Shown here: one piece after another, positions 1 to 49,190 of the stretch | How positions within the stretch are numbered: position 1 is the stretch's first letter | Layout: each line of letters begins with the position of its first letter | Source of the DNA: Thermoplasmata archaeon | GTDB taxonomy: Archaea > Thermoplasmatota > Thermoplasmata > Halarchaeoplasmatales > Halarchaeoplasmataceae | Length of the DNA: 49,190 nucleotides | NCBI GenBank assembly: GCA_019594025.1 | Contig: JAFDUB010000001.1 | Location: 1 to 49,190 of the forward strand | Direction of reading: 5' to 3' | The notes under the pieces: generated by a model | Told to the model about the DNA's origin: nothing | Seen by the model: only the letters and a program-made list of their open reading frames with translations | Databases searched by the model: none | Translations under genes and position numbers: made by a program

Positions 1-91
1 ACCATGAAAAATAGAATGCTACACCCAAAGCTGCCAGTAAACCGTAAAGCATGCTTAGATGTTCTTTTTTAATAAACTCGTTCTCGGTCAT
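1..91 (-). CDS. Partial ORF (N-terminus only, continues past the window start); small hydrophobic protein
   Basis: Hand translation of the minus strand from the ATG at 91..89 gives MTENEFIKKEHLSMLYGLLAALGVAFYFSW and stays open to the window edge. The hydrophobic stretch suggests a TM helix. It is too short for the ORF track. Confidence 0.25.
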   Translation of the reverse strand, partial: MTENEFIKKEHLSMLYGLLAALGVAFYFSW

Positions 92-135
92 GAATCAAAA
101 AAGAAAGAAAGGGGTTATTAAAAGGTTTTGCCGCT

Positions 136-2334
136 TCAGGACGAATAATGTGATTCGTTGAAGGGCTGTAGATTCAAACCTTTGCGTTCACGTATCTGCT
201 GTGTAATTTCTCCCTGCATATTTCTGGGAACACGTTCGAAGCCGAAGTGTTCTGTGGACCAGAGAGCCTTTCCGCCGGTAACGCTTCGTATATCTCCGGA
301 GAATCCGAACATCTCGGCCACCGGTGCCTTTGCTTCCAGCATGGTGTTTGCTCCCTTCTGTTTCATATCCAATATTTCTCCCCGCCGCTGCTGGATCTCC
401 ACCGTGGTGTTACCCATCAGATCCGCGGGGACGTCTATGAACACCTTTTGTTTAGGCTCAAGAAGAATCCTACCGGCCTGACACATTGCTCCGTAGATCG
501 AGTTCTTTACCGCAGGTATGGTCTGTGCCGGTCCTCTGTGGATAGCGTCTTCGTGCAGTTTGGCATTTACTAATTTAACCTTGACGCCTTTACACTGCTC
601 CCTAGCAAGAGGTCCCTCTTCCATTGCCTCGTGGTAGCTCTCCACCACCAGTTCCATGGTCTCATAAAGATACTGAATACCTTTGGTCATGTTGAGCAGA
701 ACGTTGTCTCCGTGGAAATCAACTATATTCTTTGACTCGTCCTTATCCATACCTAGTTCCTGCAGATCTTTTGCAAGTTGATTCTTGTTCTCTATCTTTC
801 CGCTCACCTTTATGTCGCCTTCTTCAATGGCCTTGACTATCTTTTCTTCCATGGGTTCCACTTCTATGTAGAATCGGTTATGTCGATTTGGAGAAACTCC
901 TTCGAAGGGTCCACCTATACCTTCTACGCTTTCTCTGTAAACCACTATAGGTTTAGAGGAAGTTATAGGCACACCCTGTTCTTCCCGTATCCTGTGTTCG
1001 GTGACCTCAAGATGTAGTTCGCCCATGCCTGACAATAGATGTTCACCGGTCTCTGCGTCGATTTTGACCTCTATACTTGGATCCGCCTTGGCAAGTGACC
1101 TGAGCACTTCGATCAATTTAGGTAGATCCGCGGTGTTTTTTGCCTCGACGGCCTTGGTAACAACAGGTTCCGAGTAATGTTTCATTTCCTCGAAGGGCAC
1201 CATGTTTTCGATCGAACTTACGGTTGAACCTGCGATAGCGTCCTTCAATCCACTGATCGCTACCACGTTTCCCGCCTTTATCTCATCCACTGTTATCCGG
1301 TCGGCTCCGACGCTCAAGGACACCTGCTGAACCCTATTCGGTTTAGGCTGTTTATCTATATGCAGCATCATACCGTTGGAAACCCTACCGCTGAATAACC
1401 TTCCCACAGATATCTCTCCCGCGTGGGGGTCCATGATAATCTTCGTCACCATCATACCGGTGGGACCGTTTTCGTCACACTCTATCATCGCTTTACCGAT
1501 ATCCGATTCCTCATCACCCCTCCATATGTTGGGGATCCTGTACTTTTGAGCGCATATCGGGTCAGGCATATGACGTATTACCTGATTCAGTAGCACTTCG
1601 TGGATGGGTGCCTTCTTGGCTAGTTCCCTATCCTTTCCCTCGTTTATGTACTTGTAGATATCTTTAAAGGATATACCTTTGGCTTTCATGTAGGGTACAG
1701 ATATGGCCCAGTTGTAGAGGGCGGTTCCAAATGCAACCGTACCGTCTTCGACGTTTAATCTCCATTCATCCCTGAACTCTTTAGGAGCCATCTGTTTTAC
1801 CAGCTCGTCAACTTCCTGAATAATGGTATAAAGACGCTGCTGCATCTCATCTCCATCGAGTTTGAGTTCGTTTATCAATCGATCGACTTTATTGATGAAT
1901 AAAATAGGCTTTACCTTCTCCTTCAGAGCTTGTCTTATTACCGTCTCTGTCTGAGGCATAACACCTTCGACACCGCAGACAACGATTATAACACCGTCCA
2001 CGGCCCTCATGGCCCTGGTCACGTCACCACCGAAGTCAACGTGGCCGGGTGTGTCCACCAAATTGATTAAGTATTCATCTCCTTCATAACCGTGCACCAT
2101 AGAAACGTTGGCGGCGTTTATGGTTATACCTCTTTCTTGTTCCTGCTCATCGAAATCGAGCATCAACTGCTTGCCTGCCAATTCTTCGGACATCATACCG
2201 GCTCCAGCAATCAGATTGTCACTGAGTGTGGTTTTACCGTGGTCGATGTGTGCAGCGGTCCCAATATTCCTAATGAACTTTGGCTTATCCATCAATTTTT
2301 GAGCTTTTTGAATATTCTTTTCCTTTCGTCCCAT
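136..2334 (-). CDS. fusA: Translation elongation factor 2 (aEF-2)
   Basis: 732 aa with GTPase motifs AHIDHGKTT, DTPGHVDF and NKVDR. The diphthamide-loop region HEDAIHRGPAQ is present. It follows uS12-uS7 as in the archaeal str operon and ends with TGA. Confidence 0.97.
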   Translation of the reverse strand: MGRKEKNIQKAQKLMDKPKFIRNIGTAAHIDHGKTTLSDNLIAGAGMMSEELAGKQLMLDFDEQEQERGITINAANVSMVHGYEGDEYLINLVDTPGHVDFGGDVTRAMRAVDGVIIVVCGVEGVMPQTETVIRQALKEKVKPILFINKVDRLINELKLDGDEMQQRLYTIIQEVDELVKQMAPKEFRDEWRLNVEDGTVAFGTALYNWAISVPYMKAKGISFKDIYKYINEGKDRELAKKAPIHEVLLNQVIRHMPDPICAQKYRIPNIWRGDEESDIGKAMIECDENGPTGMMVTKIIMDPHAGEISVGRLFSGRVSNGMMLHIDKQPKPNRVQQVSLSVGADRITVDEIKAGNVVAISGLKDAIAGSTVSSIENMVPFEEMKHYSEPVVTKAVEAKNTADLPKLIEVLRSLAKADPSIEVKIDAETGEHLLSGMGELHLEVTEHRIREEQGVPITSSKPIVVYRESVEGIGGPFEGVSPNRHNRFYIEVEPMEEKIVKAIEEGDIKVSGKIENKNQLAKDLQELGMDKDESKNIVDFHGDNVLLNMTKGIQYLYETMELVVESYHEAMEEGPLAREQCKGVKVKLVNAKLHEDAIHRGPAQTIPAVKNSIYGAMCQAGRILLEPKQKVFIDVPADLMGNTTVEIQQRRGEILDMKQKGANTMLEAKAPVAEMFGFSGDIRSVTGGKALWSTEHFGFERVPRNMQGEITQQIRERKGLNLQPFNESHYSS

Positions 2335-2350
2335 AAAAAAATCACCTTGA

Positions 2351-2971
2351 TCATCTTGCGGACTGTGCCATCCTTTCCATTTCGTCCTTTCTGGAAACGC
2401 CGAACGAATTTCGGTCGTTGTTGGATGCCTTTATCAACTCGTCCGCCAAACAGGCGGCGATGCTCTTATCGTTCTTGTAAGAAGCCTTTACCGCTCCTTT
2501 TGCATTGTTACCTAGTGCGATGGAGAGTCTGCGCCAGGGGGAAACGTCTACGGCCTTCGGAACTGATATACCTCCGTAAGTGATCTGAGTGGTCTCTTCC
2601 TTTGGTGCTGAATTCTCTATAGCCCTTACCAGTATCTGCACCGGATTTTGTTTTGTTCTCTCGTGAATTATATCAAAACCTTCTTTGACCGCGTTGTAGG
2701 CCTTTGTCTTTTTACCGGTGTACTTCTCTCCCCTCATCATGGAGCTAATCAGTCTTTCGATTATACTTACTTCCTCTTTACCAAACCTTTTGTTGGCGTA
2801 AGAACCCCCGCTGTGGGGAACGAGTATAGGTTGTAGATTTATGTATCTCTTGAGTCCAGGGTCTTTAACGACGACTTCACTCATATCGTATTTGTCGAAA
2901 AGAAGGGGCATCTCCAGGGTATCGAAAACGCTCTCTTCCTTAACATCCTCTTTTTTATTCATAAAAAACAC
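2351..2971 (-). CDS. rps7: 30S ribosomal protein uS7
   Basis: 206 aa located between uS12 and aEF-2. The archaeal S7-like C-terminal half reads ...ITYGGISVPKAVDVSPWRRL...ELIKASNND. Confidence 0.93.
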   Translation of the reverse strand: MFFMNKKEDVKEESVFDTLEMPLLFDKYDMSEVVVKDPGLKRYINLQPILVPHSGGSYANKRFGKEEVSIIERLISSMMRGEKYTGKKTKAYNAVKEGFDIIHERTKQNPVQILVRAIENSAPKEETTQITYGGISVPKAVDVSPWRRLSIALGNNAKGAVKASYKNDKSIAACLADELIKASNNDRNSFGVSRKDEMERMAQSAR

Positions 2972-2978
2972 ACCTTTA

Positions 2979-3407
2979 TCATCTTAACGGTTTTTCTCTC
3001 CTACCTGCGATAAGTTCTTTCAGGGCCACTCTGTTTACTTTAACAACTTTGAAGCGCACTCCGGGTATATCTCCATATGCCTTTCCTCTCATCCCTCCTA
3101 TACCTTCGATTAAAACTTCGTCGTGTTCGTCTATATAGTTGATAGCACCTTCACCGGGAGCAAATGCGGTAACCTGTCTACCGTTTTTTATGAGCTGGAT
3201 CTTAACACACTTTCTGATGGCCGAGTTTGGCTGTTTTGCTTCTATACCTACTTTTTCCAGCACAATACCTCTTCCCTGGGGTGCACCTTCCAAAGGATCG
3301 GTTTTTTTCTTGAGATCCTTTTCTCTCTTTTTGTAACTAAGGTCACTCCATCTGAACTTTTGTCTGCTTTTTTTTAGTTTACGTGCACAATTTAGACCTT
3401 TAGCCAA
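2979..3407 (-). CDS. rps12: 30S ribosomal protein uS12
   Basis: 142 aa containing the [30 protein letters not shown] core typical of S12. The apparent start is TTG at 3407..3405. Confidence 0.93.
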
Positions 3408-3483
3408 TGTTTCAACTCCGTTAAACTTTATGGGTTATTGGATTGGGGTCGCTAATAAAGCTTTTGGTATTTAAAATCCTCGC

Positions 3484-4038
3484 TCAAACGAGAATCGGAT
3501 GCCTTTCCTTCATATCTTCTTCCGTTTCCCCGGTCTCGTCCATTATAAGTGCTATCAAGGCGTCTAAAAACACCATGGCGGAATTCTCGAAGACGGTACC
3601 CAACGGTGCCAGGGAAGCGTCCTTTTCAGAGCGGACCACGTCTAGGACCATAAGAACATCAGCAAAATCAGCCAGTGTGGAATCAGGGCTCGAGGTAAGT
3701 ACTATCACCTTTGCCTTCACCCTCTCTGTAACTACTTTCGCCGCCTGTATGGCAGTTTGTGTTTCCCCGGTTTTGGACACAAAAAGTACGCAGTCGCCGT
3801 CCTTAACCGCCGGGGTTATGGTCTCGCCGATAAAAAAGGCCCGTTGTCCTAACTGCATCAATCTCATGGCAAAAGTTCTACCCACGAGACCGGAACGCCC
3901 TGCACCGTATACGAAAACCTGCGGAGCATCTATTATAGTCATGGCGGTTTTACGGACGTCACTTTTATTAGAATTCTTTAAAACTTCGTTCATGGACGTG
4001 CAGATATATTCAATGGACTCAGAGAATTTGATGGTCAT
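3484..4038 (-). CDS. hxlB: 6-phospho-3-hexuloisomerase (SIS domain, PHI)
   Basis: 184 aa single SIS domain with VFVYGAGRSGLVGRTFAMRLMQLG and LFVSKTGET motifs. It is divergent from an HPS gene and overlaps the upstream gene by 4 nt (ATGA). Confidence 0.75.
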   Translation of the reverse strand: MTIKFSESIEYICTSMNEVLKNSNKSDVRKTAMTIIDAPQVFVYGAGRSGLVGRTFAMRLMQLGQRAFFIGETITPAVKDGDCVLFVSKTGETQTAIQAAKVVTERVKAKVIVLTSSPDSTLADFADVLMVLDVVRSEKDASLAPLGTVFENSAMVFLDALIALIMDETGETEEDMKERHPILV

Positions 4039-5063
4039 TTCTTTTTCCTCCTTAAGTCCTTGGCCACTTCCCGAGCGTATATACGCTCGAGTATTACCTT
4101 CATGTACATCGCGTCGTGTTCTTTCAGCGGGGAGTTTGATATTATCGTCACTTCCGGATATTCTTCGATAAGGTAGTCCACCAAAGATTCGAAATTCAGC
4201 TCTCCTCTTTTTATCGGCGTGAGTCGGTAATTTCCTCTTCTCATCTCCATCCCTGAGAAGTTTACATAGTAATTAGATGGAACGAATTTTTTACATTTGT
4301 CGAATACGGCTGCAAAATCATCTTCTGTTTCTAGTTCGTATTCGCCCCTTGCCTTTAGATGTGGAAAGTTGATCACCGGAATAGTTGCAGATACCTTTTT
4401 ACATACTTCTAAAATCTCGTCTAAGCTACCGTAGGCGTCATCTCCAGCCTGGTTCTCCAGGCCTATCAGAGGAGTGTTTTCGTAGTGTTTACTCATCCAA
4501 TCTCTCAGCTCTCGCAAGTTTTGAATAACATCTTCCCGCACATCTTCAGGCTCACTTCCATCATCGAGTAAACCTAGATGGGTTACCACGATTTTTCCAT
4601 TCATTTCCCCCGCCTGTACGGCGGTGTATTTGAATGCCAGTTTGGATTTTTTAACTAAATCGTCATCCTGGGAAGTGAATTTGATGTAGTACGGAGTGTG
4701 AATGGTTAGAACTATGTCCAGCTCTCTGGCCACCCGCCCTATTAAAGGAAGTCTGTAAAATTCCTCTGCCACACCCCCTGATAGGTAATGGGCTACGTCA
4801 CCAACCTTTAGCTCCTTATCCAAATCTTCTACGAATATATCTTTCTCGTCTGACGGTCGGTTAACACCGATGATGAACTTATCTTCTACCTCCCTGCTTT
4901 TAAGACCCGCTTCTTCGTCTGTAACCGGTCTCTGGCTAACGTTCGTTCGAAGGAACTGTACCTCCATAGCTGTGAGACCGAGTTTATGAACGTCCATAAT
5001 ACCATCTAGCAGGGTTCTCCCCTTGCAGGATAGAGGTATTCCACTGGGTCCGAAGCGTATCAT
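4035..5063 (-). CDS. Xylose-isomerase-like TIM-barrel protein, endonuclease IV (AP_endonuc_2) relative; function unknown
   Basis: 342 aa with EndoIV-like blocks TIHTPYYIKF, VVTHLG and LIGLENQAG...GSLDEILEVC. Positions matching the EndoIV DTCH and HLND metal motifs read NFPH and NFSG. There is an acidic insertion after the first strand. Confidence 0.5.
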   Translation of the reverse strand: MIRFGPSGIPLSCKGRTLLDGIMDVHKLGLTAMEVQFLRTNVSQRPVTDEEAGLKSREVEDKFIIGVNRPSDEKDIFVEDLDKELKVGDVAHYLSGGVAEEFYRLPLIGRVARELDIVLTIHTPYYIKFTSQDDDLVKKSKLAFKYTAVQAGEMNGKIVVTHLGLLDDGSEPEDVREDVIQNLRELRDWMSKHYENTPLIGLENQAGDDAYGSLDEILEVCKKVSATIPVINFPHLKARGEYELETEDDFAAVFDKCKKFVPSNYYVNFSGMEMRRGNYRLTPIKRGELNFESLVDYLIEEYPEVTIISNSPLKEHDAMYMKVILERIYAREVAKDLRRKKK

Positions 5064-5205
5064 GTCATACTTTCCCCCTGTAAAAACATCGTCTCATTTT
5101 TTCCCTCATATTTCAGGCGGCTATTTAAATTTACCCCTGAATCTATTATAACTTTATGTTTCTCATTGCCGACACCTTTTTAATCCTCTATTTATACTTA
5201 AGTGC

Positions 5206-6495
5206 ATGAGAGTGAAGTTGCAGGTCGCGCTGGACTTGATGAACCTGAAGAGAGCTATTAGAATCGCCCGTATGGCGGTGGAAGGTGGTGTAGATTTTAT
5301 AGAGGTTGGAACTCCTTTGATAAAATCTGAAGGCATCGAATCGGTGCGAAAGTTAAAAGGGGAGTTTCCCGACAAAAAAGTGGTGGCGGACATGAAGACC
5401 ATGGACGTCGGAGGAGTGGAGGTAGAGATTGCAGCTAAAGCAGGTGCAGATATCGTCGTGGTACTCGCCGCCGCAGACGATGAAACCCTGAAGGAAGCGG
5501 TTAGAGCCGCTCGTAACTACGATGCTCAGATCATGGCGGATATGCTGGGGGTATCCGACCCTGCGGAACGTACAACGGAGGTTTGTAAATTAGGTGTTGA
5601 TTATGTAGGAGTACACGTAGGTATCGATTCTCAGATGAGGGGAGAAAATTCATTGGATGTGCTCTCTCGGGTCGTGGATAAAAGCACCGTACCGGTTGCG
5701 GTGGCTGGAGGTATTACACCGGAGACCGCCGCCTCCATAGCCCAAAGGGGTGCGGCCATCGTGATAGTCGGTGGTGCCATAATAAAAGCAAGCGACGTAC
5801 GAAAGGCAGCCGAGGCGGTACGAAAGGCTTTGGACGAGGGTGTTTCACTTGAATCGGAAGTATCGAAAAAGTTCGGACTAAAAGAGATCAAAGAGGCCCT
5901 TTCCAAAGTATCTACTCCAAATATATCTGATGCAATGCACAGGAGCCCGTGTATGAAAGGTATTCAACAGCTTACTGGCTATGGAAAAAAGGCAATCGGA
6001 AAAGCATTCACCGTAAAAACCGTCGACGGCGATTGGGCTAAACCGGTGGAGGCGATAGAGAGTGCGAATGAAGGTGACGTTATAGTAATCGATTCAGGGG
6101 GTGGTGAAACCGCAGTTTGGGGTGAGCTGGCCTCCTGGTCATGTAAAAATAAAGGCATTTCTGGAATAGTGATAGATGGTGCGGTTAGAGACATTGACGA
6201 CATAGATGAGTTAGATATTCCAGTATTCGCCAGGCATATAGCCTCAAACGCCGGCGAACCCAAGGGTTTTGGAGGTCTAGAGGTCGATATTGTCTGCGGT
6301 GACGTTCGTGTTCGAACGGGAGATTGGATTGTTGGGGATGCCAGCGGTGTGATGGTGATACCAAAGGAAGAAGCGGTGACCATAGCTAACCGAGCTTTGG
6401 ATGTTATGGAGAAGGAGAATCGAATACGGGAGGAGATAAAAGAGGGTAGGACACTATCTGTGGTTATGGAACTGGAGAAATGGGAGAAGGTTTAG
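5206..6495 (+). CDS. 3-hexulose-6-phosphate synthase fused to an RraA-like (HMG/oxaloacetate aldolase-decarboxylase family) domain
   Basis: 429 aa. The N-terminal half is OMP-decarboxylase/HUMPS-like (LQVALDL..., IEVGTPLIK, ADMKTMD, GVHVGIDSQ, VAGGI). The C-terminal half is RraA-like (ISDAM..., GDVIVID, VWGELAS, GIVIDGAVRD). Confidence 0.8.
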   Translation: MRVKLQVALDLMNLKRAIRIARMAVEGGVDFIEVGTPLIKSEGIESVRKLKGEFPDKKVVADMKTMDVGGVEVEIAAKAGADIVVVLAAADDETLKEAVRAARNYDAQIMADMLGVSDPAERTTEVCKLGVDYVGVHVGIDSQMRGENSLDVLSRVVDKSTVPVAVAGGITPETAASIAQRGAAIVIVGGAIIKASDVRKAAEAVRKALDEGVSLESEVSKKFGLKEIKEALSKVSTPNISDAMHRSPCMKGIQQLTGYGKKAIGKAFTVKTVDGDWAKPVEAIESANEGDVIVIDSGGGETAVWGELASWSCKNKGISGIVIDGAVRDIDDIDELDIPVFARHIASNAGEPKGFGGLEVDIVCGDVRVRTGDWIVGDASGVMVIPKEEAVTIANRALDVMEKENRIREEIKEGRTLSVVMELEKWEKV

Positions 6496-6498
6496 TAA

Positions 6499-7326
6499 TC
6501 AAAGAGACGAAGGTTCTACCAACTCCGCTCCCGCACCACAACACCATCTTTCAAGACGTTTGGAAAAGGAACTCGGAAGTCCGCCCGGGTCAATGCATAC
6601 CAAATTCGTCTTCGACTGTTCCAAAGCCATCATCAATCCCTCTTTAGTAAGGTCTTGTAACGCCCATCCTGGGATCAGATGTCCCACAAGCACATCCTTT
6701 TCCTTAACTAAATCGGTAAAATGAGGTGCGTAGTGCCCTCCTCCTACACAGACAACAACAGGCTCGCTTGATTTGCACAGTTCGCCCTGCCTTTCAACGG
6801 CGGAAGCAACCACCTTACCGGCACTTTCATCCAACCACGACTCTTCATCGCTGCCGATCTCTATGTAGTACGTTGGCGTAGTTAGATATGGTCCGTGATG
6901 TGTTACTTCAAAGGACACCTCGTAGTTTTTATTCAGCCCCATTTTTTTCGCCTCTTCATGCAGATATATCAGAGCCGTGGTCATCTCGGCGGGTGCCGGA
7001 GGAACCAACATATGGTCCTTTCCTCCGAATTTAGCCTTACCGAAGTTACCCACGGGGTGAACTGTTAGAGAGTGGATCCCGGCCTTCGAAGCGTGCTTTG
7101 ATATGTACACCACAAGATCGACCTCTACATCCAGCATCTGGGATATTTCTTTATCCACACCGTCCACGTATATGTGGTGTTTGTTGACCGTGGCAAGAAT
7201 ATCTTCACCTCTCCCATAGATTGGATTCCCCTTCCATTCGCCCACACCTTCCCACTTAGAGCTCAACAAATTCTCCTGGATGTTCTGGCTCGCCGGGTCA
7301 CTTTTAGACGAAACGATCAATCGCAT
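6499..7326 (-). CDS. dtdA: D-aminoacyl-tRNA deacylase, archaeal type (DTD2)
   Basis: 275 aa. The N-terminus is MRLIVSSKSDPASQNI. THHGP and VGGGHYAP motifs are characteristic of archaeal DtdA as I recall it. Confidence 0.78.
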   Translation of the reverse strand: MRLIVSSKSDPASQNIQENLLSSKWEGVGEWKGNPIYGRGEDILATVNKHHIYVDGVDKEISQMLDVEVDLVVYISKHASKAGIHSLTVHPVGNFGKAKFGGKDHMLVPPAPAEMTTALIYLHEEAKKMGLNKNYEVSFEVTHHGPYLTTPTYYIEIGSDEESWLDESAGKVVASAVERQGELCKSSEPVVVCVGGGHYAPHFTDLVKEKDVLVGHLIPGWALQDLTKEGLMMALEQSKTNLVCIDPGGLPSSFSKRLERWCCGAGAELVEPSSL

Positions 7327-7390
7327 GACAACTAATATCCAAGCCGATTATAACAATTTTTTGACTACATTCGATATCGTTAAATAAGAC

Positions 7391-7783
7391 ATGATAATAT
7401 TTAACTCCTTAATGGACGAAGATACGCTTACCCAGGTTTACGAATCCTCTCCCAAGTCGATTGCGGATCTGGAAAAGATGGCAATACCTGCAGTACTGAT
7501 CACCTTGGGAGGTTACGTTGCTATGGGTCTGGGATTTACACATTTCTTTGTTTCTGTACTAACCAGGACGGAATTGATATTCGTTTTCCAATTCATCGTA
7601 AACCTTTTTTTCGGATTTGCCCTTTTAGTTTCCAATATGAAGCTGGAAGAGGACATGCGTAGATGGACAATCTTTGCAGCCGTTTTCGGGCTAATACTGA
7701 TGGTCCTTGGAGGTGCGGTTGGTGCCATTTCCGGTTTTATAGCCCTCACCGGCGCCGTACTTGGATTTATAGACGTCGATTGA
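7391..7783 (+). CDS. Small integral membrane protein (about 3 TM), unknown function
   Basis: 130 aa with three long hydrophobic segments: AIPAVLITLGGYVAMGLGF, FVFQFIVNLFFGFALLV and IFAAVFGLILMVLGGAVGAISGFIALTGAVLGF. Confidence 0.5.
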   Translation: MIIFNSLMDEDTLTQVYESSPKSIADLEKMAIPAVLITLGGYVAMGLGFTHFFVSVLTRTELIFVFQFIVNLFFGFALLVSNMKLEEDMRRWTIFAAVFGLILMVLGGAVGAISGFIALTGAVLGFIDVD

Positions 7784-7844
7784 CGGTTAAAATCATCGAT
7801 AAAATAATATGTACCCTACAGTCCTTTCATAAGCAGGTGAGAAA

Positions 7845-8360
7845 ATGAAAAGAAAGATAGAGATCATATCCGATCTCATGGCCGTTTCGGCAAGCACCGT
7901 ACCCAAGGCGGGTGGCGAGTCTTTTATAGACATATCCTTGTTGGACGATGGGGAACGAGAGATACTGGCCGAAGAGATGTTTCAGCTATCGGATGAACTT
8001 AACGATGAAGAGTACTCTAAATACGGCAGGATCATAGAAGAAGAAGCTCTGGCTGTTTTGTTGATAGGACTGAAAGATCACCCACCCCTGGGCATAGACT
8101 GTCGTGGGTGTGGTTTCAAAGATTGCAATGAGTTCCAAAGTACCACCGCCGAGGGCATATTCAAAGGACCGAATTGCGTTTATCGTGTACTGGACATGGG
8201 CATGTCCCTGGGCAGTGCCTTAAAAACCGCCGGCACTCATAACGTCAGGGCGTCCGTAATGATAAAAGGAGGCCTAGCCGCAAAGAACGTTGGATTATCA
8301 ACTGCTAATGTTTGTATTGCGGTCCCAATCATCCTCGACGAGAATCTGCCTTACTGCTGA
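7845..8360 (+). CDS. DUF2148-like Cys-motif protein
   Basis: 171 aa with the CRGCGFKDC...C motif plus a later GPNC. The size and layout match DUF2148 as I recall it. This needs HMM confirmation. Confidence 0.55.
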   Translation: MKRKIEIISDLMAVSASTVPKAGGESFIDISLLDDGEREILAEEMFQLSDELNDEEYSKYGRIIEEEALAVLLIGLKDHPPLGIDCRGCGFKDCNEFQSTTAEGIFKGPNCVYRVLDMGMSLGSALKTAGTHNVRASVMIKGGLAAKNVGLSTANVCIAVPIILDENLPYC

Positions 8361-9075
8361 CTCCTCCCAGCAAAGTTCCGTCCAGCAGGTATACGTTTTC
8401 TTCTCTAACAGTAATATCTCTGAAAAAGGGCCCTAGATAACCATCCTCATTGATACTAATCCCTCCCAGCAACGGGTTAAAATTGGGCATAACAACTGCT
8501 TCTCTCTCTATTTCATCCAACGTATACTTGATTCTAACCCAGCACGCAAGTTTGTTTCGCTGTCCCAAGTTATCCACCAAGGTCACTGAAGGATGGCTGT
8601 GTGCCACAACTAGAATATCCGAATCAAGCACTTCATCTCTGGGCCTGGCGTGGCCGTGGAAGTAACCTACACCATCCCTGCGGTATCCTCTGGAATCGTG
8701 CACTTCAACATCCATGGGAAGATAGTTCTCTATACCGCCGTCATGGTTTCCCACGACCAGATGTATTTCGTCAACTGCCTTCAACCATTCATCTATCGCC
8801 CGTGGTATCTCATCGTACTCCTGCCAGGAAGCCTTTGGAATGTTGTGCTTCAAATCTCCGTTGATGATCAAGCAATCTACCTTATGCTGAACCAGCATTT
8901 CTTTGATTTTGCTAACCATCTGAGGGGTTCTAGTGGTGATGTAGATTCCCTTTTTCTCCAACTCCCTCTCATATCCTATGTGAAGGTCACAAACCACAAG
9001 GGTTGACCCTTTGAGCAGTGCCCGTTGGTTCCACAGAGGTTGAGGAAATTCCATGCTTATATCATAGAGTAGCAA
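8329..9075 (-). CDS. Metallophosphoesterase (calcineurin-like)
   Basis: Motifs VVCDLHIG, INGDLKH, VVGNHD, FHGH and AHSH are present. The start may be the internal Met (MEFPQ...) at 9054, which removes the overlap with glnA. The 3' end overlaps the convergent gene by 32 nt. Confidence 0.75.
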   Translation of the reverse strand: MLLYDISMEFPQPLWNQRALLKGSTLVVCDLHIGYERELEKKGIYITTRTPQMVSKIKEMLVQHKVDCLIINGDLKHNIPKASWQEYDEIPRAIDEWLKAVDEIHLVVGNHDGGIENYLPMDVEVHDSRGYRRDGVGYFHGHARPRDEVLDSDILVVAHSHPSVTLVDNLGQRNKLACWVRIKYTLDEIEREAVVMPNFNPLLGGISINEDGYLGPFFRDITVREENVYLLDGTLLGGVSSKADSRRG

Positions 9076-10399
9076 GGTATTTCTTTATTTCCCAGTCCGT
9101 AACCTGCTGCCTGTATTGATCCCAATCCTCTTTTTTTACATGAAGGAAGTGTTTATGGACGTGCTCACCCAATACATCCTTCATAAAATCACTCTCTTCG
9201 ATGTATGAAATCGCGTGACCAAGGTTCGCTGGAAGTGATTGTATTCTCCGATCCTCTCTCTCTTTGGGACTCATGGAGAATATATCGTCCTCCACCGGTT
9301 CAGGAGGTTGGATCTTATTCTCGATACCATCCAATCCGGATGCAAGCAGTACCGCGAACTGCAGATAAGGATTACCGGCGGGATCTGGATTTCTGACCTC
9401 TAACCTGGTGGCTTTACCCCTACCGGCGGGAACTCTAGCTAGTACGCTGCGGTTAAGGTGGGCCCATGAAACATATACCGGTGCCTCGTAACCAGGCACT
9501 AATCGTTTGTAGGAATTTACCCAAGAAGCAAGTATACCGCACACCTCCCTTGCATGTTCCAATATTCCTCCAGTGTAGTACTTCATCGTCTGGCTGAGTC
9601 CATCTGGACCCTCCGGGTCGTAGAATATGTTCTTACCACTCTCATCCATGAAACTTTGATGTATGTGCATCCCTGTACCGTTGACACCGGTGATGGGTTT
9701 GGGCATGAATGTCGCGTGTAGTGAATTCAGCTTGGCCACCGTCTTGATGCAGTGTTTGAGTGTTAGAATTTTATCGGCCATACGGATAGCGTCTCCGTAA
9801 CGCAGGTCGATCTCATGCTGTCCCGCGGACACCTCATGATGGGAGGCCTCGACCTCAAATTCCATATCCTCGAAGTATAAACTACATTCTTTTCGCACCT
9901 TTTCCGTCCTATCTAGAGGCATAAGGTCAAAGTATCCACCACTATCATCAGGGATGTTGGTTGGGTCCCCGTTTTCATCATGTCTGAACAAAAAGAATTC
10001 GAACTCAGGACCTACATTGAAATGATATCCCATATCCTTAGCACGATCGATAGTTTTTTTCAACAGATACCTAGGGTCACCCTCGAATCGGTTGCCATCG
10101 GAATCGTATATATCACAGATCATGCTTCCTGTTTTTATGGAGTTATCACTCCATGGATAGATAAGAAAAGTGCTCAGATCTGGATAAGCCCTCAGATCAG
10201 ATTCATCTATTGTTGCGTAGCCAAGTATCGACGAACCATCAAAAAGGATACCATCTTCTATGGCATGGGGTAGATGGGTAGCCGGTATAGAAACGGTTTT
10301 TACCATCCCCTGTATATCCATAAACTGCAGCTCCACGAACTTAACGTTTTCCTCTTTTATACGGGCAATAACGTCCTGTGTTAGCCTTTCTCTCTGCAT
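9062..10399 (-). CDS. glnA: Glutamine synthetase type I
   Basis: 445 aa with a beta-grasp N-domain (VKFVELQFMDIQGMVKTVSIP). Catalytic blocks are GPEFEFFLF, HHEVSAGQHEIDLRY, KPITGVNGTGMHIHQS and NSYKRLVPGYEAP. Confidence 0.95.
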   Translation of the reverse strand: MQRERLTQDVIARIKEENVKFVELQFMDIQGMVKTVSIPATHLPHAIEDGILFDGSSILGYATIDESDLRAYPDLSTFLIYPWSDNSIKTGSMICDIYDSDGNRFEGDPRYLLKKTIDRAKDMGYHFNVGPEFEFFLFRHDENGDPTNIPDDSGGYFDLMPLDRTEKVRKECSLYFEDMEFEVEASHHEVSAGQHEIDLRYGDAIRMADKILTLKHCIKTVAKLNSLHATFMPKPITGVNGTGMHIHQSFMDESGKNIFYDPEGPDGLSQTMKYYTGGILEHAREVCGILASWVNSYKRLVPGYEAPVYVSWAHLNRSVLARVPAGRGKATRLEVRNPDPAGNPYLQFAVLLASGLDGIENKIQPPEPVEDDIFSMSPKEREDRRIQSLPANLGHAISYIEESDFMKDVLGEHVHKHFLHVKKEDWDQYRQQVTDWEIKKYLATL

Positions 10400-10415
10400 A
10401 GCCGCAATTATTTTT

Positions 10416-10432
10416 CATGCTTTTTAAGCATG
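10416..10432. promoter_or_regulatory. Perfect inverted repeat CATGCTT-N3-AAGCATG between glnA and rubredoxin (candidate operator or 5'-UTR hairpin)
   Basis: Read directly from the sequence. The 7-bp arms lie 17-33 nt upstream of the glnA ATG (10399), downstream of an AT-rich TATA-like stretch on the minus strand. Confidence 0.4.
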
Positions 10433-10499
10433 TCGGCTCGGAAAGACAAATATACGATAAAGGCCGTTATGTTTAGTAAAAGAAAAAAGGTGATACCAT

Positions 10500-10658
10500 A
10501 TGGACAAATACTGCTGCGATGTATGCTCTTATGTTTACGACCCTGAAAGAGGGGACATAGTCGGATCCATCGATAAAGGAACCTCATTCGAAGATCTGCC
10601 AGAGGGATGGAAGTGCCCGGTTTGCGGTGCTATATGTGAAGAATTTACAAAGGATTGA
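10500..10658 (+). CDS. Rubredoxin (52 aa; absent from the ORF track)
   Basis: Hand translation gives MDKYCCDVCSYVYDPERGDIVGSIDKGTSFEDLPEGWKCPVCGAICEEFTKD. It has CxxC and WxCPxCG iron-binding knuckles. A GGTGAT Shine-Dalgarno lies 5 nt upstream and an in-frame TGA lies 3 codons upstream. It ends 6 nt before fprA. Confidence 0.88.
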   Translation: MDKYCCDVCSYVYDPERGDIVGSIDKGTSFEDLPEGWKCPVCGAICEEFTKD

Positions 10659-10664
10659 AACACA

Positions 10665-11828
10665 ATGTCTGTGAGAAAGCTAAAAGAAGGAGTTTACGAA
10701 GTAGGTGCTGTAGATTGGGACAGAGAAATCTTCGACGAACTAATACCTCTACCGGACGGTACAAGCTACAACGCCTATCTAATTCAGGGCAGCGAAAAGG
10801 TCGCTCTATTAGACACTGTAGATCCAACAAAGGAATCGGTGCTGATGAGAAATTTAGAGTCCCTGGATATCGACCATATCGATTACGTGATATCACATCA
10901 CGCCGAGCAGGACCATTCCGGTTCTATACCGGCCATCCTAGAAAGATTTCCAGACGCCAAAGTTGTTACCAACGCCAAATGTAAGGGCATGTTGATTGAT
11001 CACCTGCACATCCCCGAGGGTAAATTCACAGAGGTGGAGGACGGTTCAGAAATATCTTTGGGAGATAAAACACTGCGTTTCGTTTTAACACCCTGGGTAC
11101 ATTGGCCGGAAACCATGTGTACCTATTTACCGGAAATGAAGATAATTTTCACCTGCGATTTCTTCGGCTCCCACCTAGCTACCAGCGACCTTTTTGTAAG
11201 GGACAAAAGAAAAACATACCTGGCCGCCAAACGATATTACGCTGAAATAATGATGCCGTTCAGAAGATTAATCAAAGGGCATCTGAAAAAATTGGACGAG
11301 CTTGAGTTCGATATCATAGCCACCAGCCACGGGCCGATATACGATGAACCAGAATTCATAATCGACGCTTACAAAGATTGGGTATCCGACGAAGTTAAAA
11401 ACGAAGTTATCGTCCCCTACGTATCCATGCACGGCAGCACCGAAGTGATGGTTAACCATCTAGTCGATACGTTAATGGAGAAGGGTATAAAGGTCACACC
11501 TTATAACCTTACCACAACCAACCTTGGAGAGCTGGCGATGTCTACAGTAGACGCTTCTACTATCGTTTTAGGAACACCGACGGTTTTAACCGGCCCCCAT
11601 CCTAAAGCCTTCTACGCGGCATACCTCGTCAACGCTCTCCGCCCTAAAACCAAATATGTATCTCTAATCGGTTCCTATGGATGGGGTGGAAGGATGCCCG
11701 AGATGATAAAGGACACCCTAAAAAATCTCGACGCAAAGATGATAGATCCAGTCATTGTAAAAGGCCTACCGTCCCAGGAGGACCTAAAAGAAATAGAAAG
11801 GCTGGCGGAAGACATTATGGAAGCATAG
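10665..11828 (+). CDS. fprA: Flavodiiron protein (FprA / rubredoxin:oxygen oxidoreductase-like)
   Basis: 387 aa. The metallo-beta-lactamase-like domain carries the di-iron motif SHHAEQDHSG. The C-terminal flavodoxin-like domain reads VIVPYVSMHGSTE...GTPT. Confidence 0.9.
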   Translation: MSVRKLKEGVYEVGAVDWDREIFDELIPLPDGTSYNAYLIQGSEKVALLDTVDPTKESVLMRNLESLDIDHIDYVISHHAEQDHSGSIPAILERFPDAKVVTNAKCKGMLIDHLHIPEGKFTEVEDGSEISLGDKTLRFVLTPWVHWPETMCTYLPEMKIIFTCDFFGSHLATSDLFVRDKRKTYLAAKRYYAEIMMPFRRLIKGHLKKLDELEFDIIATSHGPIYDEPEFIIDAYKDWVSDEVKNEVIVPYVSMHGSTEVMVNHLVDTLMEKGIKVTPYNLTTTNLGELAMSTVDASTIVLGTPTVLTGPHPKAFYAAYLVNALRPKTKYVSLIGSYGWGGRMPEMIKDTLKNLDAKMIDPVIVKGLPSQEDLKEIERLAEDIMEA

Positions 11829-11829
11829 C

Positions 11830-14800
11830 TCAAAGGTCGTCTATCAACTTCTCAGCCCGTTCACTCCAGGGATTCATCCCCATCTCCTCGAATTTATCCT
11901 TTGCAATGGATAGATTTCTTATTCCCATCTCAATATCATTTGCTTCAAGGTGGGTTTTGCCTAATTCGTAATATGCTCTAGCTAACTCAATCTCTTTATT
12001 TGATTTTTCAAGGGTCTCTACCACTTGATTCAACTCTTTTAAACTCCTTTCCAGGTCTCCTTCTTCCCTAAACGCCGTGCCGCTTATTCTCATACACACC
12101 ATCTCTCCTAAGGTGGTGCCTACTTCTCTTGAAATTCTCAAACCTTCGTCTATTCTTTTACGAGCTTTTTTTAAGTCTCCACTTTTTATAAACAACTCCC
12201 CCAAGTATCCACAGATTTCGATGTTTTCATATTTCTCACCGATTTTTTTGTGGAAATCATAGCTTTTTTCGTAAAGTCGAATAGCTTCATCGATCTCCCC
12301 CCGCTCCTTTTTTATCTCCCCCTGAAGGCTGTTCACCATAGCGACACCTTTCATATCTCCGATCTCATTCAATAAGTCCGATGCCTGGTTTACGTACTCC
12401 TCAGCCTGTTTCAGTTCTCCTTTCAATATATGCACGTTACTCATGAATCCAAGTGACATGGCCCACCCCTGTTTATCTCCCATCTCCTTACGTAGGGACA
12501 GACCTTTTGTTTGATACTCGATGGCTTGGTCTAGATCTCCCATGTCTAAATGTACGATACCAAGATTGTTGGTAGCCATGGCCATTCCCCTTTTATCACC
12601 TATACTTTTAAAGATCTTTAAAGCACGATCAAAATTTTCCTCAGCCTCTGTAAGCTCGTCGTTCATATATTGAAGTGTACCAAGGTTTGCCAATATGGCC
12701 GCCATGCCGCCTTTATCTCCGATATCCTTTTCAATTTCCAAACATCTTTTGTAAGTGTCAAGTGCTTTGTTGATTTCTCCTCTACATTTATAAACAACAC
12801 CGATGTTATTCAGAGACTTCGCTATACTTCTTTTATCCCCTATTTTTTCACGTATCTTCAGAGCCTCTTTTAAGTATTTATTAGCTTCCTCGTACTTTCC
12901 TTTATGAATCATCAAAGTACCTAAGTTATGATTTGAATTACTCTGCAGTTTTTCATCGCAGAAATCTTTAGATAACTCCTTCTCCTTCTCAAACATCTCT
13001 CCAGCCCCTTCAAAATCACCCTTTTGCATTAAGGTCCAGCCCTTCACTTCGTACAATCTGCAGGTTTCTACAGGATCTTCGTCGTATGTTTTAAGTGCCC
13101 TATCCACCAGTTCCTCCGCCTTTTCAAAATCGCCCTGGGTCTCCCATGTTCTAGCTATCTTCCGGTACATTCTTTGTATTCTTGACGTGTCATCCGTTTC
13201 TTCAACTATTCTTTCGTAATGCTCCCTGGAGGAAGATAGGTTACCCAAGAGTGAATTTACATCGCCCAAATTCTCTAGTAGTTTGAATCCGATGTCGCCT
13301 TTCTCTTTATCCCATAAATCCAGGGCCTCTTGGTACATCTTCAAGGCATCTTCCTGTGCATACACCTCCTCGGCACGTTTTCCGGCTTTATAATAATAGG
13401 AGATTGCCTTATCGGTGTTCCCGGCATTCTCAAAGTGGTTGGATAAATCAGAATAGTAATCCACTAAGTTGTTTTTATGAAGCTCTTCAATCTTTTCAGC
13501 GACTGTTTTATGCAGCCTTTTTTTCTTTATATCCGGTATGCTGTTGTATGCTGCTAGATGCACTAATGCATGGGTAAAGGCAAACATTTCTTCCTCAGGC
13601 AGTTCTTTCCATAAGTTCGTACCGAGCAGGACGTCTATATGATCAAAGGCGTCTAACTCTTCCATACCACATGTGTTCAACAATAGATCAAAGGGTATTT
13701 CCTCTCCAATTACACATCCCAGATGTAGAATTCTCCGAGTATCATCGGACAGCTGATCAAAACGTCTTTCTATGATGTTGATTATTATATTAGGTATGTT
13801 TATTGCTTTCGGGTCGTCGGGATAACGATTTTTTTTAGGGTCCAAATTACCTTCCTCCATTAGTCTTTTTATACATTCTTTAATGAAAAGCGGATTTCCC
13901 TCGGAAAGGTCATGAAGTAATTTCACAAAATCCGTTGGCACACTCGATACTCCCAACATTGCGGTTATTATCTTTTTCGTGTGTTTCCACTTTAACGGTT
14001 TTAATTCCAGCTCGTTGTAAATCCTCTCCCTTCTCATCCTTTGGCGTACCTCTTTTAATAAATCGTTCATCTTTACATCCCGAGGTCGGAAGGCACCAAT
14101 CACCAGCACTTTGGAATCCAATAGGTTCTCTGAAAGGTAATGCGTAAGCTGAAGAGTTGCCGCATCCGCCCATTGAATATCATCCAAGAATATGAGCAGT
14201 GGCTTCTTTTTAGCGAGGATACGTATATCCTCGGCAATCTCGAAAAAAGTCGCTCTCCTTTGATAATCGAACATCTTTTTATCTTCCGCACGGGGTCCGG
14301 ACTTGCCTGGATATATGGATGTAAGTTGAAAATGAGTATCCTTGTTTTTTGTGAATTCCTCGAAGGCCTTTTTAAAAGGTAGATATGGGTCCGAACTTTC
14401 AAAGTATGCTTTACCTGAAAGGAACACGAATCCTTTCTTTTTGGAATACTTTTTAAATTCTGATATCAAGCGTGTTTTTCCTATCCCTGAGTCACCAACT
14501 ACGAAAAGGACCATTCCTCCCTCTTCCTCCACCTCCTTCAAGGTTCGTTTGAGAAAATTCATCTCCTTTTTTCGATCGATGAATATATCCTCCTCTATAT
14601 CATCAACTTTAGTCAGGTCCAGGACTCCCTCGTCGTTTACTCTTGAAAGAGAGGTTAGAAGGGGATTGTCGCCCTTTATATATTGGTCTATGTCTTTTAC
14701 CATGACTTCACTTTTACCTTCGGGAGTGAGAATTGTTATTTTTTTGCCGTTGAATTTTTTAATTAAATACTGTGCCTTCCGAACTCCTTTTGGAGTAAGA

Positions 14801-15036
14801 AAATACACCTTCCTCTTTCTTTTCATTCCCTTTACACGCTTGATATCCTCCTCTATAAGACCTGTTTCATCCTCTACAATCTTACGTATCTCCTGACTTA
14901 AATGCGGTCTGCTGACTCCGACCGCATCGGCGATACCCGGTTGAGATATCTCATAGGGCACCTCGATTTTAGACTTGAGTTTATAGTATGGATATAAGTG
15001 TATTAATATCCTCTCTTTAACTGTTGACGACACCAT
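11830..15036 (-). CDS. wHTH - STAND/AAA_16 ATPase - TPR-array protein
   Basis: The probable start is the ATG at 15036 (MVSSTVKERIL...), not 15123. The N-terminal winged-HTH-like region reads ISQPGIADAVGVSRPHLSQEIRKI. Walker A is GDSGIGKT and Walker B/sensor is LLIFLDDIQWAD. More than 10 TPR-like repeats follow (...AISYYYKAGK..., NNIGVVYKCRGEINKALDTYKRCLEI...). Confidence 0.8.
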   Translation of the reverse strand: MVSSTVKERILIHLYPYYKLKSKIEVPYEISQPGIADAVGVSRPHLSQEIRKIVEDETGLIEEDIKRVKGMKRKRKVYFLTPKGVRKAQYLIKKFNGKKITILTPEGKSEVMVKDIDQYIKGDNPLLTSLSRVNDEGVLDLTKVDDIEEDIFIDRKKEMNFLKRTLKEVEEEGGMVLFVVGDSGIGKTRLISEFKKYSKKKGFVFLSGKAYFESSDPYLPFKKAFEEFTKNKDTHFQLTSIYPGKSGPRAEDKKMFDYQRRATFFEIAEDIRILAKKKPLLIFLDDIQWADAATLQLTHYLSENLLDSKVLVIGAFRPRDVKMNDLLKEVRQRMRRERIYNELELKPLKWKHTKKIITAMLGVSSVPTDFVKLLHDLSEGNPLFIKECIKRLMEEGNLDPKKNRYPDDPKAINIPNIIINIIERRFDQLSDDTRRILHLGCVIGEEIPFDLLLNTCGMEELDAFDHIDVLLGTNLWKELPEEEMFAFTHALVHLAAYNSIPDIKKKRLHKTVAEKIEELHKNNLVDYYSDLSNHFENAGNTDKAISYYYKAGKRAEEVYAQEDALKMYQEALDLWDKEKGDIGFKLLENLGDVNSLLGNLSSSREHYERIVEETDDTSRIQRMYRKIARTWETQGDFEKAEELVDRALKTYDEDPVETCRLYEVKGWTLMQKGDFEGAGEMFEKEKELSKDFCDEKLQSNSNHNLGTLMIHKGKYEEANKYLKEALKIREKIGDKRSIAKSLNNIGVVYKCRGEINKALDTYKRCLEIEKDIGDKGGMAAILANLGTLQYMNDELTEAEENFDRALKIFKSIGDKRGMAMATNNLGIVHLDMGDLDQAIEYQTKGLSLRKEMGDKQGWAMSLGFMSNVHILKGELKQAEEYVNQASDLLNEIGDMKGVAMVNSLQGEIKKERGEIDEAIRLYEKSYDFHKKIGEKYENIEICGYLGELFIKSGDLKKARKRIDEGLRISREVGTTLGEMVCMRISGTAFREEGDLERSLKELNQVVETLEKSNKEIELARAYYELGKTHLEANDIEMGIRNLSIAKDKFEEMGMNPWSERAEKLIDDL

Positions 15037-15131
15037 GGGACAAAGGGGTAATCGTGTGGTGATAAGTAAATTTTTCCTCTGTTTCCCACCGAAAAGTAAT
15101 AACAATAGTGTTCTATAGTCCACATAGTGAT

Positions 15132-16115
15132 ATGATGGATGTATTCGTTACCAGACGCATACCCGAGTCAGGACTGAAAAAGATAACTCAAAAGTACGAT
15201 ACCTATGTCAGTCCTAAACCACGTAGGCTGACAAAGGAGGAGATAATAGAAGGTGTCAAAGGAAAGGATGCCCTGCTGTGTATATTGACAGACATTATAG
15301 ACGAAGAGATAATCGAGGCGGGGGAGGACCTAAAAGTCATCTCTAACTATGCGGTTGGGTACGACAATATCGATGTTGAAAGCGCTACCAAGAGGGGTAT
15401 TGCGGTAACCAATACACCCGGAGTACTCACAAACGCAACGGCCGAACTCGCATTCGCTTTAATCCTGGCGGTGGCTAGAAACATCACGTTAGGCGATAAG
15501 TTCGTCCGAGAGGATAGATTCGAGGGGTGGGACCCCACTTTATTGGTTGGTAGCGAATTAGCTGGTAACGTGATCGGTATAGTTGGCATGGGGAACATAG
15601 GCACAGCGGTGGCCCACAGAGCAAAGGCCTTCAACATGGATGTTATTTATTTCAACAGGAGCAGGGTGGATGAGGTAGAAAGAGAGATAGATGCAAAATT
15701 CGTTGATTTCGAAGAACTTTTAAAACGAGCCGACTTCGTATCACTCCACGTACCGCTTACCGAAGAGACCAAACACATGGTAAGTTGGAATGAACTAGAT
15801 ATGATGAAAGACACCGCTTACCTAATAAACACCGCCAGAGGCGAAGTCGTGGAGGAAAAAGCTCTTATCGAGGCTTTGAAAGGCGACAAGATCGCCGGGG
15901 CCGGAGTTGACGTTTTCGCGGACGAACCCTATGGAGCTAATCCGGGCTACTACGACCTGGATAATGTGGTTCTGGCACCCCACCTCGGCAGCGCATCTCA
16001 TAGGGCTAGGAACGGTATGGCGGAGATGGCGGCAGACAATCTCATCGCCGTGTTGGATGGTAAAATGCCGGAAAATATAGTTAATCCCGAGGTATTCGAA
16101 AATGGAGGATATTAA
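15132..16115 (+). CDS. gyaR: Glyoxylate/hydroxypyruvate reductase (D-2-hydroxyacid dehydrogenase family)
   Basis: Strong resemblance to archaeal GyaR: VFVTRRIPESG, ISNYAVGYDNIDVESATKRGI, GIVGMGNIGTAVA, NTARGEVV and APHLGSAS. The start is likely the Met at 15132/15135 rather than 15108. Confidence 0.85.
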   Translation: MMDVFVTRRIPESGLKKITQKYDTYVSPKPRRLTKEEIIEGVKGKDALLCILTDIIDEEIIEAGEDLKVISNYAVGYDNIDVESATKRGIAVTNTPGVLTNATAELAFALILAVARNITLGDKFVREDRFEGWDPTLLVGSELAGNVIGIVGMGNIGTAVAHRAKAFNMDVIYFNRSRVDEVEREIDAKFVDFEELLKRADFVSLHVPLTEETKHMVSWNELDMMKDTAYLINTARGEVVEEKALIEALKGDKIAGAGVDVFADEPYGANPGYYDLDNVVLAPHLGSASHRARNGMAEMAADNLIAVLDGKMPENIVNPEVFENGGY

Positions 16116-17247
16116 TGTGATAAACAATCAAGTAAGGCGTATGAAACTCAGTGGAATCAGAAAGATGTTCAAGTTGGCAGACGAAACTACCATAAATCTT
16201 GGACTCGGACAGCCTGATTTTCAGCCACCGGAGGATGTGATAGAGGTGTATTGGAAGGCCATGCTGGATGGCAACAACTGTTATGGCTCTACCTATGGTT
16301 TTCCTGCGTTACGAGACGAGATAGCACATCATCAATCCAAATACAGGTCGGACTTAATCGGTGAGAATATAATGATAACCGTGGGCGCTACCCAGGCGTT
16401 AAGAATTGCACTGGAATCCACCGTGGATAAGGGAAATGAAGTTCTTTATCCCGAACCGGGATTCGTTCTTTACGCCCCTCAAATAAGGCTTACCGGTGCA
16501 AAACCGGTCCCCTATCCGGTCCACCAGAACAATGATTTTATTCCATCACTTGAGAAGCTGGAAGAGCTTCGCACATCTAAGACAAAAGCTATAATCGTGA
16601 ACTCCCCAGGTAACCCTACCGGCGGAGTGTTCGCCGAAAAGGCGGTTAAACAAATAACGGAATGGGCCAGAGAGAACGACATGCTGATAATATCTGACGA
16701 AGTCTATGAGATGATGGTATACGAGGGGAACCACGTTTCCTTCCTCGGAGACTACGATAACGTTATTTCCATCAATTCATTTTCAAAGACGTTCGCCATG
16801 ACTGGTTGGCGAATAGGTTTCATGGTCACCCAAAGTGACTGGATAGAGCAGATCGGAAAATTACATTATTATACCGTCGCATGCCCTCCCACGCCGCCTC
16901 AACACGCCATACTTTACGCACTAAAAGAGCGTCTGGATTTCGTTGAAAATATGACTCGTACATTCAAAAAAAGAAGAGACGTTATCGTCTCCCGGTTGAA
17001 CGATATTCCCGGAATCGATTGTATAACCCCAAAGGGTGCTTTCTATGCATTCCCCTCCATCGATCTAGGCATGTCCTCGGATAAGTTCGCGCTCATGCTC
17101 CTTGAAAAAGGTGTTTTGGCAACACCGGGCAACGCATTTGGACCGGCAGGCGAGGGTCATATACGATTCTCCTATGCCAATTCAACCGAGAATATCCATA
17201 AAGCCATGGACATAATCGAAGAGATGGTGGAAGGATTGGACATATAA
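16102..17247 (+). CDS. Class I/II pyridoxal-phosphate aminotransferase (aspartate aminotransferase-like)
   Basis: 381 aa with LGLGQPDF, NPGNPTG and SFSKTFAMTGWRIG (PLP lysine motif). It overlaps gyaR by 14 nt. Confidence 0.85.
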   Translation: MEDINVINNQVRRMKLSGIRKMFKLADETTINLGLGQPDFQPPEDVIEVYWKAMLDGNNCYGSTYGFPALRDEIAHHQSKYRSDLIGENIMITVGATQALRIALESTVDKGNEVLYPEPGFVLYAPQIRLTGAKPVPYPVHQNNDFIPSLEKLEELRTSKTKAIIVNSPGNPTGGVFAEKAVKQITEWARENDMLIISDEVYEMMVYEGNHVSFLGDYDNVISINSFSKTFAMTGWRIGFMVTQSDWIEQIGKLHYYTVACPPTPPQHAILYALKERLDFVENMTRTFKKRRDVIVSRLNDIPGIDCITPKGAFYAFPSIDLGMSSDKFALMLLEKGVLATPGNAFGPAGEGHIRFSYANSTENIHKAMDIIEEMVEGLDI

Positions 17248-17262
17248 ATTCAGTGATAGAAT

Positions 17263-18504
17263 ATGAGTCGACCTTCACATAAGTTGCTAAAGGTGTTGTT
17301 CGTCACCGAGTCTTATCCCCCTAAAAGCTACGGTGGGGGAGAGATATCCTGCGCACTTTTAGCAGAAGCTCTTGCGGAGAGAGAGGATATAGAAGTTACG
17401 GTGCTAACGTCCGAAGTCGAGGGATTGAACCCGAGAGAAATTAAGAACGGTGTGAAGATAATTAGGAGCTTGAGAACCGGGAGTGACCGCAGTTCTTTAA
17501 AAGAAAATCTAAAGAGAAGGATGTACTTTAAAAAGTCCGTTAAAAATGAAATAAACAGAATTTCCCACGGATTCGATATTATACACTTTTTTAATATAAC
17601 TAGTATGATCAACGTGAATAAACCTTCCTTCGCCACCATCAACTCGTATCTTAATTTTTGTCCCAAGGGTAATCTGTTTTACAAGGATAGGGAAGTTTGT
17701 ACGGGCTGCAGCTTTTCAAAATTTATCGGATGTATAACTAAATCCGAGTACGTTGGGGGGTACAGATTAAAGAGCTTACTAAAATACAATCTATTCTTCT
17801 GGATCGCACTTTACTGGGATTACAAAAAAAGAAAAAAATGTTTGAAATATGTTGATCACTTTTTTAGCTTAAGTACATTTATAAATCAGCTACTCTCGAA
17901 TGAAAACGTTGATCTAGATAGGGTAACAAAGCTGGTCAACATACCTAGCATAACTAAGTCCACCCGAAATATCGATTTAGATAAAGACCGGCCTGTTGTG
18001 GCCTATATCGGAGACCTAAGTAAGATCAAGGGCGTGGATATGCTGATAAAGGCATTCAACCGCGTTAACGCCGGAGCAAAATTGATAATCGTCGGCCATG
18101 GACCGGAGAGAGAAAAACTTGAGAATTTAGCTGATTCCACTATCGAATTTTTAGGAAGAGTGGATCATGATTTGATGCATTCCGTGTACCGCCAGGCGGA
18201 CGTTATAGTAGTACCGTCTCTATGGCCTGAGCCTTTATCCCGGGTTCTTCTGGAATCGGCATGTTTTGGAAAACCGGTTATAGCCACTAAGGTGGGTGGC
18301 AGTCCGGACGTTGTTAAGGATGGGTACAACGGACTCCTTGTTGATCCTGTAGTAGGAGATCTTACGGACAAGTTGGAATATATCATACAAAAGGATGAGA
18401 AACGACGAATCATGAGCAAAAATATGAAAAAATATTATGAAGAGAAATTATCGGATGAAAGGCTAGTTAAAGATATCATAGAATCGTACAAGGAACACAT
18501 ATAA
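17263..18504 (+). CDS. Glycosyltransferase family 4 (GT-B)
   Basis: 413 aa with GGGEIS near the N-terminus and the E-x7-E motif EPLSRVLLE, followed by GKPVIATKVGG. Confidence 0.8.
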   Translation: MSRPSHKLLKVLFVTESYPPKSYGGGEISCALLAEALAEREDIEVTVLTSEVEGLNPREIKNGVKIIRSLRTGSDRSSLKENLKRRMYFKKSVKNEINRISHGFDIIHFFNITSMINVNKPSFATINSYLNFCPKGNLFYKDREVCTGCSFSKFIGCITKSEYVGGYRLKSLLKYNLFFWIALYWDYKKRKKCLKYVDHFFSLSTFINQLLSNENVDLDRVTKLVNIPSITKSTRNIDLDKDRPVVAYIGDLSKIKGVDMLIKAFNRVNAGAKLIIVGHGPEREKLENLADSTIEFLGRVDHDLMHSVYRQADVIVVPSLWPEPLSRVLLESACFGKPVIATKVGGSPDVVKDGYNGLLVDPVVGDLTDKLEYIIQKDEKRRIMSKNMKKYYEEKLSDERLVKDIIESYKEHI

Positions 18505-18529
18505 TATGTTAAAAAGGATTTGAGCACAG

Positions 18530-19648
18530 ATGAAAGATGGAAAATCGATAGGCGTACTACGTTTCCCGTGCACTGCGGCCGGTGCCAAGCCAATGTACGA
18601 CCTGGTGTCGATCCTCGAAGAATTGTTTGAGCGGGTCTGTGTGATCTCCGGAAACGATGCTTTCAAGGAATTCGATTTTAGTGATGATGTTGAGTTACAT
18701 AAAGTGTTCCATCCATCAAGTAGATCTACACCCATACGGACCATTCGATTTATATTGACACAGATCAGACTGGGGATCAGTTTACTGGGAGCAAAGGACG
18801 TTGATTCTTTTATTTTCTTCGACGCAAATCCCCTTATCATACCTATGATTCTTGGTAAATTGTTTAAAAAAAACATTCATCTGATATTAACCGGCTATCC
18901 GGCAACCAGGGAGAATATCATCCCGGATAAAGATGATGATATATCGAGTCCTTTTTGGAATCTTTACCTTTCATTATCGGATGGAATAATACTTTACACC
19001 CCCAGACTTATACGCGAATGGGATCTGGAGGAATACAGATATAAAATATCTATAGCACACCGACACATTATAGATGTTGATAATTTAAAGATTGAGAAAA
19101 ATTGGAAAGAGAGAGTATTCGACTTGGGCTATATAGGACGTTTTTCAACAAAAAAGAATGTGATGGGATTTTTGAAATCTGTGTCTTATTTAACCGACGA
19201 TGGGAAAAAATATAAGATTTTGTTAGGGGGAGATGGTAACGAAAAAGAAAGAGCGATGGATTTCATAGAAAAAGAAGATTTAGAGAAATACATCACCAAT
19301 ACAGGATGGATATCCCGGGACGAATTACCTTATTATCTAAACGATCTGAAGTTGCTGGTAATACCTTCTTATTTCGAAGGATTACCGAACATGATGCTCG
19401 AGGCCATGGCGTGTGGTACGATCGTATTGGCATCTAGAGTGGGATCCATACCAGATATAATCGAAGACGGGAAAAACGGGTTCTTATTGGATGATAATTC
19501 TCCTCAAAGTATCAAAAAAGGTGTGATGCGAACGTTTGGACATGAATACCTAGAGCATATCCAGATGAATGCACGAAAAACGGTTGAAACGGGATTCTGT
19601 AGAAACGCAACGATTAAAAATGTTAAAAGGGTGATGGAGCGGATATGA
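18530..19648 (+). CDS. Glycosyltransferase family 4-like (GT-B)
   Basis: 372 aa whose C-terminal half carries EGLPNMMLEAMACGTIVLASRVGS (E-x7-E). Confidence 0.75.
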   Translation: MKDGKSIGVLRFPCTAAGAKPMYDLVSILEELFERVCVISGNDAFKEFDFSDDVELHKVFHPSSRSTPIRTIRFILTQIRLGISLLGAKDVDSFIFFDANPLIIPMILGKLFKKNIHLILTGYPATRENIIPDKDDDISSPFWNLYLSLSDGIILYTPRLIREWDLEEYRYKISIAHRHIIDVDNLKIEKNWKERVFDLGYIGRFSTKKNVMGFLKSVSYLTDDGKKYKILLGGDGNEKERAMDFIEKEDLEKYITNTGWISRDELPYYLNDLKLLVIPSYFEGLPNMMLEAMACGTIVLASRVGSIPDIIEDGKNGFLLDDNSPQSIKKGVMRTFGHEYLEHIQMNARKTVETGFCRNATIKNVKRVMERI

Positions 19649-20571
19649 GGACGGATGGACGACAAGAAAGCGAAACAAGATATGTTAGTGTCGTGATACC
19701 TACATACAACCGAGCGGGGATGCTAAAGCGTGCTATCGAATCTGTTCTAAGGCAGAGTTATAAAAATTTTGAGATCATAGTTATAGACGATAACTCCCGA
19801 GACAAAACAAAAGAGACGATGAAAAGCTTCAATGACGACAGAATTCGCTATATAAAAAATAAAGAAAATCTTGGGGGTTCTGCAGCAAGAAATATTGGAA
19901 TAAAGAACGCTAAACATTACTATATCGCTTTTTTAGATGATGACGATGAATGGTTACCTAAAAAATTGGAAAAACAGGTCAAATTATTGAACTTCCTTTC
20001 TAAGGACTTTTGCGGAGTTTATTGCGGTACAGCACGTTATAAAGATGGTAAGCAAATTAAAATTCAAAATCCAATCCACGAAGGAGATATATTCGAGGAA
20101 CTATTATACGAAAACTATATCGGTTCGACTTCTTCGGTGTTGGTCAGAAAGAGCGCTTTGATGGAGGTAGGAGGATTCAACGAAGAGCTACCTGCCAGCC
20201 AGGATCTAGAACTTTATCTGAGATTGGCGAAGAGATATAAATTCAAAGCAGTAAAAGAAGTTCTGTTAAAATATCATCTACATGAGAGTGACCAGATTAA
20301 AAATAATTTATCCGGATATCTACAGGCTAAAAAATATGTCTATGAAAAGTATAAGGATGATATAACTAAAGATAAAAGATTGTGGAGTGTCAACCTATAT
20401 CAGATCGCCATAGTCGAGTTACTGATGGGAAGAAAAAAACGTGCAAAAAAATTAGTTAACAGGGCATGGCGCATAGATCCGATGAACTTGAAACATCTTT
20501 TCGTATCTACTTTACTTTACATATCTCCCCGATTGTATTTGATGTTCAGAAACTGGTTCTCAAAAGAGTAG
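19645..20571 (+). CDS. Glycosyltransferase family 2
   Basis: VSVVIPTYNRAGML..., IIVIDDNSRD and a DDDDEW (DXD) motif. It overlaps the previous gene by 4 nt. Confidence 0.85.
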   Translation: MRTDGRQESETRYVSVVIPTYNRAGMLKRAIESVLRQSYKNFEIIVIDDNSRDKTKETMKSFNDDRIRYIKNKENLGGSAARNIGIKNAKHYYIAFLDDDDEWLPKKLEKQVKLLNFLSKDFCGVYCGTARYKDGKQIKIQNPIHEGDIFEELLYENYIGSTSSVLVRKSALMEVGGFNEELPASQDLELYLRLAKRYKFKAVKEVLLKYHLHESDQIKNNLSGYLQAKKYVYEKYKDDITKDKRLWSVNLYQIAIVELLMGRKKRAKKLVNRAWRIDPMNLKHLFVSTLLYISPRLYLMFRNWFSKE

Positions 20572-20640
20572 GTCGATGATATGTAAAATCTTAAAAAGCG
20601 CACAGTTATTATCATAACGAAAAATTATAGGTAAAGAAAA

Positions 20641-22098
20641 ATGTCTAAAAAATTGTATACCGATATGGTGAGTACCACAGGCGCATATATCTTTGTAACT
20701 GTTGTAGGTGTAATATCCGGCGTTCTGTTCCCTCGGTTGTTGGGCCCGGATGAATGGGGCTTATGGGCGATAACGGTAGGCTTGGTTGGTATTCTTGGAC
20801 CTATTGCACAGTTAGCTATGAGTACCACCATTGTAACGTACATATCAAAATATAAAAAAGACAAAAAAAAGGTAACATCACTTGTGAACTCCGCCTATGT
20901 AGTAGCGATAATTGCGAGTTTTACAGTGTCTGTATCCCTGATCCTTCTTAGTGACTATTTAGCCGGGTCGGTATTTGGAGATGTAAGATTGAGAACTTTC
21001 TTTTTGCTGGGCGCTGGAATAATCTTCCTTGACCAATTAAATATAATAAATAGGGATTATTTTAGAGGGTTTAAAAATTTTAAGATGTACAACGCACTCA
21101 AAATCATCCCTACTTTATCGTTATTTTTACTCACCCTTTCACTTATTGTCCTTTTTTCTTACAGGGCGATACACTTGGTAATTTCTCAAGTAATTGTTTT
21201 TTCCATCACTTGCATATTGGTATTGGTCTACCTATTTAGATATGAATCTACTTTTAAACAGTTTAAGATACCTAGGAAAAAAGAAACTGTAATGATATTG
21301 AAGTTCGGTATACCATTGATATTCGCCATGACTTTCATCACTATCATGAAATCTATAGATCGTATGTTGATCGGTTATTTTTTAGGTACCATCGATGTAG
21401 GCATATATTCTGTCGCATCCGTTATACCATTGATGCTGGCAAGCGTGCTAGCCCCCATAAGTATCGTTTTACTTCCCACCTTTTCTGAGAGGAAGGTAGA
21501 AGGTATATCTTCTTCAACGCTTCTTAATGAAATACTATCGTTGTTATTATATATATCAATACCTTTGATAATATTCATACATATTTTTAGTGAAGATATA
21601 TTGTTGATCGTTTATGGTACGGAATATACCATAGGCGCATTGGTCTTATCGATCGCCTCATTTGAAATACTTCTCTTCGGCGGATACATACTATTCAGAA
21701 CATCGGTACAAGCGGCAGAAAAGACCGTTAAGATGGCACTAGGTATCGGCGGTGTAGCCGGCACGAATATAGTATTAAATGTGATATTGATACCTCGGAT
21801 AGGCATAGAAGGTGCCGCGCTAGGCACAGTTTTCTCTTTCGTTCTTCTATTTTTCTTCATGATCTACGAGGTAAAGAACAATTACAACTTGGACATCTCA
21901 AAAATAGACGCGAACTTTCTCACATTATTAGCTCTTTCTTTGCTTATATCTGGTTTCCTTATTCATAGATTCTTTAGCGGGTTTTATTCCTTTACCCTCG
22001 CCCTGATAACTTTCATCGGTATATGGTCGTTATTTGTCCATATTTCGTCTCCTAGGTGGTATAAAGAGATGATGGGCTATATACGAGATTTATTTTGA
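20641..22098 (+). CDS. Polysaccharide/oligosaccharide flippase (MOP superfamily, Wzx-like)
   Basis: 485 aa, about 12-14 hydrophobic helices, located directly after three glycosyltransferase genes. Confidence 0.72.
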   Translation: MSKKLYTDMVSTTGAYIFVTVVGVISGVLFPRLLGPDEWGLWAITVGLVGILGPIAQLAMSTTIVTYISKYKKDKKKVTSLVNSAYVVAIIASFTVSVSLILLSDYLAGSVFGDVRLRTFFLLGAGIIFLDQLNIINRDYFRGFKNFKMYNALKIIPTLSLFLLTLSLIVLFSYRAIHLVISQVIVFSITCILVLVYLFRYESTFKQFKIPRKKETVMILKFGIPLIFAMTFITIMKSIDRMLIGYFLGTIDVGIYSVASVIPLMLASVLAPISIVLLPTFSERKVEGISSSTLLNEILSLLLYISIPLIIFIHIFSEDILLIVYGTEYTIGALVLSIASFEILLFGGYILFRTSVQAAEKTVKMALGIGGVAGTNIVLNVILIPRIGIEGAALGTVFSFVLLFFFMIYEVKNNYNLDISKIDANFLTLLALSLLISGFLIHRFFSGFYSFTLALITFIGIWSLFVHISSPRWYKEMMGYIRDLF

Positions 22099-22100
22099 TC

Positions 22101-23099
22101 TCAGCTAGACATTATATAGTTAATACTGATCTCAGATATATCCGATGCATAGGAACCGGTTCGGGAAATACTTTCAATTATGTAAGATAGGGGGGCAACG
22201 TCCTCCCGGTGCTCTTCCTTAATGTTTTTCATGAGCTCATCGTTTATCTTATCCAATTTCTTTCGCATATCGATGGAATGATTTGCATCATCTAAATTTT
22301 CTTCAAAGAATGCCTCAGATGCCTCTTCCATTATCTCTAAAGCTAGCTCACTTTCCTTTTTTATCCCATTTTTGAGTTCCTCTCCAAACCCATCAGAGAG
22401 CATCAATGTATTCTCGGCTATGCGAGCTGCGTGGTCTCCTATTCGCTCCATGGTTCGGGAGACAAGCATGTAACTCAAACTCCTTTCTTTCGATATCTTT
22501 AAGCTTTCAAGTAATCGTGGATTCGTAAGAACCATGTTGTAATGTTTTGTGATCATCCAGAACAATCTGTCACAGTCCGTATCTCTGGATATAACATCCT
22601 TAGCTAGCTCTTCATCATTCTCTAAAAATGCTTTAATCGCGTCCTGGTGCATCTTTTTTACTATCAAATACATCCTCCTTAACCCCTTTCTCTGGGAGAA
22701 CTCCGATGGATCGATGAGATCTTTAAGAATTACTCTGCTGTTGGACTCCTCGATTATCTCCGGGCCGATAACCATCCTTGTAAACTGCATTATAGCACTT
22801 CTTAATTCCGGCTTAATTTCTCCCTTAGCCTCCAATTTGATTTCGGAATAACCTGCCATGTACGTACCGATTAGAGACCTGATCAACGACGTGGGACTTT
22901 CCTTTGAAATATCCATTTCTTTAACATTCGCCTTTTTCTCGAACTCCCTTTCAGGGCTAACCACAATCGAGCCGTCGCTTTGAATGGATAGAACTACTGG
23001 ATCACCCGGCTTCAACTCTTTATCTGTCACCCATGGTTTAGGAAGAGAGACTATAAACGTAGAACCACCGGTTAACTGTACCTTTCTAGTTTCAATCAT
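22101..23099 (-). CDS. Phosphate uptake regulator, AbrB/SpoVT domain + PhoU repeats
   Basis: The N-terminus RKVQLTGGSTFIVSLPKPWV is a SpoVT/AbrB-like swapped hairpin. Two PhoU-like helical repeats follow (ERIGDHAARIAE, ISRTGSYASDISE). Confidence 0.8.
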   Translation of the reverse strand: MIETRKVQLTGGSTFIVSLPKPWVTDKELKPGDPVVLSIQSDGSIVVSPEREFEKKANVKEMDISKESPTSLIRSLIGTYMAGYSEIKLEAKGEIKPELRSAIMQFTRMVIGPEIIEESNSRVILKDLIDPSEFSQRKGLRRMYLIVKKMHQDAIKAFLENDEELAKDVISRDTDCDRLFWMITKHYNMVLTNPRLLESLKISKERSLSYMLVSRTMERIGDHAARIAENTLMLSDGFGEELKNGIKKESELALEIMEEASEAFFEENLDDANHSIDMRKKLDKINDELMKNIKEEHREDVAPLSYIIESISRTGSYASDISEISINYIMSS

Positions 23100-23118
23100 C
23101 GAAAGCTTAGCGTTCGAT

Positions 23119-23148
23119 ATCTATTTAGTTTTACCGCAATCTATTTAG
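23119..23148. repeat. 10-bp direct repeat ATCTATTTAG x2 with 20-bp periodicity upstream of the AbrB-PhoU gene
   Basis: Read directly. The copies are at 23119..23128 and 23139..23148, in the 59-nt gap between the DUF47 stop and the phoU-like start. Confidence 0.6.
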
Positions 23149-23158
23149 AAAGAGTGGT

Positions 23159-23848
23159 TCATTTGTTTTCTGTTGTTGCAACCAGCATATCGGCGACGTT
23201 CTCCGCATGGTCCGCTATTGAATCCATCCTATCAACTACCTTCAAAAGATGTATCGCGGTAAGGGGACTTTCGTCGTAATTGAATAACCATCGGGAAATT
23301 CTAGATTCTATTTTATCCGCTTCGTATTCCATCTGACATATCTGTTCATGTAACTCTCTAGTTTTTTCCTTAGATGATTTGCTGAAAGAGGTATTGAGCA
23401 CCTCGGTAAAAGTGTCCATAATCATATCATATGCTTTAGCGGCATCGAATATCTTGTCTGCGAATTGCTTGAAATCGTCGGATATGGTTTCGGGAATTTC
23501 TTCTTTCCTCATGGGTAATAGAACGCTCACGTTTTCAGCATTATCTATGATAGCGTCCGCTTCTTTCAACAATTTCATAAAGTCCTCTCGCCTCATGGGC
23601 ATGAAAATGAAGCGGGGTAGGTTTTCCCATATCTTCATCTTCACTTGATCTGCTTTGTGTTCTATTTTAGAGACCTTTTCAAAGTGGTCTTCCGCCATCT
23701 CAAATTCACCATCAACATACAACTTGATACCTTTTTTGAGCTCTTGTATTCCCAATTTGGTCAACTCTGCATGCTTACAAAGTCCATCGAAGGGTGATTT
23801 AAAGAAGGTATCTTCAAGACTTGCTCTCCTAAATTTTGCTCCCATCAT
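23159..23848 (-). CDS. DUF47 / TIGR00153-type PiT-associated PhoU-like protein
   Basis: 229 aa helical protein immediately downstream of the PiT transporter gene (18-nt gap), the usual partner arrangement. Confidence 0.72.
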   Translation of the reverse strand: MMGAKFRRASLEDTFFKSPFDGLCKHAELTKLGIQELKKGIKLYVDGEFEMAEDHFEKVSKIEHKADQVKMKIWENLPRFIFMPMRREDFMKLLKEADAIIDNAENVSVLLPMRKEEIPETISDDFKQFADKIFDAAKAYDMIMDTFTEVLNTSFSKSSKEKTRELHEQICQMEYEADKIESRISRWLFNYDESPLTAIHLLKVVDRMDSIADHAENVADMLVATTENK

Positions 23849-23866
23849 TTACACCTCTTTCTACCA

Positions 23867-25117
23867 TTATACAAAAAAATTCATTCCTAAATAGATTATT
23901 ACGCAAGTTATAGCTGCGATTGGCACCGTTATTAGCCATGAGATTACTATCCTCCTTATAACTGATAAATCTATCGCTTCTAACCCCCTTGCCAATCCCA
24001 CGCCCACCACCGCACCAACTACGGTATGACTAGTTGAGATCGGCATTCCCAGTTTACTAGCTACAAGTATCGTCGTTGCCGCACCGAAGTCAACGGCAAA
24101 ACCCCTGCTATTCGTCAGTTTGGTAACGCTAAAACCTACCGTTTTCATGACACGGTAACCCCAGGTAGAAATACCGATAGCTATACCTACCCCGCCCATC
24201 AGCAGCAGGTAATTTCCGCTTAAATAAAAAGGAAGAGGTTCACCTATAGGCATTGCATTTTCCACAGCAAGCATTAAAGGCCCGATGGCATTTGCAACGT
24301 CGTTGGCACCATGAGAGAATGCCACGAAACAAGAAGTGATTATCTGCAGATTCTTAAACACATTTTCGACACCCTCGTAATCATCTCCCCTTTCTATCCC
24401 TCTTACAAGGATCGGTTTTCCGATTATACCAAACAACCCGCCGATAGCTAATGATAGTACGATAGCTTCGAGGTTCGTTGGATATCTGCCAAATAATCTA
24501 AATGAAAGTGCCGTCTGGTACAACAAAGATAATGAAATTATAAAAAAGGTGGCTCCTATGAAAAGGGGACTTATTTTTTTGATAGTATTAAAAGGGTCTT
24601 CACTGTTAAAAATAATCCGAACTATTAGGCTGAATATGAGAAAGGAGATGATCGCCCCGGAGATCGGGGAGGTTATCCAACTCAATATTACTCTTCCCAA
24701 TGTATCCCATCCTATTATAGATGGTCCTCCGGCAACCAAACCGAAACCCAGCATCGCTCCAATGATCGAATGGGATGTTGATATGGGGAGAGATTTCCAT
24801 GTAGCAACCGTTACCCACAATGCGGCGGCAATAACCGCGGATAAAGAACCTAAAGCTAGAGCGGTCCTTGGGACTGCTTCAGGGTCGAAAATTCCACCCT
24901 TTACAGTCGCAGTGACGTGTTCGCCTACTAAAACTGCTCCCAACACAGTTAGTATCGATGCGATAATAATAGCCTGTTTGTATGTTATTGCCTTTGCACC
25001 TACAGCGGTGGACATGGAATTAGCAACATCGTTAGCACCGATGTTCCAAGCCATGTAAAGGCCGCCGGCTAGGGCGGTAGCCAGTACTGCGGCCTGAAAA
25101 GTTATAGAACTTAACAT
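23867..25117 (-). CDS. Inorganic phosphate transporter, PiT family
   Basis: 416 aa polytopic protein with the duplicated signature GANDVAN (GANDVANSMSTAVG and GANDVANAIGP). Confidence 0.9.
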   Translation of the reverse strand: MLSSITFQAAVLATALAGGLYMAWNIGANDVANSMSTAVGAKAITYKQAIIIASILTVLGAVLVGEHVTATVKGGIFDPEAVPRTALALGSLSAVIAAALWVTVATWKSLPISTSHSIIGAMLGFGLVAGGPSIIGWDTLGRVILSWITSPISGAIISFLIFSLIVRIIFNSEDPFNTIKKISPLFIGATFFIISLSLLYQTALSFRLFGRYPTNLEAIVLSLAIGGLFGIIGKPILVRGIERGDDYEGVENVFKNLQIITSCFVAFSHGANDVANAIGPLMLAVENAMPIGEPLPFYLSGNYLLLMGGVGIAIGISTWGYRVMKTVGFSVTKLTNSRGFAVDFGAATTILVASKLGMPISTSHTVVGAVVGVGLARGLEAIDLSVIRRIVISWLITVPIAAITCVIIYLGMNFFV

Positions 25118-25156
25118 ACAATAGGTGCTAAATGGAGTACATATTTCAATTTACCT

Positions 25157-25180
25157 TATATAGTCTATATATACTATATA
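25157..25180 (-). promoter_or_regulatory. AT-rich palindrome TATATAGT-N8-ACTATATA; probable TATA-box region of the PiT operon
   Basis: Read directly, 40-63 nt upstream of the PiT ATG (25117). It contains TATA-box-like TATATAG on both strands. Confidence 0.4.
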
Positions 25181-25191
25181 GAAGTTTATTT

Positions 25192-25875
25192 TTATTCCAC
25201 TATAGTTCCATGGAAGTCTTTATCACCGATAGCTGAAGATAAGTTCTCTAAATCATCCCCTGAGAGGATGTAGGCTTTGATCCGAGCTCTTTTAATTATC
25301 TTCGCAGCTAAGGGATCGAAAACAACGTTCGGCCCGGCACCGCCTTCGACCTTTTCTACTATGGATATCAATGAATCATAGTCCAGTTCATCGTACCTCT
25401 CCGCCTTTTCATTCTTACGCGGGTCCTCGGAGTAAACACCGTCTACCGAGGTGACGTTGATGAGACGTTTACATCTAAGCCTCTCGGCCAGCATGGCGGA
25501 GACCGCATCGGTGGTATGTCCAGGGTGTGTCCCGCCCATTACCACCATCGGGTAATGCCTGCCGGCCATCATGGCTTCGTGGAAGTTTCTAGCCGGTGTG
25601 GGGTTAACGTCTTTTCCCAAAGCTAGGGAAAGTAATTTGGCGTTTAGACGTGAAACTGATATGCCCAACTCGTCCAATGAAGCTTCGTCAGCTTCTAATT
25701 CTCGACCCCAATTGATATACTTCCTAGCGATCCAGCCTCCTCCGACAACAAGATAAAGTGAATAGGATTTAGAGCATATTCGAAGAGTATCGGCTAGAGA
25801 TCGCAGGTAAGATACATCACGGTCCTTGGGTAACATTATAGACCCACCGATAGATACTACGATTTCTTCTTTCAC
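25192..25875 (-). CDS. pyrH: UMP kinase (archaeal type)
   Basis: IVVSIGGS..., VVGGG and the GGTHPGHTTDAV motif. The conserved core begins right after a GTG at 25875 that is preceded by AGGTG. The ATG at 25968 used by the ORF track would add 31 non-conserved residues and overlap the upstream gene. Confidence 0.85.
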   Translation of the reverse strand: MKEEIVVSIGGSIMLPKDRDVSYLRSLADTLRICSKSYSLYLVVGGGWIARKYINWGRELEADEASLDELGISVSRLNAKLLSLALGKDVNPTPARNFHEAMMAGRHYPMVVMGGTHPGHTTDAVSAMLAERLRCKRLINVTSVDGVYSEDPRKNEKAERYDELDYDSLISIVEKVEGGAGPNVVFDPLAAKIIKRARIKAYILSGDDLENLSSAIGDKDFHGTIVE

Positions 25876-25925
25876 TGTAACACCTGTAGGGATAAAGTGA
25901 TTTGCTATATAAATGGATACGGTAA

Positions 25926-28900
25926 TCACTCCTTTTTCTTGGTGACTAAAGAGAAAATCGTTATACATAGCAGTATAACGATAAACCAGCCTAAACTGGT
26001 GAACTCAGGTATGTTGGGTGAGATCATGAACGGCTCTAAACGTATCGAAGTGTCGATACCTGATAGGATATTGGTATGCTCCATCTGGAAATCCCATGAA
26101 TCTTCAGTTCGGTTATAGGTCCATGAGGCTAGAGTGTCGTCCATCATAGCTACAAGGAAAATGTCTCCTCTTGTATCCTGTATAAGCTGTATCCTCTCCG
26201 GATAGTCCACGTTCTCGTAAGTTATACTTCCAATCTCTCCCCAGTTTCCTTCGTGGTACCTGCGGTATACTGGATATCCATATTCTTCAGTACCCCAGAC
26301 GAGTATAACTGTGTCCTGAACCGAGGAATCGTACAACAGGTCGAAACATCTGTTCCCCAACGTGAAAGTGTCCTGATCATGAGTTGTTTCGTCTACAAAG
26401 TTGTTGTCTTCGATCTTTAATGTTTTCAAAGGCCATGAGTTTTCAGTCTCATAACTCACCGCTATGGTCATTCCATCTCCGCTGGGATCCGGTGCAACCG
26501 ATATCCATCTGCCTTCTCCTCCAATATCGTAGCTGAATTCCGTTCCCCAACCCTCCTCAGGTCTCCACAATCTCATGTACAATTGACTGCTGCCGTCCCT
26601 GCCCCACACAAACAGAGCGTTACCCGCGTTATCGAAGGTAATGTCCTCACTCGGTAGTATCTCCCCATTCATCGCTGGTACCGGCCCATCGTCCAAAGCC
26701 TGTAGGTCGATCATCTCGTTCCCGTCCCATATCAAGCCGACTCGATGGTTATTTTCGAAATGGAATGTGTTATAAGCAGTTAAAAAGATGGCGATATCGT
26801 CGCTGACTGGTGAAGAGGATGTTTCGATCCAGTCTATTTGACACATGGCCCGGGCGAGATCGTACATGATTTCTTCCGACCACGACGCATTTTCCCTGTC
26901 CCACGTTCTATAGTTGAAGAAAGAACGAGGCTCGTCTTCATCCGCGGTAGCGTTGTAGTAGATTATATGCCCCTGTCCGGTGAGACCCTCGTAGGCCACA
27001 TCGAAAACTCGATGTGTACTGTCAACTCCTATGTTCATGGCGATGGGTTCTGCACCGGTCCAATCTGTTCCATTCCAAACGTTGGCAAATATATGAACCC
27101 CTCCATCGGCGTCCTCCACTTGAACCGCAATTATCTTTTCTTCCAAAGTAGGATTCTGCCGGTTTACCAACCATTGTATTTCAGGTCCACCAATTTGCCC
27201 CTCTTCGGTTCCACCCCAGTTCTCCCCATCCCACCATGAGTACTCGAAGTCTCCATCTCCGATTCCATAGGATATCAAAACCTCCGACATCTCCTCCATG
27301 AGCTCTTCGTAATCCCGGATCTCAGCATTCCGAACTGACCTATGAGGTGAAAGAACAACCCGATCCCCTCGTCCTTCCCAGTTGATTGTTTTGATGAGAC
27401 CGGTTTCAAAAGATGTACCACCAGCATAAATTTCCAGTTGATTGTACCATTTAGCACACTCCGGTTCGCTCTCTTCCTCTATCCATTCACCGTTTTCATT
27501 ATAGTAGGAGGTAACATAAAGTATTTCGCCGTACTGCCCCCTTACAACCACTTTTCTGTCCGCGTCGCTGCCGTTATATAACATTCCAGAACCATCTTCG
27601 TCTATGTAAAATATGACTTCATCTTCTCCAGATATTCTTTCAACCACGGGGTCGGGTTCTACAGGGTCGGGCTCGTAATCTGGAGTGTACACATCAACCC
27701 CTTCCGGTATGGCGGTTCCCTGGAGAACCCTGCCTCTTGTTTTCACGTAAAAGAAGATATCCTCCTCGATATATCCATATTCTATAATATCAACGTTAGC
27801 TGGTAGGTTGTATTCCACACTGTGCTCCTCTTTTAAATCCTCCCATTCAACAAAAACACCGTCTATTTGCGCTTCATATGAAACTTCTTCAAAATAATAG
27901 GAACGTGGTTCACCGGATATCGTTGTCACAGCTTCAGTTTCCACATCCTTTACCTGTACGGTAATAATCTCATCGGGGGTCGCGGTACCGTTAACTGTAA
28001 TTCTTATGCTGGTGTTTTTCTCCACTAACAAGGGATAATCTACATCAACCTCTACGGTCTCGAAATTACCGTTAAATGAGATGTCTTGAACCGTCACTTC
28101 ATCACCTCTAGCGGTCAAGTTAAGCACCAGTATGTCTTCATCAGGCGAGATCACATGGTCGTTTACAGGACTGTGTTGATAAATTGACAATGAAGGTTTT
28201 CCGGGGACGATGACATGGTCGCTGTGAGCCTCTACTCCCTTTGAATCCCTTGAGACAATATATATTTCTACGTCCTCTTCGTCCTGAACGGTAACGTGAG
28301 GAATCGAGAACTCCAATTCGTTTTCCACTTTAGCGACGTCTATATTACCTATAATCTCCCAATCATTCCAGTTTCTTTGGTCGGTTCGATTTTCGTACTG
28401 ATATACAGCTCCAAAAATTTCATTCTCCCATCCCTGCACCTTTACCAGATAATTAGCCTTTATGGTGGGTGTGTAGTAATGGTTTTGGTCTTCGTCCGTG
28501 GTGATATTAAGGAAGAAGTAGAATGAATCCATGTTCCCTTCTTCATCTCCAACCAGTATTTCCTCCTCCGTTCGGATATAGAAGAACAAACGTTCGTCAC
28601 AAGTAGTCACAGCGCTTTCTTCGATGCTGACGCTGGACGATATCTCTTCAAGTTGGAAACTATAGGTGTCTATTTCTCTCCAATCTTCAAAATCACCGTC
28701 AATGACCATCCTTTCATCATCTTCGAAGGGAGAATAGAACAAGAAAAAGGCAAAGGATGATATTATTATCAATGTAATAACGAAAAGTGCGACGGGAGCT
28801 TTTTTCCTTTCTGTTTTCCGTCTCTTCGTTTTAACGGGTCCTGCGGATTTTCTTCCATTAACTAAACCACCTCCAATCTCCACATCCCTTGCACGCAAAC

Positions 28901-29639
28901 CGTTTACTTTACCCTCCCTAGGTTCGTCCTTTTCTTTTTTCTCGGCAATGGGCATGTACACTTTTTTAGGCTTTTTTTCTTGTCTCTTCTTCTCTTCTTC
29001 TAATTTGGATAAAAGCCCGTTCGCTTTTTCACAAGCGTTTTTGTAATTGTGTAATATAAGCTCCTCTTCTATCTTGTCGATATCTTTCGAGTATTTATCG
29101 AGTGATAGATGGTCTTTTTGCTCTTTCCAGATGTCTTTTATTCCTTCAAAATCCTTATTGGTCTTTTTTAAATATCCTATGTCTCTAAGTATTCCGTAAA
29201 GTCTCTCCCACTCTTTATCGGTTACACCATGGCTTATCTGCCGATGTATATCCTGTAACTCTTTTTCAAAGTAAGCACGGTGATCGTTGACCACCACTCC
29301 CGCTTCAATACCTTTTTGTATTGAATTTTCAACCTTTTCAATCACTTTATTTATATCCTTTTTTTCCTTCTCCTCTTCCTCACAATGGGTGCATGATCCT
29401 TCCGATTCGATAGGTTCACCACAGTTTTCACAAACCTCCATATCTGCTAGTATCTCTTTAACGTCTTCCAATATTCGCCGAGCTGTTTTTGGCCCGATGC
29501 CCTTTACTTTCTTTAGCTCTCCCTCATCAAGCTCCGAAAGGTCCTTTAAGGACTGAACTGCAAGTTCATCCACGATTGTATTAGCGGTGGTTTCTCCTAT
29601 CCCTTTTATCTGTTGAAGATGGTGGATTATTTTTCCCAT
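25926..29639 (-). CDS. Large bitopic membrane protein: cytoplasmic (HhH)2 + zinc ribbon + coiled coil, TM, repeat-rich exodomain, PEF-CTERM-like tail
   Basis: 1237 aa. HhH motifs are IKGIGETTANTIV and VKGIGPKTARRIL, and the zinc ribbon is CENCGEPIESEGSCTHC. A Lys/Glu-rich helical region ends in KTKRRKTERKK, followed by a TM helix (APVALFVITLIIISSFAFFLFY, aa about 281-302). The acidic exodomain has IDG-F-(D/V)-W modules and about 7 W-x-G-x-x-W repeats. The C-terminus is NIPEFTSLGWFIVILLCITIFSLVTKKKE. Confidence 0.85.
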   Translation of the reverse strand: MGKIIHHLQQIKGIGETTANTIVDELAVQSLKDLSELDEGELKKVKGIGPKTARRILEDVKEILADMEVCENCGEPIESEGSCTHCEEEEKEKKDINKVIEKVENSIQKGIEAGVVVNDHRAYFEKELQDIHRQISHGVTDKEWERLYGILRDIGYLKKTNKDFEGIKDIWKEQKDHLSLDKYSKDIDKIEEELILHNYKNACEKANGLLSKLEEEKKRQEKKPKKVYMPIAEKKEKDEPREGKVNGLRARDVEIGGGLVNGRKSAGPVKTKRRKTERKKAPVALFVITLIIISSFAFFLFYSPFEDDERMVIDGDFEDWREIDTYSFQLEEISSSVSIEESAVTTCDERLFFYIRTEEEILVGDEEGNMDSFYFFLNITTDEDQNHYYTPTIKANYLVKVQGWENEIFGAVYQYENRTDQRNWNDWEIIGNIDVAKVENELEFSIPHVTVQDEEDVEIYIVSRDSKGVEAHSDHVIVPGKPSLSIYQHSPVNDHVISPDEDILVLNLTARGDEVTVQDISFNGNFETVEVDVDYPLLVEKNTSIRITVNGTATPDEIITVQVKDVETEAVTTISGEPRSYYFEEVSYEAQIDGVFVEWEDLKEEHSVEYNLPANVDIIEYGYIEEDIFFYVKTRGRVLQGTAIPEGVDVYTPDYEPDPVEPDPVVERISGEDEVIFYIDEDGSGMLYNGSDADRKVVVRGQYGEILYVTSYYNENGEWIEEESEPECAKWYNQLEIYAGGTSFETGLIKTINWEGRGDRVVLSPHRSVRNAEIRDYEELMEEMSEVLISYGIGDGDFEYSWWDGENWGGTEEGQIGGPEIQWLVNRQNPTLEEKIIAVQVEDADGGVHIFANVWNGTDWTGAEPIAMNIGVDSTHRVFDVAYEGLTGQGHIIYYNATADEDEPRSFFNYRTWDRENASWSEEIMYDLARAMCQIDWIETSSSPVSDDIAIFLTAYNTFHFENNHRVGLIWDGNEMIDLQALDDGPVPAMNGEILPSEDITFDNAGNALFVWGRDGSSQLYMRLWRPEEGWGTEFSYDIGGEGRWISVAPDPSGDGMTIAVSYETENSWPLKTLKIEDNNFVDETTHDQDTFTLGNRCFDLLYDSSVQDTVILVWGTEEYGYPVYRRYHEGNWGEIGSITYENVDYPERIQLIQDTRGDIFLVAMMDDTLASWTYNRTEDSWDFQMEHTNILSGIDTSIRLEPFMISPNIPEFTSLGWFIVILLCITIFSLVTKKKE

Positions 29640-29701
29640 GTTCTGGATTTTTTACATGTGAATAATCCTCTAAATAGTTTTTGGAAAATAAGTTCCGATA
29701 A

Positions 29702-31555
29702 ATGAGAAACTTTATTTTGGATGAAATGTTACATGACCTCGGTGTAGATATGCCCACGAATAAAACTAGCAGTGCAGATGGAATTGAATGGAATTTGACA
29801 GATTTTTACGAGTCATTAGACGATCCGAACATCGAGCGGGATTTAAATAAAGCCCTCAAGAGGGCCGATGATTTCGCTGAAAAATATAGAGGGAAGATAG
29901 AAGAGCTGAAGCTCACACCTTCCGAGTTTAAAGAGGCTATGGATGAATATGAAAACATCTACGAACTAATGGCAAAGATAGGGTCCTTTGCTGTACTTTC
30001 ATATTCTGTAGATACGCAGGATCCGGATAGAGGTGCCCTGTACGCCAAGGCTCAGGAAAAATCCAGTGAAGTAAAGAACAAGTTAATATTTTTTCAACTA
30101 GAATGGCAGTCCTTGGATGATGAGAATGCCGATAAATACATGGAATCCGATGAGTTAGATAAGTACTCCAGTTTGATCAGACATTGGAGGAGATATACTC
30201 CCTATATGTTATCCGAGAGAGAGGAGCAGCTGGTGGAATCTTTGCAGAACACGGCCAAGAAGGCGTTCGTAAGGTTATTCGACGAGACCATCGGAGATAT
30301 AGAGGTGCCCATAGAGATCGAAGGTGAGGAGAAAAAGATGGTCCTTGACCAGGCTCTTTCTCTTCTCTTTGAAAATGATCGAGATGTTAGAAAGAAGGCG
30401 AAAGAGGGTGTTACCAAAGCCCTCAAGGATAAGAACAAGCTTTTAACCTTTATTTTCAACAACATCGTCCTCAATCACGATACCATAAGTGAATTTAGAG
30501 ACTATCCCCACCCTATGACACCTAGAAATCTTGATAATCGAGTGGATAAGGATACGGTTGATGCCCTGATGGAGGCCTGCATTAACAATGTGGAGATGGT
30601 ACACAAGTTCTACGAAATAAAGAAGGACCTCCTCGGGTATGATAAACTCTACGATTACGATAGATACAACCCACTACCTGGAGCCCCTTCTGAAATCACT
30701 TTTGAGGAAAGTAAAAAGAAGGTGCTGAACGCCTTCGAACGTTTCTCTCCCCAGATGAGAGAGGTGGCTGAGAAATTCTTTGACAATTCATGGATAGACG
30801 CCCAACTCAAACCCGGAAAAAGAGGTGGTGCCTTCAGTGCTTCCACAGTTCCCTCTGTTCATCCCTACATACTTCTCAACTTCACGGACAAACCCCGCGA
30901 TGCTATGACCATGGCTCATGAGCTGGGACACGGTATCCACCAATATCTGGCTAGGAAGCAGGGTTATCTTCAGCAGAGCACTCCTCTTACCACTGCAGAG
31001 ATGGCCAGCGTGTTTGGAGAGATGCTTTTATTCGATAAAATGCTGGAGGAAGAGGATCCAGAAACGAAATTAGCGCTGATTGGAAACAAACTCCAAAGTG
31101 ATTTCGCTACCGTTTTCAGACAGGTCGTAATGACCCGCTTCGAACTTTCGCTTCATGAAGCTAGAAAAGAAAAAGGTGAATTAAAACCCCAGCAAATTTG
31201 CGAACTATGGCTCGAAGCCAACGAAAAAGAGTTCGGAGAATCTGTTGAACTCACCGACGACTACGGTTGGTGGTGGTCGTACGTTCTTCATTTTGTACAC
31301 TATCCCTTCTACTGCTACGCTTACGCATTTGGAGAACTTTTAGTACTCGCACTATACGGACTTTATAAGGAACAGGGCCAGGAGTTTGTACCTAAATACA
31401 TAGAACTGTTGTCTAGAGGCGGTTCAGAGGATCCAAAAGACCTTTTAGCTGAAATAGGCGTTGATATCACCGACCCCGAGTTCTGGCAGAAGGGCCTATC
31501 GGTTCTTTGGGAACATCTGGATACCATGGAAAACCTTTTAAAAGAAACGGAGTGA
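29702..31555 (+). CDS. pepF: Oligoendopeptidase F (M3 family metallopeptidase)
   Basis: 617 aa with the zinc site HELGHGIH and an M3B-like layout. The true start could be the internal Met (MPTNK...) at 29750. Confidence 0.85.
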   Translation: MRNFILDEMLHDLGVDMPTNKTSSADGIEWNLTDFYESLDDPNIERDLNKALKRADDFAEKYRGKIEELKLTPSEFKEAMDEYENIYELMAKIGSFAVLSYSVDTQDPDRGALYAKAQEKSSEVKNKLIFFQLEWQSLDDENADKYMESDELDKYSSLIRHWRRYTPYMLSEREEQLVESLQNTAKKAFVRLFDETIGDIEVPIEIEGEEKKMVLDQALSLLFENDRDVRKKAKEGVTKALKDKNKLLTFIFNNIVLNHDTISEFRDYPHPMTPRNLDNRVDKDTVDALMEACINNVEMVHKFYEIKKDLLGYDKLYDYDRYNPLPGAPSEITFEESKKKVLNAFERFSPQMREVAEKFFDNSWIDAQLKPGKRGGAFSASTVPSVHPYILLNFTDKPRDAMTMAHELGHGIHQYLARKQGYLQQSTPLTTAEMASVFGEMLLFDKMLEEEDPETKLALIGNKLQSDFATVFRQVVMTRFELSLHEARKEKGELKPQQICELWLEANEKEFGESVELTDDYGWWWSYVLHFVHYPFYCYAYAFGELLVLALYGLYKEQGQEFVPKYIELLSRGGSEDPKDLLAEIGVDITDPEFWQKGLSVLWEHLDTMENLLKETE

Positions 31556-31568
31556 ATCAGCGTAACAC

Positions 31569-31576
31569 TTTAAATA
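31569..31576 (+). promoter_or_regulatory. TATA box (TTTAAATA) for aIF5A
   Basis: Matches the archaeal TATA consensus. It ends 28 nt before the aIF5A ATG, implying a leaderless or very short-leader transcript. Confidence 0.45.
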
Positions 31577-31603
31577 GGAAAACACATACAATAGGTAGAT
31601 AAA

Positions 31604-31993
31604 ATGGCATGGGAACAAAACGAAGTCAGAAATCTCAAGGTCAATCATTATATAATGATCGATGACGAACCTTGCAAGATTAAGAGTATAGATATATCTA
31701 AACCTGGGAAACATGGCGAAGCCAAGGCTAGAATACAGGGTATAGGTATATTCGATAGAAAAAAGCACAGTATGATAAGCCCGGTTACTCATAAAATACG
31801 AGTACCGATAATAGATAAGCGAAAGGGCCAAGTTATCAGTATCCAGGGAAATGAAGTTAAAATAATGGACCTTGAGACCTACGAAACCTTCGGTTTAGCA
31901 GTTGATGACGACGAGATAATGGATAAAGTTGAGCAGGGCCAAGAAGTCGATTATTTGGAAACCGTGGGTAAAAAGAAGATTACAAGGGTGTGA
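31604..31993 (+). CDS. eif5a: Translation initiation factor 5A (aIF5A)
   Basis: 129 aa with the hypusine/deoxyhypusine loop SKPGKHGEAKARI and a C-terminal OB-like domain. It ends ...GKKKITRV with TGA at 31991..31993. Confidence 0.93.
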   Translation: MAWEQNEVRNLKVNHYIMIDDEPCKIKSIDISKPGKHGEAKARIQGIGIFDRKKHSMISPVTHKIRVPIIDKRKGQVISIQGNEVKIMDLETYETFGLAVDDDEIMDKVEQGQEVDYLETVGKKKITRV

Positions 31994-31999
31994 GAGAAA

Positions 32000-32821
32000 A
32001 TAACCGTATTTGCTAGTGCGCGGAGCGACTACGAAGGGGCGGAGTATGTATTTTTAGGAGTCCCCTTCGACAAAACATCCTCTTTTCGTACGGGTACCGC
32101 ACAAGCACCGTCTTCCATACGTAGAGCGTCCTACTGTTTCGAGCCTTATATGATGGAGTATGATGTTGATATAAGTACCATACCACTTCACGACTATGGG
32201 AATTTGGTGGAGTACTCGTTGGAAGATATGGGTTCAACGGTTAGAGGAACAATTATGGATATACTGGAAGACGGTAAGTTTCCTTTGATAGTCGGAGGTG
32301 AACATTCTATAACTCCGCATGTTGTGTCCGCCTATGAAGACGTCAGCGTTTTGATCCTGGACGCTCATCTTGATTACAGAGATACTTATGAAGGTATGAA
32401 GTACAGTCACGCCACAGTTTCAAGAAGAGTTTCAGAACAGATAGCAAATGACTTACTCGTTTGTGGTGTGAGATCTATTTCTTCCGATGAGATTAAAGAA
32501 GGTAATTTACCTAATTATATATCCGCTAAAGAAATAAACTCTATGGGGGAACCTGTTGATAGGGTAGGTGAAAACTTCAAATCCTCTAGAATTTATCTAT
32601 CTATAGATATGGACGTGGTTGACCCCGCCTACGCTCCAGGAGTTGGAAATCCTGAACCATTTGGTCTAAAACCTATCGTTTTGAAGGAAATCATACATAA
32701 ACTAGCCGATAGAATGGTTGGATTCGATATTATGGAGGTATCTCCCACCAACGATGCAGGGGGTATAACTTCGAACCTAGCCGCTAGGTTGATATACGAG
32801 TTTCTCGGCTCTCGAAGGTAG
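32000..32821 (+). CDS. speB: Agmatinase (ureohydrolase family); start codon unresolved
   Basis: The ORF track starts at ATG 32150, but the frame is open from 31994. There it encodes the conserved ureohydrolase N-terminus FASARSDYEGAEYVFLGVPFDKTSSFRTGTAQAPSSIR. Downstream motifs are GGEHSIT, LDAHLDYRD, SIDMDVVDPAYAPG and EVSP. ATA at 32000 is the only near-cognate start. Confidence 0.85.
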   Translation: MTVFASARSDYEGAEYVFLGVPFDKTSSFRTGTAQAPSSIRRASYCFEPYMMEYDVDISTIPLHDYGNLVEYSLEDMGSTVRGTIMDILEDGKFPLIVGGEHSITPHVVSAYEDVSVLILDAHLDYRDTYEGMKYSHATVSRRVSEQIANDLLVCGVRSISSDEIKEGNLPNYISAKEINSMGEPVDRVGENFKSSRIYLSIDMDVVDPAYAPGVGNPEPFGLKPIVLKEIIHKLADRMVGFDIMEVSPTNDAGGITSNLAARLIYEFLGSRR

Positions 32822-32823
32822 AT

Positions 32824-33903
32824 TTAGTAAACGTTTTGGATTTTCTTCACCTTTTTATCCGGAACCACCAAGTGCTTTGATTTTATACCAGTAGCTACCA
32901 GCATCACTCGCAAGGTATTTTCCAGTTCAGGCTTGATGTTGCATCCCCATATTATATGCGCATCGGGACTGACAACCCTTTCTATCTCCTCGGCCACCAT
33001 TTCAGCTTCTCGGATCGTCATGCTGCTGCCGCCGGTGACGTTGATGAGAGCTCCTTTGGCTCCACTGATATCTACATCCAATAAGGGGGAGTTAATCGCT
33101 TCTTCAATTGCTTCGAGAGCTCTATTATCTCCCGATGCTGAAGATTCACCCATACCTACCATGGCCATCCCAGCGCTCTGCATTACCGTCTTCAGATCGT
33201 TGTAGTCCAAGTTCACAAGTCCGGGTTTTGTGATCATCTCTGTCAGACCCTTAATTGAACGCATCAGTATTTCATCGGCGATCTTGAAAGCTTTGTTCAA
33301 GGATAATCTTGGGAACAGTTCAACCAGTTTATCGTTCGGTATTATTATCACCGTATCGGTGAGATTCTTCATCTGTTGGATTCCCCATACCGCGTTCTTT
33401 TCTCTTGATTTTCCTTCGGAAGAAAATGGTTTCGTCATAACCGCTATGGTTAAAGCTCCTTTTTCCTTCGCCATTCTTGCTATCGGTGCGATTGAACCGG
33501 TTCCGGTACCTCCTCCTAAACCGCAGGTAAGAAAAACAATATCTGCACCTTCTAGTATCGGTTCGAAGTTATCGATAGCTTCTTCAGCTGCTTTTTCACC
33601 TATCTCTGGTTTAGAACCTGCACCAAGACCACGGGTTAGGTTACGACCCATCAGTACCTTTCGATCGGCGTGTACACTCAAAAGGTGCTGGGCATCTGTG
33701 TTGGCCGCTACAAGGGCGGCACCTTTTACACCTTCTTCGGCAATTCGATTTAACGTGTTTCCTCCGGCTCCACCGAGACCAACTATCACTATCTTGGTCT
33801 TGAGACCCTTTAGAACCTCAACTAGTTCTTCATCCATATCTTGGTCCGAAAAAACCTCTTTTTTATCATCATCTTTTAGGGCGTTCTTTATGAGGGAGTC
33901 CAT
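32824..33903 (-). CDS. ftsZ: Cell division protein FtsZ (FtsZ1-like)
   Basis: 359 aa with IVGLGGAGGNTLNRI, NTDAQHL and the tubulin signature GLGGGTGTGS. Confidence 0.93.
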   Translation of the reverse strand: MDSLIKNALKDDDKKEVFSDQDMDEELVEVLKGLKTKIVIVGLGGAGGNTLNRIAEEGVKGAALVAANTDAQHLLSVHADRKVLMGRNLTRGLGAGSKPEIGEKAAEEAIDNFEPILEGADIVFLTCGLGGGTGTGSIAPIARMAKEKGALTIAVMTKPFSSEGKSREKNAVWGIQQMKNLTDTVIIIPNDKLVELFPRLSLNKAFKIADEILMRSIKGLTEMITKPGLVNLDYNDLKTVMQSAGMAMVGMGESSASGDNRALEAIEEAINSPLLDVDISGAKGALINVTGGSSMTIREAEMVAEEIERVVSPDAHIIWGCNIKPELENTLRVMLVATGIKSKHLVVPDKKVKKIQNVY

Positions 33904-33997
33904 GATTCTATTCTCTCCTTTAATTTTATTAATTCGGTGTATGATTTGAAGCCTTTATAATGTTTATGGGTAGTTCTATAATTAATCCACCCTAAAG

Positions 33998-34004
33998 AAA
34001 AAAA
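33998..34004 (-). terminator. Oligo-T (T7 on the minus strand) after the P1 gene
   Basis: An A7 run on the plus strand lies 22-28 nt downstream of the P1 stop. Archaeal intrinsic terminators are oligo-T tracts. Confidence 0.4.
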
Positions 34005-34025
34005 GATTGAGAGGAAAAAGTTCCC

Positions 34026-34337
34026 TCAGAAAAGAGAACCTAGTCCTGCTGCCGCTTCTTCTTTTTCCTGCTCTTCGTCTCTTTCTTCTTCCTCTTCTTC
34101 TTCCTCTTCTTCTTCGGCTGCCTCTGCAGCAGGTGTTGCCGCGACTCCGGCAGAAGGCATTGCGATACCCTCTTCTATTGCCGCCTCGATATCTACGTCT
34201 TCAAGGCATGCGGTGAGGGCTTTTATCCTGGATTCGTCCGGCTCTATACCGGCCGCATCAAGGATTCCTGCAATTCCTTCTTCGTTGATCTCTTTACCCG
34301 CGGAGTGAAGCACCAAAGCGCTGTATATATATTCCAT
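34026..34337 (-). CDS. rpl12: 50S ribosomal stalk protein P1 (aL12)
   Basis: The N-terminus is [22 protein letters not shown]. It has an Ala/Glu-rich hinge and a GLGSLF C-terminus. Confidence 0.92.
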
Positions 34338-34356
34338 ATTCTATGCCTCCTTGAAT

Positions 34357-35277
34357 CTAATTTTTATCCTTCTGTTTTTCTTTCGGTTGTTCTAGTCCTA
34401 ACTTTTCTATCAGTTCACTTCCAAGCACGTCCGGATCGATTTTTGCCGCTAAACTCAGCAAATCTCGATGAGCTTGGGAAAGTTTCAGCTTGACGGTTTC
34501 GTCTACTATTATATCCGTATTGAATGCTAATGAGAAAGCGTCTCTGTGAGCCTTCATTATAAGAGGTTCGATGTTCAAAGACGTTGGATAAGCTGCGTTT
34601 ACGGAAAGGTTGAAAGCCGATTGAGCCGCCTTTTTGATACCATCGAAATACCTCTGTGTATCTATATCAAGGGTATCACTATCGAAGAATGTTCCCTCTT
34701 CATATGCGATTTTCAAATCGAGTCCTACAGTGATGGGATTAATATCAAGCCGGGTAAGCATCTTTGCAAGGTCGGAGGATATTTCCTCCCCTTTCTTTGC
34801 CACCACTTTCGTTTTGTTGATTTTTACCTTACCACTTTGAATCGAAGCAGGTATACCTGCCTTCTGTAGGTCTCCTACGATGGGCCCCGGCTTGAAAGGA
34901 GTATCTCCCCTTTCTACCTTTATATTCTCCGGAGCTATGTCGCCACCCCGGGCGGGAGCCTTGGTTTTGGTCGCTTCCATTCGTTTGTACAATTTGAACG
35001 GATTTAAGTCTGTGGTAACAAGTGCGGTCTGACCGCTTAAATATCCTTTTAACTTCGTTATACCTTCTCTTTCCGATGAAATTGCGTCTAAAGCACGTTC
35101 TATCAGGGTATTCCGGGATACGATGAGATTCACTGAACCTCTCAATCGCGCTCTCATCTGCTGCATCTGAAATGAGGGTATATTTTCTATATCCACTACC
35201 GCTACAACAGGACTCACTTTGAGAAGCTTGGTCAACCGCTCGACTTCTTCCTTTTTCCATGATGGTACCGTAACCAT
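34357..35277 (-). CDS. rplP0: 50S ribosomal protein uL10 (P0)
   Basis: 306 aa containing PSWKKEEVERLTKLLKVSPVVAVVDIENIPSFQMQQMRARLRG, typical of archaeal P0. It lies between uL1 and P1. Confidence 0.92.
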   Translation of the reverse strand: MVTVPSWKKEEVERLTKLLKVSPVVAVVDIENIPSFQMQQMRARLRGSVNLIVSRNTLIERALDAISSEREGITKLKGYLSGQTALVTTDLNPFKLYKRMEATKTKAPARGGDIAPENIKVERGDTPFKPGPIVGDLQKAGIPASIQSGKVKINKTKVVAKKGEEISSDLAKMLTRLDINPITVGLDLKIAYEEGTFFDSDTLDIDTQRYFDGIKKAAQSAFNLSVNAAYPTSLNIEPLIMKAHRDAFSLAFNTDIIVDETVKLKLSQAHRDLLSLAAKIDPDVLGSELIEKLGLEQPKEKQKDKN

Positions 35278-35286
35278 GTTATCCCC

Positions 35287-35925
35287 TCACATCAACCTCA
35301 CTGCCGGACCCATAGTGGTCTTAAGGTAGATACTGTCTATGTTCATTCGTCCTCTTTCGAGTTCTCCTATTACCCTTCTAATTACGGTGTCGATGTTGTC
35401 CGCTATATCTTCTGTATCCATATCCGCTGTGCCCACTGGTGCGTGGAATGTTCTTTTATCCTTGGAACGGACTAGAATGGTATTTCTTAGAGAATTGATT
35501 GTGTCGTTTATGTCCATGTTAGGTGTTATAGGTGTAGGCATTTTACCTTTTGGTCCCAGGATAGCACCCATTCCTTTACCTATTACCGGCATTAGTTTTG
35601 GTTCAGCTAAGAAGAACTGATGCTCTTCAGCCAACAATCTTGCTTCTTTTTTATCTTCCATAAGCTCGTTTAATTCATCTGGTTCGATAACTGTGTCTGC
35701 GGATTCTTTCGCCTTTAAAGCTATGTCTCCCGAACCAAAAACTCCGACTTTGATCTCTTTGCCCCTACCGTGTGGTAAAAGAATCTCTTCATTTACCCTT
35801 TTATCCGGTACGCTTAGGTCTATGTCCCTTAGATTAATCGCAAGTTCAAGACTCTCTGTAAAGTTTCTCGATGGAGCCCTTTCAAGAGTCTTCTTTACCG
35901 CTTTTAATATGTCTTTGTCTGCCAC
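35287..35925 (-). CDS. rpl1: 50S ribosomal protein uL1
   Basis: 212 aa with a GTG start preceded by GGAGGT. Typical blocks are FTESLELAINLRDIDL, LPHGRGKE and GPKGKMP. Confidence 0.93.
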   Translation of the reverse strand: MADKDILKAVKKTLERAPSRNFTESLELAINLRDIDLSVPDKRVNEEILLPHGRGKEIKVGVFGSGDIALKAKESADTVIEPDELNELMEDKKEARLLAEEHQFFLAEPKLMPVIGKGMGAILGPKGKMPTPITPNMDINDTINSLRNTILVRSKDKRTFHAPVGTADMDTEDIADNIDTVIRRVIGELERGRMNIDSIYLKTTMGPAVRLM

Positions 35926-35935
35926 GTGATTACCT

Positions 35936-35999
35936 CCTGTAGTACCAACGGCGTTTTCCCGACGACCTATCGGCCGTAACTAGGAAAACCTCCTACAGG
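35936..35999 (-). promoter_or_regulatory. Structured 5' leader of the uL1-P0-P1 operon (three nested stems)
   Basis: Complementary arms were read directly. Plus-strand 35936-42 CCTGTAG pairs with 35993-99 CTACAGG. 35953-59 GTTTTCC pairs with 35983-89 GGAAAAC. 35962-67 pairs with 35972-77, with one G-U in the RNA and a 4-nt loop. The outer stem overlaps the Shine-Dalgarno sequence. Confidence 0.45.
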
Positions 36000-36022
36000 T
36001 GAAAGGAACCAAAGGGGATAGA

Positions 36023-36030
36023 TATATAAA
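36023..36030 (-). promoter_or_regulatory. TATA box (TTTATATA on the minus strand) for the uL1 operon
   Basis: Exact archaeal TATA consensus. The predicted TSS, about 25 nt downstream, falls at the 5' edge of the leader hairpin. Confidence 0.5.
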
Positions 36031-36086
36031 CATTTTGGAACCTAAACAGCCCTATTCCCGACCCCCGTTTGCTTAAAATATTTTTC

Positions 36087-36506
36087 CTAAATTACACGAA
36101 TACCGTGGTTCCTTGATACTTTCAACCTTGCCCTTTGTATGAATTTCGGCAAACCCTCTACGTCTTTGACCTCTTTCTTTACGTATTTGATAATCTCTTT
36201 ACGGTATTCCATATGACAAGTGATCTCATTTGCCTCGCAGGCCTTTTTTATCTTATAAGCAAGCCTACCGCCTGTTTTATCCCAGTCGGTCATCACGATA
36301 ACTTCTTCGTGTTTACCTCTCAATCCTTCAATTATATGAAAAACGGAGCGTCTTTTTTTTATCCTGATTATTTTTCCCGAAAAGTCCAATCGACGGAGTG
36401 CGGCTACGTCTTTTTTACCTTCTACGATTATAGGGACGGTCTTATTCATTTTACGTATATCCTCCAAAACCGTGGTGACTCCTTCAAGCTGTTCCTTTAT
36501 TCTCAT
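36087..36506 (-). CDS. Small Toprim-domain protein (UPF0292 / RNase M5-like fold)
   Basis: 139 aa with Toprim motifs IIVEGKKD (catalytic Glu) and MTDWDKTG (DxD). It overlaps the upstream DUF167 gene by 4 nt. Confidence 0.7.
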   Translation of the reverse strand: MRIKEQLEGVTTVLEDIRKMNKTVPIIVEGKKDVAALRRLDFSGKIIRIKKRRSVFHIIEGLRGKHEEVIVMTDWDKTGGRLAYKIKKACEANEITCHMEYRKEIIKYVKKEVKDVEGLPKFIQRARLKVSRNHGIRVI

Positions 36507-36826
36507 CCTTTATCCTCCAAGTTCAAACCTCTTAAAACATCAGAATGACTTACTCCCTTTATGAAAAGGCGTTTTTTTCTAACAGTTTTTCCTTTTACAA
36601 TATTCACCTTACCGGATGACACTTCAAGTAGTTTTGATATTAAATAGACCAATGCTGCATTTGCCGCACCATCCACAGGCTCTTCGGTAACAGCCACCTC
36701 TAAACAATTCCTCCACGGATTTACGCCTTTAATTTCGTCTCTAGAAGAACCTGGTATAAGGTGAATACTTACATAAACTCCTCCTTTGGAAGAATGGAGA
36801 ACTCCTCGATATGCTTTTTTTCCCAT
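36503..36826 (-). CDS. DUF167 (YggU/UPF0235) family protein
   Basis: 107 aa with VTEEPVDGAANAALVYLISKLL...V.IVKGKTVRKKRLFI, the typical DUF167 pattern. Confidence 0.72.
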   Translation of the reverse strand: MGKKAYRGVLHSSKGGVYVSIHLIPGSSRDEIKGVNPWRNCLEVAVTEEPVDGAANAALVYLISKLLEVSSGKVNIVKGKTVRKKRLFIKGVSHSDVLRGLNLEDKG

Positions 36827-36875
36827 GAATAATCATTAACTCCTATCGTTAAGTACGTTCGGCAGCGAAGCTAAA

Positions 36876-37925
36876 TCAAGACACATAGCGAATTCTACTA
36901 TCTTTTTTATTGTTCATCGCTTTATGCCCGTTATCTAAACCTGTCAATACAGACATCAGTTTGATCTTGTGTTGATACTGGGGATCTACTCGTGCACCAA
37001 AGATAACATTTACACTAGGATCTAAATTCGAGGTAAGCTTACTCACCACGTCGTGCATCTGCTTGACGGAGAGGTCAGATCCACCGGTCAAATGAATGAG
37101 AGCCTTTTTAGCTCCAGTATAGTCTACGGGTAGAAATGGATTTTTACTTGCTTCATCCACTACATTTAGGTAGTTATCGATACTCGACACCCCACGCATG
37201 AGTGTTGACACCCCTCCAGTACCGAGGACTGATCGTAGATCGTTGAAATCTAGGTTGATTAAGGAAGGAAGCGTGACGGTTTCAGTTACACTTTTGATAA
37301 GGTCGGATATAAGAGAGTCCATAACCCCAAATCCCTGATCTATCGGTAAATCTGGAACCACTTTTAACAGCGTGTCGTTTTCCAACACAATGGTTGAATT
37401 GGAGTAAGCCTCTATTTTTCTTAAACCGGCAAAAGCCATTTTTCTTTTTGTTCTTCCCTCGCAAGAAAAAGGCAGGGTAACTATACTTATTACCATGCAT
37501 TTGCACCTTTTGGCGATCTCACAAACCACAGGGGCTGCTCCGGTTCCGGTTCCACCTCCCAATCCCGCGGTCACAAAGACCAGGTCAGTTTTTTTAAACA
37601 ATCTTTTAAAACCTGAGGCTGCACTTTCTGCACACTTTTCCCCTAAACGTGGATCTCCGCCCGCCCCCAGTCCACGATTGAATTCCTTGCCTATCAGCAT
37701 TCTCGTGTCCGCCTGCACGTTTAAAAGATGTTCTTTATCCGTATTAACCGCAATAGTTTCGGCACCGTATATACCTAAATTACTCAATCGGTTCGTGCTG
37801 TTGCATCCTGCCCCACCTACTCCTAATACTAAAACCGATAGACCTGGAGTGTCCTCCATTTCCGAGGAGTAGTATTTTGCCACCATTTTTTTTACCTTCT
37901 CATGTTTCAGGATAATACCTGCCAA
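36876..37925 (-). CDS. ftsZ: FtsZ paralog (FtsZ2-like)
   Basis: 349 aa with VLGVGGAGCNSTNRL, NTDKEHL and GLGGGTGTGAAPV. It is preceded by an RHH gene, as in the cdrS-ftsZ2 arrangement. Confidence 0.9.
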   Translation of the reverse strand: MAGIILKHEKVKKMVAKYYSSEMEDTPGLSVLVLGVGGAGCNSTNRLSNLGIYGAETIAVNTDKEHLLNVQADTRMLIGKEFNRGLGAGGDPRLGEKCAESAASGFKRLFKKTDLVFVTAGLGGGTGTGAAPVVCEIAKRCKCMVISIVTLPFSCEGRTKRKMAFAGLRKIEAYSNSTIVLENDTLLKVVPDLPIDQGFGVMDSLISDLIKSVTETVTLPSLINLDFNDLRSVLGTGGVSTLMRGVSSIDNYLNVVDEASKNPFLPVDYTGAKKALIHLTGGSDLSVKQMHDVVSKLTSNLDPSVNVIFGARVDPQYQHKIKLMSVLTGLDNGHKAMNNKKDSRIRYVS

Positions 37926-37962
37926 GGTTAAGGGGTAATGATAAACGTGGATCGCTTCTAAG

Positions 37963-38283
37963 TCATAAATTCATCTTCTGTTTTTTATATTGTTCGATCC
38001 TGTCTTTTACATATTCCCGCACAGCGGTTCTTATGGCGTCATCAACATTGATAGATTCACCTTCATTGACCAAGCTTTCAATATCATCCACGTTCTTTTT
38101 GGGTAGGTCAACGGTCACTTTAGATATATGTTCGGGAGCATTTTTATTCTCTATCAAGTTAGATATAGCCGCTCTAATCGCATCGGATACGGTTGAAAAA
38201 TCCCCTCTTTCAACAAGCTTTTCTAAACCATCCGACAGGTCCGTTGGTATTCTGACAGTTATCCTCTTTGTGTCTGACGCCAT
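37963..38283 (-). CDS. Tandem ribbon-helix-helix (CopG-like) protein, CdrS-like position
   Basis: 106 aa with two alignable RHH units: ITVRIPTDLSDGLEKLVERGDFSTVSDAIRAAISNLI and VTVDLPKKNVDDIESLVNEGESINVDDAIRTAVREYV. Confidence 0.75.
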   Translation of the reverse strand: MASDTKRITVRIPTDLSDGLEKLVERGDFSTVSDAIRAAISNLIENKNAPEHISKVTVDLPKKNVDDIESLVNEGESINVDDAIRTAVREYVKDRIEQYKKQKMNL

Positions 38284-38476
38284 ATTGGCACCTACTTATT
38301 TTTAGTCTGACATATATTACCTATACGTCCGACAAAGGTATAATTGTAATAAAGGCATTTAAAGATTTCGGTACTTTGTCATATGTTGTTTATTTTCCCT
38401 GGAATTATTTACAAGATATTAATTTGATGGATTAGGAAAACATTTAATTACCTTTTACACATATCTAGAAATATCT

Positions 38477-40906
38477 ATGGTTGACATCCAGAAGCAAAAA
38501 AAAGATGGTAATGAATTCGTAGGCCGGAAAAGAGAACTAAACAAATTACAGAGCTATATGGCTAAAGCATTGGAATCAAAGGGCCAGCTAGTCCTTATAA
38601 ACGGAGAAGCCGGGGTTGGTAAGACAGTATTTGCAGAAGAGTTTGCGGATATGTGCAGGGAACAGGGTTTCAAAGTATTACGGGGAAGATGTCTTTACTT
38701 CGAAAGTACGGATCCTTATATCCCCTTTTTCGAGGCCTTGAAAGACCACATTTCACCCGAAGAAAAAGATACAGACAACAATGTTGGTATTGGTGTTACG
38801 GGATATGGTGTCTCTCAGACCCGCTCCGGTGGAGTCCCTATGGGTCTACTCGGTGTGGCTGCAGAAGAGGAGGAACATGAAACCATAGATATATCCTTCT
38901 CCGATAGAAGGGAGATAATGTTTGATAAGGTAACGGACCTGATCCAAAGTCTAGCGGAAAAGGACCCTGTACTTTTTTTCATAGATGACCTTCAGTGGAT
39001 AGATGGGGCTTCAGCTCAACTACTCCATCATCTGACACGACACATTAGATATAACAGAGTGCTCATCCTTGGAGCCTACAGACCTGAAGAATTGAAAGTT
39101 GATGAGGATTTTCCCCTGGAATCCGTATTGGATCGGATGAAGGAGGAGAAACTTTTCGAGGAAATCGAGCTAAAGCGGTTACCTTTTAAAGATTCGTCCC
39201 TGATGATAAAGAAAATTTTAAAATCTGAAGCCCTACCGCAATCTTTCCTACTCATGCTTTACAGAGAAACTGAAGGCAATCCCTATTATATAACAGAAAT
39301 ACTTAATTCTATGGTGGAGGAAGGCATCATCGACCCTTACTCCTATGACTGGAATCCCGAGGAAACCTTAACGGATGTAATTGTTCCTCCCTCCATAAAG
39401 GACATAACGAGTAGACGGATAGAACGCCTCAGTCAAAAAGAAAAAAAGGTTTTAATGTATGCATCGGTCATCGGTACCGAGTTCGACTTTCAGGTATTAG
39501 AGAACTCCATGAGATTGGATGTGATTGAACTATTGGATATAATCGATGAGCTTGAGAATAGAGGGTTGATACATGAAAAAGAAAGTGTTGAGGAGGAAGT
39601 GTTCAGGTTTAACCACGTTCAGATTCGATTGACCATGTACTCGAGTTTAGGTAAAAGTCGCAAGCGTGTACTGCACAATCAAATAGGAAAGGCAATCGAA
39701 GAGGTGTATCAAGATAACATTGAGGAATATGTATTCGCTCTCGGTAGGCACTTCTATGAAGGTAAAAATTATGACAGGGCCTATGATTATTCTTTAAAAG
39801 CTGCGGAAAAGGCTCTCGGCAGCTTCGCCATCGAGAATGCAATCGAGCATTTCCAGAAAGCTCGAGATTCGTTGAAGTATATCGAAGTCGAGGACAAAGA
39901 GCAAAAGGAAATCGAGCTACTCGAACAGATCGGTCATCTAGCTTATGATGTGAGCGATTGGGACGCCGCTCGAAATGCCTTTAACACTCTATTGGAACTG
40001 TCAAAGAAAAGAGATAACAGAGAGCTTGAAGCAGAATCTTTGAGGATGCTAGCCAATATTTTAAGGGATATACAGAAATACTCAGAGTCGGAATCGTATT
40101 ATCAACAGTCTTTGAAAATATCTGAGGACATTGGGTATGCTGAAGGTATTGCAGATTCACATAAAGGATTAGGTTATATCCATTGGCGAGAAGGCATGTT
40201 TAAGGAGGCGGTGGAGCATTACGGGACCGCAGTCAAAGTAGCCCAAGAATCAGATGTAAAGTCCATATTGTCTCTTACCTATATCGACTTGGGAAATACA
40301 TACGCCCATCGGGGAGAAAACGACCAAGCAATAGAGTATTATTTAAAGGCCATACCTTCCTTAAAAGAGCAAAATTCATGGAGAGAGTTGGCAAGGGCTT
40401 ACAACAACCTAGGCGATCAATACATGAAAAAAGAAGAATGGGATAAGGTAATAGAAACCTTCGATAAAACCATCGAGTACGCCAAAAAGATTGGAAACAA
40501 AACGTTCGTGGGTTGGGGTTATTTCAACAAAGCTGAAGCTTTAGCTAGGATGGGTAATACCAACGAAGCAGAGATTTACGCTAAAAGGGCTGAAAGCATA
40601 GTGAGGAAGCTGAGCGATTTGTTGGGAATATCGTCGGCATATCGGGTACGGGGAATTATAGGGAGGATAGAGGAAAATTATGATGACGCTCTTAAACATA
40701 TGTGGAAAGCTATGGATGTTATAGCGGATATGGACATTCCCTTTACTAAAGCGGAAACCAAGTACAACATCGGTTTAATTTATCTGGATAAAGGAGACAT
40801 CGAAAAGGCGAAAATGTACTTCGAAGACGCTAAATCAACATTTGAAAGAATCGGGGCCGAGCAGTATCTGAAAAAAGTGGACTCCCGATTATCTCAGCTT
40901 TCATAG
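38477..40906 (+). CDS. STAND/AAA_16 ATPase - TPR-array protein (paralog of 11830..15036, no HTH)
   Basis: 809 aa with FVGRKRELNKL, Walker A GEAGVGKT and FFIDDLQWIDGAS. It shares the YFESTDPYIPF motif with the other paralog (YFESSDPYLPF). The C-terminal half is TPR repeats. Confidence 0.8.
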   Translation: MVDIQKQKKDGNEFVGRKRELNKLQSYMAKALESKGQLVLINGEAGVGKTVFAEEFADMCREQGFKVLRGRCLYFESTDPYIPFFEALKDHISPEEKDTDNNVGIGVTGYGVSQTRSGGVPMGLLGVAAEEEEHETIDISFSDRREIMFDKVTDLIQSLAEKDPVLFFIDDLQWIDGASAQLLHHLTRHIRYNRVLILGAYRPEELKVDEDFPLESVLDRMKEEKLFEEIELKRLPFKDSSLMIKKILKSEALPQSFLLMLYRETEGNPYYITEILNSMVEEGIIDPYSYDWNPEETLTDVIVPPSIKDITSRRIERLSQKEKKVLMYASVIGTEFDFQVLENSMRLDVIELLDIIDELENRGLIHEKESVEEEVFRFNHVQIRLTMYSSLGKSRKRVLHNQIGKAIEEVYQDNIEEYVFALGRHFYEGKNYDRAYDYSLKAAEKALGSFAIENAIEHFQKARDSLKYIEVEDKEQKEIELLEQIGHLAYDVSDWDAARNAFNTLLELSKKRDNRELEAESLRMLANILRDIQKYSESESYYQQSLKISEDIGYAEGIADSHKGLGYIHWREGMFKEAVEHYGTAVKVAQESDVKSILSLTYIDLGNTYAHRGENDQAIEYYLKAIPSLKEQNSWRELARAYNNLGDQYMKKEEWDKVIETFDKTIEYAKKIGNKTFVGWGYFNKAEALARMGNTNEAEIYAKRAESIVRKLSDLLGISSAYRVRGIIGRIEENYDDALKHMWKAMDVIADMDIPFTKAETKYNIGLIYLDKGDIEKAKMYFEDAKSTFERIGAEQYLKKVDSRLSQLS

Positions 40907-40936
40907 GATAATTGAGTATTACAGTATCATAAGCAC

Positions 40937-40942
40937 TTTTTT
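40937..40942 (+). terminator. Oligo-T (T6) after the STAND-TPR gene
   Basis: Read directly. It lies 31 nt downstream of the stop at 40906 and overlaps the stop codon of the convergent ndk. Confidence 0.3.
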
Positions 40943-41393
40943 AAGGGTATATCCATTCTTCTTCGATTCGATGATATTCTAAGTACTCTTCGTCGTCGAA
41001 AAAGATGCTTAGCTCTCTATCGGCGCTTTCTTGTGAGTCCGAAGCATGTACGATGTTTCTTGAAATATCTATGGCAAAGTCCCCACGAACAGTACCGGGT
41101 GCTGCATCTTTTGGATCGGTTTTACCCATCAATTTTCTAACGACTTTTACGGCTGAATCCCCGGTAAGGGCCATAACAACTACTGGTCCCGAACATATAT
41201 AGCTCAAAAGGGGCTCGTAGAAATCCTTTCCCTCATGCTCTTTGTAGTGTATCGAGGCGGTTTTATTGTCCACCTCTATCATCTTCATCGCTGAGACCCT
41301 TAATCCCTTGTTTTCAAAGCGAGAAATAACTCTCCCAATTTTTCCTCTCTGCACACAGTCAGGTTTCAGCATAACAAAGGTGGTCTCTTGCAT
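40941..41393 (-). CDS. ndk: Nucleoside diphosphate kinase
   Basis: 150 aa with ETTFVMLKPD and the active-site region NIVHASDS. Confidence 0.95.
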   Translation of the reverse strand: MQETTFVMLKPDCVQRGKIGRVISRFENKGLRVSAMKMIEVDNKTASIHYKEHEGKDFYEPLLSYICSGPVVVMALTGDSAVKVVRKLMGKTDPKDAAPGTVRGDFAIDISRNIVHASDSQESADRELSIFFDDEEYLEYHRIEEEWIYP

Positions 41394-41404
41394 AGTATTT
41401 CCTT

Positions 41405-41662
41405 CTATTTATTTATTCTCTTGATTTTCTTACGTGTACCCTTTTTACGTGTACCCTTTTTCGGATACACTTTAATAGCCTTCTCTTGGGCATACTTCCG
41501 GGTCCAACGGGTTTCTCGATTCTTTCTTTTCAAATCAATCATATTCTTTTTGCATTTCCCCGTACAGAAGTGGAATACCGCTCCGTCTGTTTTAACGTAG
41601 ATCTTGCCAGTACCCGGCTCTATCTTACTACCACAAAATGAGCACTGTCTAGCTTCAACCAT
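41405..41662 (-). CDS. rpl24e: 50S ribosomal protein eL24
   Basis: The zinc-ribbon N-terminus is CSFCGSKIEPGTGKIYV...FHFCTGKC. A basic C-terminal extension contains the duplicated KKGTR. Confidence 0.9.
   Translation of the reverse strand: MVEARQCSFCGSKIEPGTGKIYVKTDGAVFHFCTGKCKKNMIDLKRKNRETRWTRKYAQEKAIKVYPKKGTRKKGTRKKIKRINK
41431..41460. repeat. Perfect 15-bp tandem duplication (TACGTGTACCCTTTT x2) inside rpl24e
   Basis: Read directly. It encodes KKGTR-KKGTR in the C-terminal tail. Confidence 0.9.
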
Positions 41663-41663
41663 C

Positions 41664-41876
41664 CTATCTAACTCCGATGCTTCTTGCTTCTCTTGCAGTT
41701 TCTCTCAACATCAGGATGTCACCTTTTTTAACAGGCCCCATTACGTTTCTGGTAATTATACGTCCTTCGTCCCGGCCTTCGAGTACCCTGACCTTAACCT
41801 GAACAGCCTCACCGGTCATGCCTGTCCTACCGATGATCTCAATGACCTCTCCAGGTGTTCCTTCATATTCTGCCAT
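41664..41876 (-). CDS. rps28e: 30S ribosomal protein eS28
   Basis: 70 aa reading [55 protein letters not shown]. Confidence 0.92.
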
Positions 41877-41897
41877 GATTTAGCTCCTTTTAGGCAT

Positions 41898-42263
41898 CTA
41901 TTTTAATTTAGAAAGTTCCTTGATCAATTCTTCTAACATCTGTTCGCCTTTACCACCGTCGATAATGGCCACAGATGCTGAGGGGGCATCTAAACCCGAG
42001 GCTCCACCTAACTCCTGTTTGGATGGTACGTAGGCATAGGGTACTTCTCGTTCTTTACAAAGAAGGGGTATATGTGCCAGTATTTCAGGGGGATTTACAT
42101 CCTCAGCCATTACAACTAATTTGGCAGTACCTCTTTCTACGACCTTTGTAACCTCGTTTGTTCCTTTCCTTAGTTTACCCGTGTCTCTGGCCATCTCCAC
42201 CGCTTCATAGGTCTTTGTGGTTAGTTCCTCGGGCATTTCGAAATTTACATATATTTTTGACAT
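41898..42263 (-). CDS. rpl7ae: 50S ribosomal protein L7Ae (eL8, K-turn binding)
   Basis: 121 aa with [57 protein letters not shown]. Confidence 0.94.
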
Positions 42264-42453
42264 TTATCGCACCTCGTTCGGACTTATTATAGTCTTCACA
42301 ATTCATTGGCTGCTATGTAGGAAACGCACGTTTCCTTCACGAAGCAAATCCTCAACAAAGGGTGACATATAAAAAACTTTCTTAACAATTCTGCCAAGAT
42401 CGGTATTAATCCAGGGAAAAATTTATTACCTTCCTAAGACGCATTAAAATAAT

Positions 42454-43314
42454 ATGGGATACAGAAGTAAAACCCTAGGTATATTCGCCTTTATGATCGT
42501 ATTCTTCATACTAGTCGGTTATCTGATAGGCCAGTTTTTCATGGGTGACTGGATCCTGGGTTCGATAATGTTCCTGGGAATCGCCGGTCTGTTCAACGCC
42601 GTGGCCTATTTCTACAGCCATAAATTCATTTTGAAAGCATACCGGGCGAAGGTGGTAGATGAAAATGAAGCCCCTCGTTTGTACAACATTGTAAAACAGG
42701 TCGCCTTCGAGGCTGATATCAAAATGCCGAAGGTGGCTGTAATGCCCATGTCGATACCCAACGCCTTCGCTACCGGTCGCAACGAAGATAACGCCGTCGT
42801 GGCAGCCACCGAAGGACTCCTTTCTCGCCTTAACGACGAAGAGTTGAAGGGTGTTATCGCACACGAGGTTGCTCATATAAAGAACAGGGATATGCTGGTA
42901 ATGAGCGTCGCAGCCACACTTGCAGGAGCTATCGCCTTTATGGCTAGAATGGCCTGGTTCCAGCTGTTCTTCGGAAGAAGAAGAGGTAACCCCATTTTAT
43001 TGGTCGCGTTGATACTAGCGCCCATAGGGGCTATAATAATCAAAATGACAATTTCACGTAAAAGGGAGTACTACGCCGACGAACAGGGTGCTCGTATATC
43101 TAAAAATCCTAACGCACTAGCGGATGCCCTTGAAAAGCTGCACTCCGAAAACAAAAGAAACCCCATCCGGAAAGGTAATCCCACAACAGCATCCCTATTC
43201 ATAGTTAATCCGTTTAAAACCGGCGGCTTCGTTAATCTATTTTCTACCCACCCTCCCATGGAAGAACGGGTTAAGCGGTTGAGAGAGATGGCCGCTGACT
43301 TCAGTTATCTGTAG
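42454..43314 (+). CDS. htpX: Membrane zinc metalloprotease HtpX (M48)
   Basis: 286 aa with N-terminal TM helices, the HEVAHIKNRD (HExxH) motif and the downstream EYYAD glutamate. Confidence 0.9.
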   Translation: MGYRSKTLGIFAFMIVFFILVGYLIGQFFMGDWILGSIMFLGIAGLFNAVAYFYSHKFILKAYRAKVVDENEAPRLYNIVKQVAFEADIKMPKVAVMPMSIPNAFATGRNEDNAVVAATEGLLSRLNDEELKGVIAHEVAHIKNRDMLVMSVAATLAGAIAFMARMAWFQLFFGRRRGNPILLVALILAPIGAIIIKMTISRKREYYADEQGARISKNPNALADALEKLHSENKRNPIRKGNPTTASLFIVNPFKTGGFVNLFSTHPPMEERVKRLREMAADFSYL

Positions 43315-43401
43315 TGGAATTTGTAACTGTTTGAACTAAGTTACGAGCTTCAAAGTTAGTCAATACCCAAAAAAATCGAGTAATTAACTACGTAAGGTAA
43401 G

Positions 43402-43409
43402 GTATAAGT
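43402..43409 (+). promoter_or_regulatory. TATA-like element (GTATAAGT) for mvk; likely a leaderless transcript
   Basis: It ends 24 nt before the mvk ATG, and no Shine-Dalgarno sequence is visible. Confidence 0.35.
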
Positions 43410-43432
43410 ACCCTAAACCTTTACCCACCAGC

Positions 43433-44362
43433 ATGGTAACGTGTTCAGCTCCTGGTAAAGTTATCCTTTTCGGCGAACATGCGGTAGTTTATGGAGAACC
43501 AGCTGTAGCTATAGCCATCGATAAACGCTTTCGATGCGCGATGTACCCCGCTGATGGGGACGTAACCACGGTTAACGGACTTGTTTTCGATCCTGAGAAG
43601 CAAAATTACCTAAATTGTGCCATGGAAAAACTAGGGGTAACTGAAAAGTTGGACATATACACTTCTACCGAGCTTATAAGCGGGGCCGGCATGGGCTCTT
43701 CCGCAGCCGTTACCGTAGCATCTCTAAGATGTTTATACGAGATGATGGAATCGGTTGATAAAGAGACGCTCGCTAAAACGGCCTTCGAGGTGGAATACAA
43801 AGTCCAGGGGAACGCGAGTCCTATAGACACCTCTACTTCTACCGAAGGTGGTGGAATAGTGGTATCATCTACCAAAGGACCGGGTTTTCTTTGGGATATC
43901 AATAAAGGCGATAAAACCTGGAATATACACAAAAGTGATATCCCAAAATTGAAGCTGGTCTTGGGAAATACCGGTGTTCACTCTCCGACTGGAAAATTGG
44001 TCGCTAAGATCAAGGAGTTTTATAAACGGAGCAGTTACGCTAGAGATATAATAAACGAGGTGGGTGTTTTGGTAGAAAGGGGTCACGAGGCCCTGAAAAC
44101 CGAAGACCTAGTCGAAGTAGGCCGCTTGATGGATCAAAATCAACGCCTCTTATCTTGTTTGGGGGTAAGTCATCCAAAACTTGACATCCTCATCGATGCC
44201 GCAAGAAAACACTCTTACGGAGCGAAACTGACCGGTGTAGGAGGCGGCGGTATCATGATGGCCCTTACGGATGAACCGGAAGAGACAACTAAGGCTATCG
44301 AAGAGGCCGGTGGACAGGCATATATATTGACGTCCACTAACAAGGGGCTCACATTCAAATGA
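43433..44362 (+). CDS. mvk: Mevalonate kinase (archaeal type, GHMP family)
   Basis: 309 aa. The N-terminus is MVTCSAPGKVILFGEHAVVYGEPAVAIAI. Motif II is SGAGMGSSAAVTVA, the catalytic-Asp block is QGNASPIDTSTSTEGG and motif III is KLTGVGGGG. Confidence 0.85.
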   Translation: MVTCSAPGKVILFGEHAVVYGEPAVAIAIDKRFRCAMYPADGDVTTVNGLVFDPEKQNYLNCAMEKLGVTEKLDIYTSTELISGAGMGSSAAVTVASLRCLYEMMESVDKETLAKTAFEVEYKVQGNASPIDTSTSTEGGGIVVSSTKGPGFLWDINKGDKTWNIHKSDIPKLKLVLGNTGVHSPTGKLVAKIKEFYKRSSYARDIINEVGVLVERGHEALKTEDLVEVGRLMDQNQRLLSCLGVSHPKLDILIDAARKHSYGAKLTGVGGGGIMMALTDEPEETTKAIEEAGGQAYILTSTNKGLTFK

Positions 44363-44403
44363 ACCGTATATTAACAGTGGTGTAGTGCCCTAAATCCACA
44401 ATG

Positions 44404-44411
44404 TTTAAATA
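44404..44411 (+). promoter_or_regulatory. TATA box (TTTAAATA) internal to the mevalonate cluster
   Basis: It lies 54 nt upstream of the ATG at 44465, which has a GAGGT Shine-Dalgarno sequence. This suggests a separate transcription start for the downstream five genes. Confidence 0.4.
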
Positions 44412-44464
44412 TCATACATCTCACTCTTTATCAGCACGTACATATAATGGCCAGAGGTTAAAAT

Positions 44465-45391
44465 ATGATAGAAGGAAAAGGTTATGGAAAATGTATACTT
44501 TTTAACGAACATTTTGTTGTGTATAACATACCGTCGATCGTTTCAGCTATCGGAGACTATACGTTAGCAACGGTGGAGGCTACCGAGTCAGGGGGAGTTC
44601 GATTGATCGATGATCGACCTGCTACCCCCGGTTACAAGGAGGGAAAGTTGGAGCATCAAAAGGATTCTCTCCGCCGTATTTTGGAGGCCATGGGTATAGA
44701 TTCCGATGAAAATCTGAAGATCACGTTGGGCGGGACCCTTTACTGTGCTTCCGGTGTCGGAGCATCGGCAGCTTCCTGTACAGCGATCGCCAGGGCGCTT
44801 AACCGGTACTTCGATATGGGGATGGATGATGATCAAATCAATGAAATCGCATATGAAGGGGAGAAGGGCTATCACGGAACGCCCTCGGGAGTGGATAACG
44901 CTGCTTCAACTTACGGCGGACTGATATGGTTTGTAAGGGGTGAAGAGAACACCTTTGAGCCCATATCGTTGAAGGAACCTGTGGAGATTGTCATGGGAAA
45001 TACCGGTAAGGTGGCCAATACCAAAGCTGCGGTCGCTGGGGTGAGGGAGCGAAAAGAGAAATACCCTGAGAAGTACGAAGAGATATTCGAAAAAGCAAGA
45101 AAACTTGCACACGATGCTCGAGAAGCTTTAGAGGCACAGGACACAAAAAAAGTTGGAGAACTGATGAACCGCAATCATTCGCTGCTGCAGGATATCGAGG
45201 TGTCCGATGAGGATCTGGATATGCTGGTCGAAACCGCACGCTCCGCCGGTGCGGTAGGTGCAAAGATGACCGGCGGTGGACTGGGAGGTTATATGGTAGC
45301 ACTTACTCCCGGGAAAAAGCTGCAGGAGGCGGTGGCCAAGGCTATGGAAGATAAGGGATTCAGGGTCCTGCGAACGAGGATAGGAGTTTAA
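44465..45391 (+). CDS. Second, divergent GHMP kinase (mevalonate-kinase-like paralog)
   Basis: 308 aa. Motif I variant is GKCILFNEHFVVYN, motif II variant is ASGVGASAAS, the Asp block is HGTPSGVDNAASTYGG and motif III is KMTGGGLGGYMVAL. The gap to the UbiD gene is 8 nt. Confidence 0.7.
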   Translation: MIEGKGYGKCILFNEHFVVYNIPSIVSAIGDYTLATVEATESGGVRLIDDRPATPGYKEGKLEHQKDSLRRILEAMGIDSDENLKITLGGTLYCASGVGASAASCTAIARALNRYFDMGMDDDQINEIAYEGEKGYHGTPSGVDNAASTYGGLIWFVRGEENTFEPISLKEPVEIVMGNTGKVANTKAAVAGVRERKEKYPEKYEEIFEKARKLAHDAREALEAQDTKKVGELMNRNHSLLQDIEVSDEDLDMLVETARSAGAVGAKMTGGGLGGYMVALTPGKKLQEAVAKAMEDKGFRVLRTRIGV

Positions 45392-45399
45392 AAGGTGAT

Positions 45400-46716
45400 G
45401 TGATGCATCTTAGACCATTTTTAAATAAGCTGGAAAAAGAAGGAAAATTGTTACATGTTGATAAGGAAGTTGACCACAAATACGAAGTTGCCAGTGTGAT
45501 GAATTCTTTGGAAGAGAGACCCACCATTTTTGAAAATATAGAGGGTTTCTCGTTCCCGGTCTTCGGAGGTATCACATCGAATAGAGACTTGATCGCCGAG
45601 AGTATGGATACTAGCAAGGAGATGCTTATGCCTAAACTTGTGGAAGCTCTGCGTAATCCCATAGAGTGCGATGTAGTCTCGGAGGCACCCTGTCAGGAAG
45701 TGGTGTTGAAGGGTGATGAAGTTGATCTGGATATGCTGCCCATGCTGCACCATCTCCCAGGTGACGGTGGTAGGTACGGAACTGCAACCGTAGCTGTGAT
45801 CAAAGACCCGGATACAGGCAGGAACGCTTCGTATCATAGGATAATGCAGGTGGGAAAAAATAGATGCACAGCTAGATTGATACCAAAAAGGCAGACTAGG
45901 ACTACCTACGATAAAATCGACGGCGATCTTGAAATGGCTATTTGCGTCGGTAACTCGGTACAGGTGATGATAGCTGCTTCACTAGGCCCTCCTTCCGAAG
46001 TGGACGAACTAGAGATCGCCAATTCTCTCGACGAAACTCCTTTGGTCAAATGTATCACAAAGGATCTGGAGGTTCCTGCACAGTCGGAATTCGTATTGGA
46101 AGGAAGGATCACACGCGAACTCGATAGGGAAGGTCCTTTTGTTGATCTAACCGAGACTAGGGATATAGAGCGTCAGGAGCCTGTTTTTGTGGTCGATTGC
46201 ATAACACATCGCAGGGACGCAATGTGGCAGATGTTGTTGCCCGGGAGGATGGAGCACAAGATACTGATGGGTATGCCCAAGGAGCCAACTATTTACGACA
46301 AGGTCTCTCAGGTGGCTAACTGTAAAAACGTGCTGATCACTTTAGGCGGCGGCTCTTGGCTACACGGTATAGTACAGATAGAAAAAGAAGGTCCTAAAGA
46401 TGGCAAAAAAGCTATAGAGGCCGCCTTCAAAGGCCACGGCTCCATGAAGCACGTAGTGGTGGTGGATGAAGACGTCGATATTTACGATCATCTAAAAGTC
46501 GAGTGGGCTATTGCTACCCGTTTTCAGGGAGACAAAGATCTAGTGATACTGCCCGATCAACCTGGCTCTTCACTGGATCCAAGCGGCGATCACTCTGGTA
46601 AGAAGACGAAGACCACAAAGGTTGGTGTGGACGCCACCATCCCGAAGGATGTTGATCCTACGAAATACAAGAAGGAAACATACGAGGAAGTCGATGTAGA
46701 TGATTACCTGCGGTGA
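45400..46716 (+). CDS. UbiD-family decarboxylase, probable anhydromevalonate phosphate decarboxylase (AMPD)
   Basis: 438 aa with a UbiD-like N-terminus (LRPFLNKLEKEGKLLHVDKEVD...PTIFENIEGFSFPVFGG). Its context lies between the MVK genes and AcnX. The ORF track start is GTG at 45400, but the ATG at 45403 is more likely. Confidence 0.78.
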   Translation: MMHLRPFLNKLEKEGKLLHVDKEVDHKYEVASVMNSLEERPTIFENIEGFSFPVFGGITSNRDLIAESMDTSKEMLMPKLVEALRNPIECDVVSEAPCQEVVLKGDEVDLDMLPMLHHLPGDGGRYGTATVAVIKDPDTGRNASYHRIMQVGKNRCTARLIPKRQTRTTYDKIDGDLEMAICVGNSVQVMIAASLGPPSEVDELEIANSLDETPLVKCITKDLEVPAQSEFVLEGRITRELDREGPFVDLTETRDIERQEPVFVVDCITHRRDAMWQMLLPGRMEHKILMGMPKEPTIYDKVSQVANCKNVLITLGGGSWLHGIVQIEKEGPKDGKKAIEAAFKGHGSMKHVVVVDEDVDIYDHLKVEWAIATRFQGDKDLVILPDQPGSSLDPSGDHSGKKTKTTKVGVDATIPKDVDPTKYKKETYEEVDVDDYLR

Positions 46717-47017
46717 TGGTAGATATAGGGTTTGGTTAAAAACTCGAAAGATAGGTAAAGATCGTTTGTATATACTTGGAGGTGGTGAAACACCCCACAT
46801 AGGTAGTATGGTGGTAAAAAAACCGGGTAAGGATGTTCGGAGTATGATTCTTGAAGATCATAAAGACCACCTTGTTATGGAACCGATAGCTGAGAAAGCT
46901 TCCGACAAGTACGGTATCACGGCCGTGGTCGTGGGAGGCATCCATATAGAGGATGCTACGGAAGAAGAGATAGAGATAATAGTTAAAAATTGTAAAGAGT
47001 TGATGAAATGTATCTGA
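46700..47017 (+). CDS. Small ORF coupled to UbiD; possibly an LpdD-like prenyl-FMN chaperone or accessory subunit
   Basis: 105 aa. It overlaps the UbiD 3' end by 17 nt and the AcnX 5' end by 10 nt. The ILGGGETPHIGSMVV motif resembles what I recall of LpdD-type proteins, which I could not verify. Confidence 0.45.
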   Translation: MITCGDGRYRVWLKTRKIGKDRLYILGGGETPHIGSMVVKKPGKDVRSMILEDHKDHLVMEPIAEKASDKYGITAVVVGGIHIEDATEEEIEIIVKNCKELMKCI

Positions 47018-48195
47018 CCAAAGAAGAAGAGGGTATCTTAGAAGGAGAAAAAGGTCCCGTGCTTGAAAAATTGATGCGGCTGCTCGCCCGTCTCGGAGAC
47101 ATATATGGAGCGGAAAAGATGATCCCAGTGGGGTCAGTACAGGTTTCGGGAGTATCCTACAAGTCCGTCGGTGATCCTGGGCTCGCCTTTCTCGAGGATA
47201 TGGCATCCAAAGGAGCAAAGGTATCGGTCCTCACCTTTTTGAATCCCGCAGGGATGGACCTGGAGGACTGGGAAAAGATCGGCTTTCCACAGGATTTTGC
47301 GAAAAAACAGCTTAAGATCATGAACGCATTCAAGAAGATGGGTATCGTGGTTACATCAACATGCACTCCTTACTTAGCAGGTAATCTACCGCGGTTCAGA
47401 GAACACATAGCTTGGTCCGAATCCTCCGCAGTTTCTTTCGCCAACTCAGTAATATCTGCTCGAACCAATCGTGAAGGTGGGCCGAGTGCGCTAGCCGCCG
47501 CCGTACTGGAGAAAACACCTGAGTACGGACTGCATTTGGACGAGAATAGAAAGCCCGACGTATTGGTGGATGTATCCTGTAAGATCGAATCCGATGCAGA
47601 TTTTGGGGCCTTGGGTTGGTACATCGGTAAATCGGTGAAGAGTAAAATACCTTACTTCAAAGGACTACCGTCTTGGAGTACGACGGACGATCTAAAAGCG
47701 CTGGGTGCTGCCATGGCGGCTTCGGGTGCGGTAGCGCTGTACTATGCTGAAGGGTTGACACCCGAAGCACATCTTCAGGATGTTTCAGATATAGAAAAAA
47801 TAACGGTCGAGGAGGAGGACATGAAAGAGACCTATGCGGCACTGAATTCGGGTGAAAAGCCCGATATAGTTATCTTAGGCTGCCCCCACGCTTCGATCAG
47901 AGATATTCAGAAAGTTGCCTCATTGGTCAACGGTAAAAGTCTTAAAAAACCACTGTGGGTATGCACTTCACGGGTGATGAAAGAAGCGGCTGATCGTATG
48001 GGATATACTGATGTAATAGAGGAGGCTGGAGGTCGGATCGTGGCGGACACCTGTATGGTGGTTTCACCGATAGAGTCCATGGGATATGGGACCACTGGAT
48101 GCAGCTCCGGAAAGGCCGCTCAATATCTACCAGGCTTCTGTAAGCAGAAGGTTGTATTCAACTCCATCGAATCATTGATCAAGGAGGTGTTATAG
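47008..48195 (+). CDS. Aconitase X catalytic subunit (DUF521), probable phosphomevalonate dehydratase large subunit
   Basis: 395 aa. The N-terminus MYLTKEEEGILEGEKGPVLEKLMRLL is typical of AcnX. Conserved Cys-containing blocks are TSTCTPY, LGCPHAS and DTCMVV. Confidence 0.85.
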   Translation: MYLTKEEEGILEGEKGPVLEKLMRLLARLGDIYGAEKMIPVGSVQVSGVSYKSVGDPGLAFLEDMASKGAKVSVLTFLNPAGMDLEDWEKIGFPQDFAKKQLKIMNAFKKMGIVVTSTCTPYLAGNLPRFREHIAWSESSAVSFANSVISARTNREGGPSALAAAVLEKTPEYGLHLDENRKPDVLVDVSCKIESDADFGALGWYIGKSVKSKIPYFKGLPSWSTTDDLKALGAAMAASGAVALYYAEGLTPEAHLQDVSDIEKITVEEEDMKETYAALNSGEKPDIVILGCPHASIRDIQKVASLVNGKSLKKPLWVCTSRVMKEAADRMGYTDVIEEAGGRIVADTCMVVSPIESMGYGTTGCSSGKAAQYLPGFCKQKVVFNSIESLIKEVL

Positions 48196-48591
48196 ATGGG
48201 GCGTATGATATCTCCGGGTAAGGCAACGGCCGACGCCATCGTGTCTGATGAGCCCATAGGATTCTACGGAGGTGTGGATATCGAAACAGGTATCGTCATC
48301 GAGAGGGGGCATCCGTTGGAAGGGGAATGTGTTACAGGAAAAGTACTCGTGTTTCCCAGGGGTAAAGGCTCGACGGTGGGTTCGTATGTGATATATGGGC
48401 TGGAGAAAAACAACGTAGGTCCGGTAGCCATCGTGAACGAAGAAACGGAGACCATCGTGGCCACTGGAGCGATTTTGGCGGGCATACCCTGTGTGGACGG
48501 TATAGATATCTCAAGATTCAAAAGCGGAGATATATTAACCGTGGACGCCGATAAAGGTTCAGTAGAAAAGGTGGGGTCAAAGGGCCTTTGA
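48196..48591 (+). CDS. Aconitase X swivel subunit (DUF126), probable phosphomevalonate dehydratase small subunit
   Basis: 131 aa with EPIGFYGGVDIETGIV and GKVLVFPRGKGSTVGSYV. It starts immediately after the large-subunit stop. Confidence 0.85.
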   Translation: MGRMISPGKATADAIVSDEPIGFYGGVDIETGIVIERGHPLEGECVTGKVLVFPRGKGSTVGSYVIYGLEKNNVGPVAIVNEETETIVATGAILAGIPCVDGIDISRFKSGDILTVDADKGSVEKVGSKGL

Positions 48592-48610
48592 ACATCCCTC
48601 CGATAGTTTA

Positions 48611-48637
48611 GATGTTATTTGAAGATTGAATAACATC
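48611..48637 (+). repeat. Perfect 9-bp inverted repeat GATGTTATT-N9-AATAACATC after the mevalonate operon
   Basis: Read directly, 20 nt downstream of the stop at 48591. It may be a transcript 3'-end hairpin or an operator for the next gene. No T-tract follows. Confidence 0.5.
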
Positions 48638-48672
48638 CAATAAACTTATACGTTCGAATATGATATGGAATT

Positions 48673-49188
48673 TTGATGAAAGAACGAGTGCAGACTAACA
48701 TTGAAGGTTTTGATGAATTGCTTAAAGGTGGAGTCCCAGAGGGTCATGTAGTATTGATATGCGGGGGCCCTGGTACGTTCAAGTCCAGCATCACTCTGAA
48801 TTTGCTTTCCAAACAGGTTAAGGGAAATGGTAAAAAAGCTCTTTACGTATCACTGGAGGAGTCTAAGGAGAGTTTGGAAGCTACGGCTGAAGGCTTGGGC
48901 ATCGATAAATGGGACGAACAGAACTTTCTATTAGCAGATGTGTCTAAGATTCGATTGGAGCAGACGGATGCAGGGAAGGCTCGTAACTGGATGAAGATCG
49001 TAGAGAAATATATCCGCAGAAGGGCGGAAGACGGTTTTGAGTTGATCGCTTTGGACTCGATGTCCGCGTTATATTCTTTGATGGAATTCGAAAATCCCCG
49101 GAAAGAGCTATTCCAGTTCTTTGGTTTTCTTAAGAGAATTTTGAAAAACCCCAATAAATATGGCACCAATTATGTAATCCAGATGTGA
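48673..49188 (+). CDS. KaiC/RecA-superfamily ATPase (single domain), apparently short
   Basis: IEGFDELLKGGVPEGHVVLICGGPGTFKSS (Walker A) and ELIALDSMSAL (Walker B). A TGA stop at 49186 gives only 171 aa, 2 nt before the window end. Confidence 0.7.
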   Translation: MMKERVQTNIEGFDELLKGGVPEGHVVLICGGPGTFKSSITLNLLSKQVKGNGKKALYVSLEESKESLEATAEGLGIDKWDEQNFLLADVSKIRLEQTDAGKARNWMKIVEKYIRRRAEDGFELIALDSMSALYSLMEFENPRKELFQFFGFLKRILKNPNKYGTNYVIQM

Positions 49189-49190
49189 AA

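Follow-up and report, generated by a model that had tools for sequence, protein, structure and literature searches.

A modular, membrane-held surface protein with a predicted beta-propeller, a PEF-CTERM-like tail and a cytoplasmic (HhH)2 head represents a large protein family almost confined to Thermoplasmatota

The protein analysed here, encoded in a stretch of 49,190 nucleotides from a Thermoplasmata archaeon (hereafter the window), is large, acidic and exposed at the cell surface; it is anchored in the membrane through both of its ends and carries a small module of DNA-binding type inside the cell. We consider it most probably (roughly 60 %) a modular surface-display or adhesin protein whose signal anchor is N-in, whose propeller is lectin-like and whose tail belongs to the PEF-CTERM class. 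It is not a one-off oddity, but one member of a large family almost confined to Thermoplasmatota. In our model, a stalk of three sandwiches near the membrane would display a very acidic, probably N-glycosylated propeller on the surface of a halophilic archaeon, where the propeller would serve as a putative ligand- or glycan-binding (adhesion) module. The N-terminal helix would be retained, so that the mature protein would remain tied to the cytoplasm. The (HhH)2-Zn head, likely an accessory and exchangeable module rather than the core function, is predicted to bind either nucleic acid without sequence specificity or a partner protein.

The gene occupies positions 25926..29639 on the minus strand as a single open reading frame with an ATG start, 1237 codons and a stop codon, exactly as an earlier note on this DNA had reported; its features are listed in Table 1. 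That note had allowed for an assembly artefact, in which the gene of a cytoplasmic HhH protein and that of a surface protein were fused near 28.7-28.9 kb, and the fall in G+C content from 0.467 (26-28 kb) to 0.402 (28-30 kb) might point in this direction. Such a fusion is refuted and its probability practically nil, because the same junctions occur in independent assemblies, and the abundance of Lys and Glu in the head accounts for the G+C shift. An orthologue of 1163 aa from an independent Logan assembly (P0003) has the identical full architecture at 64 % identity, and in a Ca. Saliniplasma MAG the same gene is divided between two contigs (L043 and L002). The junction of head, first membrane helix (TM1) and core is also seen at the contig end L043, in paralogues from different MAGs (L003, L004, L005, L006 and L009), and in the more distant members P0034, P0040 and P0080.

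Table 1. Features of the protein, with their positions in the window and residue numbers
Feature	Position in window	Strand	Residues (aa)	Basis
(HhH)2 domain, cytoplasmic	29457..29621	-	7-61	Hairpins IKGIGETTA and VKGIGPKTA; Pfam HHH_5
C-x2-C-x9-C-x2-C zinc-ribbon-like motif	29382..29432	-	70-86	Cysteines 70, 73, 83, 86
Lys/Glu-rich linker	28911..29381	-	87-243	Composition
Juxtamembrane segment	28800..28910	-	244-280	Two degenerate h-h-N-G motifs, then KTKRRKTERKK
TM1, N-in signal anchor	28731..28799	-	281-303	Hydropathy peak 2.79; helix in AlphaFold2 model
Beta-sandwich 1	28200..28709	-	311-480	IDGDFEDW ... FFYIRT; AlphaFold2 core model; conserved family core
Middle beta-sandwich (Ig-like)	27885..28199	-	481-585	AlphaFold2 model; boundaries approximate
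Beta-sandwich 2, with Pro/Glu-rich loop	27330..27884	-	586-770	IDGVFVEW ... FFYVKT; AlphaFold2; family-conserved
Beta-propeller, eight W-x-G-x-x-W-type units	26019..27281	-	787-1207	AlphaFold2 and Foldseek
PEF-CTERM-like tail: NIPEF, TM2, KKKE	25929..26015	-	1209-1237	Motif read from sequence

The family, uncurated and defined here by an N-in helix directly followed by a three-sandwich core with two IDGxFxDW modules, was collected by an exhaustive HMMER search with a profile seeded by the target and the orthologue P0002, and comprises at least 753 cluster representatives at E <= 1e-3 (357 at E <= 1e-10). TM1 and the stalk, or at least its beginning, are present in 135 of the 150 best matches, and the whole three-sandwich core in 90 of them; among those 135 members, 82 end in PEF, helix and basic cluster, and 101 in a helix and basic cluster. 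Nearly all genome-borne loci (63/64) lie in Thermoplasmatota-type MAGs. Related Ca. Saliniplasma MAGs carry at least two family paralogues each, namely L002 and L003 of BLK6-3.bin.216, both with IPEF tails, and L004 (with an IPEF tail) and L008 (whose gene runs off the contig) of HAP6, and tandem paralogues occur elsewhere. The distal exodomains vary between propeller, subtilase-like (sequence-evident in P0007 and P0009), FG-GAP-like repeats and Asp-box-type repeats, the latter three having been read by eye. Furthermore, the propeller is a separable module that is found in other proteins too, with three copies in P0006 and two in P0081. Neither Pfam nor NCBIfam holds a curated model of the family core, and a literature search found no paper describing the architecture, in support of the earlier view that it is not a described one. 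It is not singular, given the size of the family.

With respect to topology, the target has no hydrophobic segments other than aa 281-303 and aa 1213-1234, and the single membrane helix proposed before thus has to be given up. The proposed N-in orientation, with the head in the cytoplasm, holds across the family: net charge is +3.75 ahead of TM1 and -1.83 behind it, a pattern that 99 % of 105 members follow. In the target, aa 1-280 have a net charge of 0 and the exodomain one of -136.

The core of the exodomain was modelled by AlphaFold2 from an alignment of 19 diverse family members (pLDDT 83.5, pTM 0.81). The IDGxFxxW modules at aa 313 and aa 592, which had been taken as related, resemble each other only weakly (BLASTP E 0.001); in the model each lies in a beta-sandwich domain of its own, and a third sandwich separates the two. 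Sandwich 1 weakly resembles the Firmicu-CTERM domain TIGR04145 (23 bits, cut-off 50), and for the middle sandwich Foldseek offered nothing beyond generic matches (Ig, MG, adhesin and S-layer SbsB) at TM-scores <0.3. The distal region had been guessed to be a beta-propeller, and the guess is borne out by an all-beta AlphaFold2 model of 32 strands (pLDDT 83.4, pTM 0.88), which Foldseek matches to beta-propellers at probability 1.0, with the Photorhabdus lectins PHL/PLL as best matches (E 1e-9, target-normalised TM 0.61-0.67) and sialidases and NirN next in rank. The strand number of the model suggests eight blades. The W-x-G-x-x-W repeats are real, but number eight instead of about seven. Ten N-x-S/T sequons were counted, in line with the earlier count of at least ten, and all of them fall within the exodomain; this enrichment is only marginal, because shuffling predicts 5.75 +/- 2.2 (P ~0.05).

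A large, acidic, sequon-bearing and membrane-anchored exodomain combined with a tail of sortase type is known from the haloarchaeal S-layer glycoprotein and would also suit a structural S-layer-like envelope protein that coats these wall-less archaea, with the heads and G-h-h-N-G motifs tying the coat to a scaffold or the nucleoid. The spread of the family across the phylum and the appearance of SbsB and adhesin Ig-chains among the weak fold matches are in favour of this. However, these fold matches are non-specific, and several divergent paralogues per genome with differing distal domains suit display or adhesion better than one abundant lattice protein, which makes a structural coat unlikely.

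The surface-display reading is further shaped by the C-terminus, which would either stay in place as a second membrane anchor or be cut at PEF by an archaeosortase-type enzyme that adds a lipid instead, as is the case for PGF-CTERM and ArtA in Haloferax. Its layout, with NIPEF at aa 1209-1213, a hydrophobic helix at aa 1213-1234 and then KKKE, is that of a tripartite signal at the extreme C-terminus. Judged by motif and homology, the tail is PEF-CTERM-like: the motif described in the earlier note is present, but the match to the curated model is not. No match to TIGR03024 (cut-off 23 bits) was obtained with the last 32 or 57 aa at E <= 10, nor did the model match the last 45 aa (E <= 0.1) or the full-length protein, and other sorting-signal models did not match the tail either. 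The tail of the target lacks two traits of most relatives, a Pro about six residues beyond PEF and an end rich in Arg. In contrast, 53 of 100 family tails match TIGR03024 at E <= 0.1 (best 2.2e-9), P0012 passing the cut-off (23 bits) with 23.6 bits, and the P-E of the motif is near-invariant in the family. An HMM of the tails of 100 relatives, built without the target, recovers the target tail with 17.3 bits (E 3.4e-4), and among 2423 ORF tails only family genes outrank it. By sequence comparison, the tripartite tail is thus homologous to those relatives' tails that match the PEF-CTERM model.

Within the window, the one contig of this genome that the analysis covered, the target is the only PEF-CTERM-type protein, and no archaeosortase gene was found there, PitA being the sole multi-pass candidate. 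Likewise, none of 62 multi-pass neighbours of family genes, at 64 loci covering ~1 Mb, matched Exosortase_EpsH or an archaeosortase; instead, genes of a FlaK-like A24 peptidase and a PrsW protease recur beside family genes. Because neither the window nor the ~1 Mb of related loci yielded an archaeosortase, we only infer C-terminal processing. A further point against our model is that canonical archaeosortase substrates carry a cleaved signal peptide and are not known to retain an anchor with a cytoplasmic domain. Together with the miss of TIGR03024 by the target tail, these neighbourhoods would fit a C-terminal segment that is simply a second membrane anchor without any sortase, in which case the protein would be a two-pass hairpin whose termini both lie in the cytoplasm, PEF being kept for some other reason. 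We view this as a tentative alternative with a minority share of the probability. Against it speak the relatives' tails that match the curated model, some of them well above cut-off, and the tripartite layout with its near-invariant P-E, which is what a sorting signal predicts; moreover, archaeosortase genes may be non-adjacent to those of their substrates, and the flanks covered amount to ~1 Mb.

At the other end of the protein, the two helix-hairpin-helix motifs noticed earlier are well founded: aa 7-61 match Pfam PF14520 HHH_5 with 45.9 bits (cut-off 27, E 8e-12) and, in a PDB search, PolX of T. thermophilus in its HhH region (E 3.8e-7), with the G-h-G hairpins placed at aa 13-15 and aa 47-49 (GIG in both). 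The ribbon was also recognised correctly, its four cysteines being kept in the orthologue P0003, the paralogue P0004 and L003-L009; Pfam gave only sub-threshold DZR matches for it, and the HhH and Zn arrangement is weakly RecR-like (E 0.01). The linker (DE 0.20 and KR 0.22 over aa 100-272) is a poorly constrained spacer, since it cannot be aligned with that of P0004 and is replaced by an acidic repeat in P0003. The basic stretch KTKRRKTERKK does begin at aa 270, and ahead of it lie the degenerate h-h-N-G motifs KVNG (244) and LVNG (259). The latter stands 22 aa before TM1, where the last copy in the family has a median distance of 26 (IQR 24-30). In 102 family heads, 556 such motifs were observed versus 38.6 expected, and the juxtamembrane h-h-N-G is a hallmark of the stalk family. 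Apart from this, heads vary greatly on the same core: G-h-h-N-G repeats occur in most, Zn ribbons, at times multiple, in about one third and (HhH)2 in about one tenth, while others carry TPR or have no head.

A nucleic-acid-binding-type domain inside, an N-in helix and a large exodomain outside invite comparison with ToxR/CadC, that is, a one-component transmembrane regulator whose exodomain would sense a ligand and whose membrane-tethered (HhH)2-Zn head would bind DNA and alter transcription. The 57 % identity of the head to that of the orthologue over 103 aa, with a linker that is not conserved, agrees with this. But the contacts of (HhH)2 domains are with the DNA backbone and are not sequence-specific, and Pfam and NCBIfam scans found no winged-helix, HTH or Trans_reg_C domain in the target, only HhH and weak Zn-ribbon matches. 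Because, in addition, homologues with the same core exchange the head for Zn ribbons, TPR or bare G-h-h-N-G repeats or lack it, and because the target has another membrane segment beyond its exodomain, the analogy drawn in the earlier note is weakened. Target and nearest orthologue also share no conserved neighbourhood that could hold a regulated operon, and we regard such a regulator as very unlikely.

A broader and quite unlikely conception is that the family forms a Thermoplasmatota-specific class for outside-to-inside coupling, in which a variable external binding domain is wired via stalk, helix and G-h-h-N-G to interchangeable heads, and in which members with an (HhH)2-Zn head, such as this one, would hold nucleoid, plasmid or incoming DNA at sites of surface contact. 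If true, wall-less archaea would link cell-cell or cell-substrate adhesion directly to the genome, for example in DNA exchange, segregation or contact signalling. Were the PEF tail processed by a sortase as well, these proteins would be the first archaeosortase substrates to retain a cytoplasmic domain.

Among known systems, the surface-display protein proposed here comes close to the PEF-CTERM proteins (TIGR03024), putative substrates of archaeosortase C, with which it has in common PEF, helix and basic cluster and a large extracytoplasmic domain; many of its homologues match the model, and related MAGs contain at least two family paralogues each. It differs in that its own tail misses the model and that its N-terminus has 280 aa in the cytoplasm and then a retained signal anchor in place of a cleaved signal peptide; neither the 49-kb window nor the 64 related loci yielded the cognate sortase. 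The PEF-CTERM papers considered here discuss genomes of Methanosarcinales/ANME, whereas the target belongs to Thermoplasmatota. PEF-CTERM was assigned to ArtC by Haft et al. 2012 (cited in PMC5244752, PMC9723798 and PMC12462473), and in H. volcanii ArtA is described as cutting PGF-CTERM and putting a prenyl lipid in place (cited in PMC12462473). [quoted passage not shown]

For ToxR/CadC regulators, the likeness lies in the order of an N-in nucleic-acid-binding-type domain, membrane helix and large external domain; they possess, however, an OmpR-type winged helix instead of an exchangeable (HhH)2 and Zn ribbon, and a single helix with a free extracytoplasmic C-terminus, where the target has a hydrophobic segment and KKKE. 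The head resembles RecR, in which HhH is closely followed by a Cys4 ribbon, and the N-terminal extension of haloarchaeal eL32, as the HhH-bearing L32e model PRK12766 is among the best NCBIfam matches of family heads; both score far below the family cut-offs, and the target is without Toprim and L32e domains and has its module tethered to the membrane. Finally, the Photorhabdus PLL/PHL lectins and bacterial sialidases have the propeller fold with W-rich blades in common with the target, a likeness at the level of the fold only, with 10-12 % identity to the lectins.

The target (coordinates in the table) is a sortase-signal-type archaeal surface protein from a large, uncurated and almost exclusively Thermoplasmatota family, and is not itself singular. 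All elements listed in the earlier note are found in it. Residues 7-61 score 45.9 bits with Pfam HHH_5 (gathering threshold 27) and also hit several further helix-hairpin-helix (HhH) models; PDB entries hit by this stretch are Thermus thermophilus PolX, in its HhH region (E 3.8e-7), and, at weaker scores, RuvA, uS13, ComEA, RecR and haloarchaeal eL32, in its N-terminal extension. Cysteines 70, 73, 83 and 86 make up the C-x2-C-x9-C-x2-C zinc ribbon. Hydropathy gives exactly two hydrophobic segments (aa 281-303 and aa 1213-1234). Adjoining the first helix is a basic stretch, KTKRRKTERKK, which begins at residue 270; beyond the helix the sequence is acidic, and the net charge is 0 over aa 1-280 and -136 in the exodomain. 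All ten N-x-S/T sequons lie within the exodomain, a marginal excess over shuffled sequence (5.75 +/- 2.2, P about 0.05), and the C-terminus runs from NIPEF through a 20-residue helix to KKKE. The sole numerical correction concerns the W-rich repeat, which is present with eight units, not seven.

That two genes had been joined by an assembly error, a doubt raised in the earlier note, is contradicted by the recurrence of the same junction elsewhere. A word-indexed search with the whole target returned, besides itself, only one orthologue (P0002), a partial protein from a Candidatus Saliniplasma MAG with 64% identity. Its cluster member P0003, full-length at 1163 aa and from an independent Logan assembly, carries (HhH)2, a four-Cys ribbon, a charged linker, a basic stretch, a helix, the exodomain, NIPEF, a helix and KKK, in the same order as the target. 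In the NCBI MAG the orthologous gene is broken across a contig end (L043) and a contig start (L002), the L043 piece holding head, helix and first IDG motif, and the junction of head, helix and core is also found in paralogues of ~1750 aa on five other MAG contigs (L003, L004, L005, L006 and L009). G+C does fall across the target gene, because the head, the cytoplasmic part before the first helix, is Lys/Glu-rich. Head identity between target and orthologue is 57% over 103 aa; the linker from ribbon to membrane is not conserved, and nothing in it aligned with the paralogue P0004 except the h-h-N-G segment, weakly (E 0.15). Synteny with this nearest orthologue is absent, the flanking genes being different.

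Coordinates of the target, of neighbouring genes in the window and of A24 peptidase genes at loci of relatives
Feature	Sequence	Position	Strand	Remark
Target ORF	window	25926-29639	minus	1237 aa, ATG start, uninterrupted
Target h-h-N-G segment	window	28854-28910	minus	aa 244-262
L32e-like stretch of target	window	29385-29630	minus	aa 4-85
PitA/PhoU cluster	window	22101-25117	minus	phosphate-transporter-like gene, then two PhoU-type genes
Amino-acid-kinase (UMP-kinase-like) ORF	window	25192-25968	minus	overlaps target 3' end by 43 nt
AAA_16 ATPase + TPR protein	window	11830-15123	minus	STAND/MalT-like, 1097 aa
AAA_16 ATPase + TPR protein	window	38477-40906	plus	STAND/MalT-like, 809 aa
FtsZ/tubulin-family paralogue	window	32824-33903	minus	
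FtsZ/tubulin-family paralogue	window	36876-37925	minus	3 kb from the other paralogue
FlaK-like A24 peptidase gene	L021	12270-13238	minus	
FlaK-like A24 peptidase gene	L024	14295-15272	minus	
FlaK-like A24 peptidase gene	L026	13424-14338	minus	
FlaK-like A24 peptidase gene	L029	13419-14375	minus	
FlaK-like A24 peptidase gene	L040	12387-13388	minus	
FlaK-like A24 peptidase gene	L051	11839-12807	minus	
FlaK-like A24 peptidase gene	L060	13392-14420	minus	
FlaK-like A24 peptidase gene	about 8 further loci			

Around the target, the Pfam domain of the overlapping kinase ORF begins only at residue 36, so translation probably initiates further downstream, and the overlap would come from calling the ORF at its first ATG. 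The phosphate-transporter-like protein (416 aa, 7 predicted membrane helices) was assigned to PitA by eye, and one of the PhoU-type genes carries an N-terminal MazE/AbrB-like domain. Both AAA_16 proteins are large, and the ORFs between the two FtsZ paralogues look ribosomal-protein-like by eye.

The extent of the family emerged from a profile of target aa 270-1237 aligned with P0002 and scored, with no word filter, against 1.84 billion cluster representatives: 753 proteins matched at E <= 1e-3, 357 at E <= 1e-10 and 40 at E <= 1e-30. A word-indexed search with a 19-sequence core alignment yielded nothing at E <= 1e-10, its candidates probably dominated by low-complexity words. The profile matches fall into two separable modules, a core comprising the first helix and about 480 residues (aa 285-770), and a distal region (aa 770-1210) that matches a different set of proteins, is present in two or three copies in some of them (P0081, P0006) and in one case sits in a protein clustering with a Bathyarchaeota MAG protein. 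The helix with at least the start of the following stalk is found in 135 of the 150 best hits, and the whole core aligned in 90 of these 135. Among the same 135, the ending is a helix plus basic cluster in 101 and the complete series of PEF, helix and basic cluster in 82. A Met start is present in 119, which have a median of 150 residues (up to 882) before the helix; at least two h-h-N-G motifs precede it in 85 of them, while 42 have at least two C-x2-C pairs and 12 an HhH-type G-h-G motif. The positive-inside rule holds throughout the family, as the 15 residues leading into the helix carry a net charge of +3.75, against -1.83 beyond it, and 99% of 105 members conform to the rule.

On the cytoplasmic side, the conserved feature is the G-h-h-N-G element and not (HhH)2. 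Most heads contain runs such as GLVNGNGLTNG; across 102 heads, 556 copies were observed against 38.6 expected after shuffling, and exodomains hold a mere 1.2 per 1000 aa. Between the final copy and the helix the distance has a median of 26 residues (IQR 24-30). The target has two degenerate copies, KVNG at 244 and LVNG at 259, the latter 22 residues before the helix; the orthologue reads FING at this position and the paralogue P0004 has several GFINGL copies. Neither Pfam nor NCBIfam has a model for these repeats.

Otherwise the heads vary. Pfam confirms HHH_5 in P0004, P0034, P0040 and P0080, in P0040 together with TPR and Zn ribbons, and finds double zinc ribbons in P0008. The head of the target is probably a real, folded and conserved module, predicted to bind nucleic acids nonspecifically or to make protein contacts. 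The ToxR analogy, drawn in the earlier note from topology, finds little support, since Zn ribbons or TPR can stand in for the head, which may also be missing altogether, since the head lacks a fold for sequence-specific DNA binding, and since no neighbouring operon is conserved. As to descent, the best-scoring named model for family heads is PRK12766 (haloarchaeal L32e with an N-terminal HhH extension; 21.9 bits for the target, 38.8 bits for P0034), and family heads also match the H. marismortui L32e in the PDB; judged by this likeness, the family head may derive from an L32e-type HhH extension.

Helix, stalk and tail are the constant parts of the family, and the cytoplasmic head and distal exodomain the variable ones, an arrangement that fits a modular surface-display or adhesin family. 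For the core, AlphaFold2 was run on the 19-sequence alignment with the target first, and the model (mean pLDDT 83.5, pTM 0.81) shows a long helix and then three all-beta domains. The two IDGxFxxW modules, weakly similar to each other in sequence (E 0.001), lie in domains one and three. Foldseek against the PDB gave no specific fold (TM-score below 0.3, query-normalised at most 0.16), and the matches were generic, namely antibody fragments, alpha-2-macroglobulin MG domains, adhesins and the S-layer protein SbsB, so that "three beta-sandwiches" is as far as the assignment goes. The one clue from sequence is that the first sandwich scores 23 bits, below the cut-off of 50, against the TIGR04145 domain, a match that recurs in relatives. 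The distal region, modelled from a 12-sequence alignment (pLDDT 83.4, pTM 0.88), has 32 strands, a predicted number consistent with eight four-stranded blades, and Foldseek returned beta-propellers with probability 1.0, which bears out the propeller guessed in the earlier note. The best matches are the Photorhabdus lectins PHL and PLL (E about 1e-9, target-normalised TM 0.61-0.67), a likeness confined to fold level, followed by sialidases, a rhamnose-glucuronate lyase and NirN. In some relatives the distal region instead shows, by eye, a subtilase-like region, FG-GAP-like repeats or Asp-box repeats. The stalk would hold varied binding or catalytic domains off the membrane, the module displayed by the target being a lectin-like propeller.

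The proposed PEF-CTERM tail stands by motif and homology, but not by a TIGR03024 match of the target itself: its last 32, 45 or 57 residues matched none of the NCBIfam sorting-signal models. The tails of relatives are, from their sequences, clearly of the PEF-CTERM class, as 53 of 100 match TIGR03024 at E <= 0.1 (best 2.2e-9), P0012 exceeds the curated cut-off in a full-length scan (23.6 bits against 23), and fewer also touch the PEFG-CTERM, Heimdall-CTERM and Loki-CTERM models. An HMM built from these 100 tails, with the target excluded, was tested on 2423 ORF tails; the target scored 17.3 bits (E 3.4e-4), and all higher scorers were family genes. The Pro that follows PEF by about six residues is missing from the target's tail, which ends with Lys in place of Arg. 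We therefore regard it as a divergent signal of PEF-CTERM class by homology and motif, and a non-member by the curated test.

Archaeosortase C is the enzyme assigned to the PEF-CTERM signal (Haft et al. 2012, as cited in passages of PMC5244752 and PMC9723798). In the 49-kb window the sole multi-pass membrane protein of suitable size is PitA, and none of 62 multi-pass proteins within 10 kb of family genes at 64 loci matched an exosortase or archaeosortase model (NCBIfam on 10 + 10 neighbours, Pfam on 42, five of them re-scans); given that the flanks scanned amount to about 1 Mb, this result neither supports nor refutes processing of the tail. The neighbours found instead were CDF transporters, PstCA, UbiA, FlaK-like A24 peptidases, PrsW and DUF373. 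Genes for PrsW proteases recur at 3 loci and for DUF373 at 6, and at about 15 of the 64 loci, mostly in soil Thermoplasmata MAGs, the family gene is followed immediately downstream by one for a FlaK-like A24 (prepilin-type) peptidase. This neighbour suggested a class III (prepilin-type) signal, but no [KR]-G cleavage motif is conserved before the first helix across the family, and we therefore regard the adjacency as unexplained synteny.

The taxonomic range was scanned in one genome per GTDB species, the window's own genome not being among these representatives, with an alignment of the four closest sequences as query. All 64 loci but one weak Bacteroidales MAG hit come from Thermoplasmatota-type MAGs, labelled Candidatus Saliniplasma, Thermoplasmata, Thermoplasmatota, Methanomassiliicoccales, "archaeon", marine group III, or, for soil and sediment bins, "Methanobacteriota" or "Euryarchaeota". 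Names of cluster members concur, e.g. "hypothetical protein [Candidatus Saliniplasma sp.]" and [quoted passage not shown]. Candidatus Saliniplasma is placed in Candidatus Halarchaeoplasmatales, Thermoplasmata, a placement that fits both the very acidic exodomain and the archaeal housekeeping genes of the window (EF-2, two FtsZ, PitA/PhoU, the amino-acid-kinase gene and oligoendopeptidase F). Related Saliniplasma MAGs each have at least two family paralogues with differing heads: in BLK6-3.bin.216, assembly GCA_046497075.1, both (L002 and L003) have IPEF tails, in Ca. S. halalkaliphilum HAP6 one (L004) has the tail and the gene of the other (L008) runs off its contig, and tandem copies occur at other loci. 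Closed MAG chromosomes, namely CP070751.1 and CP070732.1, carry family genes as well. The only non-archaeal locus, L065 in the Bacteroidales rumen MAG JAGABI010000020.1, contains two ORFs matching the core HMM at E < 1e-5, which may stem from horizontal transfer or contamination, or may reflect a sandwich domain of wider distribution.

The architecture had been put forward as undescribed, and neither a model nor a paper was found for it; what did not hold is its singularity, as the target is one of a large family. The core has no Pfam match in any scanned member, and searches of the literature on PEF-CTERM, Saliniplasma, Halarchaeoplasmatales and Thermoplasmata Zn-ribbon surface proteins found nothing on the family, so that family, cytoplasmic repeat and double anchoring are undescribed in Pfam, NCBIfam and the literature searched. 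To our knowledge, almost nothing is known of the cell envelope of uncultured Thermoplasmatota, here soil and sediment lineages, marine group III, relatives of Methanomassiliicoccales and the halophilic Halarchaeoplasmatales. Through the target, hundreds of sequence clusters come into view as one family that has a fixed stalk, a PEF-type signal and an unmodelled cytoplasmic repeat in common and could serve as a scaffold for studying how wall-less archaea attach to surfaces or partners. A core profile would also name many entries now called "hypothetical" or, misleadingly, "helix-hairpin-helix domain-containing protein".

Sortase substrates are currently pictured as exported proteins whose signal peptide is cleaved. 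If the tails described here are processed by an archaeosortase, the system would also take in proteins that have cytoplasmic domains and are kept in the membrane by their N-terminal helix. The target differs from known archaeosortase substrates in that its PEF-class tail occurs together with a cytoplasmic domain and an N-terminal anchor that is retained, and even after any processing of its tail it would still be fixed at both ends.

Follow-up and report, generated by a model that had tools for sequence, protein, structure and literature searches.

An archaeal agmatinase gene that directly follows the gene for translation factor aIF5A, in the same reading frame, probably starts at AUA, reached by termination-reinitiation, by SD-led initiation or by both. 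This rare start is the most likely origin of the protein because the clade to which the gene belongs has no ATG at this position and keeps an invariant ATA just after the aIF5A stop codon. The locus lies in a 49,190-nt stretch of contig JAFDUB010000001.1 from a Thermoplasmata archaeon, which is referred to here as the window (Table 1).

Table 1 Positions of features at the aIF5A-agmatinase locus, numbered from the first letter of the window
Feature	Position	Strand	Remarks
TATA-box-like TTTAAATA	31569..31576	+	About 31 nt 5' of the aIF5A ATG; read from the sequence
aIF5A gene	31604..31993	+	129 aa, complete; C terminus ITRV-TGA
SD-like ACAAGGGTGT	31982..31991	+	Within the last three aIF5A codons, 9 nt 5' of ATA
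aIF5A stop TGA	31991..31993	+	In frame with agmatinase
Spacer GAGAAA	31994..31999	+	Purine-rich, 6 nt, between the aIF5A stop and ATA
ATA, proposed AUA start of agmatinase	32000..32002	+	Only near-cognate codon before the conserved core
Agmatinase (ureohydrolase) gene	32000..32821	+	273 aa from ATA; stop TAG 32819..32821
First canonical ATG	32150..32152	+	Internal Met51; gene callers' start, 223-aa product

The agmatinase N terminus and its missing canonical start

The upstream gene encodes a full-length aIF5A. Profile searches matched it to NF003076 with 179.2 bits (cut-off 138) over positions 1-128 of 129 and to TIGR00037 with 169 bits; Pfam assigned the IF5A-like_N and eIF-5a domains, and the hypusine-site lysine (GKHG) is visible within SKPGKHGEAKA of the translation. 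The TATA-box-like TTTAAATA is a possible operon promoter, a candidate chosen by the usual archaeal spacing from TATA box to start; transcription from it would leave the aIF5A mRNA almost or entirely leaderless.

The 3' end of aIF5A reads AAG AAG ATT ACA AGG GTG TGA, and the same frame runs on past the stop as GAG AAA ATA ACC GTA TTT GCT. The initial annotation had described the two genes as sharing one frame split by this TGA, followed by 52 in-frame codons free of ATG, GTG and TTG; both observations hold, every position it gave is correct, and the first canonical codon is the ATG at 32150. With the codon usage of the window, such a run has a chance of about 0.023, and agmatinase is the only one of 45 window genes that lacks a canonical start at its conserved N terminus.

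That these codons encode the conserved ureohydrolase N terminus, as had also been claimed, was confirmed by profile comparison. The 275-aa translation from 31994 matched TIGR01230, the agmatinase equivalog, with 219.1 bits (cut-off 174.3), its residues 5-272 covering profile positions 2-274 of 275. Because the match begins at profile position 2 with residue 5, the true N terminus should lie within a few codons of the stop, and ATA 32000 is, as had been proposed, the single near-cognate candidate before the conserved core. PF00491 gave 225.8 bits over positions 2-279 of 280, again a full-length agmatinase match; for the open reading frame from 32150, the Pfam Arginase match begins only at profile position 44. 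The closest solved structure was 3PZL, the agmatine ureohydrolase of Thermoplasma volcanium (E = 7e-60, aligned from residue 4). In an AlphaFold model of the agmatinase (pLDDT 90.3), residues 16-20 form beta-strand 1 and residues 33-46 a helix, both before Met51, so that the product from ATG 32150 would lack both; the earlier prediction that such a protein would lose its first beta-strand is thus borne out by profile and model alike.

The metal-binding motifs GGEHS, DAHLD and S-x-D-x-D are present and all catalytic residues are intact. Numbered from ATA, H102, D121, D125 and D203 never varied in a 42-sequence alignment, in which H123 and D205 showed at least 90% conservation; all six metal-binding His/Asp residues were invariant in a 15-sequence alignment. 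The predicted activity is hydrolysis of agmatine to putrescine and urea, although another guanidino substrate is possible; for the Haloferax volcanii orthologue, the substrate itself is disputed (PMC5178350). Across the first 50 agmatinase codons, dN/dS was 0.07-0.16 where estimable, with synonymous sites saturated in 6 of the 10 lineage pairs. On the evidence of these substitutions, the N-terminal 50 codons are read as protein and kept by purifying selection and, as judged by profile matches and model together, the region 5' of the first ATG is real coding sequence. All public annotations of the clade's agmatinase are N-terminally truncated (223-268 aa, against about 273-284 aa for the correct product) because gene callers ignore ATA.

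Conservation of the junction in soda-lake Thermoplasmata

The same junction is present in independent assemblies of four further species-level lineages of soda-lake Thermoplasmata, which makes a clade of five. We compared 83 distinct junctions from Thermoplasmata, Methanomassiliicoccales and Methanocellales in which aIF5A adjoins agmatinase. A canonical agmatinase start was found in 78 of them (75 ATG, 2 TTG and 1 GTG), and the only non-canonical junctions were the five of this clade, which is monophyletic and nested among ATG-bearing lineages. A metagenome scan for further members returned only two known lineages, found again as L092 and L093.

At these five junctions the ATA occupies the position of the orthologues' AUG. 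When the proteins are compared with the nearest relatives that retain an ATG (P0003, P0005 and P0006), it falls on their initiator Met (ITVFA here, MNKFA, MTKFA and MMDFA there); it likewise falls on the ATG of the sister clade, which lies inside an ATGA overlap with the aIF5A stop. None of the five lineages departs from ATA, while the codons around it differ at synonymous sites, and no canonical codon before the conserved core offers an alternative, with the exception of a GTG GTG within beta-strand 1 of L004 and L008. The alignment thus shows ATA to be conserved at the ancestral ATG position. ATA, however, encodes about 50% of the Ile residues here, more than any other codon (39 per 1000 codons), so its invariance alone is weak evidence (chance about 0.06-0.12).

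Several other starts were considered and rejected. GTG 31988 is followed directly by the TGA; GTG 31990 opens a different frame, which a TAG closes eight codons on. The GTG GTG of L004 and L008, from which the 268-aa call P0002 begins, does not occur in the window, L001 or L006, and a protein starting there would lack the conserved F-A motif. A-to-I editing of the codon was set aside as well: we know of no archaeal mRNA-editing activity that would support a change of AUA to AUI.

Around the ATA, the junction varies in ways that bear on how it might be read. The aIF5A stop is TGA followed by G in four lineages and TAA followed by A in one (the L006/L007/L014/L093 lineage); of the two features that the initial annotation had suggested looking for in related genomes, the missing canonical start stood in all five lineages, whereas the in-frame TGA proved not to be constant. 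From stop to ATA there are 6 nt in the window and L001 and 3 nt in L004, L008 and L006. The spacer differs in length and sequence among relatives (GAAAAG, GAA, AAG), always by multiples of 3, such that agmatinase stays in frame with aIF5A at all five junctions across two 3-nt indels; among the other junctions, 17 of 78 are in frame. This conservation amounts to about two independent events (chance about 0.1) and, with five lineages, has low statistical weight.

The last aIF5A codons contain an SD-like element with the core GGGTG at 31986..31990, separated from ATA by 6-9 nt across the clade. The third positions of ACA-NGG-GTG are invariant in all three codons among the five lineages; of the 14 preceding codons, 2 are invariant and 12 vary. 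The duplex of ACAAGGGTGT with GAUCACCUCCU, an assumed anti-SD sequence that may differ from this organism's 16S rRNA, was predicted at -8.4 kcal/mol. This value ranks in the top 6% when random positions of the window are scored, and it is stronger than the gene-start median of -6.0 kcal/mol. The sister ATGA clade has AGA GTA at this position (-1.3 to -4.0 kcal/mol), and ATG 32150 has no SD upstream (-2.2 kcal/mol). SD motifs of the GGAGGTGA type are visibly used by this organism. The comparison shows the SD-like element to be conserved at the nucleotide level. RNA folding of the junction revealed no conserved or unusually stable structure (alifold consensus -5.5 kcal/mol; single-sequence z = 0.38), and Rfam and tRNA scans of the window gave no match.

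Proposed AUA initiation and the alternatives

We propose that aIF5A and agmatinase form a two-gene operon in which agmatinase is read from the near-cognate AUA at 32000..32002. A ribosome or small subunit would end aIF5A at UGA, the SD-like GGGUG in the last aIF5A codons would keep it local, and initiator Met-tRNA would restart on AUA to give a protein with the N terminus M-T-V-F-A. The SD may also lead ribosomes to this AUA de novo, which would add to agmatinase output. The weak AUA start would set agmatinase low relative to aIF5A and make it dependent on aIF5A translation. We infer the use of AUA as the start, its decoding by initiator tRNA and its coupling to aIF5A termination, and likewise throttling of expression as the purpose of such a start.

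Work in other organisms supports the distances involved. In H. volcanii and Escherichia coli, termination-reinitiation operates where genes overlap or lie very close together, and in one H. volcanii pair a distance of 13 nt already cost 60% (PMC10666635). The 3-6 nt from stop to ATA are within this working range, and below the threshold of about 10 nt or less taken from the same study for co-directional genes. Termination-reinitiation also often uses an SD inside the upstream gene (PMC6728339). AUA does support initiation in E. coli, at about 1-2% of AUG (bioRxiv 10.1101/063800), and near-cognate codons made up about 30% of the putative alternative initiation sites that ribosome profiling gave in H. 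volcanii (PMC7261190). Other points count against AUA initiation. The restart codon of a coupled pair is expected to be ATG, GTG or TTG and only ATA is available here; AUA is a poor start codon wherever it has been measured, and the literature searched yielded no natural archaeal AUA start with experimental documentation. The frame, moreover, is kept at all five junctions, which initiation at ATA does not need.

The initial annotation had left three alternatives side by side: ATA initiation, low-level readthrough, and an assembly or sequencing error. Coupled ATA initiation is the best supported, by the ATA at the relatives' ATG position and its invariance in five lineages, with GGGTG 6-9 nt and the stop 3-6 nt upstream. 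Readthrough has been weakened and, as far as assemblies go, error refuted. Stop-codon readthrough would yield a fusion of about 405 aa (aIF5A-X-EK-agmatinase) that is functional or even the only source of agmatinase. The shared frame in five of five lineages, with both indels multiples of 3 and only 17 of 78 other junctions in frame, is what this reading predicts, and the two proteins are functionally linked, in that modified aIF5A has been suggested as a target of agmatinase in H. volcanii (PMC5178350). We nevertheless regard it as quite unlikely. Neither a fixed leaky stop nor a fixed context was found, with TAA then A in the L006/L014/L093 lineage and TGA then G elsewhere; the junction RNA forms no conserved or unusually stable structure; the in-frame evidence reduces to the two events noted above; and aIF5A ends exactly where its family normally ends in the profile match. 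No full-length fusion appeared among the top 150 matches when a concatenated aIF5A and agmatinase query was compared with 1.84 billion representative proteins; the only two-domain match among them was P0147, a 231-aa chimera with an internal deletion, whose contig of origin was not found. Decidedly unlikely, too, is a restart in which a ribosome left unrecycled after termination shifts by a few nucleotides and takes up elongation again at or near AUA with elongator tRNAIle2, giving an N-terminal Ile. The CAU anticodon of this tRNA carries agmatidine, and agmatinase output would then follow the efficiency of termination and recycling together with agmatine-dependent tRNA modification. The 3-6 nt between stop and AUA and the missing canonical start suit such a restart, archaeal AUA decoding is described as needing agmatidine made from agmatine (as outlined in PMC3919564 and PMC5178350), and agmatine is the substrate of agmatinase, which makes a substrate-sensing logic plausible. 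Set against this, the idea is wholly speculative for archaea and without precedent in the literature searched; ordinary positioning of a start site would explain the conserved SD-like element just as well; and, with ATA the commonest Ile codon at 39 per 1000 codons, the modified tRNA must be abundant and a single AUA would be a poor sensor. The two routes can also be combined in a broader reading, in which aIF5A stop, 3-6 nt and in-frame AUA form a device that makes agmatinase only from ribosomes just ending or failing to end aIF5A, without canonical initiation, either by low-level readthrough to a fusion or by an unrecycled ribosome resuming at AUA with agmatidine-modified tRNAIle2; both routes are conceivable, and the device itself is unlikely.

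It is highly improbable that the gene is decaying or N-terminally truncated, with the 223-aa protein from ATG 32150 its only product, or a pseudogene. Gene callers did pick a shortened open reading frame in four of the five lineages (223, 228, 230 and 224 aa), but the first 50 codons, which form beta-strand 1 and helix 1 of the fold, are under the strong purifying selection described above with synonymous sites saturated, ATG 32150 lacks an SD, and the catalytic residues are all intact. Almost certainly wrong is the remaining pair of explanations, a sequencing or assembly error that turned ATG into ATA, or a genetic code peculiar to this lineage with TGA as a sense codon; nothing favours either beyond the anomaly itself. 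The identical ATA was obtained for five lineages in assemblies that are independent of one another and come from several sequencing projects, the junction recurring in the NCBI MAGs PWKY01, SLLU01, PWEC01 and PUPH01, in JGI 3300000563 and Ga0207421, in ENA ERZ27301263, and in Logan contigs from SRR490129, SRR7083934, SRR16248214 and SRR32456884. TGA is the stop of 27 of the 45 window genes, which indicates the standard code, long open reading frames are uninterrupted, and one lineage has TAA at the homologous position; the TAA lineage and the normal use of TGA as a stop likewise rule out selenocysteine or a recoded TGA.

If AUA is truly the start, this would be a naturally conserved AUA-initiated archaeal gene, kept through divergence that saturates synonymous sites; we found no documented case of such a gene in the literature searched. 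It would offer a natural substrate for studying the strictness of start-codon selection (by aIF1, aIF1A and aIF2), reinitiation versus de novo initiation, and which restart codons termination-reinitiation allows. With a start that is both weak and coupled, agmatinase would be kept at a level far under that of aIF5A; agmatine feeds the polyamine and deoxyhypusine branch and is also required for agmatidine in tRNAIle2. Were the device reading true, agmatinase output would be tied to aIF5A-dependent termination efficiency, to agmatine supply or to both, in a feedback loop of a translation factor, its polyamine-derived modification and agmatine-dependent AUA decoding.

Comparison with known systems

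Programmed stop-codon readthrough resembles this junction in having conserved coding sequence in frame after a stop. The two differ in that stop identity and context are not conserved here (TGA-G or TAA-A), that there is no stimulatory RNA structure, and that the downstream open reading frame encodes an enzyme that is complete by itself and has separately translated orthologues. The gene pair itself has been described before: Prunetti et al. 2016 (PMC5178350) reported aIF5A-agmatinase clustering in Euryarchaeota and proposed that an agmatinase-like enzyme takes part in deoxyhypusine formation, acting on modified aIF5A, in H. volcanii. The same pair and order recur in the 83 distinct junctions compared here, and the functional context suggested by the initial annotation agrees with theirs; their account concerns function and clustering, with no non-canonical start or in-frame stop junction described.

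Conserved non-canonical AUU starts that serve expression control are known from E. coli infC and pcnB, as cited in bioRxiv 10.1101/063800. Like these, the agmatinase has a conserved near-cognate AUN codon at the true N terminus of a housekeeping gene whose orthologues have AUG, and the weak start plausibly gives low or regulated output. Unlike them, it has AUA rather than AUU, the start directly follows an upstream in-frame stop, the host is archaeal with aIF1, aIF1A and aIF2 as fidelity factors instead of IF3, and no autoregulatory loop is known for agmatinase here. From the termination-reinitiation pairs with ATGA or TGATG junctions (Huber et al. 2019, PMC6728339; Huber et al. 2023, PMC10666635), the present pair differs in its restart codon, ATA instead of ATG, GTG or TTG, in that its coupling is putative, and in that aIF5A and agmatinase are not known as subunits of one complex. 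It shares with them co-directional genes, an SD-like motif inside the 3' end of the upstream gene, and a distance of 3-6 nt that fits the coupling-predictive window of -8 to +10 nt (PMC10666635); at the same aIF5A-agmatinase junction, the sister clade has a classical ATGA overlap of the type these authors described.

Coding sequence upstream of the first canonical agmatinase start

The aIF5A frame in the window runs on past its stop as GAG AAA ATA ACC GTA TTT GCT, and the first in-frame ATG, GTG or TTG, at 32150, is the start chosen by gene callers. Reading the window bore out the initial annotation's description of an in-frame TGA (31991..31993) followed by 52 codons without a canonical start. 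At window codon usage, the chance of such a gap is ~0.023; that these codons encode conserved protein is the stronger argument. The other 44 window genes have a plausible canonical start, and where long stop-free stretches occur upstream in two of them (32 and 78 codons), an ATG with a good Shine–Dalgarno (SD) motif is present. aIF5A matches NF003076 in full (profile positions 1–128 of 129), indicating that aIF5A naturally ends at the TGA, which did not arise by nonsense mutation of an earlier fusion.

Translation from 31994 matched the NCBIfam agmatinase equivalog TIGR01230 over profile positions 2–274 of 275, from residue 5 (219 bits; cut-off 174.3), and for the ORF from 32150 the Pfam Arginase match began as late as profile position 44. 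The closest solved structure, Thermoplasma volcanium agmatine ureohydrolase (3PZL), aligned from residue 4 in ATA numbering (E = 7e-60). An AlphaFold model built with 42 homologues as input (mean pLDDT 90.3) places beta-strand 1 (residues 16–20) and a helix (33–46) before Met51, the residue encoded by ATG 32150. Across the five lineages sharing this junction, dN/dS over the first 50 codons was 0.07–0.16 where estimable, synonymous sites being saturated in 6 of 10 lineage pairs; the metal-binding residues H102, D121, H123, D125, D203 and D205 are conserved. Profile, structure, model and dN/dS thus agree with the earlier proposal that the codons before ATG 32150 encode the conserved ureohydrolase N-terminus, and the model supports its corollary that a product from this ATG loses the first beta-strand. 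On sequence grounds, we take the upstream 50 codons to be translated and the gene to encode a functional enzyme; the agmatinase N-terminus is at, or a few codons from, the aIF5A stop. A truncated product or pseudogene is effectively excluded by the conservation of these codons under purifying selection.

Several features surround the junction (see table). The TATA-like element lies ~31 nt 5′ of the aIF5A start codon (ATG), a spacing suggestive of an aIF5A–agmatinase transcript with little or no leader. The Lys-rich aIF5A C-terminus (codons R-K-K) generates the classical −1 slippery heptamer near the stop in two relatives, where slippage would miss the agmatinase frame. Agmatinase is faced convergently by an FtsZ paralogue, with 2 nt between the stop codons; the pair overlaps by 10–47 nt in relatives. 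This gene and a second FtsZ paralogue bracket a ribosomal P1–P0–L1 cluster. FtsZ is split into 205- and 108-aa ORFs downstream of agmatinase at one related locus, L010, and is a single 361-aa gene in the near-identical L011; the split is probably a frameshift or assembly error.

Features of the window and of homologous aIF5A–agmatinase loci
Feature	Coordinates	Strand	Sequence or remark
1237-aa ORF	25926..29639	−	sole Pfam match an N-terminal helix-hairpin-helix domain, residues 7–61
TATA-like element	31569..31576		TTTAAATA
aIF5A	31604..31993	+	ends AAG AAG ATT ACA AGG GTG TGA
Heptamer counterpart, window	31970..31978		GGT AAA AAG (T AAA AAG)
Agmatinase from the proposed ATA start	32000..32821	+	
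FtsZ paralogue	32824..33903	−	
Second FtsZ paralogue	36876..37925	−	
Heptamer, L004	2908..2914		A AAA AAG
Heptamer, L008	2794..2800		A AAA AAG
Split FtsZ, L010 (GCA_003559355.1, PWLO01000072.1)	3826..4911		
Junction, window			GTG TGA GAG AAA ATA ACC GTA TTT
Junction, L001 (PWKY01; JGI and Logan contigs too)			GTG TGA GAA AAG ATA ACC GTA TTT
Junction, L004/L005/L013 (Ca. Halarchaeoplasma halalkaliphilum SLLU01; ENA; Logan) and L008			GTG TGA GAA ATA ACA ACC TTC
Junction, L006/L007/L014/L093 (PWEC01, PUPH01, Logan, JGI)			GTG TAA AAG ATA ACG GTA TTT

The junction in related lineages

Relatives were sought in 5.8 billion proteins and their contigs fetched for junction reading. In the nearest relatives, too, gene predictions for agmatinase are short, at 228, 230 and 224 aa, and one of 268 aa begins at an internal GTG. 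Throughout the five soda-lake lineages, the ATA clade, public annotation of the gene is truncated at the N-terminus in every case. The same ATA junction recurs in separate assemblies and projects across these lineages, which rules out miscalled bases clade-wide; the sequencing or assembly error initially considered is effectively excluded. TGA reassignment or selenocysteine insertion is ruled out by the use of TGA as the stop of 27 of 45 window genes together with TAA at the junction in one lineage.

Sampling GTDB representative genomes and JGI metagenomes for aIF5A directly upstream of agmatinase gave 83 distinct junctions from Thermoplasmata, Methanomassiliicoccales and Methanocellales, in whose sampled members this adjacency is near-universal (L009–L091). 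A canonical start is present at 78 (75 ATG, 2 TTG, 1 GTG), 15 of them ATGA overlaps and most others ≤25 nt from the stop; nine have a 2-nt spacer (GTG TGA GG ATG). Only the five ATA-clade junctions lack one. In a neighbour-joining agmatinase tree, these lineages form one clade nested within ATG-bearing lineages. Their sister group (including L009–L011, L015 and L016) has overlapping stop and start codons (GTA-TGA / ATG-A) and proteins beginning MNKFA or MTKFA; comparison with the I-T-V/T-F-A of the ATA clade puts ATA where the closest relatives that carry ATG have their initiator Met. In the simplest history, a tightly coupled junction would have lost its ATG once, with ATA then kept during diversification. 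Of the pattern envisaged for orthologous junctions, the missing start codon is kept in all five lineages; the in-frame TGA is not universal, one lineage having TAA.

Proposed initiation at AUA and alternative readings

ATA is invariant in the five lineages, and neighbouring codons vary synonymously (GAG/GAA, AAA/AAG, ACC/ACA/ACG). In each of the five, the coding part of aIF5A closes with ACA-(A/C)GG-GTG, the third position varying in 12 of the 14 codons before these three; in a post-hoc test, the chance that the terminal three all fall among the five third-position-invariant codons was ~0.015. The resulting GGGTG sits 6–9 nt 5′ of ATA, where the sister clade has AGA GTA instead. SD motifs of GGAGGTGA type are evident before window genes (for example, caaggaggtgttatagATG and aaggtgatttttttATG). 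Pairing with an assumed anti-SD, GAUCACCUCCU, gave −8.4 kcal/mol for the pre-ATA region (−6.4 in the TAA lineage), better than the gene-start median of −6.0 and in the top 6% of random positions, and −2.2 kcal/mol upstream of ATG 32150. With ATA invariant at the ancestral ATG position and an SD-like GGGTG upstream, a start at AUA 32000 coupled to aIF5A termination, one option in the initial annotation, is the best-supported reading.

Readthrough of the aIF5A stop into an aIF5A–agmatinase fusion, another early option, is unlikely. The two genes do remain in frame at 5/5 junctions across two indels of 3 nt each, a state found at only 17 of the 78 others, but this record amounts to about two independent events, with a chance of roughly 0.1. 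Moreover, neither stop nor context is constant, four lineages having TGA-G and one TAA-A. No RNA structure across the junction proved to be conserved or unusually stable, and the aIF5A C-terminus is the family's normal end. When aIF5A and agmatinase were concatenated and compared with 1.84 billion representative proteins, none of the top 150 matches was a full-length fusion. The sole two-domain match, database protein P0147 (48% identity), belongs to another lineage; this 231-aa internal-deletion chimera carries aIF5A residues 1 to ~95 followed in frame by agmatinase from ~residue 85, and reflects a junction-spanning deletion or mis-assembly. Slightly less probable still is that an unrecycled ribosome restarts with agmatidine-tRNAIle2. 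The appeal of this reading is that it could sense substrate, and its one support is the junction geometry; with ATA more frequent here than any other Ile codon, a single AUA would be a poor sensor.

Under AUA initiation, a weak coupled start would hold agmatinase below aIF5A. Low output would fit competing needs for agmatine, between the polyamine/deoxyhypusine branch and the essential agmatidine of tRNAIle2 (PMC5178350, PMC3919564). All three of these points are inferences: throttling as a rationale, the tRNA that decodes AUA, and coupling to aIF5A. The case is built from comparative data throughout; none of these organisms is in culture.

Relation to known systems

Each protein is typical of its family, and the clustering of the two genes, noted initially and seen here at 83 junctions, agrees with earlier work (PMC5178350). 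Short-distance translational coupling is known elsewhere: the 3–6 nt stop-to-start distance and an SD motif inside the upstream gene are shared with termination–reinitiation in Haloferax volcanii and E. coli, the efficiency of which drops steeply with distance, −8 to +10 nt being taken as predictive of coupling (PMC6728339, PMC10666635). AUA initiation in E. coli reaches ~1–2% of AUG (bioRxiv 10.1101/063800), and near-cognate codons account for ~30% of the putative alternative start sites seen by ribosome profiling of H. volcanii (PMC7261190). Bacteria, too, have conserved non-canonical starts, as in infC and pcnB, both AUU (cited in bioRxiv 10.1101/063800); a non-exhaustive search of the searchable literature found no archaeal precedent for a conserved AUA start. 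What appears new is the combination: a putative conserved AUA start at an ancestral AUG position in an archaeal housekeeping gene, with an in-frame stop 3–6 nt before it and with relatives outside the clade that have ATGA overlaps.

Follow-up and report, generated by a model that had tools for sequence, protein, structure and literature searches.

The archaeal mevalonate route through trans-anhydromevalonate phosphate, as characterised in Aeropyrum pernix and Methanosarcina mazei, employs mevalonate kinase (MVK), phosphomevalonate dehydratase (PMDh, AcnX type II), the UbiD-family anhydromevalonate phosphate decarboxylase (AMPD) together with UbiX, and IP kinase. The MVK used in this characterised pathway is that of M. 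mazei, and to our knowledge the mvk gene of this organism does not share one operon with the genes for AMPD and PMDh. Methanogen enzymes of this type, here called MVK1-type, are described as insensitive to prenyl diphosphates in a passage of PMC9254496 that cites Primak 2011 and Kazieva 2017. Structures are available for the MVKs of the trypanosomatids Leishmania major and Trypanosoma brucei (PDB 2HFS, 2HFU; Sgraja et al. 2007, PMC1851959), the recombinant L. major enzyme having low activity according to the same report. Our literature searches, in which coverage of subscription papers was incomplete, returned no description of two MVK types or of an operon joining MVK, AMPD, an LpdD-like protein and PMDh.

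Such an operon lies in the window analysed here, by which we mean the whole stretch of 49,190 nucleotides at the start of contig JAFDUB010000001.1 of a Thermoplasmata archaeon. Two GHMP kinase genes are found side by side on its plus strand, both with the motifs that the earlier note had listed: MVK1, the native Methanosarcina-type kinase (43433..44362, 309 aa), and MVK2, the operon-type kinase (44465..45391, 308 aa, ATG start). Downstream of MVK2, and on the same strand, follow the genes for a UbiD-family decarboxylase presumed to be AMPD (45400..46716; UbiD N, core and C domains; TIGR00148, 359 bits), for a 105-aa LpdD-like protein (46700..47017; PF21758, E 1.3e-24; match to PDB LpdD 8p4w, E 3e-4), and for the large (47008..48195; PF04412, E 8e-159) and small, or swivel, (48196..48591; PF01989, E 8e-33; PRK03955, 169 bits against a cut-off of 163) subunits of an AcnX of the phosphomevalonate dehydratase type. 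An M48 peptidase gene (42454..43314, plus strand; PF01435, E 5e-37) forms the left flank and a KaiC-like ATPase gene (48673..49188, plus strand; PF06745, E 5.6e-24), which runs off the window, the right flank. The gap between MVK1 and MVK2 measures 102 nt (44363..44464) and that between MVK2 and the UbiD gene 8 nt (45392-45399), so that it is indeed the second kinase and not the canonical mvk that sits 8 nt from the UbiD-LpdD-like-AcnX genes, as the earlier note had it. The UbiD gene overlaps the 105-aa frame by 17 nt, this frame overlaps the gene for the AcnX large subunit by 10 nt, and 0 nt separate the two AcnX genes. Direct reading of the MVK1-MVK2 spacer reveals a TATA-like TTTAAATA about 55 nt upstream of the MVK2 ATG and a GAGGT 7 nt upstream of it; the TTTAAATA region may be the promoter of the MVK2 operon. 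The order M48-MVK1-MVK2-UbiD-LpdD-AcnXL-AcnXS-KaiC recurs in two genus mates (G002, G004), and its MVK1-MVK2-UbiD portion is seen on a short contig of a third genome of this genus (G001), so that the arrangement is no assembly chimera.

Both kinases possess GHMP N and C domains (in MVK2, PF00288 at E 8.7e-15 and PF08544 at E 3.7e-13) and share 30% identity (BLASTP E 3e-30). Against TIGR00549, the NCBI equivalog model for mevalonate kinase (EC 2.7.1.36; cut-off 163.05 bits), the whole proteins score 238.7 bits (MVK2; 235.5 bits in the scan of its own genome) and 210.7 bits (MVK1), both past the cut-off and well outside what chance could produce. The model for methanogen-type archaeal MVK, NF003036 / PRK03926, returns 184.5 bits for MVK2 and 230 bits for MVK1, and since MVK1 too misses its cut-off of 403 bits we consider this model narrow. 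Galactokinase and homoserine-kinase models score MVK2 far under their cut-offs. The best PDB matches of MVK1 are 8teb and the M. mazei MVK 6mde (E ~1e-47), and the best solved-structure match of MVK2 is L. major MVK 2hfs (E 4e-66), though the modest identity to this characterised relative (39.6% over 293 aa) counts, like the low activity of the recombinant L. major enzyme, against the reading of MVK2 as a working mevalonate kinase. PDB bit scores for MVK2 run from 226.7 for trypanosomatid MVK through 116 for M. mazei to 97 for Staphylococcus aureus and 85 for Streptococcus pneumoniae, an order at odds with the idea that its C-terminal part is bacterial-like.

Alignment of MVK2 with the L. major enzyme pairs K9, E15, H16, S101, E133 and D144 with K18, E24, H25, S112, E144 and D155, and these residues, together with S141, R158, T186, V190 and K267, equal the catalytic and mevalonate-binding residues of L. 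major MVK. In the mevalonate pocket I11, V18, V19, S141, R158, T186 and V190 are identical, by sequence alignment, to their counterparts in the L. major:(R)-mevalonate complex, and the residues that hold the carboxylate, the C3-OH/methyl and the C5-OH of mevalonate there are kept. Of the 16 checkable residues discussed in the L. major paper, 14 recur in MVK2 (including K18, E24, H25, S112, E144, S152, D155 and R169), the two changes in the pocket being S281 to T269 and T283 to G271, the latter at a position where mammalian MVKs have Ala (PMC1851959). The catalytic residues are all present in both kinases of the window, neither of which looks catalytically dead, and the substrate-binding residues are alike in the MVK1 and MVK2 types. 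Where MVK1 has GKVILFGEHAVVYG, GMGSSAA and ASPIDT, MVK2 has GKCILFNEHFVVYN (residues 8-21), GVGASAAS (97-104) and KMTGGGLGGYMVAL (267-280). These three motifs are near-invariant across 119 homologues and are thus the mark of a subfamily: MVK2, taken at first for a divergent version of the canonical MVK, is a typical form of a separate one, whose archaeal members are 60-75% identical across the phyla sampled. From these alignments and scores we infer that MVK2 is a mevalonate 5-kinase belonging to a separate, old and widespread archaeal MVK subfamily.

The unit MVK2-UbiD(AMPD)-LpdD-like-AcnX large-AcnX small, with MVK2 as first gene, is conserved well beyond this genus. Among the 80 best genome loci, which come from several archaeal phyla, UbiD directly follows MVK2 in 77, and both AcnX genes lie downstream in all loci showing sequence past UbiD, except L077, where the match covered the UbiD start only. 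The LpdD-like gene is present in the operons of Thermoplasmatota and Theionarchaea and was undetected in operons with a UbiD only ~45% identical, mostly from Hadesarchaea. Many Thermoplasmatota, Theionarchaea, Hadesarchaea and others carry the operon, often with MVK2 as their only MVK: it is the sole gene over the TIGR00549 cut-off in nine of ten further genomes that were covered end to end, namely five complete chromosomes of Thermoplasmatota, G046, and two genomes each of Theionarchaea and Hadesarchaea, and in family f31 MVK2-type genes are the only ones found in 41 of the 42 genomes sampled. The proposal that MVK2 is the operon's own MVK is borne out by this arrangement. Here and in the genus mates, the operon sits directly 3' of a native mvk from the other subfamily.

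MVK2 would convert ATP and (R)-mevalonate into mevalonate 5-phosphate and, with AMPD and the phosphomevalonate dehydratase formed by AcnX L+S, would cover three successive steps of the archaeal mevalonate pathway from one coupled operon, UbiX and IP kinase being supplied from elsewhere in the genome. A UbiX gene is indeed found on contig C7, and IP kinase is also encoded elsewhere in the genome. No gene of the diphosphomevalonate-decarboxylase (MVD) family was found in the genome (bin 80% complete), and a Thermoplasma-type or haloarchaeal-type route was rejected on this count. At this completeness, the absence of native AcnX, PMK and decarboxylase leans partly on the genus mates G003 (92%) and G004 (94%). 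The option that one of the MVKs stands in for a missing archaeal pantoate kinase was also rejected, because a separate pantoate-kinase-like GHMP gene (146 bits) lies on contig C71.

The position of the operon can be read against the ancestral order in the source family f1, M48-mvk-KaiC. In f1 genera without MVK2 the M48 gene lies directly upstream of an MVK1-type gene (L106-L112, L124, L125), and the KaiC-like gene directly adjoins MVK1 in the operon-less genomes G012 and G008 (L106, L110). Sister genera show M48-MVK1-KaiC or M48-MVK1, and the source genus g1 shows M48-MVK1-[operon]-KaiC. Nucleotide similarity to a second copy of the operon (on contig C51 of the bin and in G046) spans window positions 44392 to 48533, which places the left edge of the transferred block near 44392, within the MVK1-MVK2 spacer. 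Operon-type copies of the AcnX large subunit are at least 70% identical, versus ~50% for the native f1 type; a ~50%-identical AcnX pair occurs elsewhere in the three sister-genus and two other-family genomes examined, and no MVK, UbiD or LpdD gene was found beside it in the stretches fetched from those five genomes. In genus g1 we found operon-type AcnX only and no native f1-type pair. In the trees MVK1 groups with its family f1 (97/94) and with its genus (100/100), and lies inside the clade of M. mazei; the MVK2 proteins of g1 and of G022/C51 fall outside that clade and form, within the operon clade, a sister group of Theionarchaea (100/97), and the MVK1 and MVK2 clades split at 96/96. The phylogeny that the earlier note had proposed as a check therefore places the two paralogs in different deep clades, MVK1 with its family and MVK2 near Theionarchaea, and of the origins it had considered a horizontally acquired copy is the one that fits the insertion into the native M48-mvk-KaiC locus. 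With a GC content of 48.3% the operon exceeds the genome mean (44.5 +/- 2.3%) and ranks in the top 4.7% of windows, a mild excess that gives weak support to a foreign origin.

Most likely, then, MVK2 is a working mevalonate 5-kinase of an old subfamily, and its gene reached its place beside the native mvk as part of an operon of five genes gained by lateral transfer. The whole operon would have entered this soda-lake Thermoplasmata genus laterally, with Theionarchaea as nearest relatives, and would have inserted between MVK1 and the KaiC-like gene, bringing along ~70 nt of upstream DNA with the putative promoter; the native, unlinked AcnX pair would have been lost and the native MVK1 kept. The direction of this transfer is what we infer from the trees and the flanking gene order.

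MVK1 is 50-59% identical to the MVKs of sister genera and 69-79% identical in amino acids among g1 species, with a dN/dS of 0.05-0.07 in the two genus pairs with estimable dS; over both kinases, values among g1 genomes are 0.03-0.07 where estimable, most pairwise dS being saturated and 17 of the 27 gene-pair comparisons giving estimates. Four further g1 genomes were searched, and all of them, like the G022/G046 lineage, have the two genes intact. Relatives with both copies, which the earlier note had suggested looking for, thus exist in the genus and in this lineage, and f22 and f51 are further families that contain them: of 83 MVK2-bearing genomes in a sample taken across the phylum, 20 have an MVK1-type gene as well, including 12 of 12 in f22 and seven in f51. 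For five f22/f51 genomes the two trees give the same monophyletic group with broadly matching topologies, which means that a common ancestor already had the two types; their catalytic residues are all kept. In these five genomes MVK2 is a stand-alone gene. G068, the one genome looked at in this respect, has MVK1 in the neighbourhood of an AcnX pair, and behind this pair come two ORFs whose N-termini suggest IP kinase and IDI2. Such long retention of both kinases, in g1 and, by vertical inheritance and with intact sites, in the two other Thermoplasmatota families f22 and f51, is unexpected under a plain same-function reading, so that there may be more to the pair than redundancy. MVK1 and MVK2 could be non-equivalent isozymes, both selected, that differ in feedback, kinetics, phosphoryl donor or partners (an MVK2-AMPD-PMDh complex, for example), and the insensitivity to prenyl diphosphates mentioned above for methanogen MVK1-type enzymes would suit such a division. 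Against this, the same substrate-binding residues occur in both types, a single type suffices in 63 of the 83 MVK2-bearing and about 160 MVK1-bearing genomes of the same sample, and two MVK1-like genes have fallen under the TIGR00549 cut-off of 163 bits, as redundancy predicts: that of G032, beside the MVK2 operon, scores 119.8 bits and has lost its catalytic residues (K->C, D->A), and that of G039, next to or near the operon, scores 158.7 bits. We therefore see non-equivalent isozymes as a possibility worth keeping, though not one we would bet on, and as a complement to lateral acquisition of MVK2 with its operon, not a replacement for it. The wider proposition, that archaea have two functionally distinct MVK isozyme families kept together by selection for differences in regulation or in dehydratase/decarboxylase partnership, is put forward tentatively; one would be, for instance, a feedback-insensitive housekeeping MVK and the other operon-coupled, regulated or channelling, in genus g1, in the G022/G046 lineage and, since their common ancestor, in f22 and f51.

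The relics in G032 and G039 would equally be seen if redundancy were transient, that is, if MVK1 had become dispensable after arrival of the operon and were heading for loss, the two-kinase state having no functional meaning. Queried with MVK1, the operon-bearing G025, G026 and G030 (74% complete) give nothing beyond the MVK2-type gene or a weak GHMP match, the MVK model picks out MVK2 alone on the chromosomes G042, G044 and G045, and the MVK1 tip-to-family-root path is somewhat longer in the two operon-bearing lineages (~0.55) than in others (0.30-0.50). We nevertheless hold it unlikely that MVK1 is simply on its way out: it has persisted through the whole diversification of g1 with intact sites and low dN/dS, f22 and f51 have held both types since their common ancestor, and since MVK1-type genes evolve ~2x faster than MVK2-type genes in f22/f51 too, their higher speed is no peculiarity of the time after the transfer. 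The adjacency of MVK2 to dehydratase and decarboxylase genes speaks for action on another intermediate, a role that the earlier note had also listed. MVK2 would then be a phosphomevalonate kinase (PMK) analogue or a kinase of anhydromevalonate or mevalonate 3-phosphate, and MVK1 the sole true MVK; GHMP kinases have switched substrates before, PMK being seen as an offshoot of MVK (PMC9254496). This has become very improbable, given that PMK models score MVK2 far under their cut-offs (NF040957, archaeal, 43.4 vs 500 bits; TIGR01220, Gram-positive, 57.1 vs 165.7), that MVK2 retains all the residues with which L. major MVK holds the carboxylate, C3-OH/methyl and C5-OH groups of mevalonate, that no decarboxylase for a diphosphate product was found in the genome, and that MVK2 is the sole MVK-family gene in many genomes, complete ones among them, in which the presence of PMDh and AMPD makes mevalonate 5-phosphate a requirement. 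Finally, two adjacent, co-directional kinase genes in a bin with 5.4% contamination and a second operon copy on C51 could in principle stem from a recent tandem mvk duplication or from assembly or binning. At 30% identity, with clades split at 96/96, the two are not each other's closest relatives, which excludes the simple recent duplication; the same junctions in independent MAGs (G002, G004, partly G001) speak against an artefact, and the chance that either accounts for the pair is negligible. C51 is 97-99% nucleotide-identical to contigs of another species (G046); it was rejected on this basis as a true second locus, is most likely a co-binned contig, and is itself, rather than the window, the likely contaminant. 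The pair is one of a foreign and a native gene, neither a duplication nor a new enzyme.

The reading of the locus is thereby corrected: the kinase that looks odd is the regular one of the pathway in a large part of the archaea, and its canonical-looking neighbour is here the leftover. The MVK-AMPD-LpdD-PMDh module appears as a transferable operon able to displace native, scattered pathway genes; in two genera it has come to rest next to the native mvk, with two different junctions. The MVK2 subfamily should be of interest to enzymology and metabolic engineering, where methanogen MVK1-type enzymes are valued as feedback-resistant. Stable coexistence of both MVK types in whole families turns isozyme specialisation into a testable question and, if true, two isozyme families would mean that the making of archaeal lipid precursors has a control point so far overlooked.

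Compared with known systems, MVK2 has its closest characterised relative in the L. major and T. brucei MVKs, with which it has the EHFVV, G[IV]GASA and G-x-G-x-GG motif variants in common. L. major MVK, which falls in the same large clade of the tree, beside a Promethearchaeota (Asgard) sequence, agrees with it in the catalytic Lys/Asp pair, in the Ser and Glu that bind Mg and in the mevalonate contacts, the carboxylate-binding Arg among them; L. major Thr283 and Ser281 are Gly and Thr in MVK2. The L. major enzyme is, however, eukaryotic and serves the classical pathway outside any operon, whereas MVK2 would feed the dehydratase/decarboxylase route and not PMK + DMD. M. mazei MVK (PDB 6MDE, 4HAC; feedback-resistant) shares the predicted reaction, fold and catalytic residues with MVK2, but it is a close relative of MVK1 (E 1.6e-47) and matches MVK2, of the other main clade (96/96), at E 1.7e-32. 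As to the pathway of A. pernix and M. mazei, the operon in the window encodes its MVK, both PMDh subunits and the UbiD decarboxylase, with UbiX and IP kinase elsewhere; it differs in that the three steps are united in one translationally coupled operon that carries an extra LpdD-like gene, employs the MVK2 subfamily and would travel as a transferable unit.

The two adjacent kinase reading frames described in the earlier note are present with the motifs quoted there, both on the plus strand: MVK1, the native type, at 43433-44362 (309 aa) and MVK2, the subject of this study, at 44465-45391 (308 aa). They are 30% identical, each comprises GHMP N- and C-terminal domains, and both pass the 163.05-bit cut-off of TIGR00549, the NCBI mevalonate kinase (MVK) equivalog, MVK1 with 210.7 bits and MVK2 with 238.7 bits. 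Both score far under the cut-offs of the phosphomevalonate kinase, galactokinase, homoserine kinase and pantoate kinase models, and the proposal that MVK2 acts on a different substrate finds no support, the phosphomevalonate kinase models falling this far short. By a wide margin, the best solved-structure match of MVK2 is the MVK of Leishmania major (2hfs; E 4e-66, 226.7 bits), with those of Methanosarcina mazei (116 bits), Staphylococcus aureus (97 bits), Streptococcus pneumoniae (85 bits) and human (78 bits) behind it, and identity to the L. major enzyme, counted from the alignment, is 39.6% over 293 aa. MVK1 matches 8teb and M. mazei MVK best (E about 1e-47), and its score against L. major MVK is far lower at 69 bits. 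Compared with M. mazei MVK, MVK1 has an insertion of some 18 aa around GPGFLWDINKGDKTWNIH (residues about 146-175); the MVK1-like genes of the genomes G032 and G039 share this insertion, which is thus characteristic of the Thermoplasmata MVK1 lineage. The catalytic and substrate-binding residues of L. major MVK are named in PMC1851959, and alignment mapping onto MVK2 finds K18, I20, E24, H25, V27, V28, S112, E144, S152, D155, R169, T198, V202 and K279 unchanged, with conservative changes of S281 to T and T283 to G. Motif 1 (G-[YF]-G-K-x-I-L-F-N-E-H-F-V-V-Y), motif 2 (A-S-G-[VI]-G-A-S-A-A-S-C) and motif 3 (G-A-K-[ML]-T-G-G-G-L-G-G) are invariant or nearly so among 119 MVK2 homologues; what had been taken for the variant motifs of a divergent copy is thus the signature of a subfamily. 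On the grounds of this residue mapping and these motifs, MVK2 is predicted to be an active mevalonate 5-kinase, and its gene is an additional member of an already known enzyme family.

Downstream of MVK2 on the same strand, after a gap of 8 nt, lies a UbiD-family gene (presumed anhydromevalonate phosphate decarboxylase), followed by a 105-aa ORF (46700-47017) that overlaps the UbiD gene by 17 nt and AcnX large by 10 nt, belongs to PF21758 and matches the LpdD structure 8p4w (E 3e-4), and then by the AcnX large and small genes (phosphomevalonate dehydratase type), with a 0-nt gap between the two. Scanning one genome per prokaryotic species gave 307 loci with MVK2 relatives, the best 80 of which were fetched; these 80 come from Thermoplasmatota (the phylum of the Thermoplasmata), Theionarchaea, Hadesarchaea, Bathyarchaeota, Aenigmatarchaeota, Undinarchaeota and others. 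UbiD directly follows MVK2 in 77 of these best 80, bearing out the suggestion of MVK2 as the operon's dedicated MVK, and AcnX large and small lie downstream in all but one of those with sequence visible past UbiD, the exception (L077) being a match limited to the UbiD start. The LpdD-like ORF was found in Thermoplasmatota and Theionarchaea operons and went undetected in those, mostly of Hadesarchaea, with a UbiD just about 45% identical to that of the window. Ten other genomes were scanned whole (five complete Thermoplasmatota chromosomes, the related genome G046, two Theionarchaea and two Hadesarchaea), and in nine of them MVK2 is the sole gene above the MVK cut-off, G046 having two. As no diphosphomevalonate-decarboxylase-family gene was found in the window's genome (80% complete), while a UbiX gene lies on its contig C7 and an isopentenyl phosphate kinase gene on its contig C118, the route in this genome is, on gene content, the archaeal one via anhydromevalonate phosphate, in which MVK2 would provide the substrate for the dehydratase.

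The organism is a soda-lake Thermoplasmata MAG from a genus (g1) that includes Candidatus Halarchaeoplasma halalkaliphilum. Gene order in g1 is M48-MVK1-[MVK2-UbiD-LpdD-AcnXL-AcnXS]-KaiC, and AcnX is of the operon type only. The 18 sampled genomes of the family (f1) that lie outside g1, G022 aside, are without MVK2; an MVK1-type gene occurs in all but one of them, mostly with 50-59% identity to that of the window, and outside g1 this gene stands in the order M48-mvk-KaiC or M48-mvk, and the AcnX pair is just about 50% identical to the window's. In the three sister-genus and two other-family genomes examined, this native AcnX pair is located elsewhere, and the stretch that was fetched contains neither UbiD nor LpdD nor mvk. 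An MVK tree of 74 proteins (IQ-TREE, mixture model) splits MVK1-type from MVK2-type clades at 96/96; the window's MVK1 nests in its family (97/94) and genus (100/100), and MVK2 clusters with its genus mates, G022 and the copy on contig C51 (100/99), that group being sister to Theionarchaea (100/97). The best identities outside the family for UbiD, the small ORF and AcnX (74-78%, 60-67% and 80-83%, respectively) fall on the same Theionarchaea loci. Horizontal acquisition, one of the origins suggested for MVK2, thus holds up, the operon interrupting the native M48-mvk-KaiC order and its genes and the tree pointing to Theionarchaea. The simplest account is that the entire operon arrived by lateral transfer and inserted immediately after the native mvk, upon which the native AcnX pair would have been lost and MVK1 retained. 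Nucleotide similarity among operon copies starts about 73 nt before the MVK2 start codon and, as this shared stretch contains a TATA-like box and GAGGT, the transferred block probably carries its own promoter. Elsewhere in f1, genome G021 (88% complete, 4% contamination) has two M48-MVK1 loci (L124 and L125) on separate contigs, with MVK1 proteins that are close relatives in the tree; this may reflect strain mixing or true duplication.

A second copy of the operon is found in the same bin outside the window, on the 11,125-bp contig C51, in the order MVK2'-UbiD'-LpdD'-AcnXL'-AcnXS'-MVK1'. Identity to the proteins of the window is about 87% for most C51 proteins, 76% for LpdD' and 55% for MVK1'. 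Given nucleotide identities of 99.3% to contig C117 and 97-99% to contig C76 of G046, C51 most likely belongs to another, related species and was co-binned; contamination of the window's bin is 5.4%. These two contigs of G046 jointly imply M48-[operon]-MVK1', with the operon upstream of the native mvk, not downstream, and in the tree MVK1' groups with genus g7 (G010, G018) and the neighboring MVK2' nests inside the g1 MVK2 clade. By this order and these placements, one and the same operon is found at a single native locus in two genera, at a different junction in each, and has thus moved more than once. Mobile elements also adjoin it. In the closest relative, G003, genes for an IS200/IS605-type TnpA (124 aa) and TnpB (403 aa), read by eye at L014:7-1589, lie just before MVK2, between it and the contig end, and MVK1 is at the end of a different contig; the element probably separates the two kinase genes there and broke the assembly. 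G046 has a 450-aa ORF between MVK2 and UbiD (L017:9001-10353), breaking a junction that is tight elsewhere; it is read as IscB-like from an RRXRR-like arginine stretch and an HNH motif, and its insertion looks recent, since the near-identical C51 copy is without it. When 42454-48195 of the window is compared with G003 (L014, L114), the operon genes have dS of 0.5-0.8 and MVK1 about 2, and M48 is saturated; this hints at an operon younger than the genes around it, or one exchanged within the genus after the species split.

Both kinases retain all catalytic residues in every g1 genome, with dN/dS of 0.03-0.07 where dS is unsaturated. That the pair is merely redundant would agree with two operon-bearing Thermoplasmata whose MVK1-like genes have decayed: in G032 (L119:3738-4652; 119.8 bits) the catalytic Lys is changed to Cys, the Asp to Ala and motif 2 to GNEAA, and the G039 gene (L120:5673-6536), which immediately precedes MVK2 just as it does in the window, scores 158.7 bits, just under the cut-off; in several other operon-bearing genomes an MVK1-type gene was not found. 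In families f22 and f51, however, both genes have intact sites in the five genomes examined, and each of the two trees has f22+f51 as one monophyletic group, with an internal branching that broadly agrees between them, by which both types have been inherited together since the f22+f51 ancestor. This long coexistence is suggestive, though no proof, of some division of labor between MVK1 and MVK2. Within the same genomes, here and in f22/f51, the evolutionary rate of MVK1-type genes is roughly double that of MVK2-type genes.

Among 300 evenly sampled Thermoplasmatota genomes with a completeness of 85% or more, an MVK2-type gene is present in 83, an MVK1-type gene in 181 and both in 20, including 12 of 12 in f22 and 7 in f51. 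Relatives carry both copies in g1, f22 and f51, and most sampled genomes have a single type, with f31 holding solely MVK2 (41 of 42) and f6, f25 and f33 solely MVK1. Neither type was found in f17 at the thresholds used (0 of 21 genomes), which would fit a Thermoplasma-type route without MVK. MVK2 stands alone in the five f22/f51 genomes examined. In one of these families, f22, genome G068 (L137:4929-11001) has MVK1 at a distance of about 2 kb from the AcnX large and small genes, which are followed by two ORFs whose N-termini suggest IP kinase and type-2 IPP isomerase, and its MVK2-type gene lies alone in an unrelated context, a linkage the reverse of the window's. With MVK1 near AcnX there and MVK2 in the operon here, either kinase type can be the pathway-linked one.

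Both the enzyme class, from the MVKs of L. major and M. mazei, and the pathway, from Aeropyrum and Methanosarcina with their type II AcnX and UbiD decarboxylase, are already known. The L. major enzyme and a Promethearchaeota MVK fall inside the MVK2 supergroup, and MVK2 is probably near the mixed clade of Asgard, DPANN, bacterial, eukaryotic and "a few other" archaeal sequences in the MVK tree of a 2024 survey (PMC11052028). We found no publication, in a search that covered the subscription literature incompletely, that treats the operon as one unit, reports its transfer or notes two coexisting MVK types. Mildly new with respect to these known systems are the insertion of the operon beside the native mvk, twice and at different junctions, and the way in which the two MVK subfamilies repeatedly occur as a stable pair.
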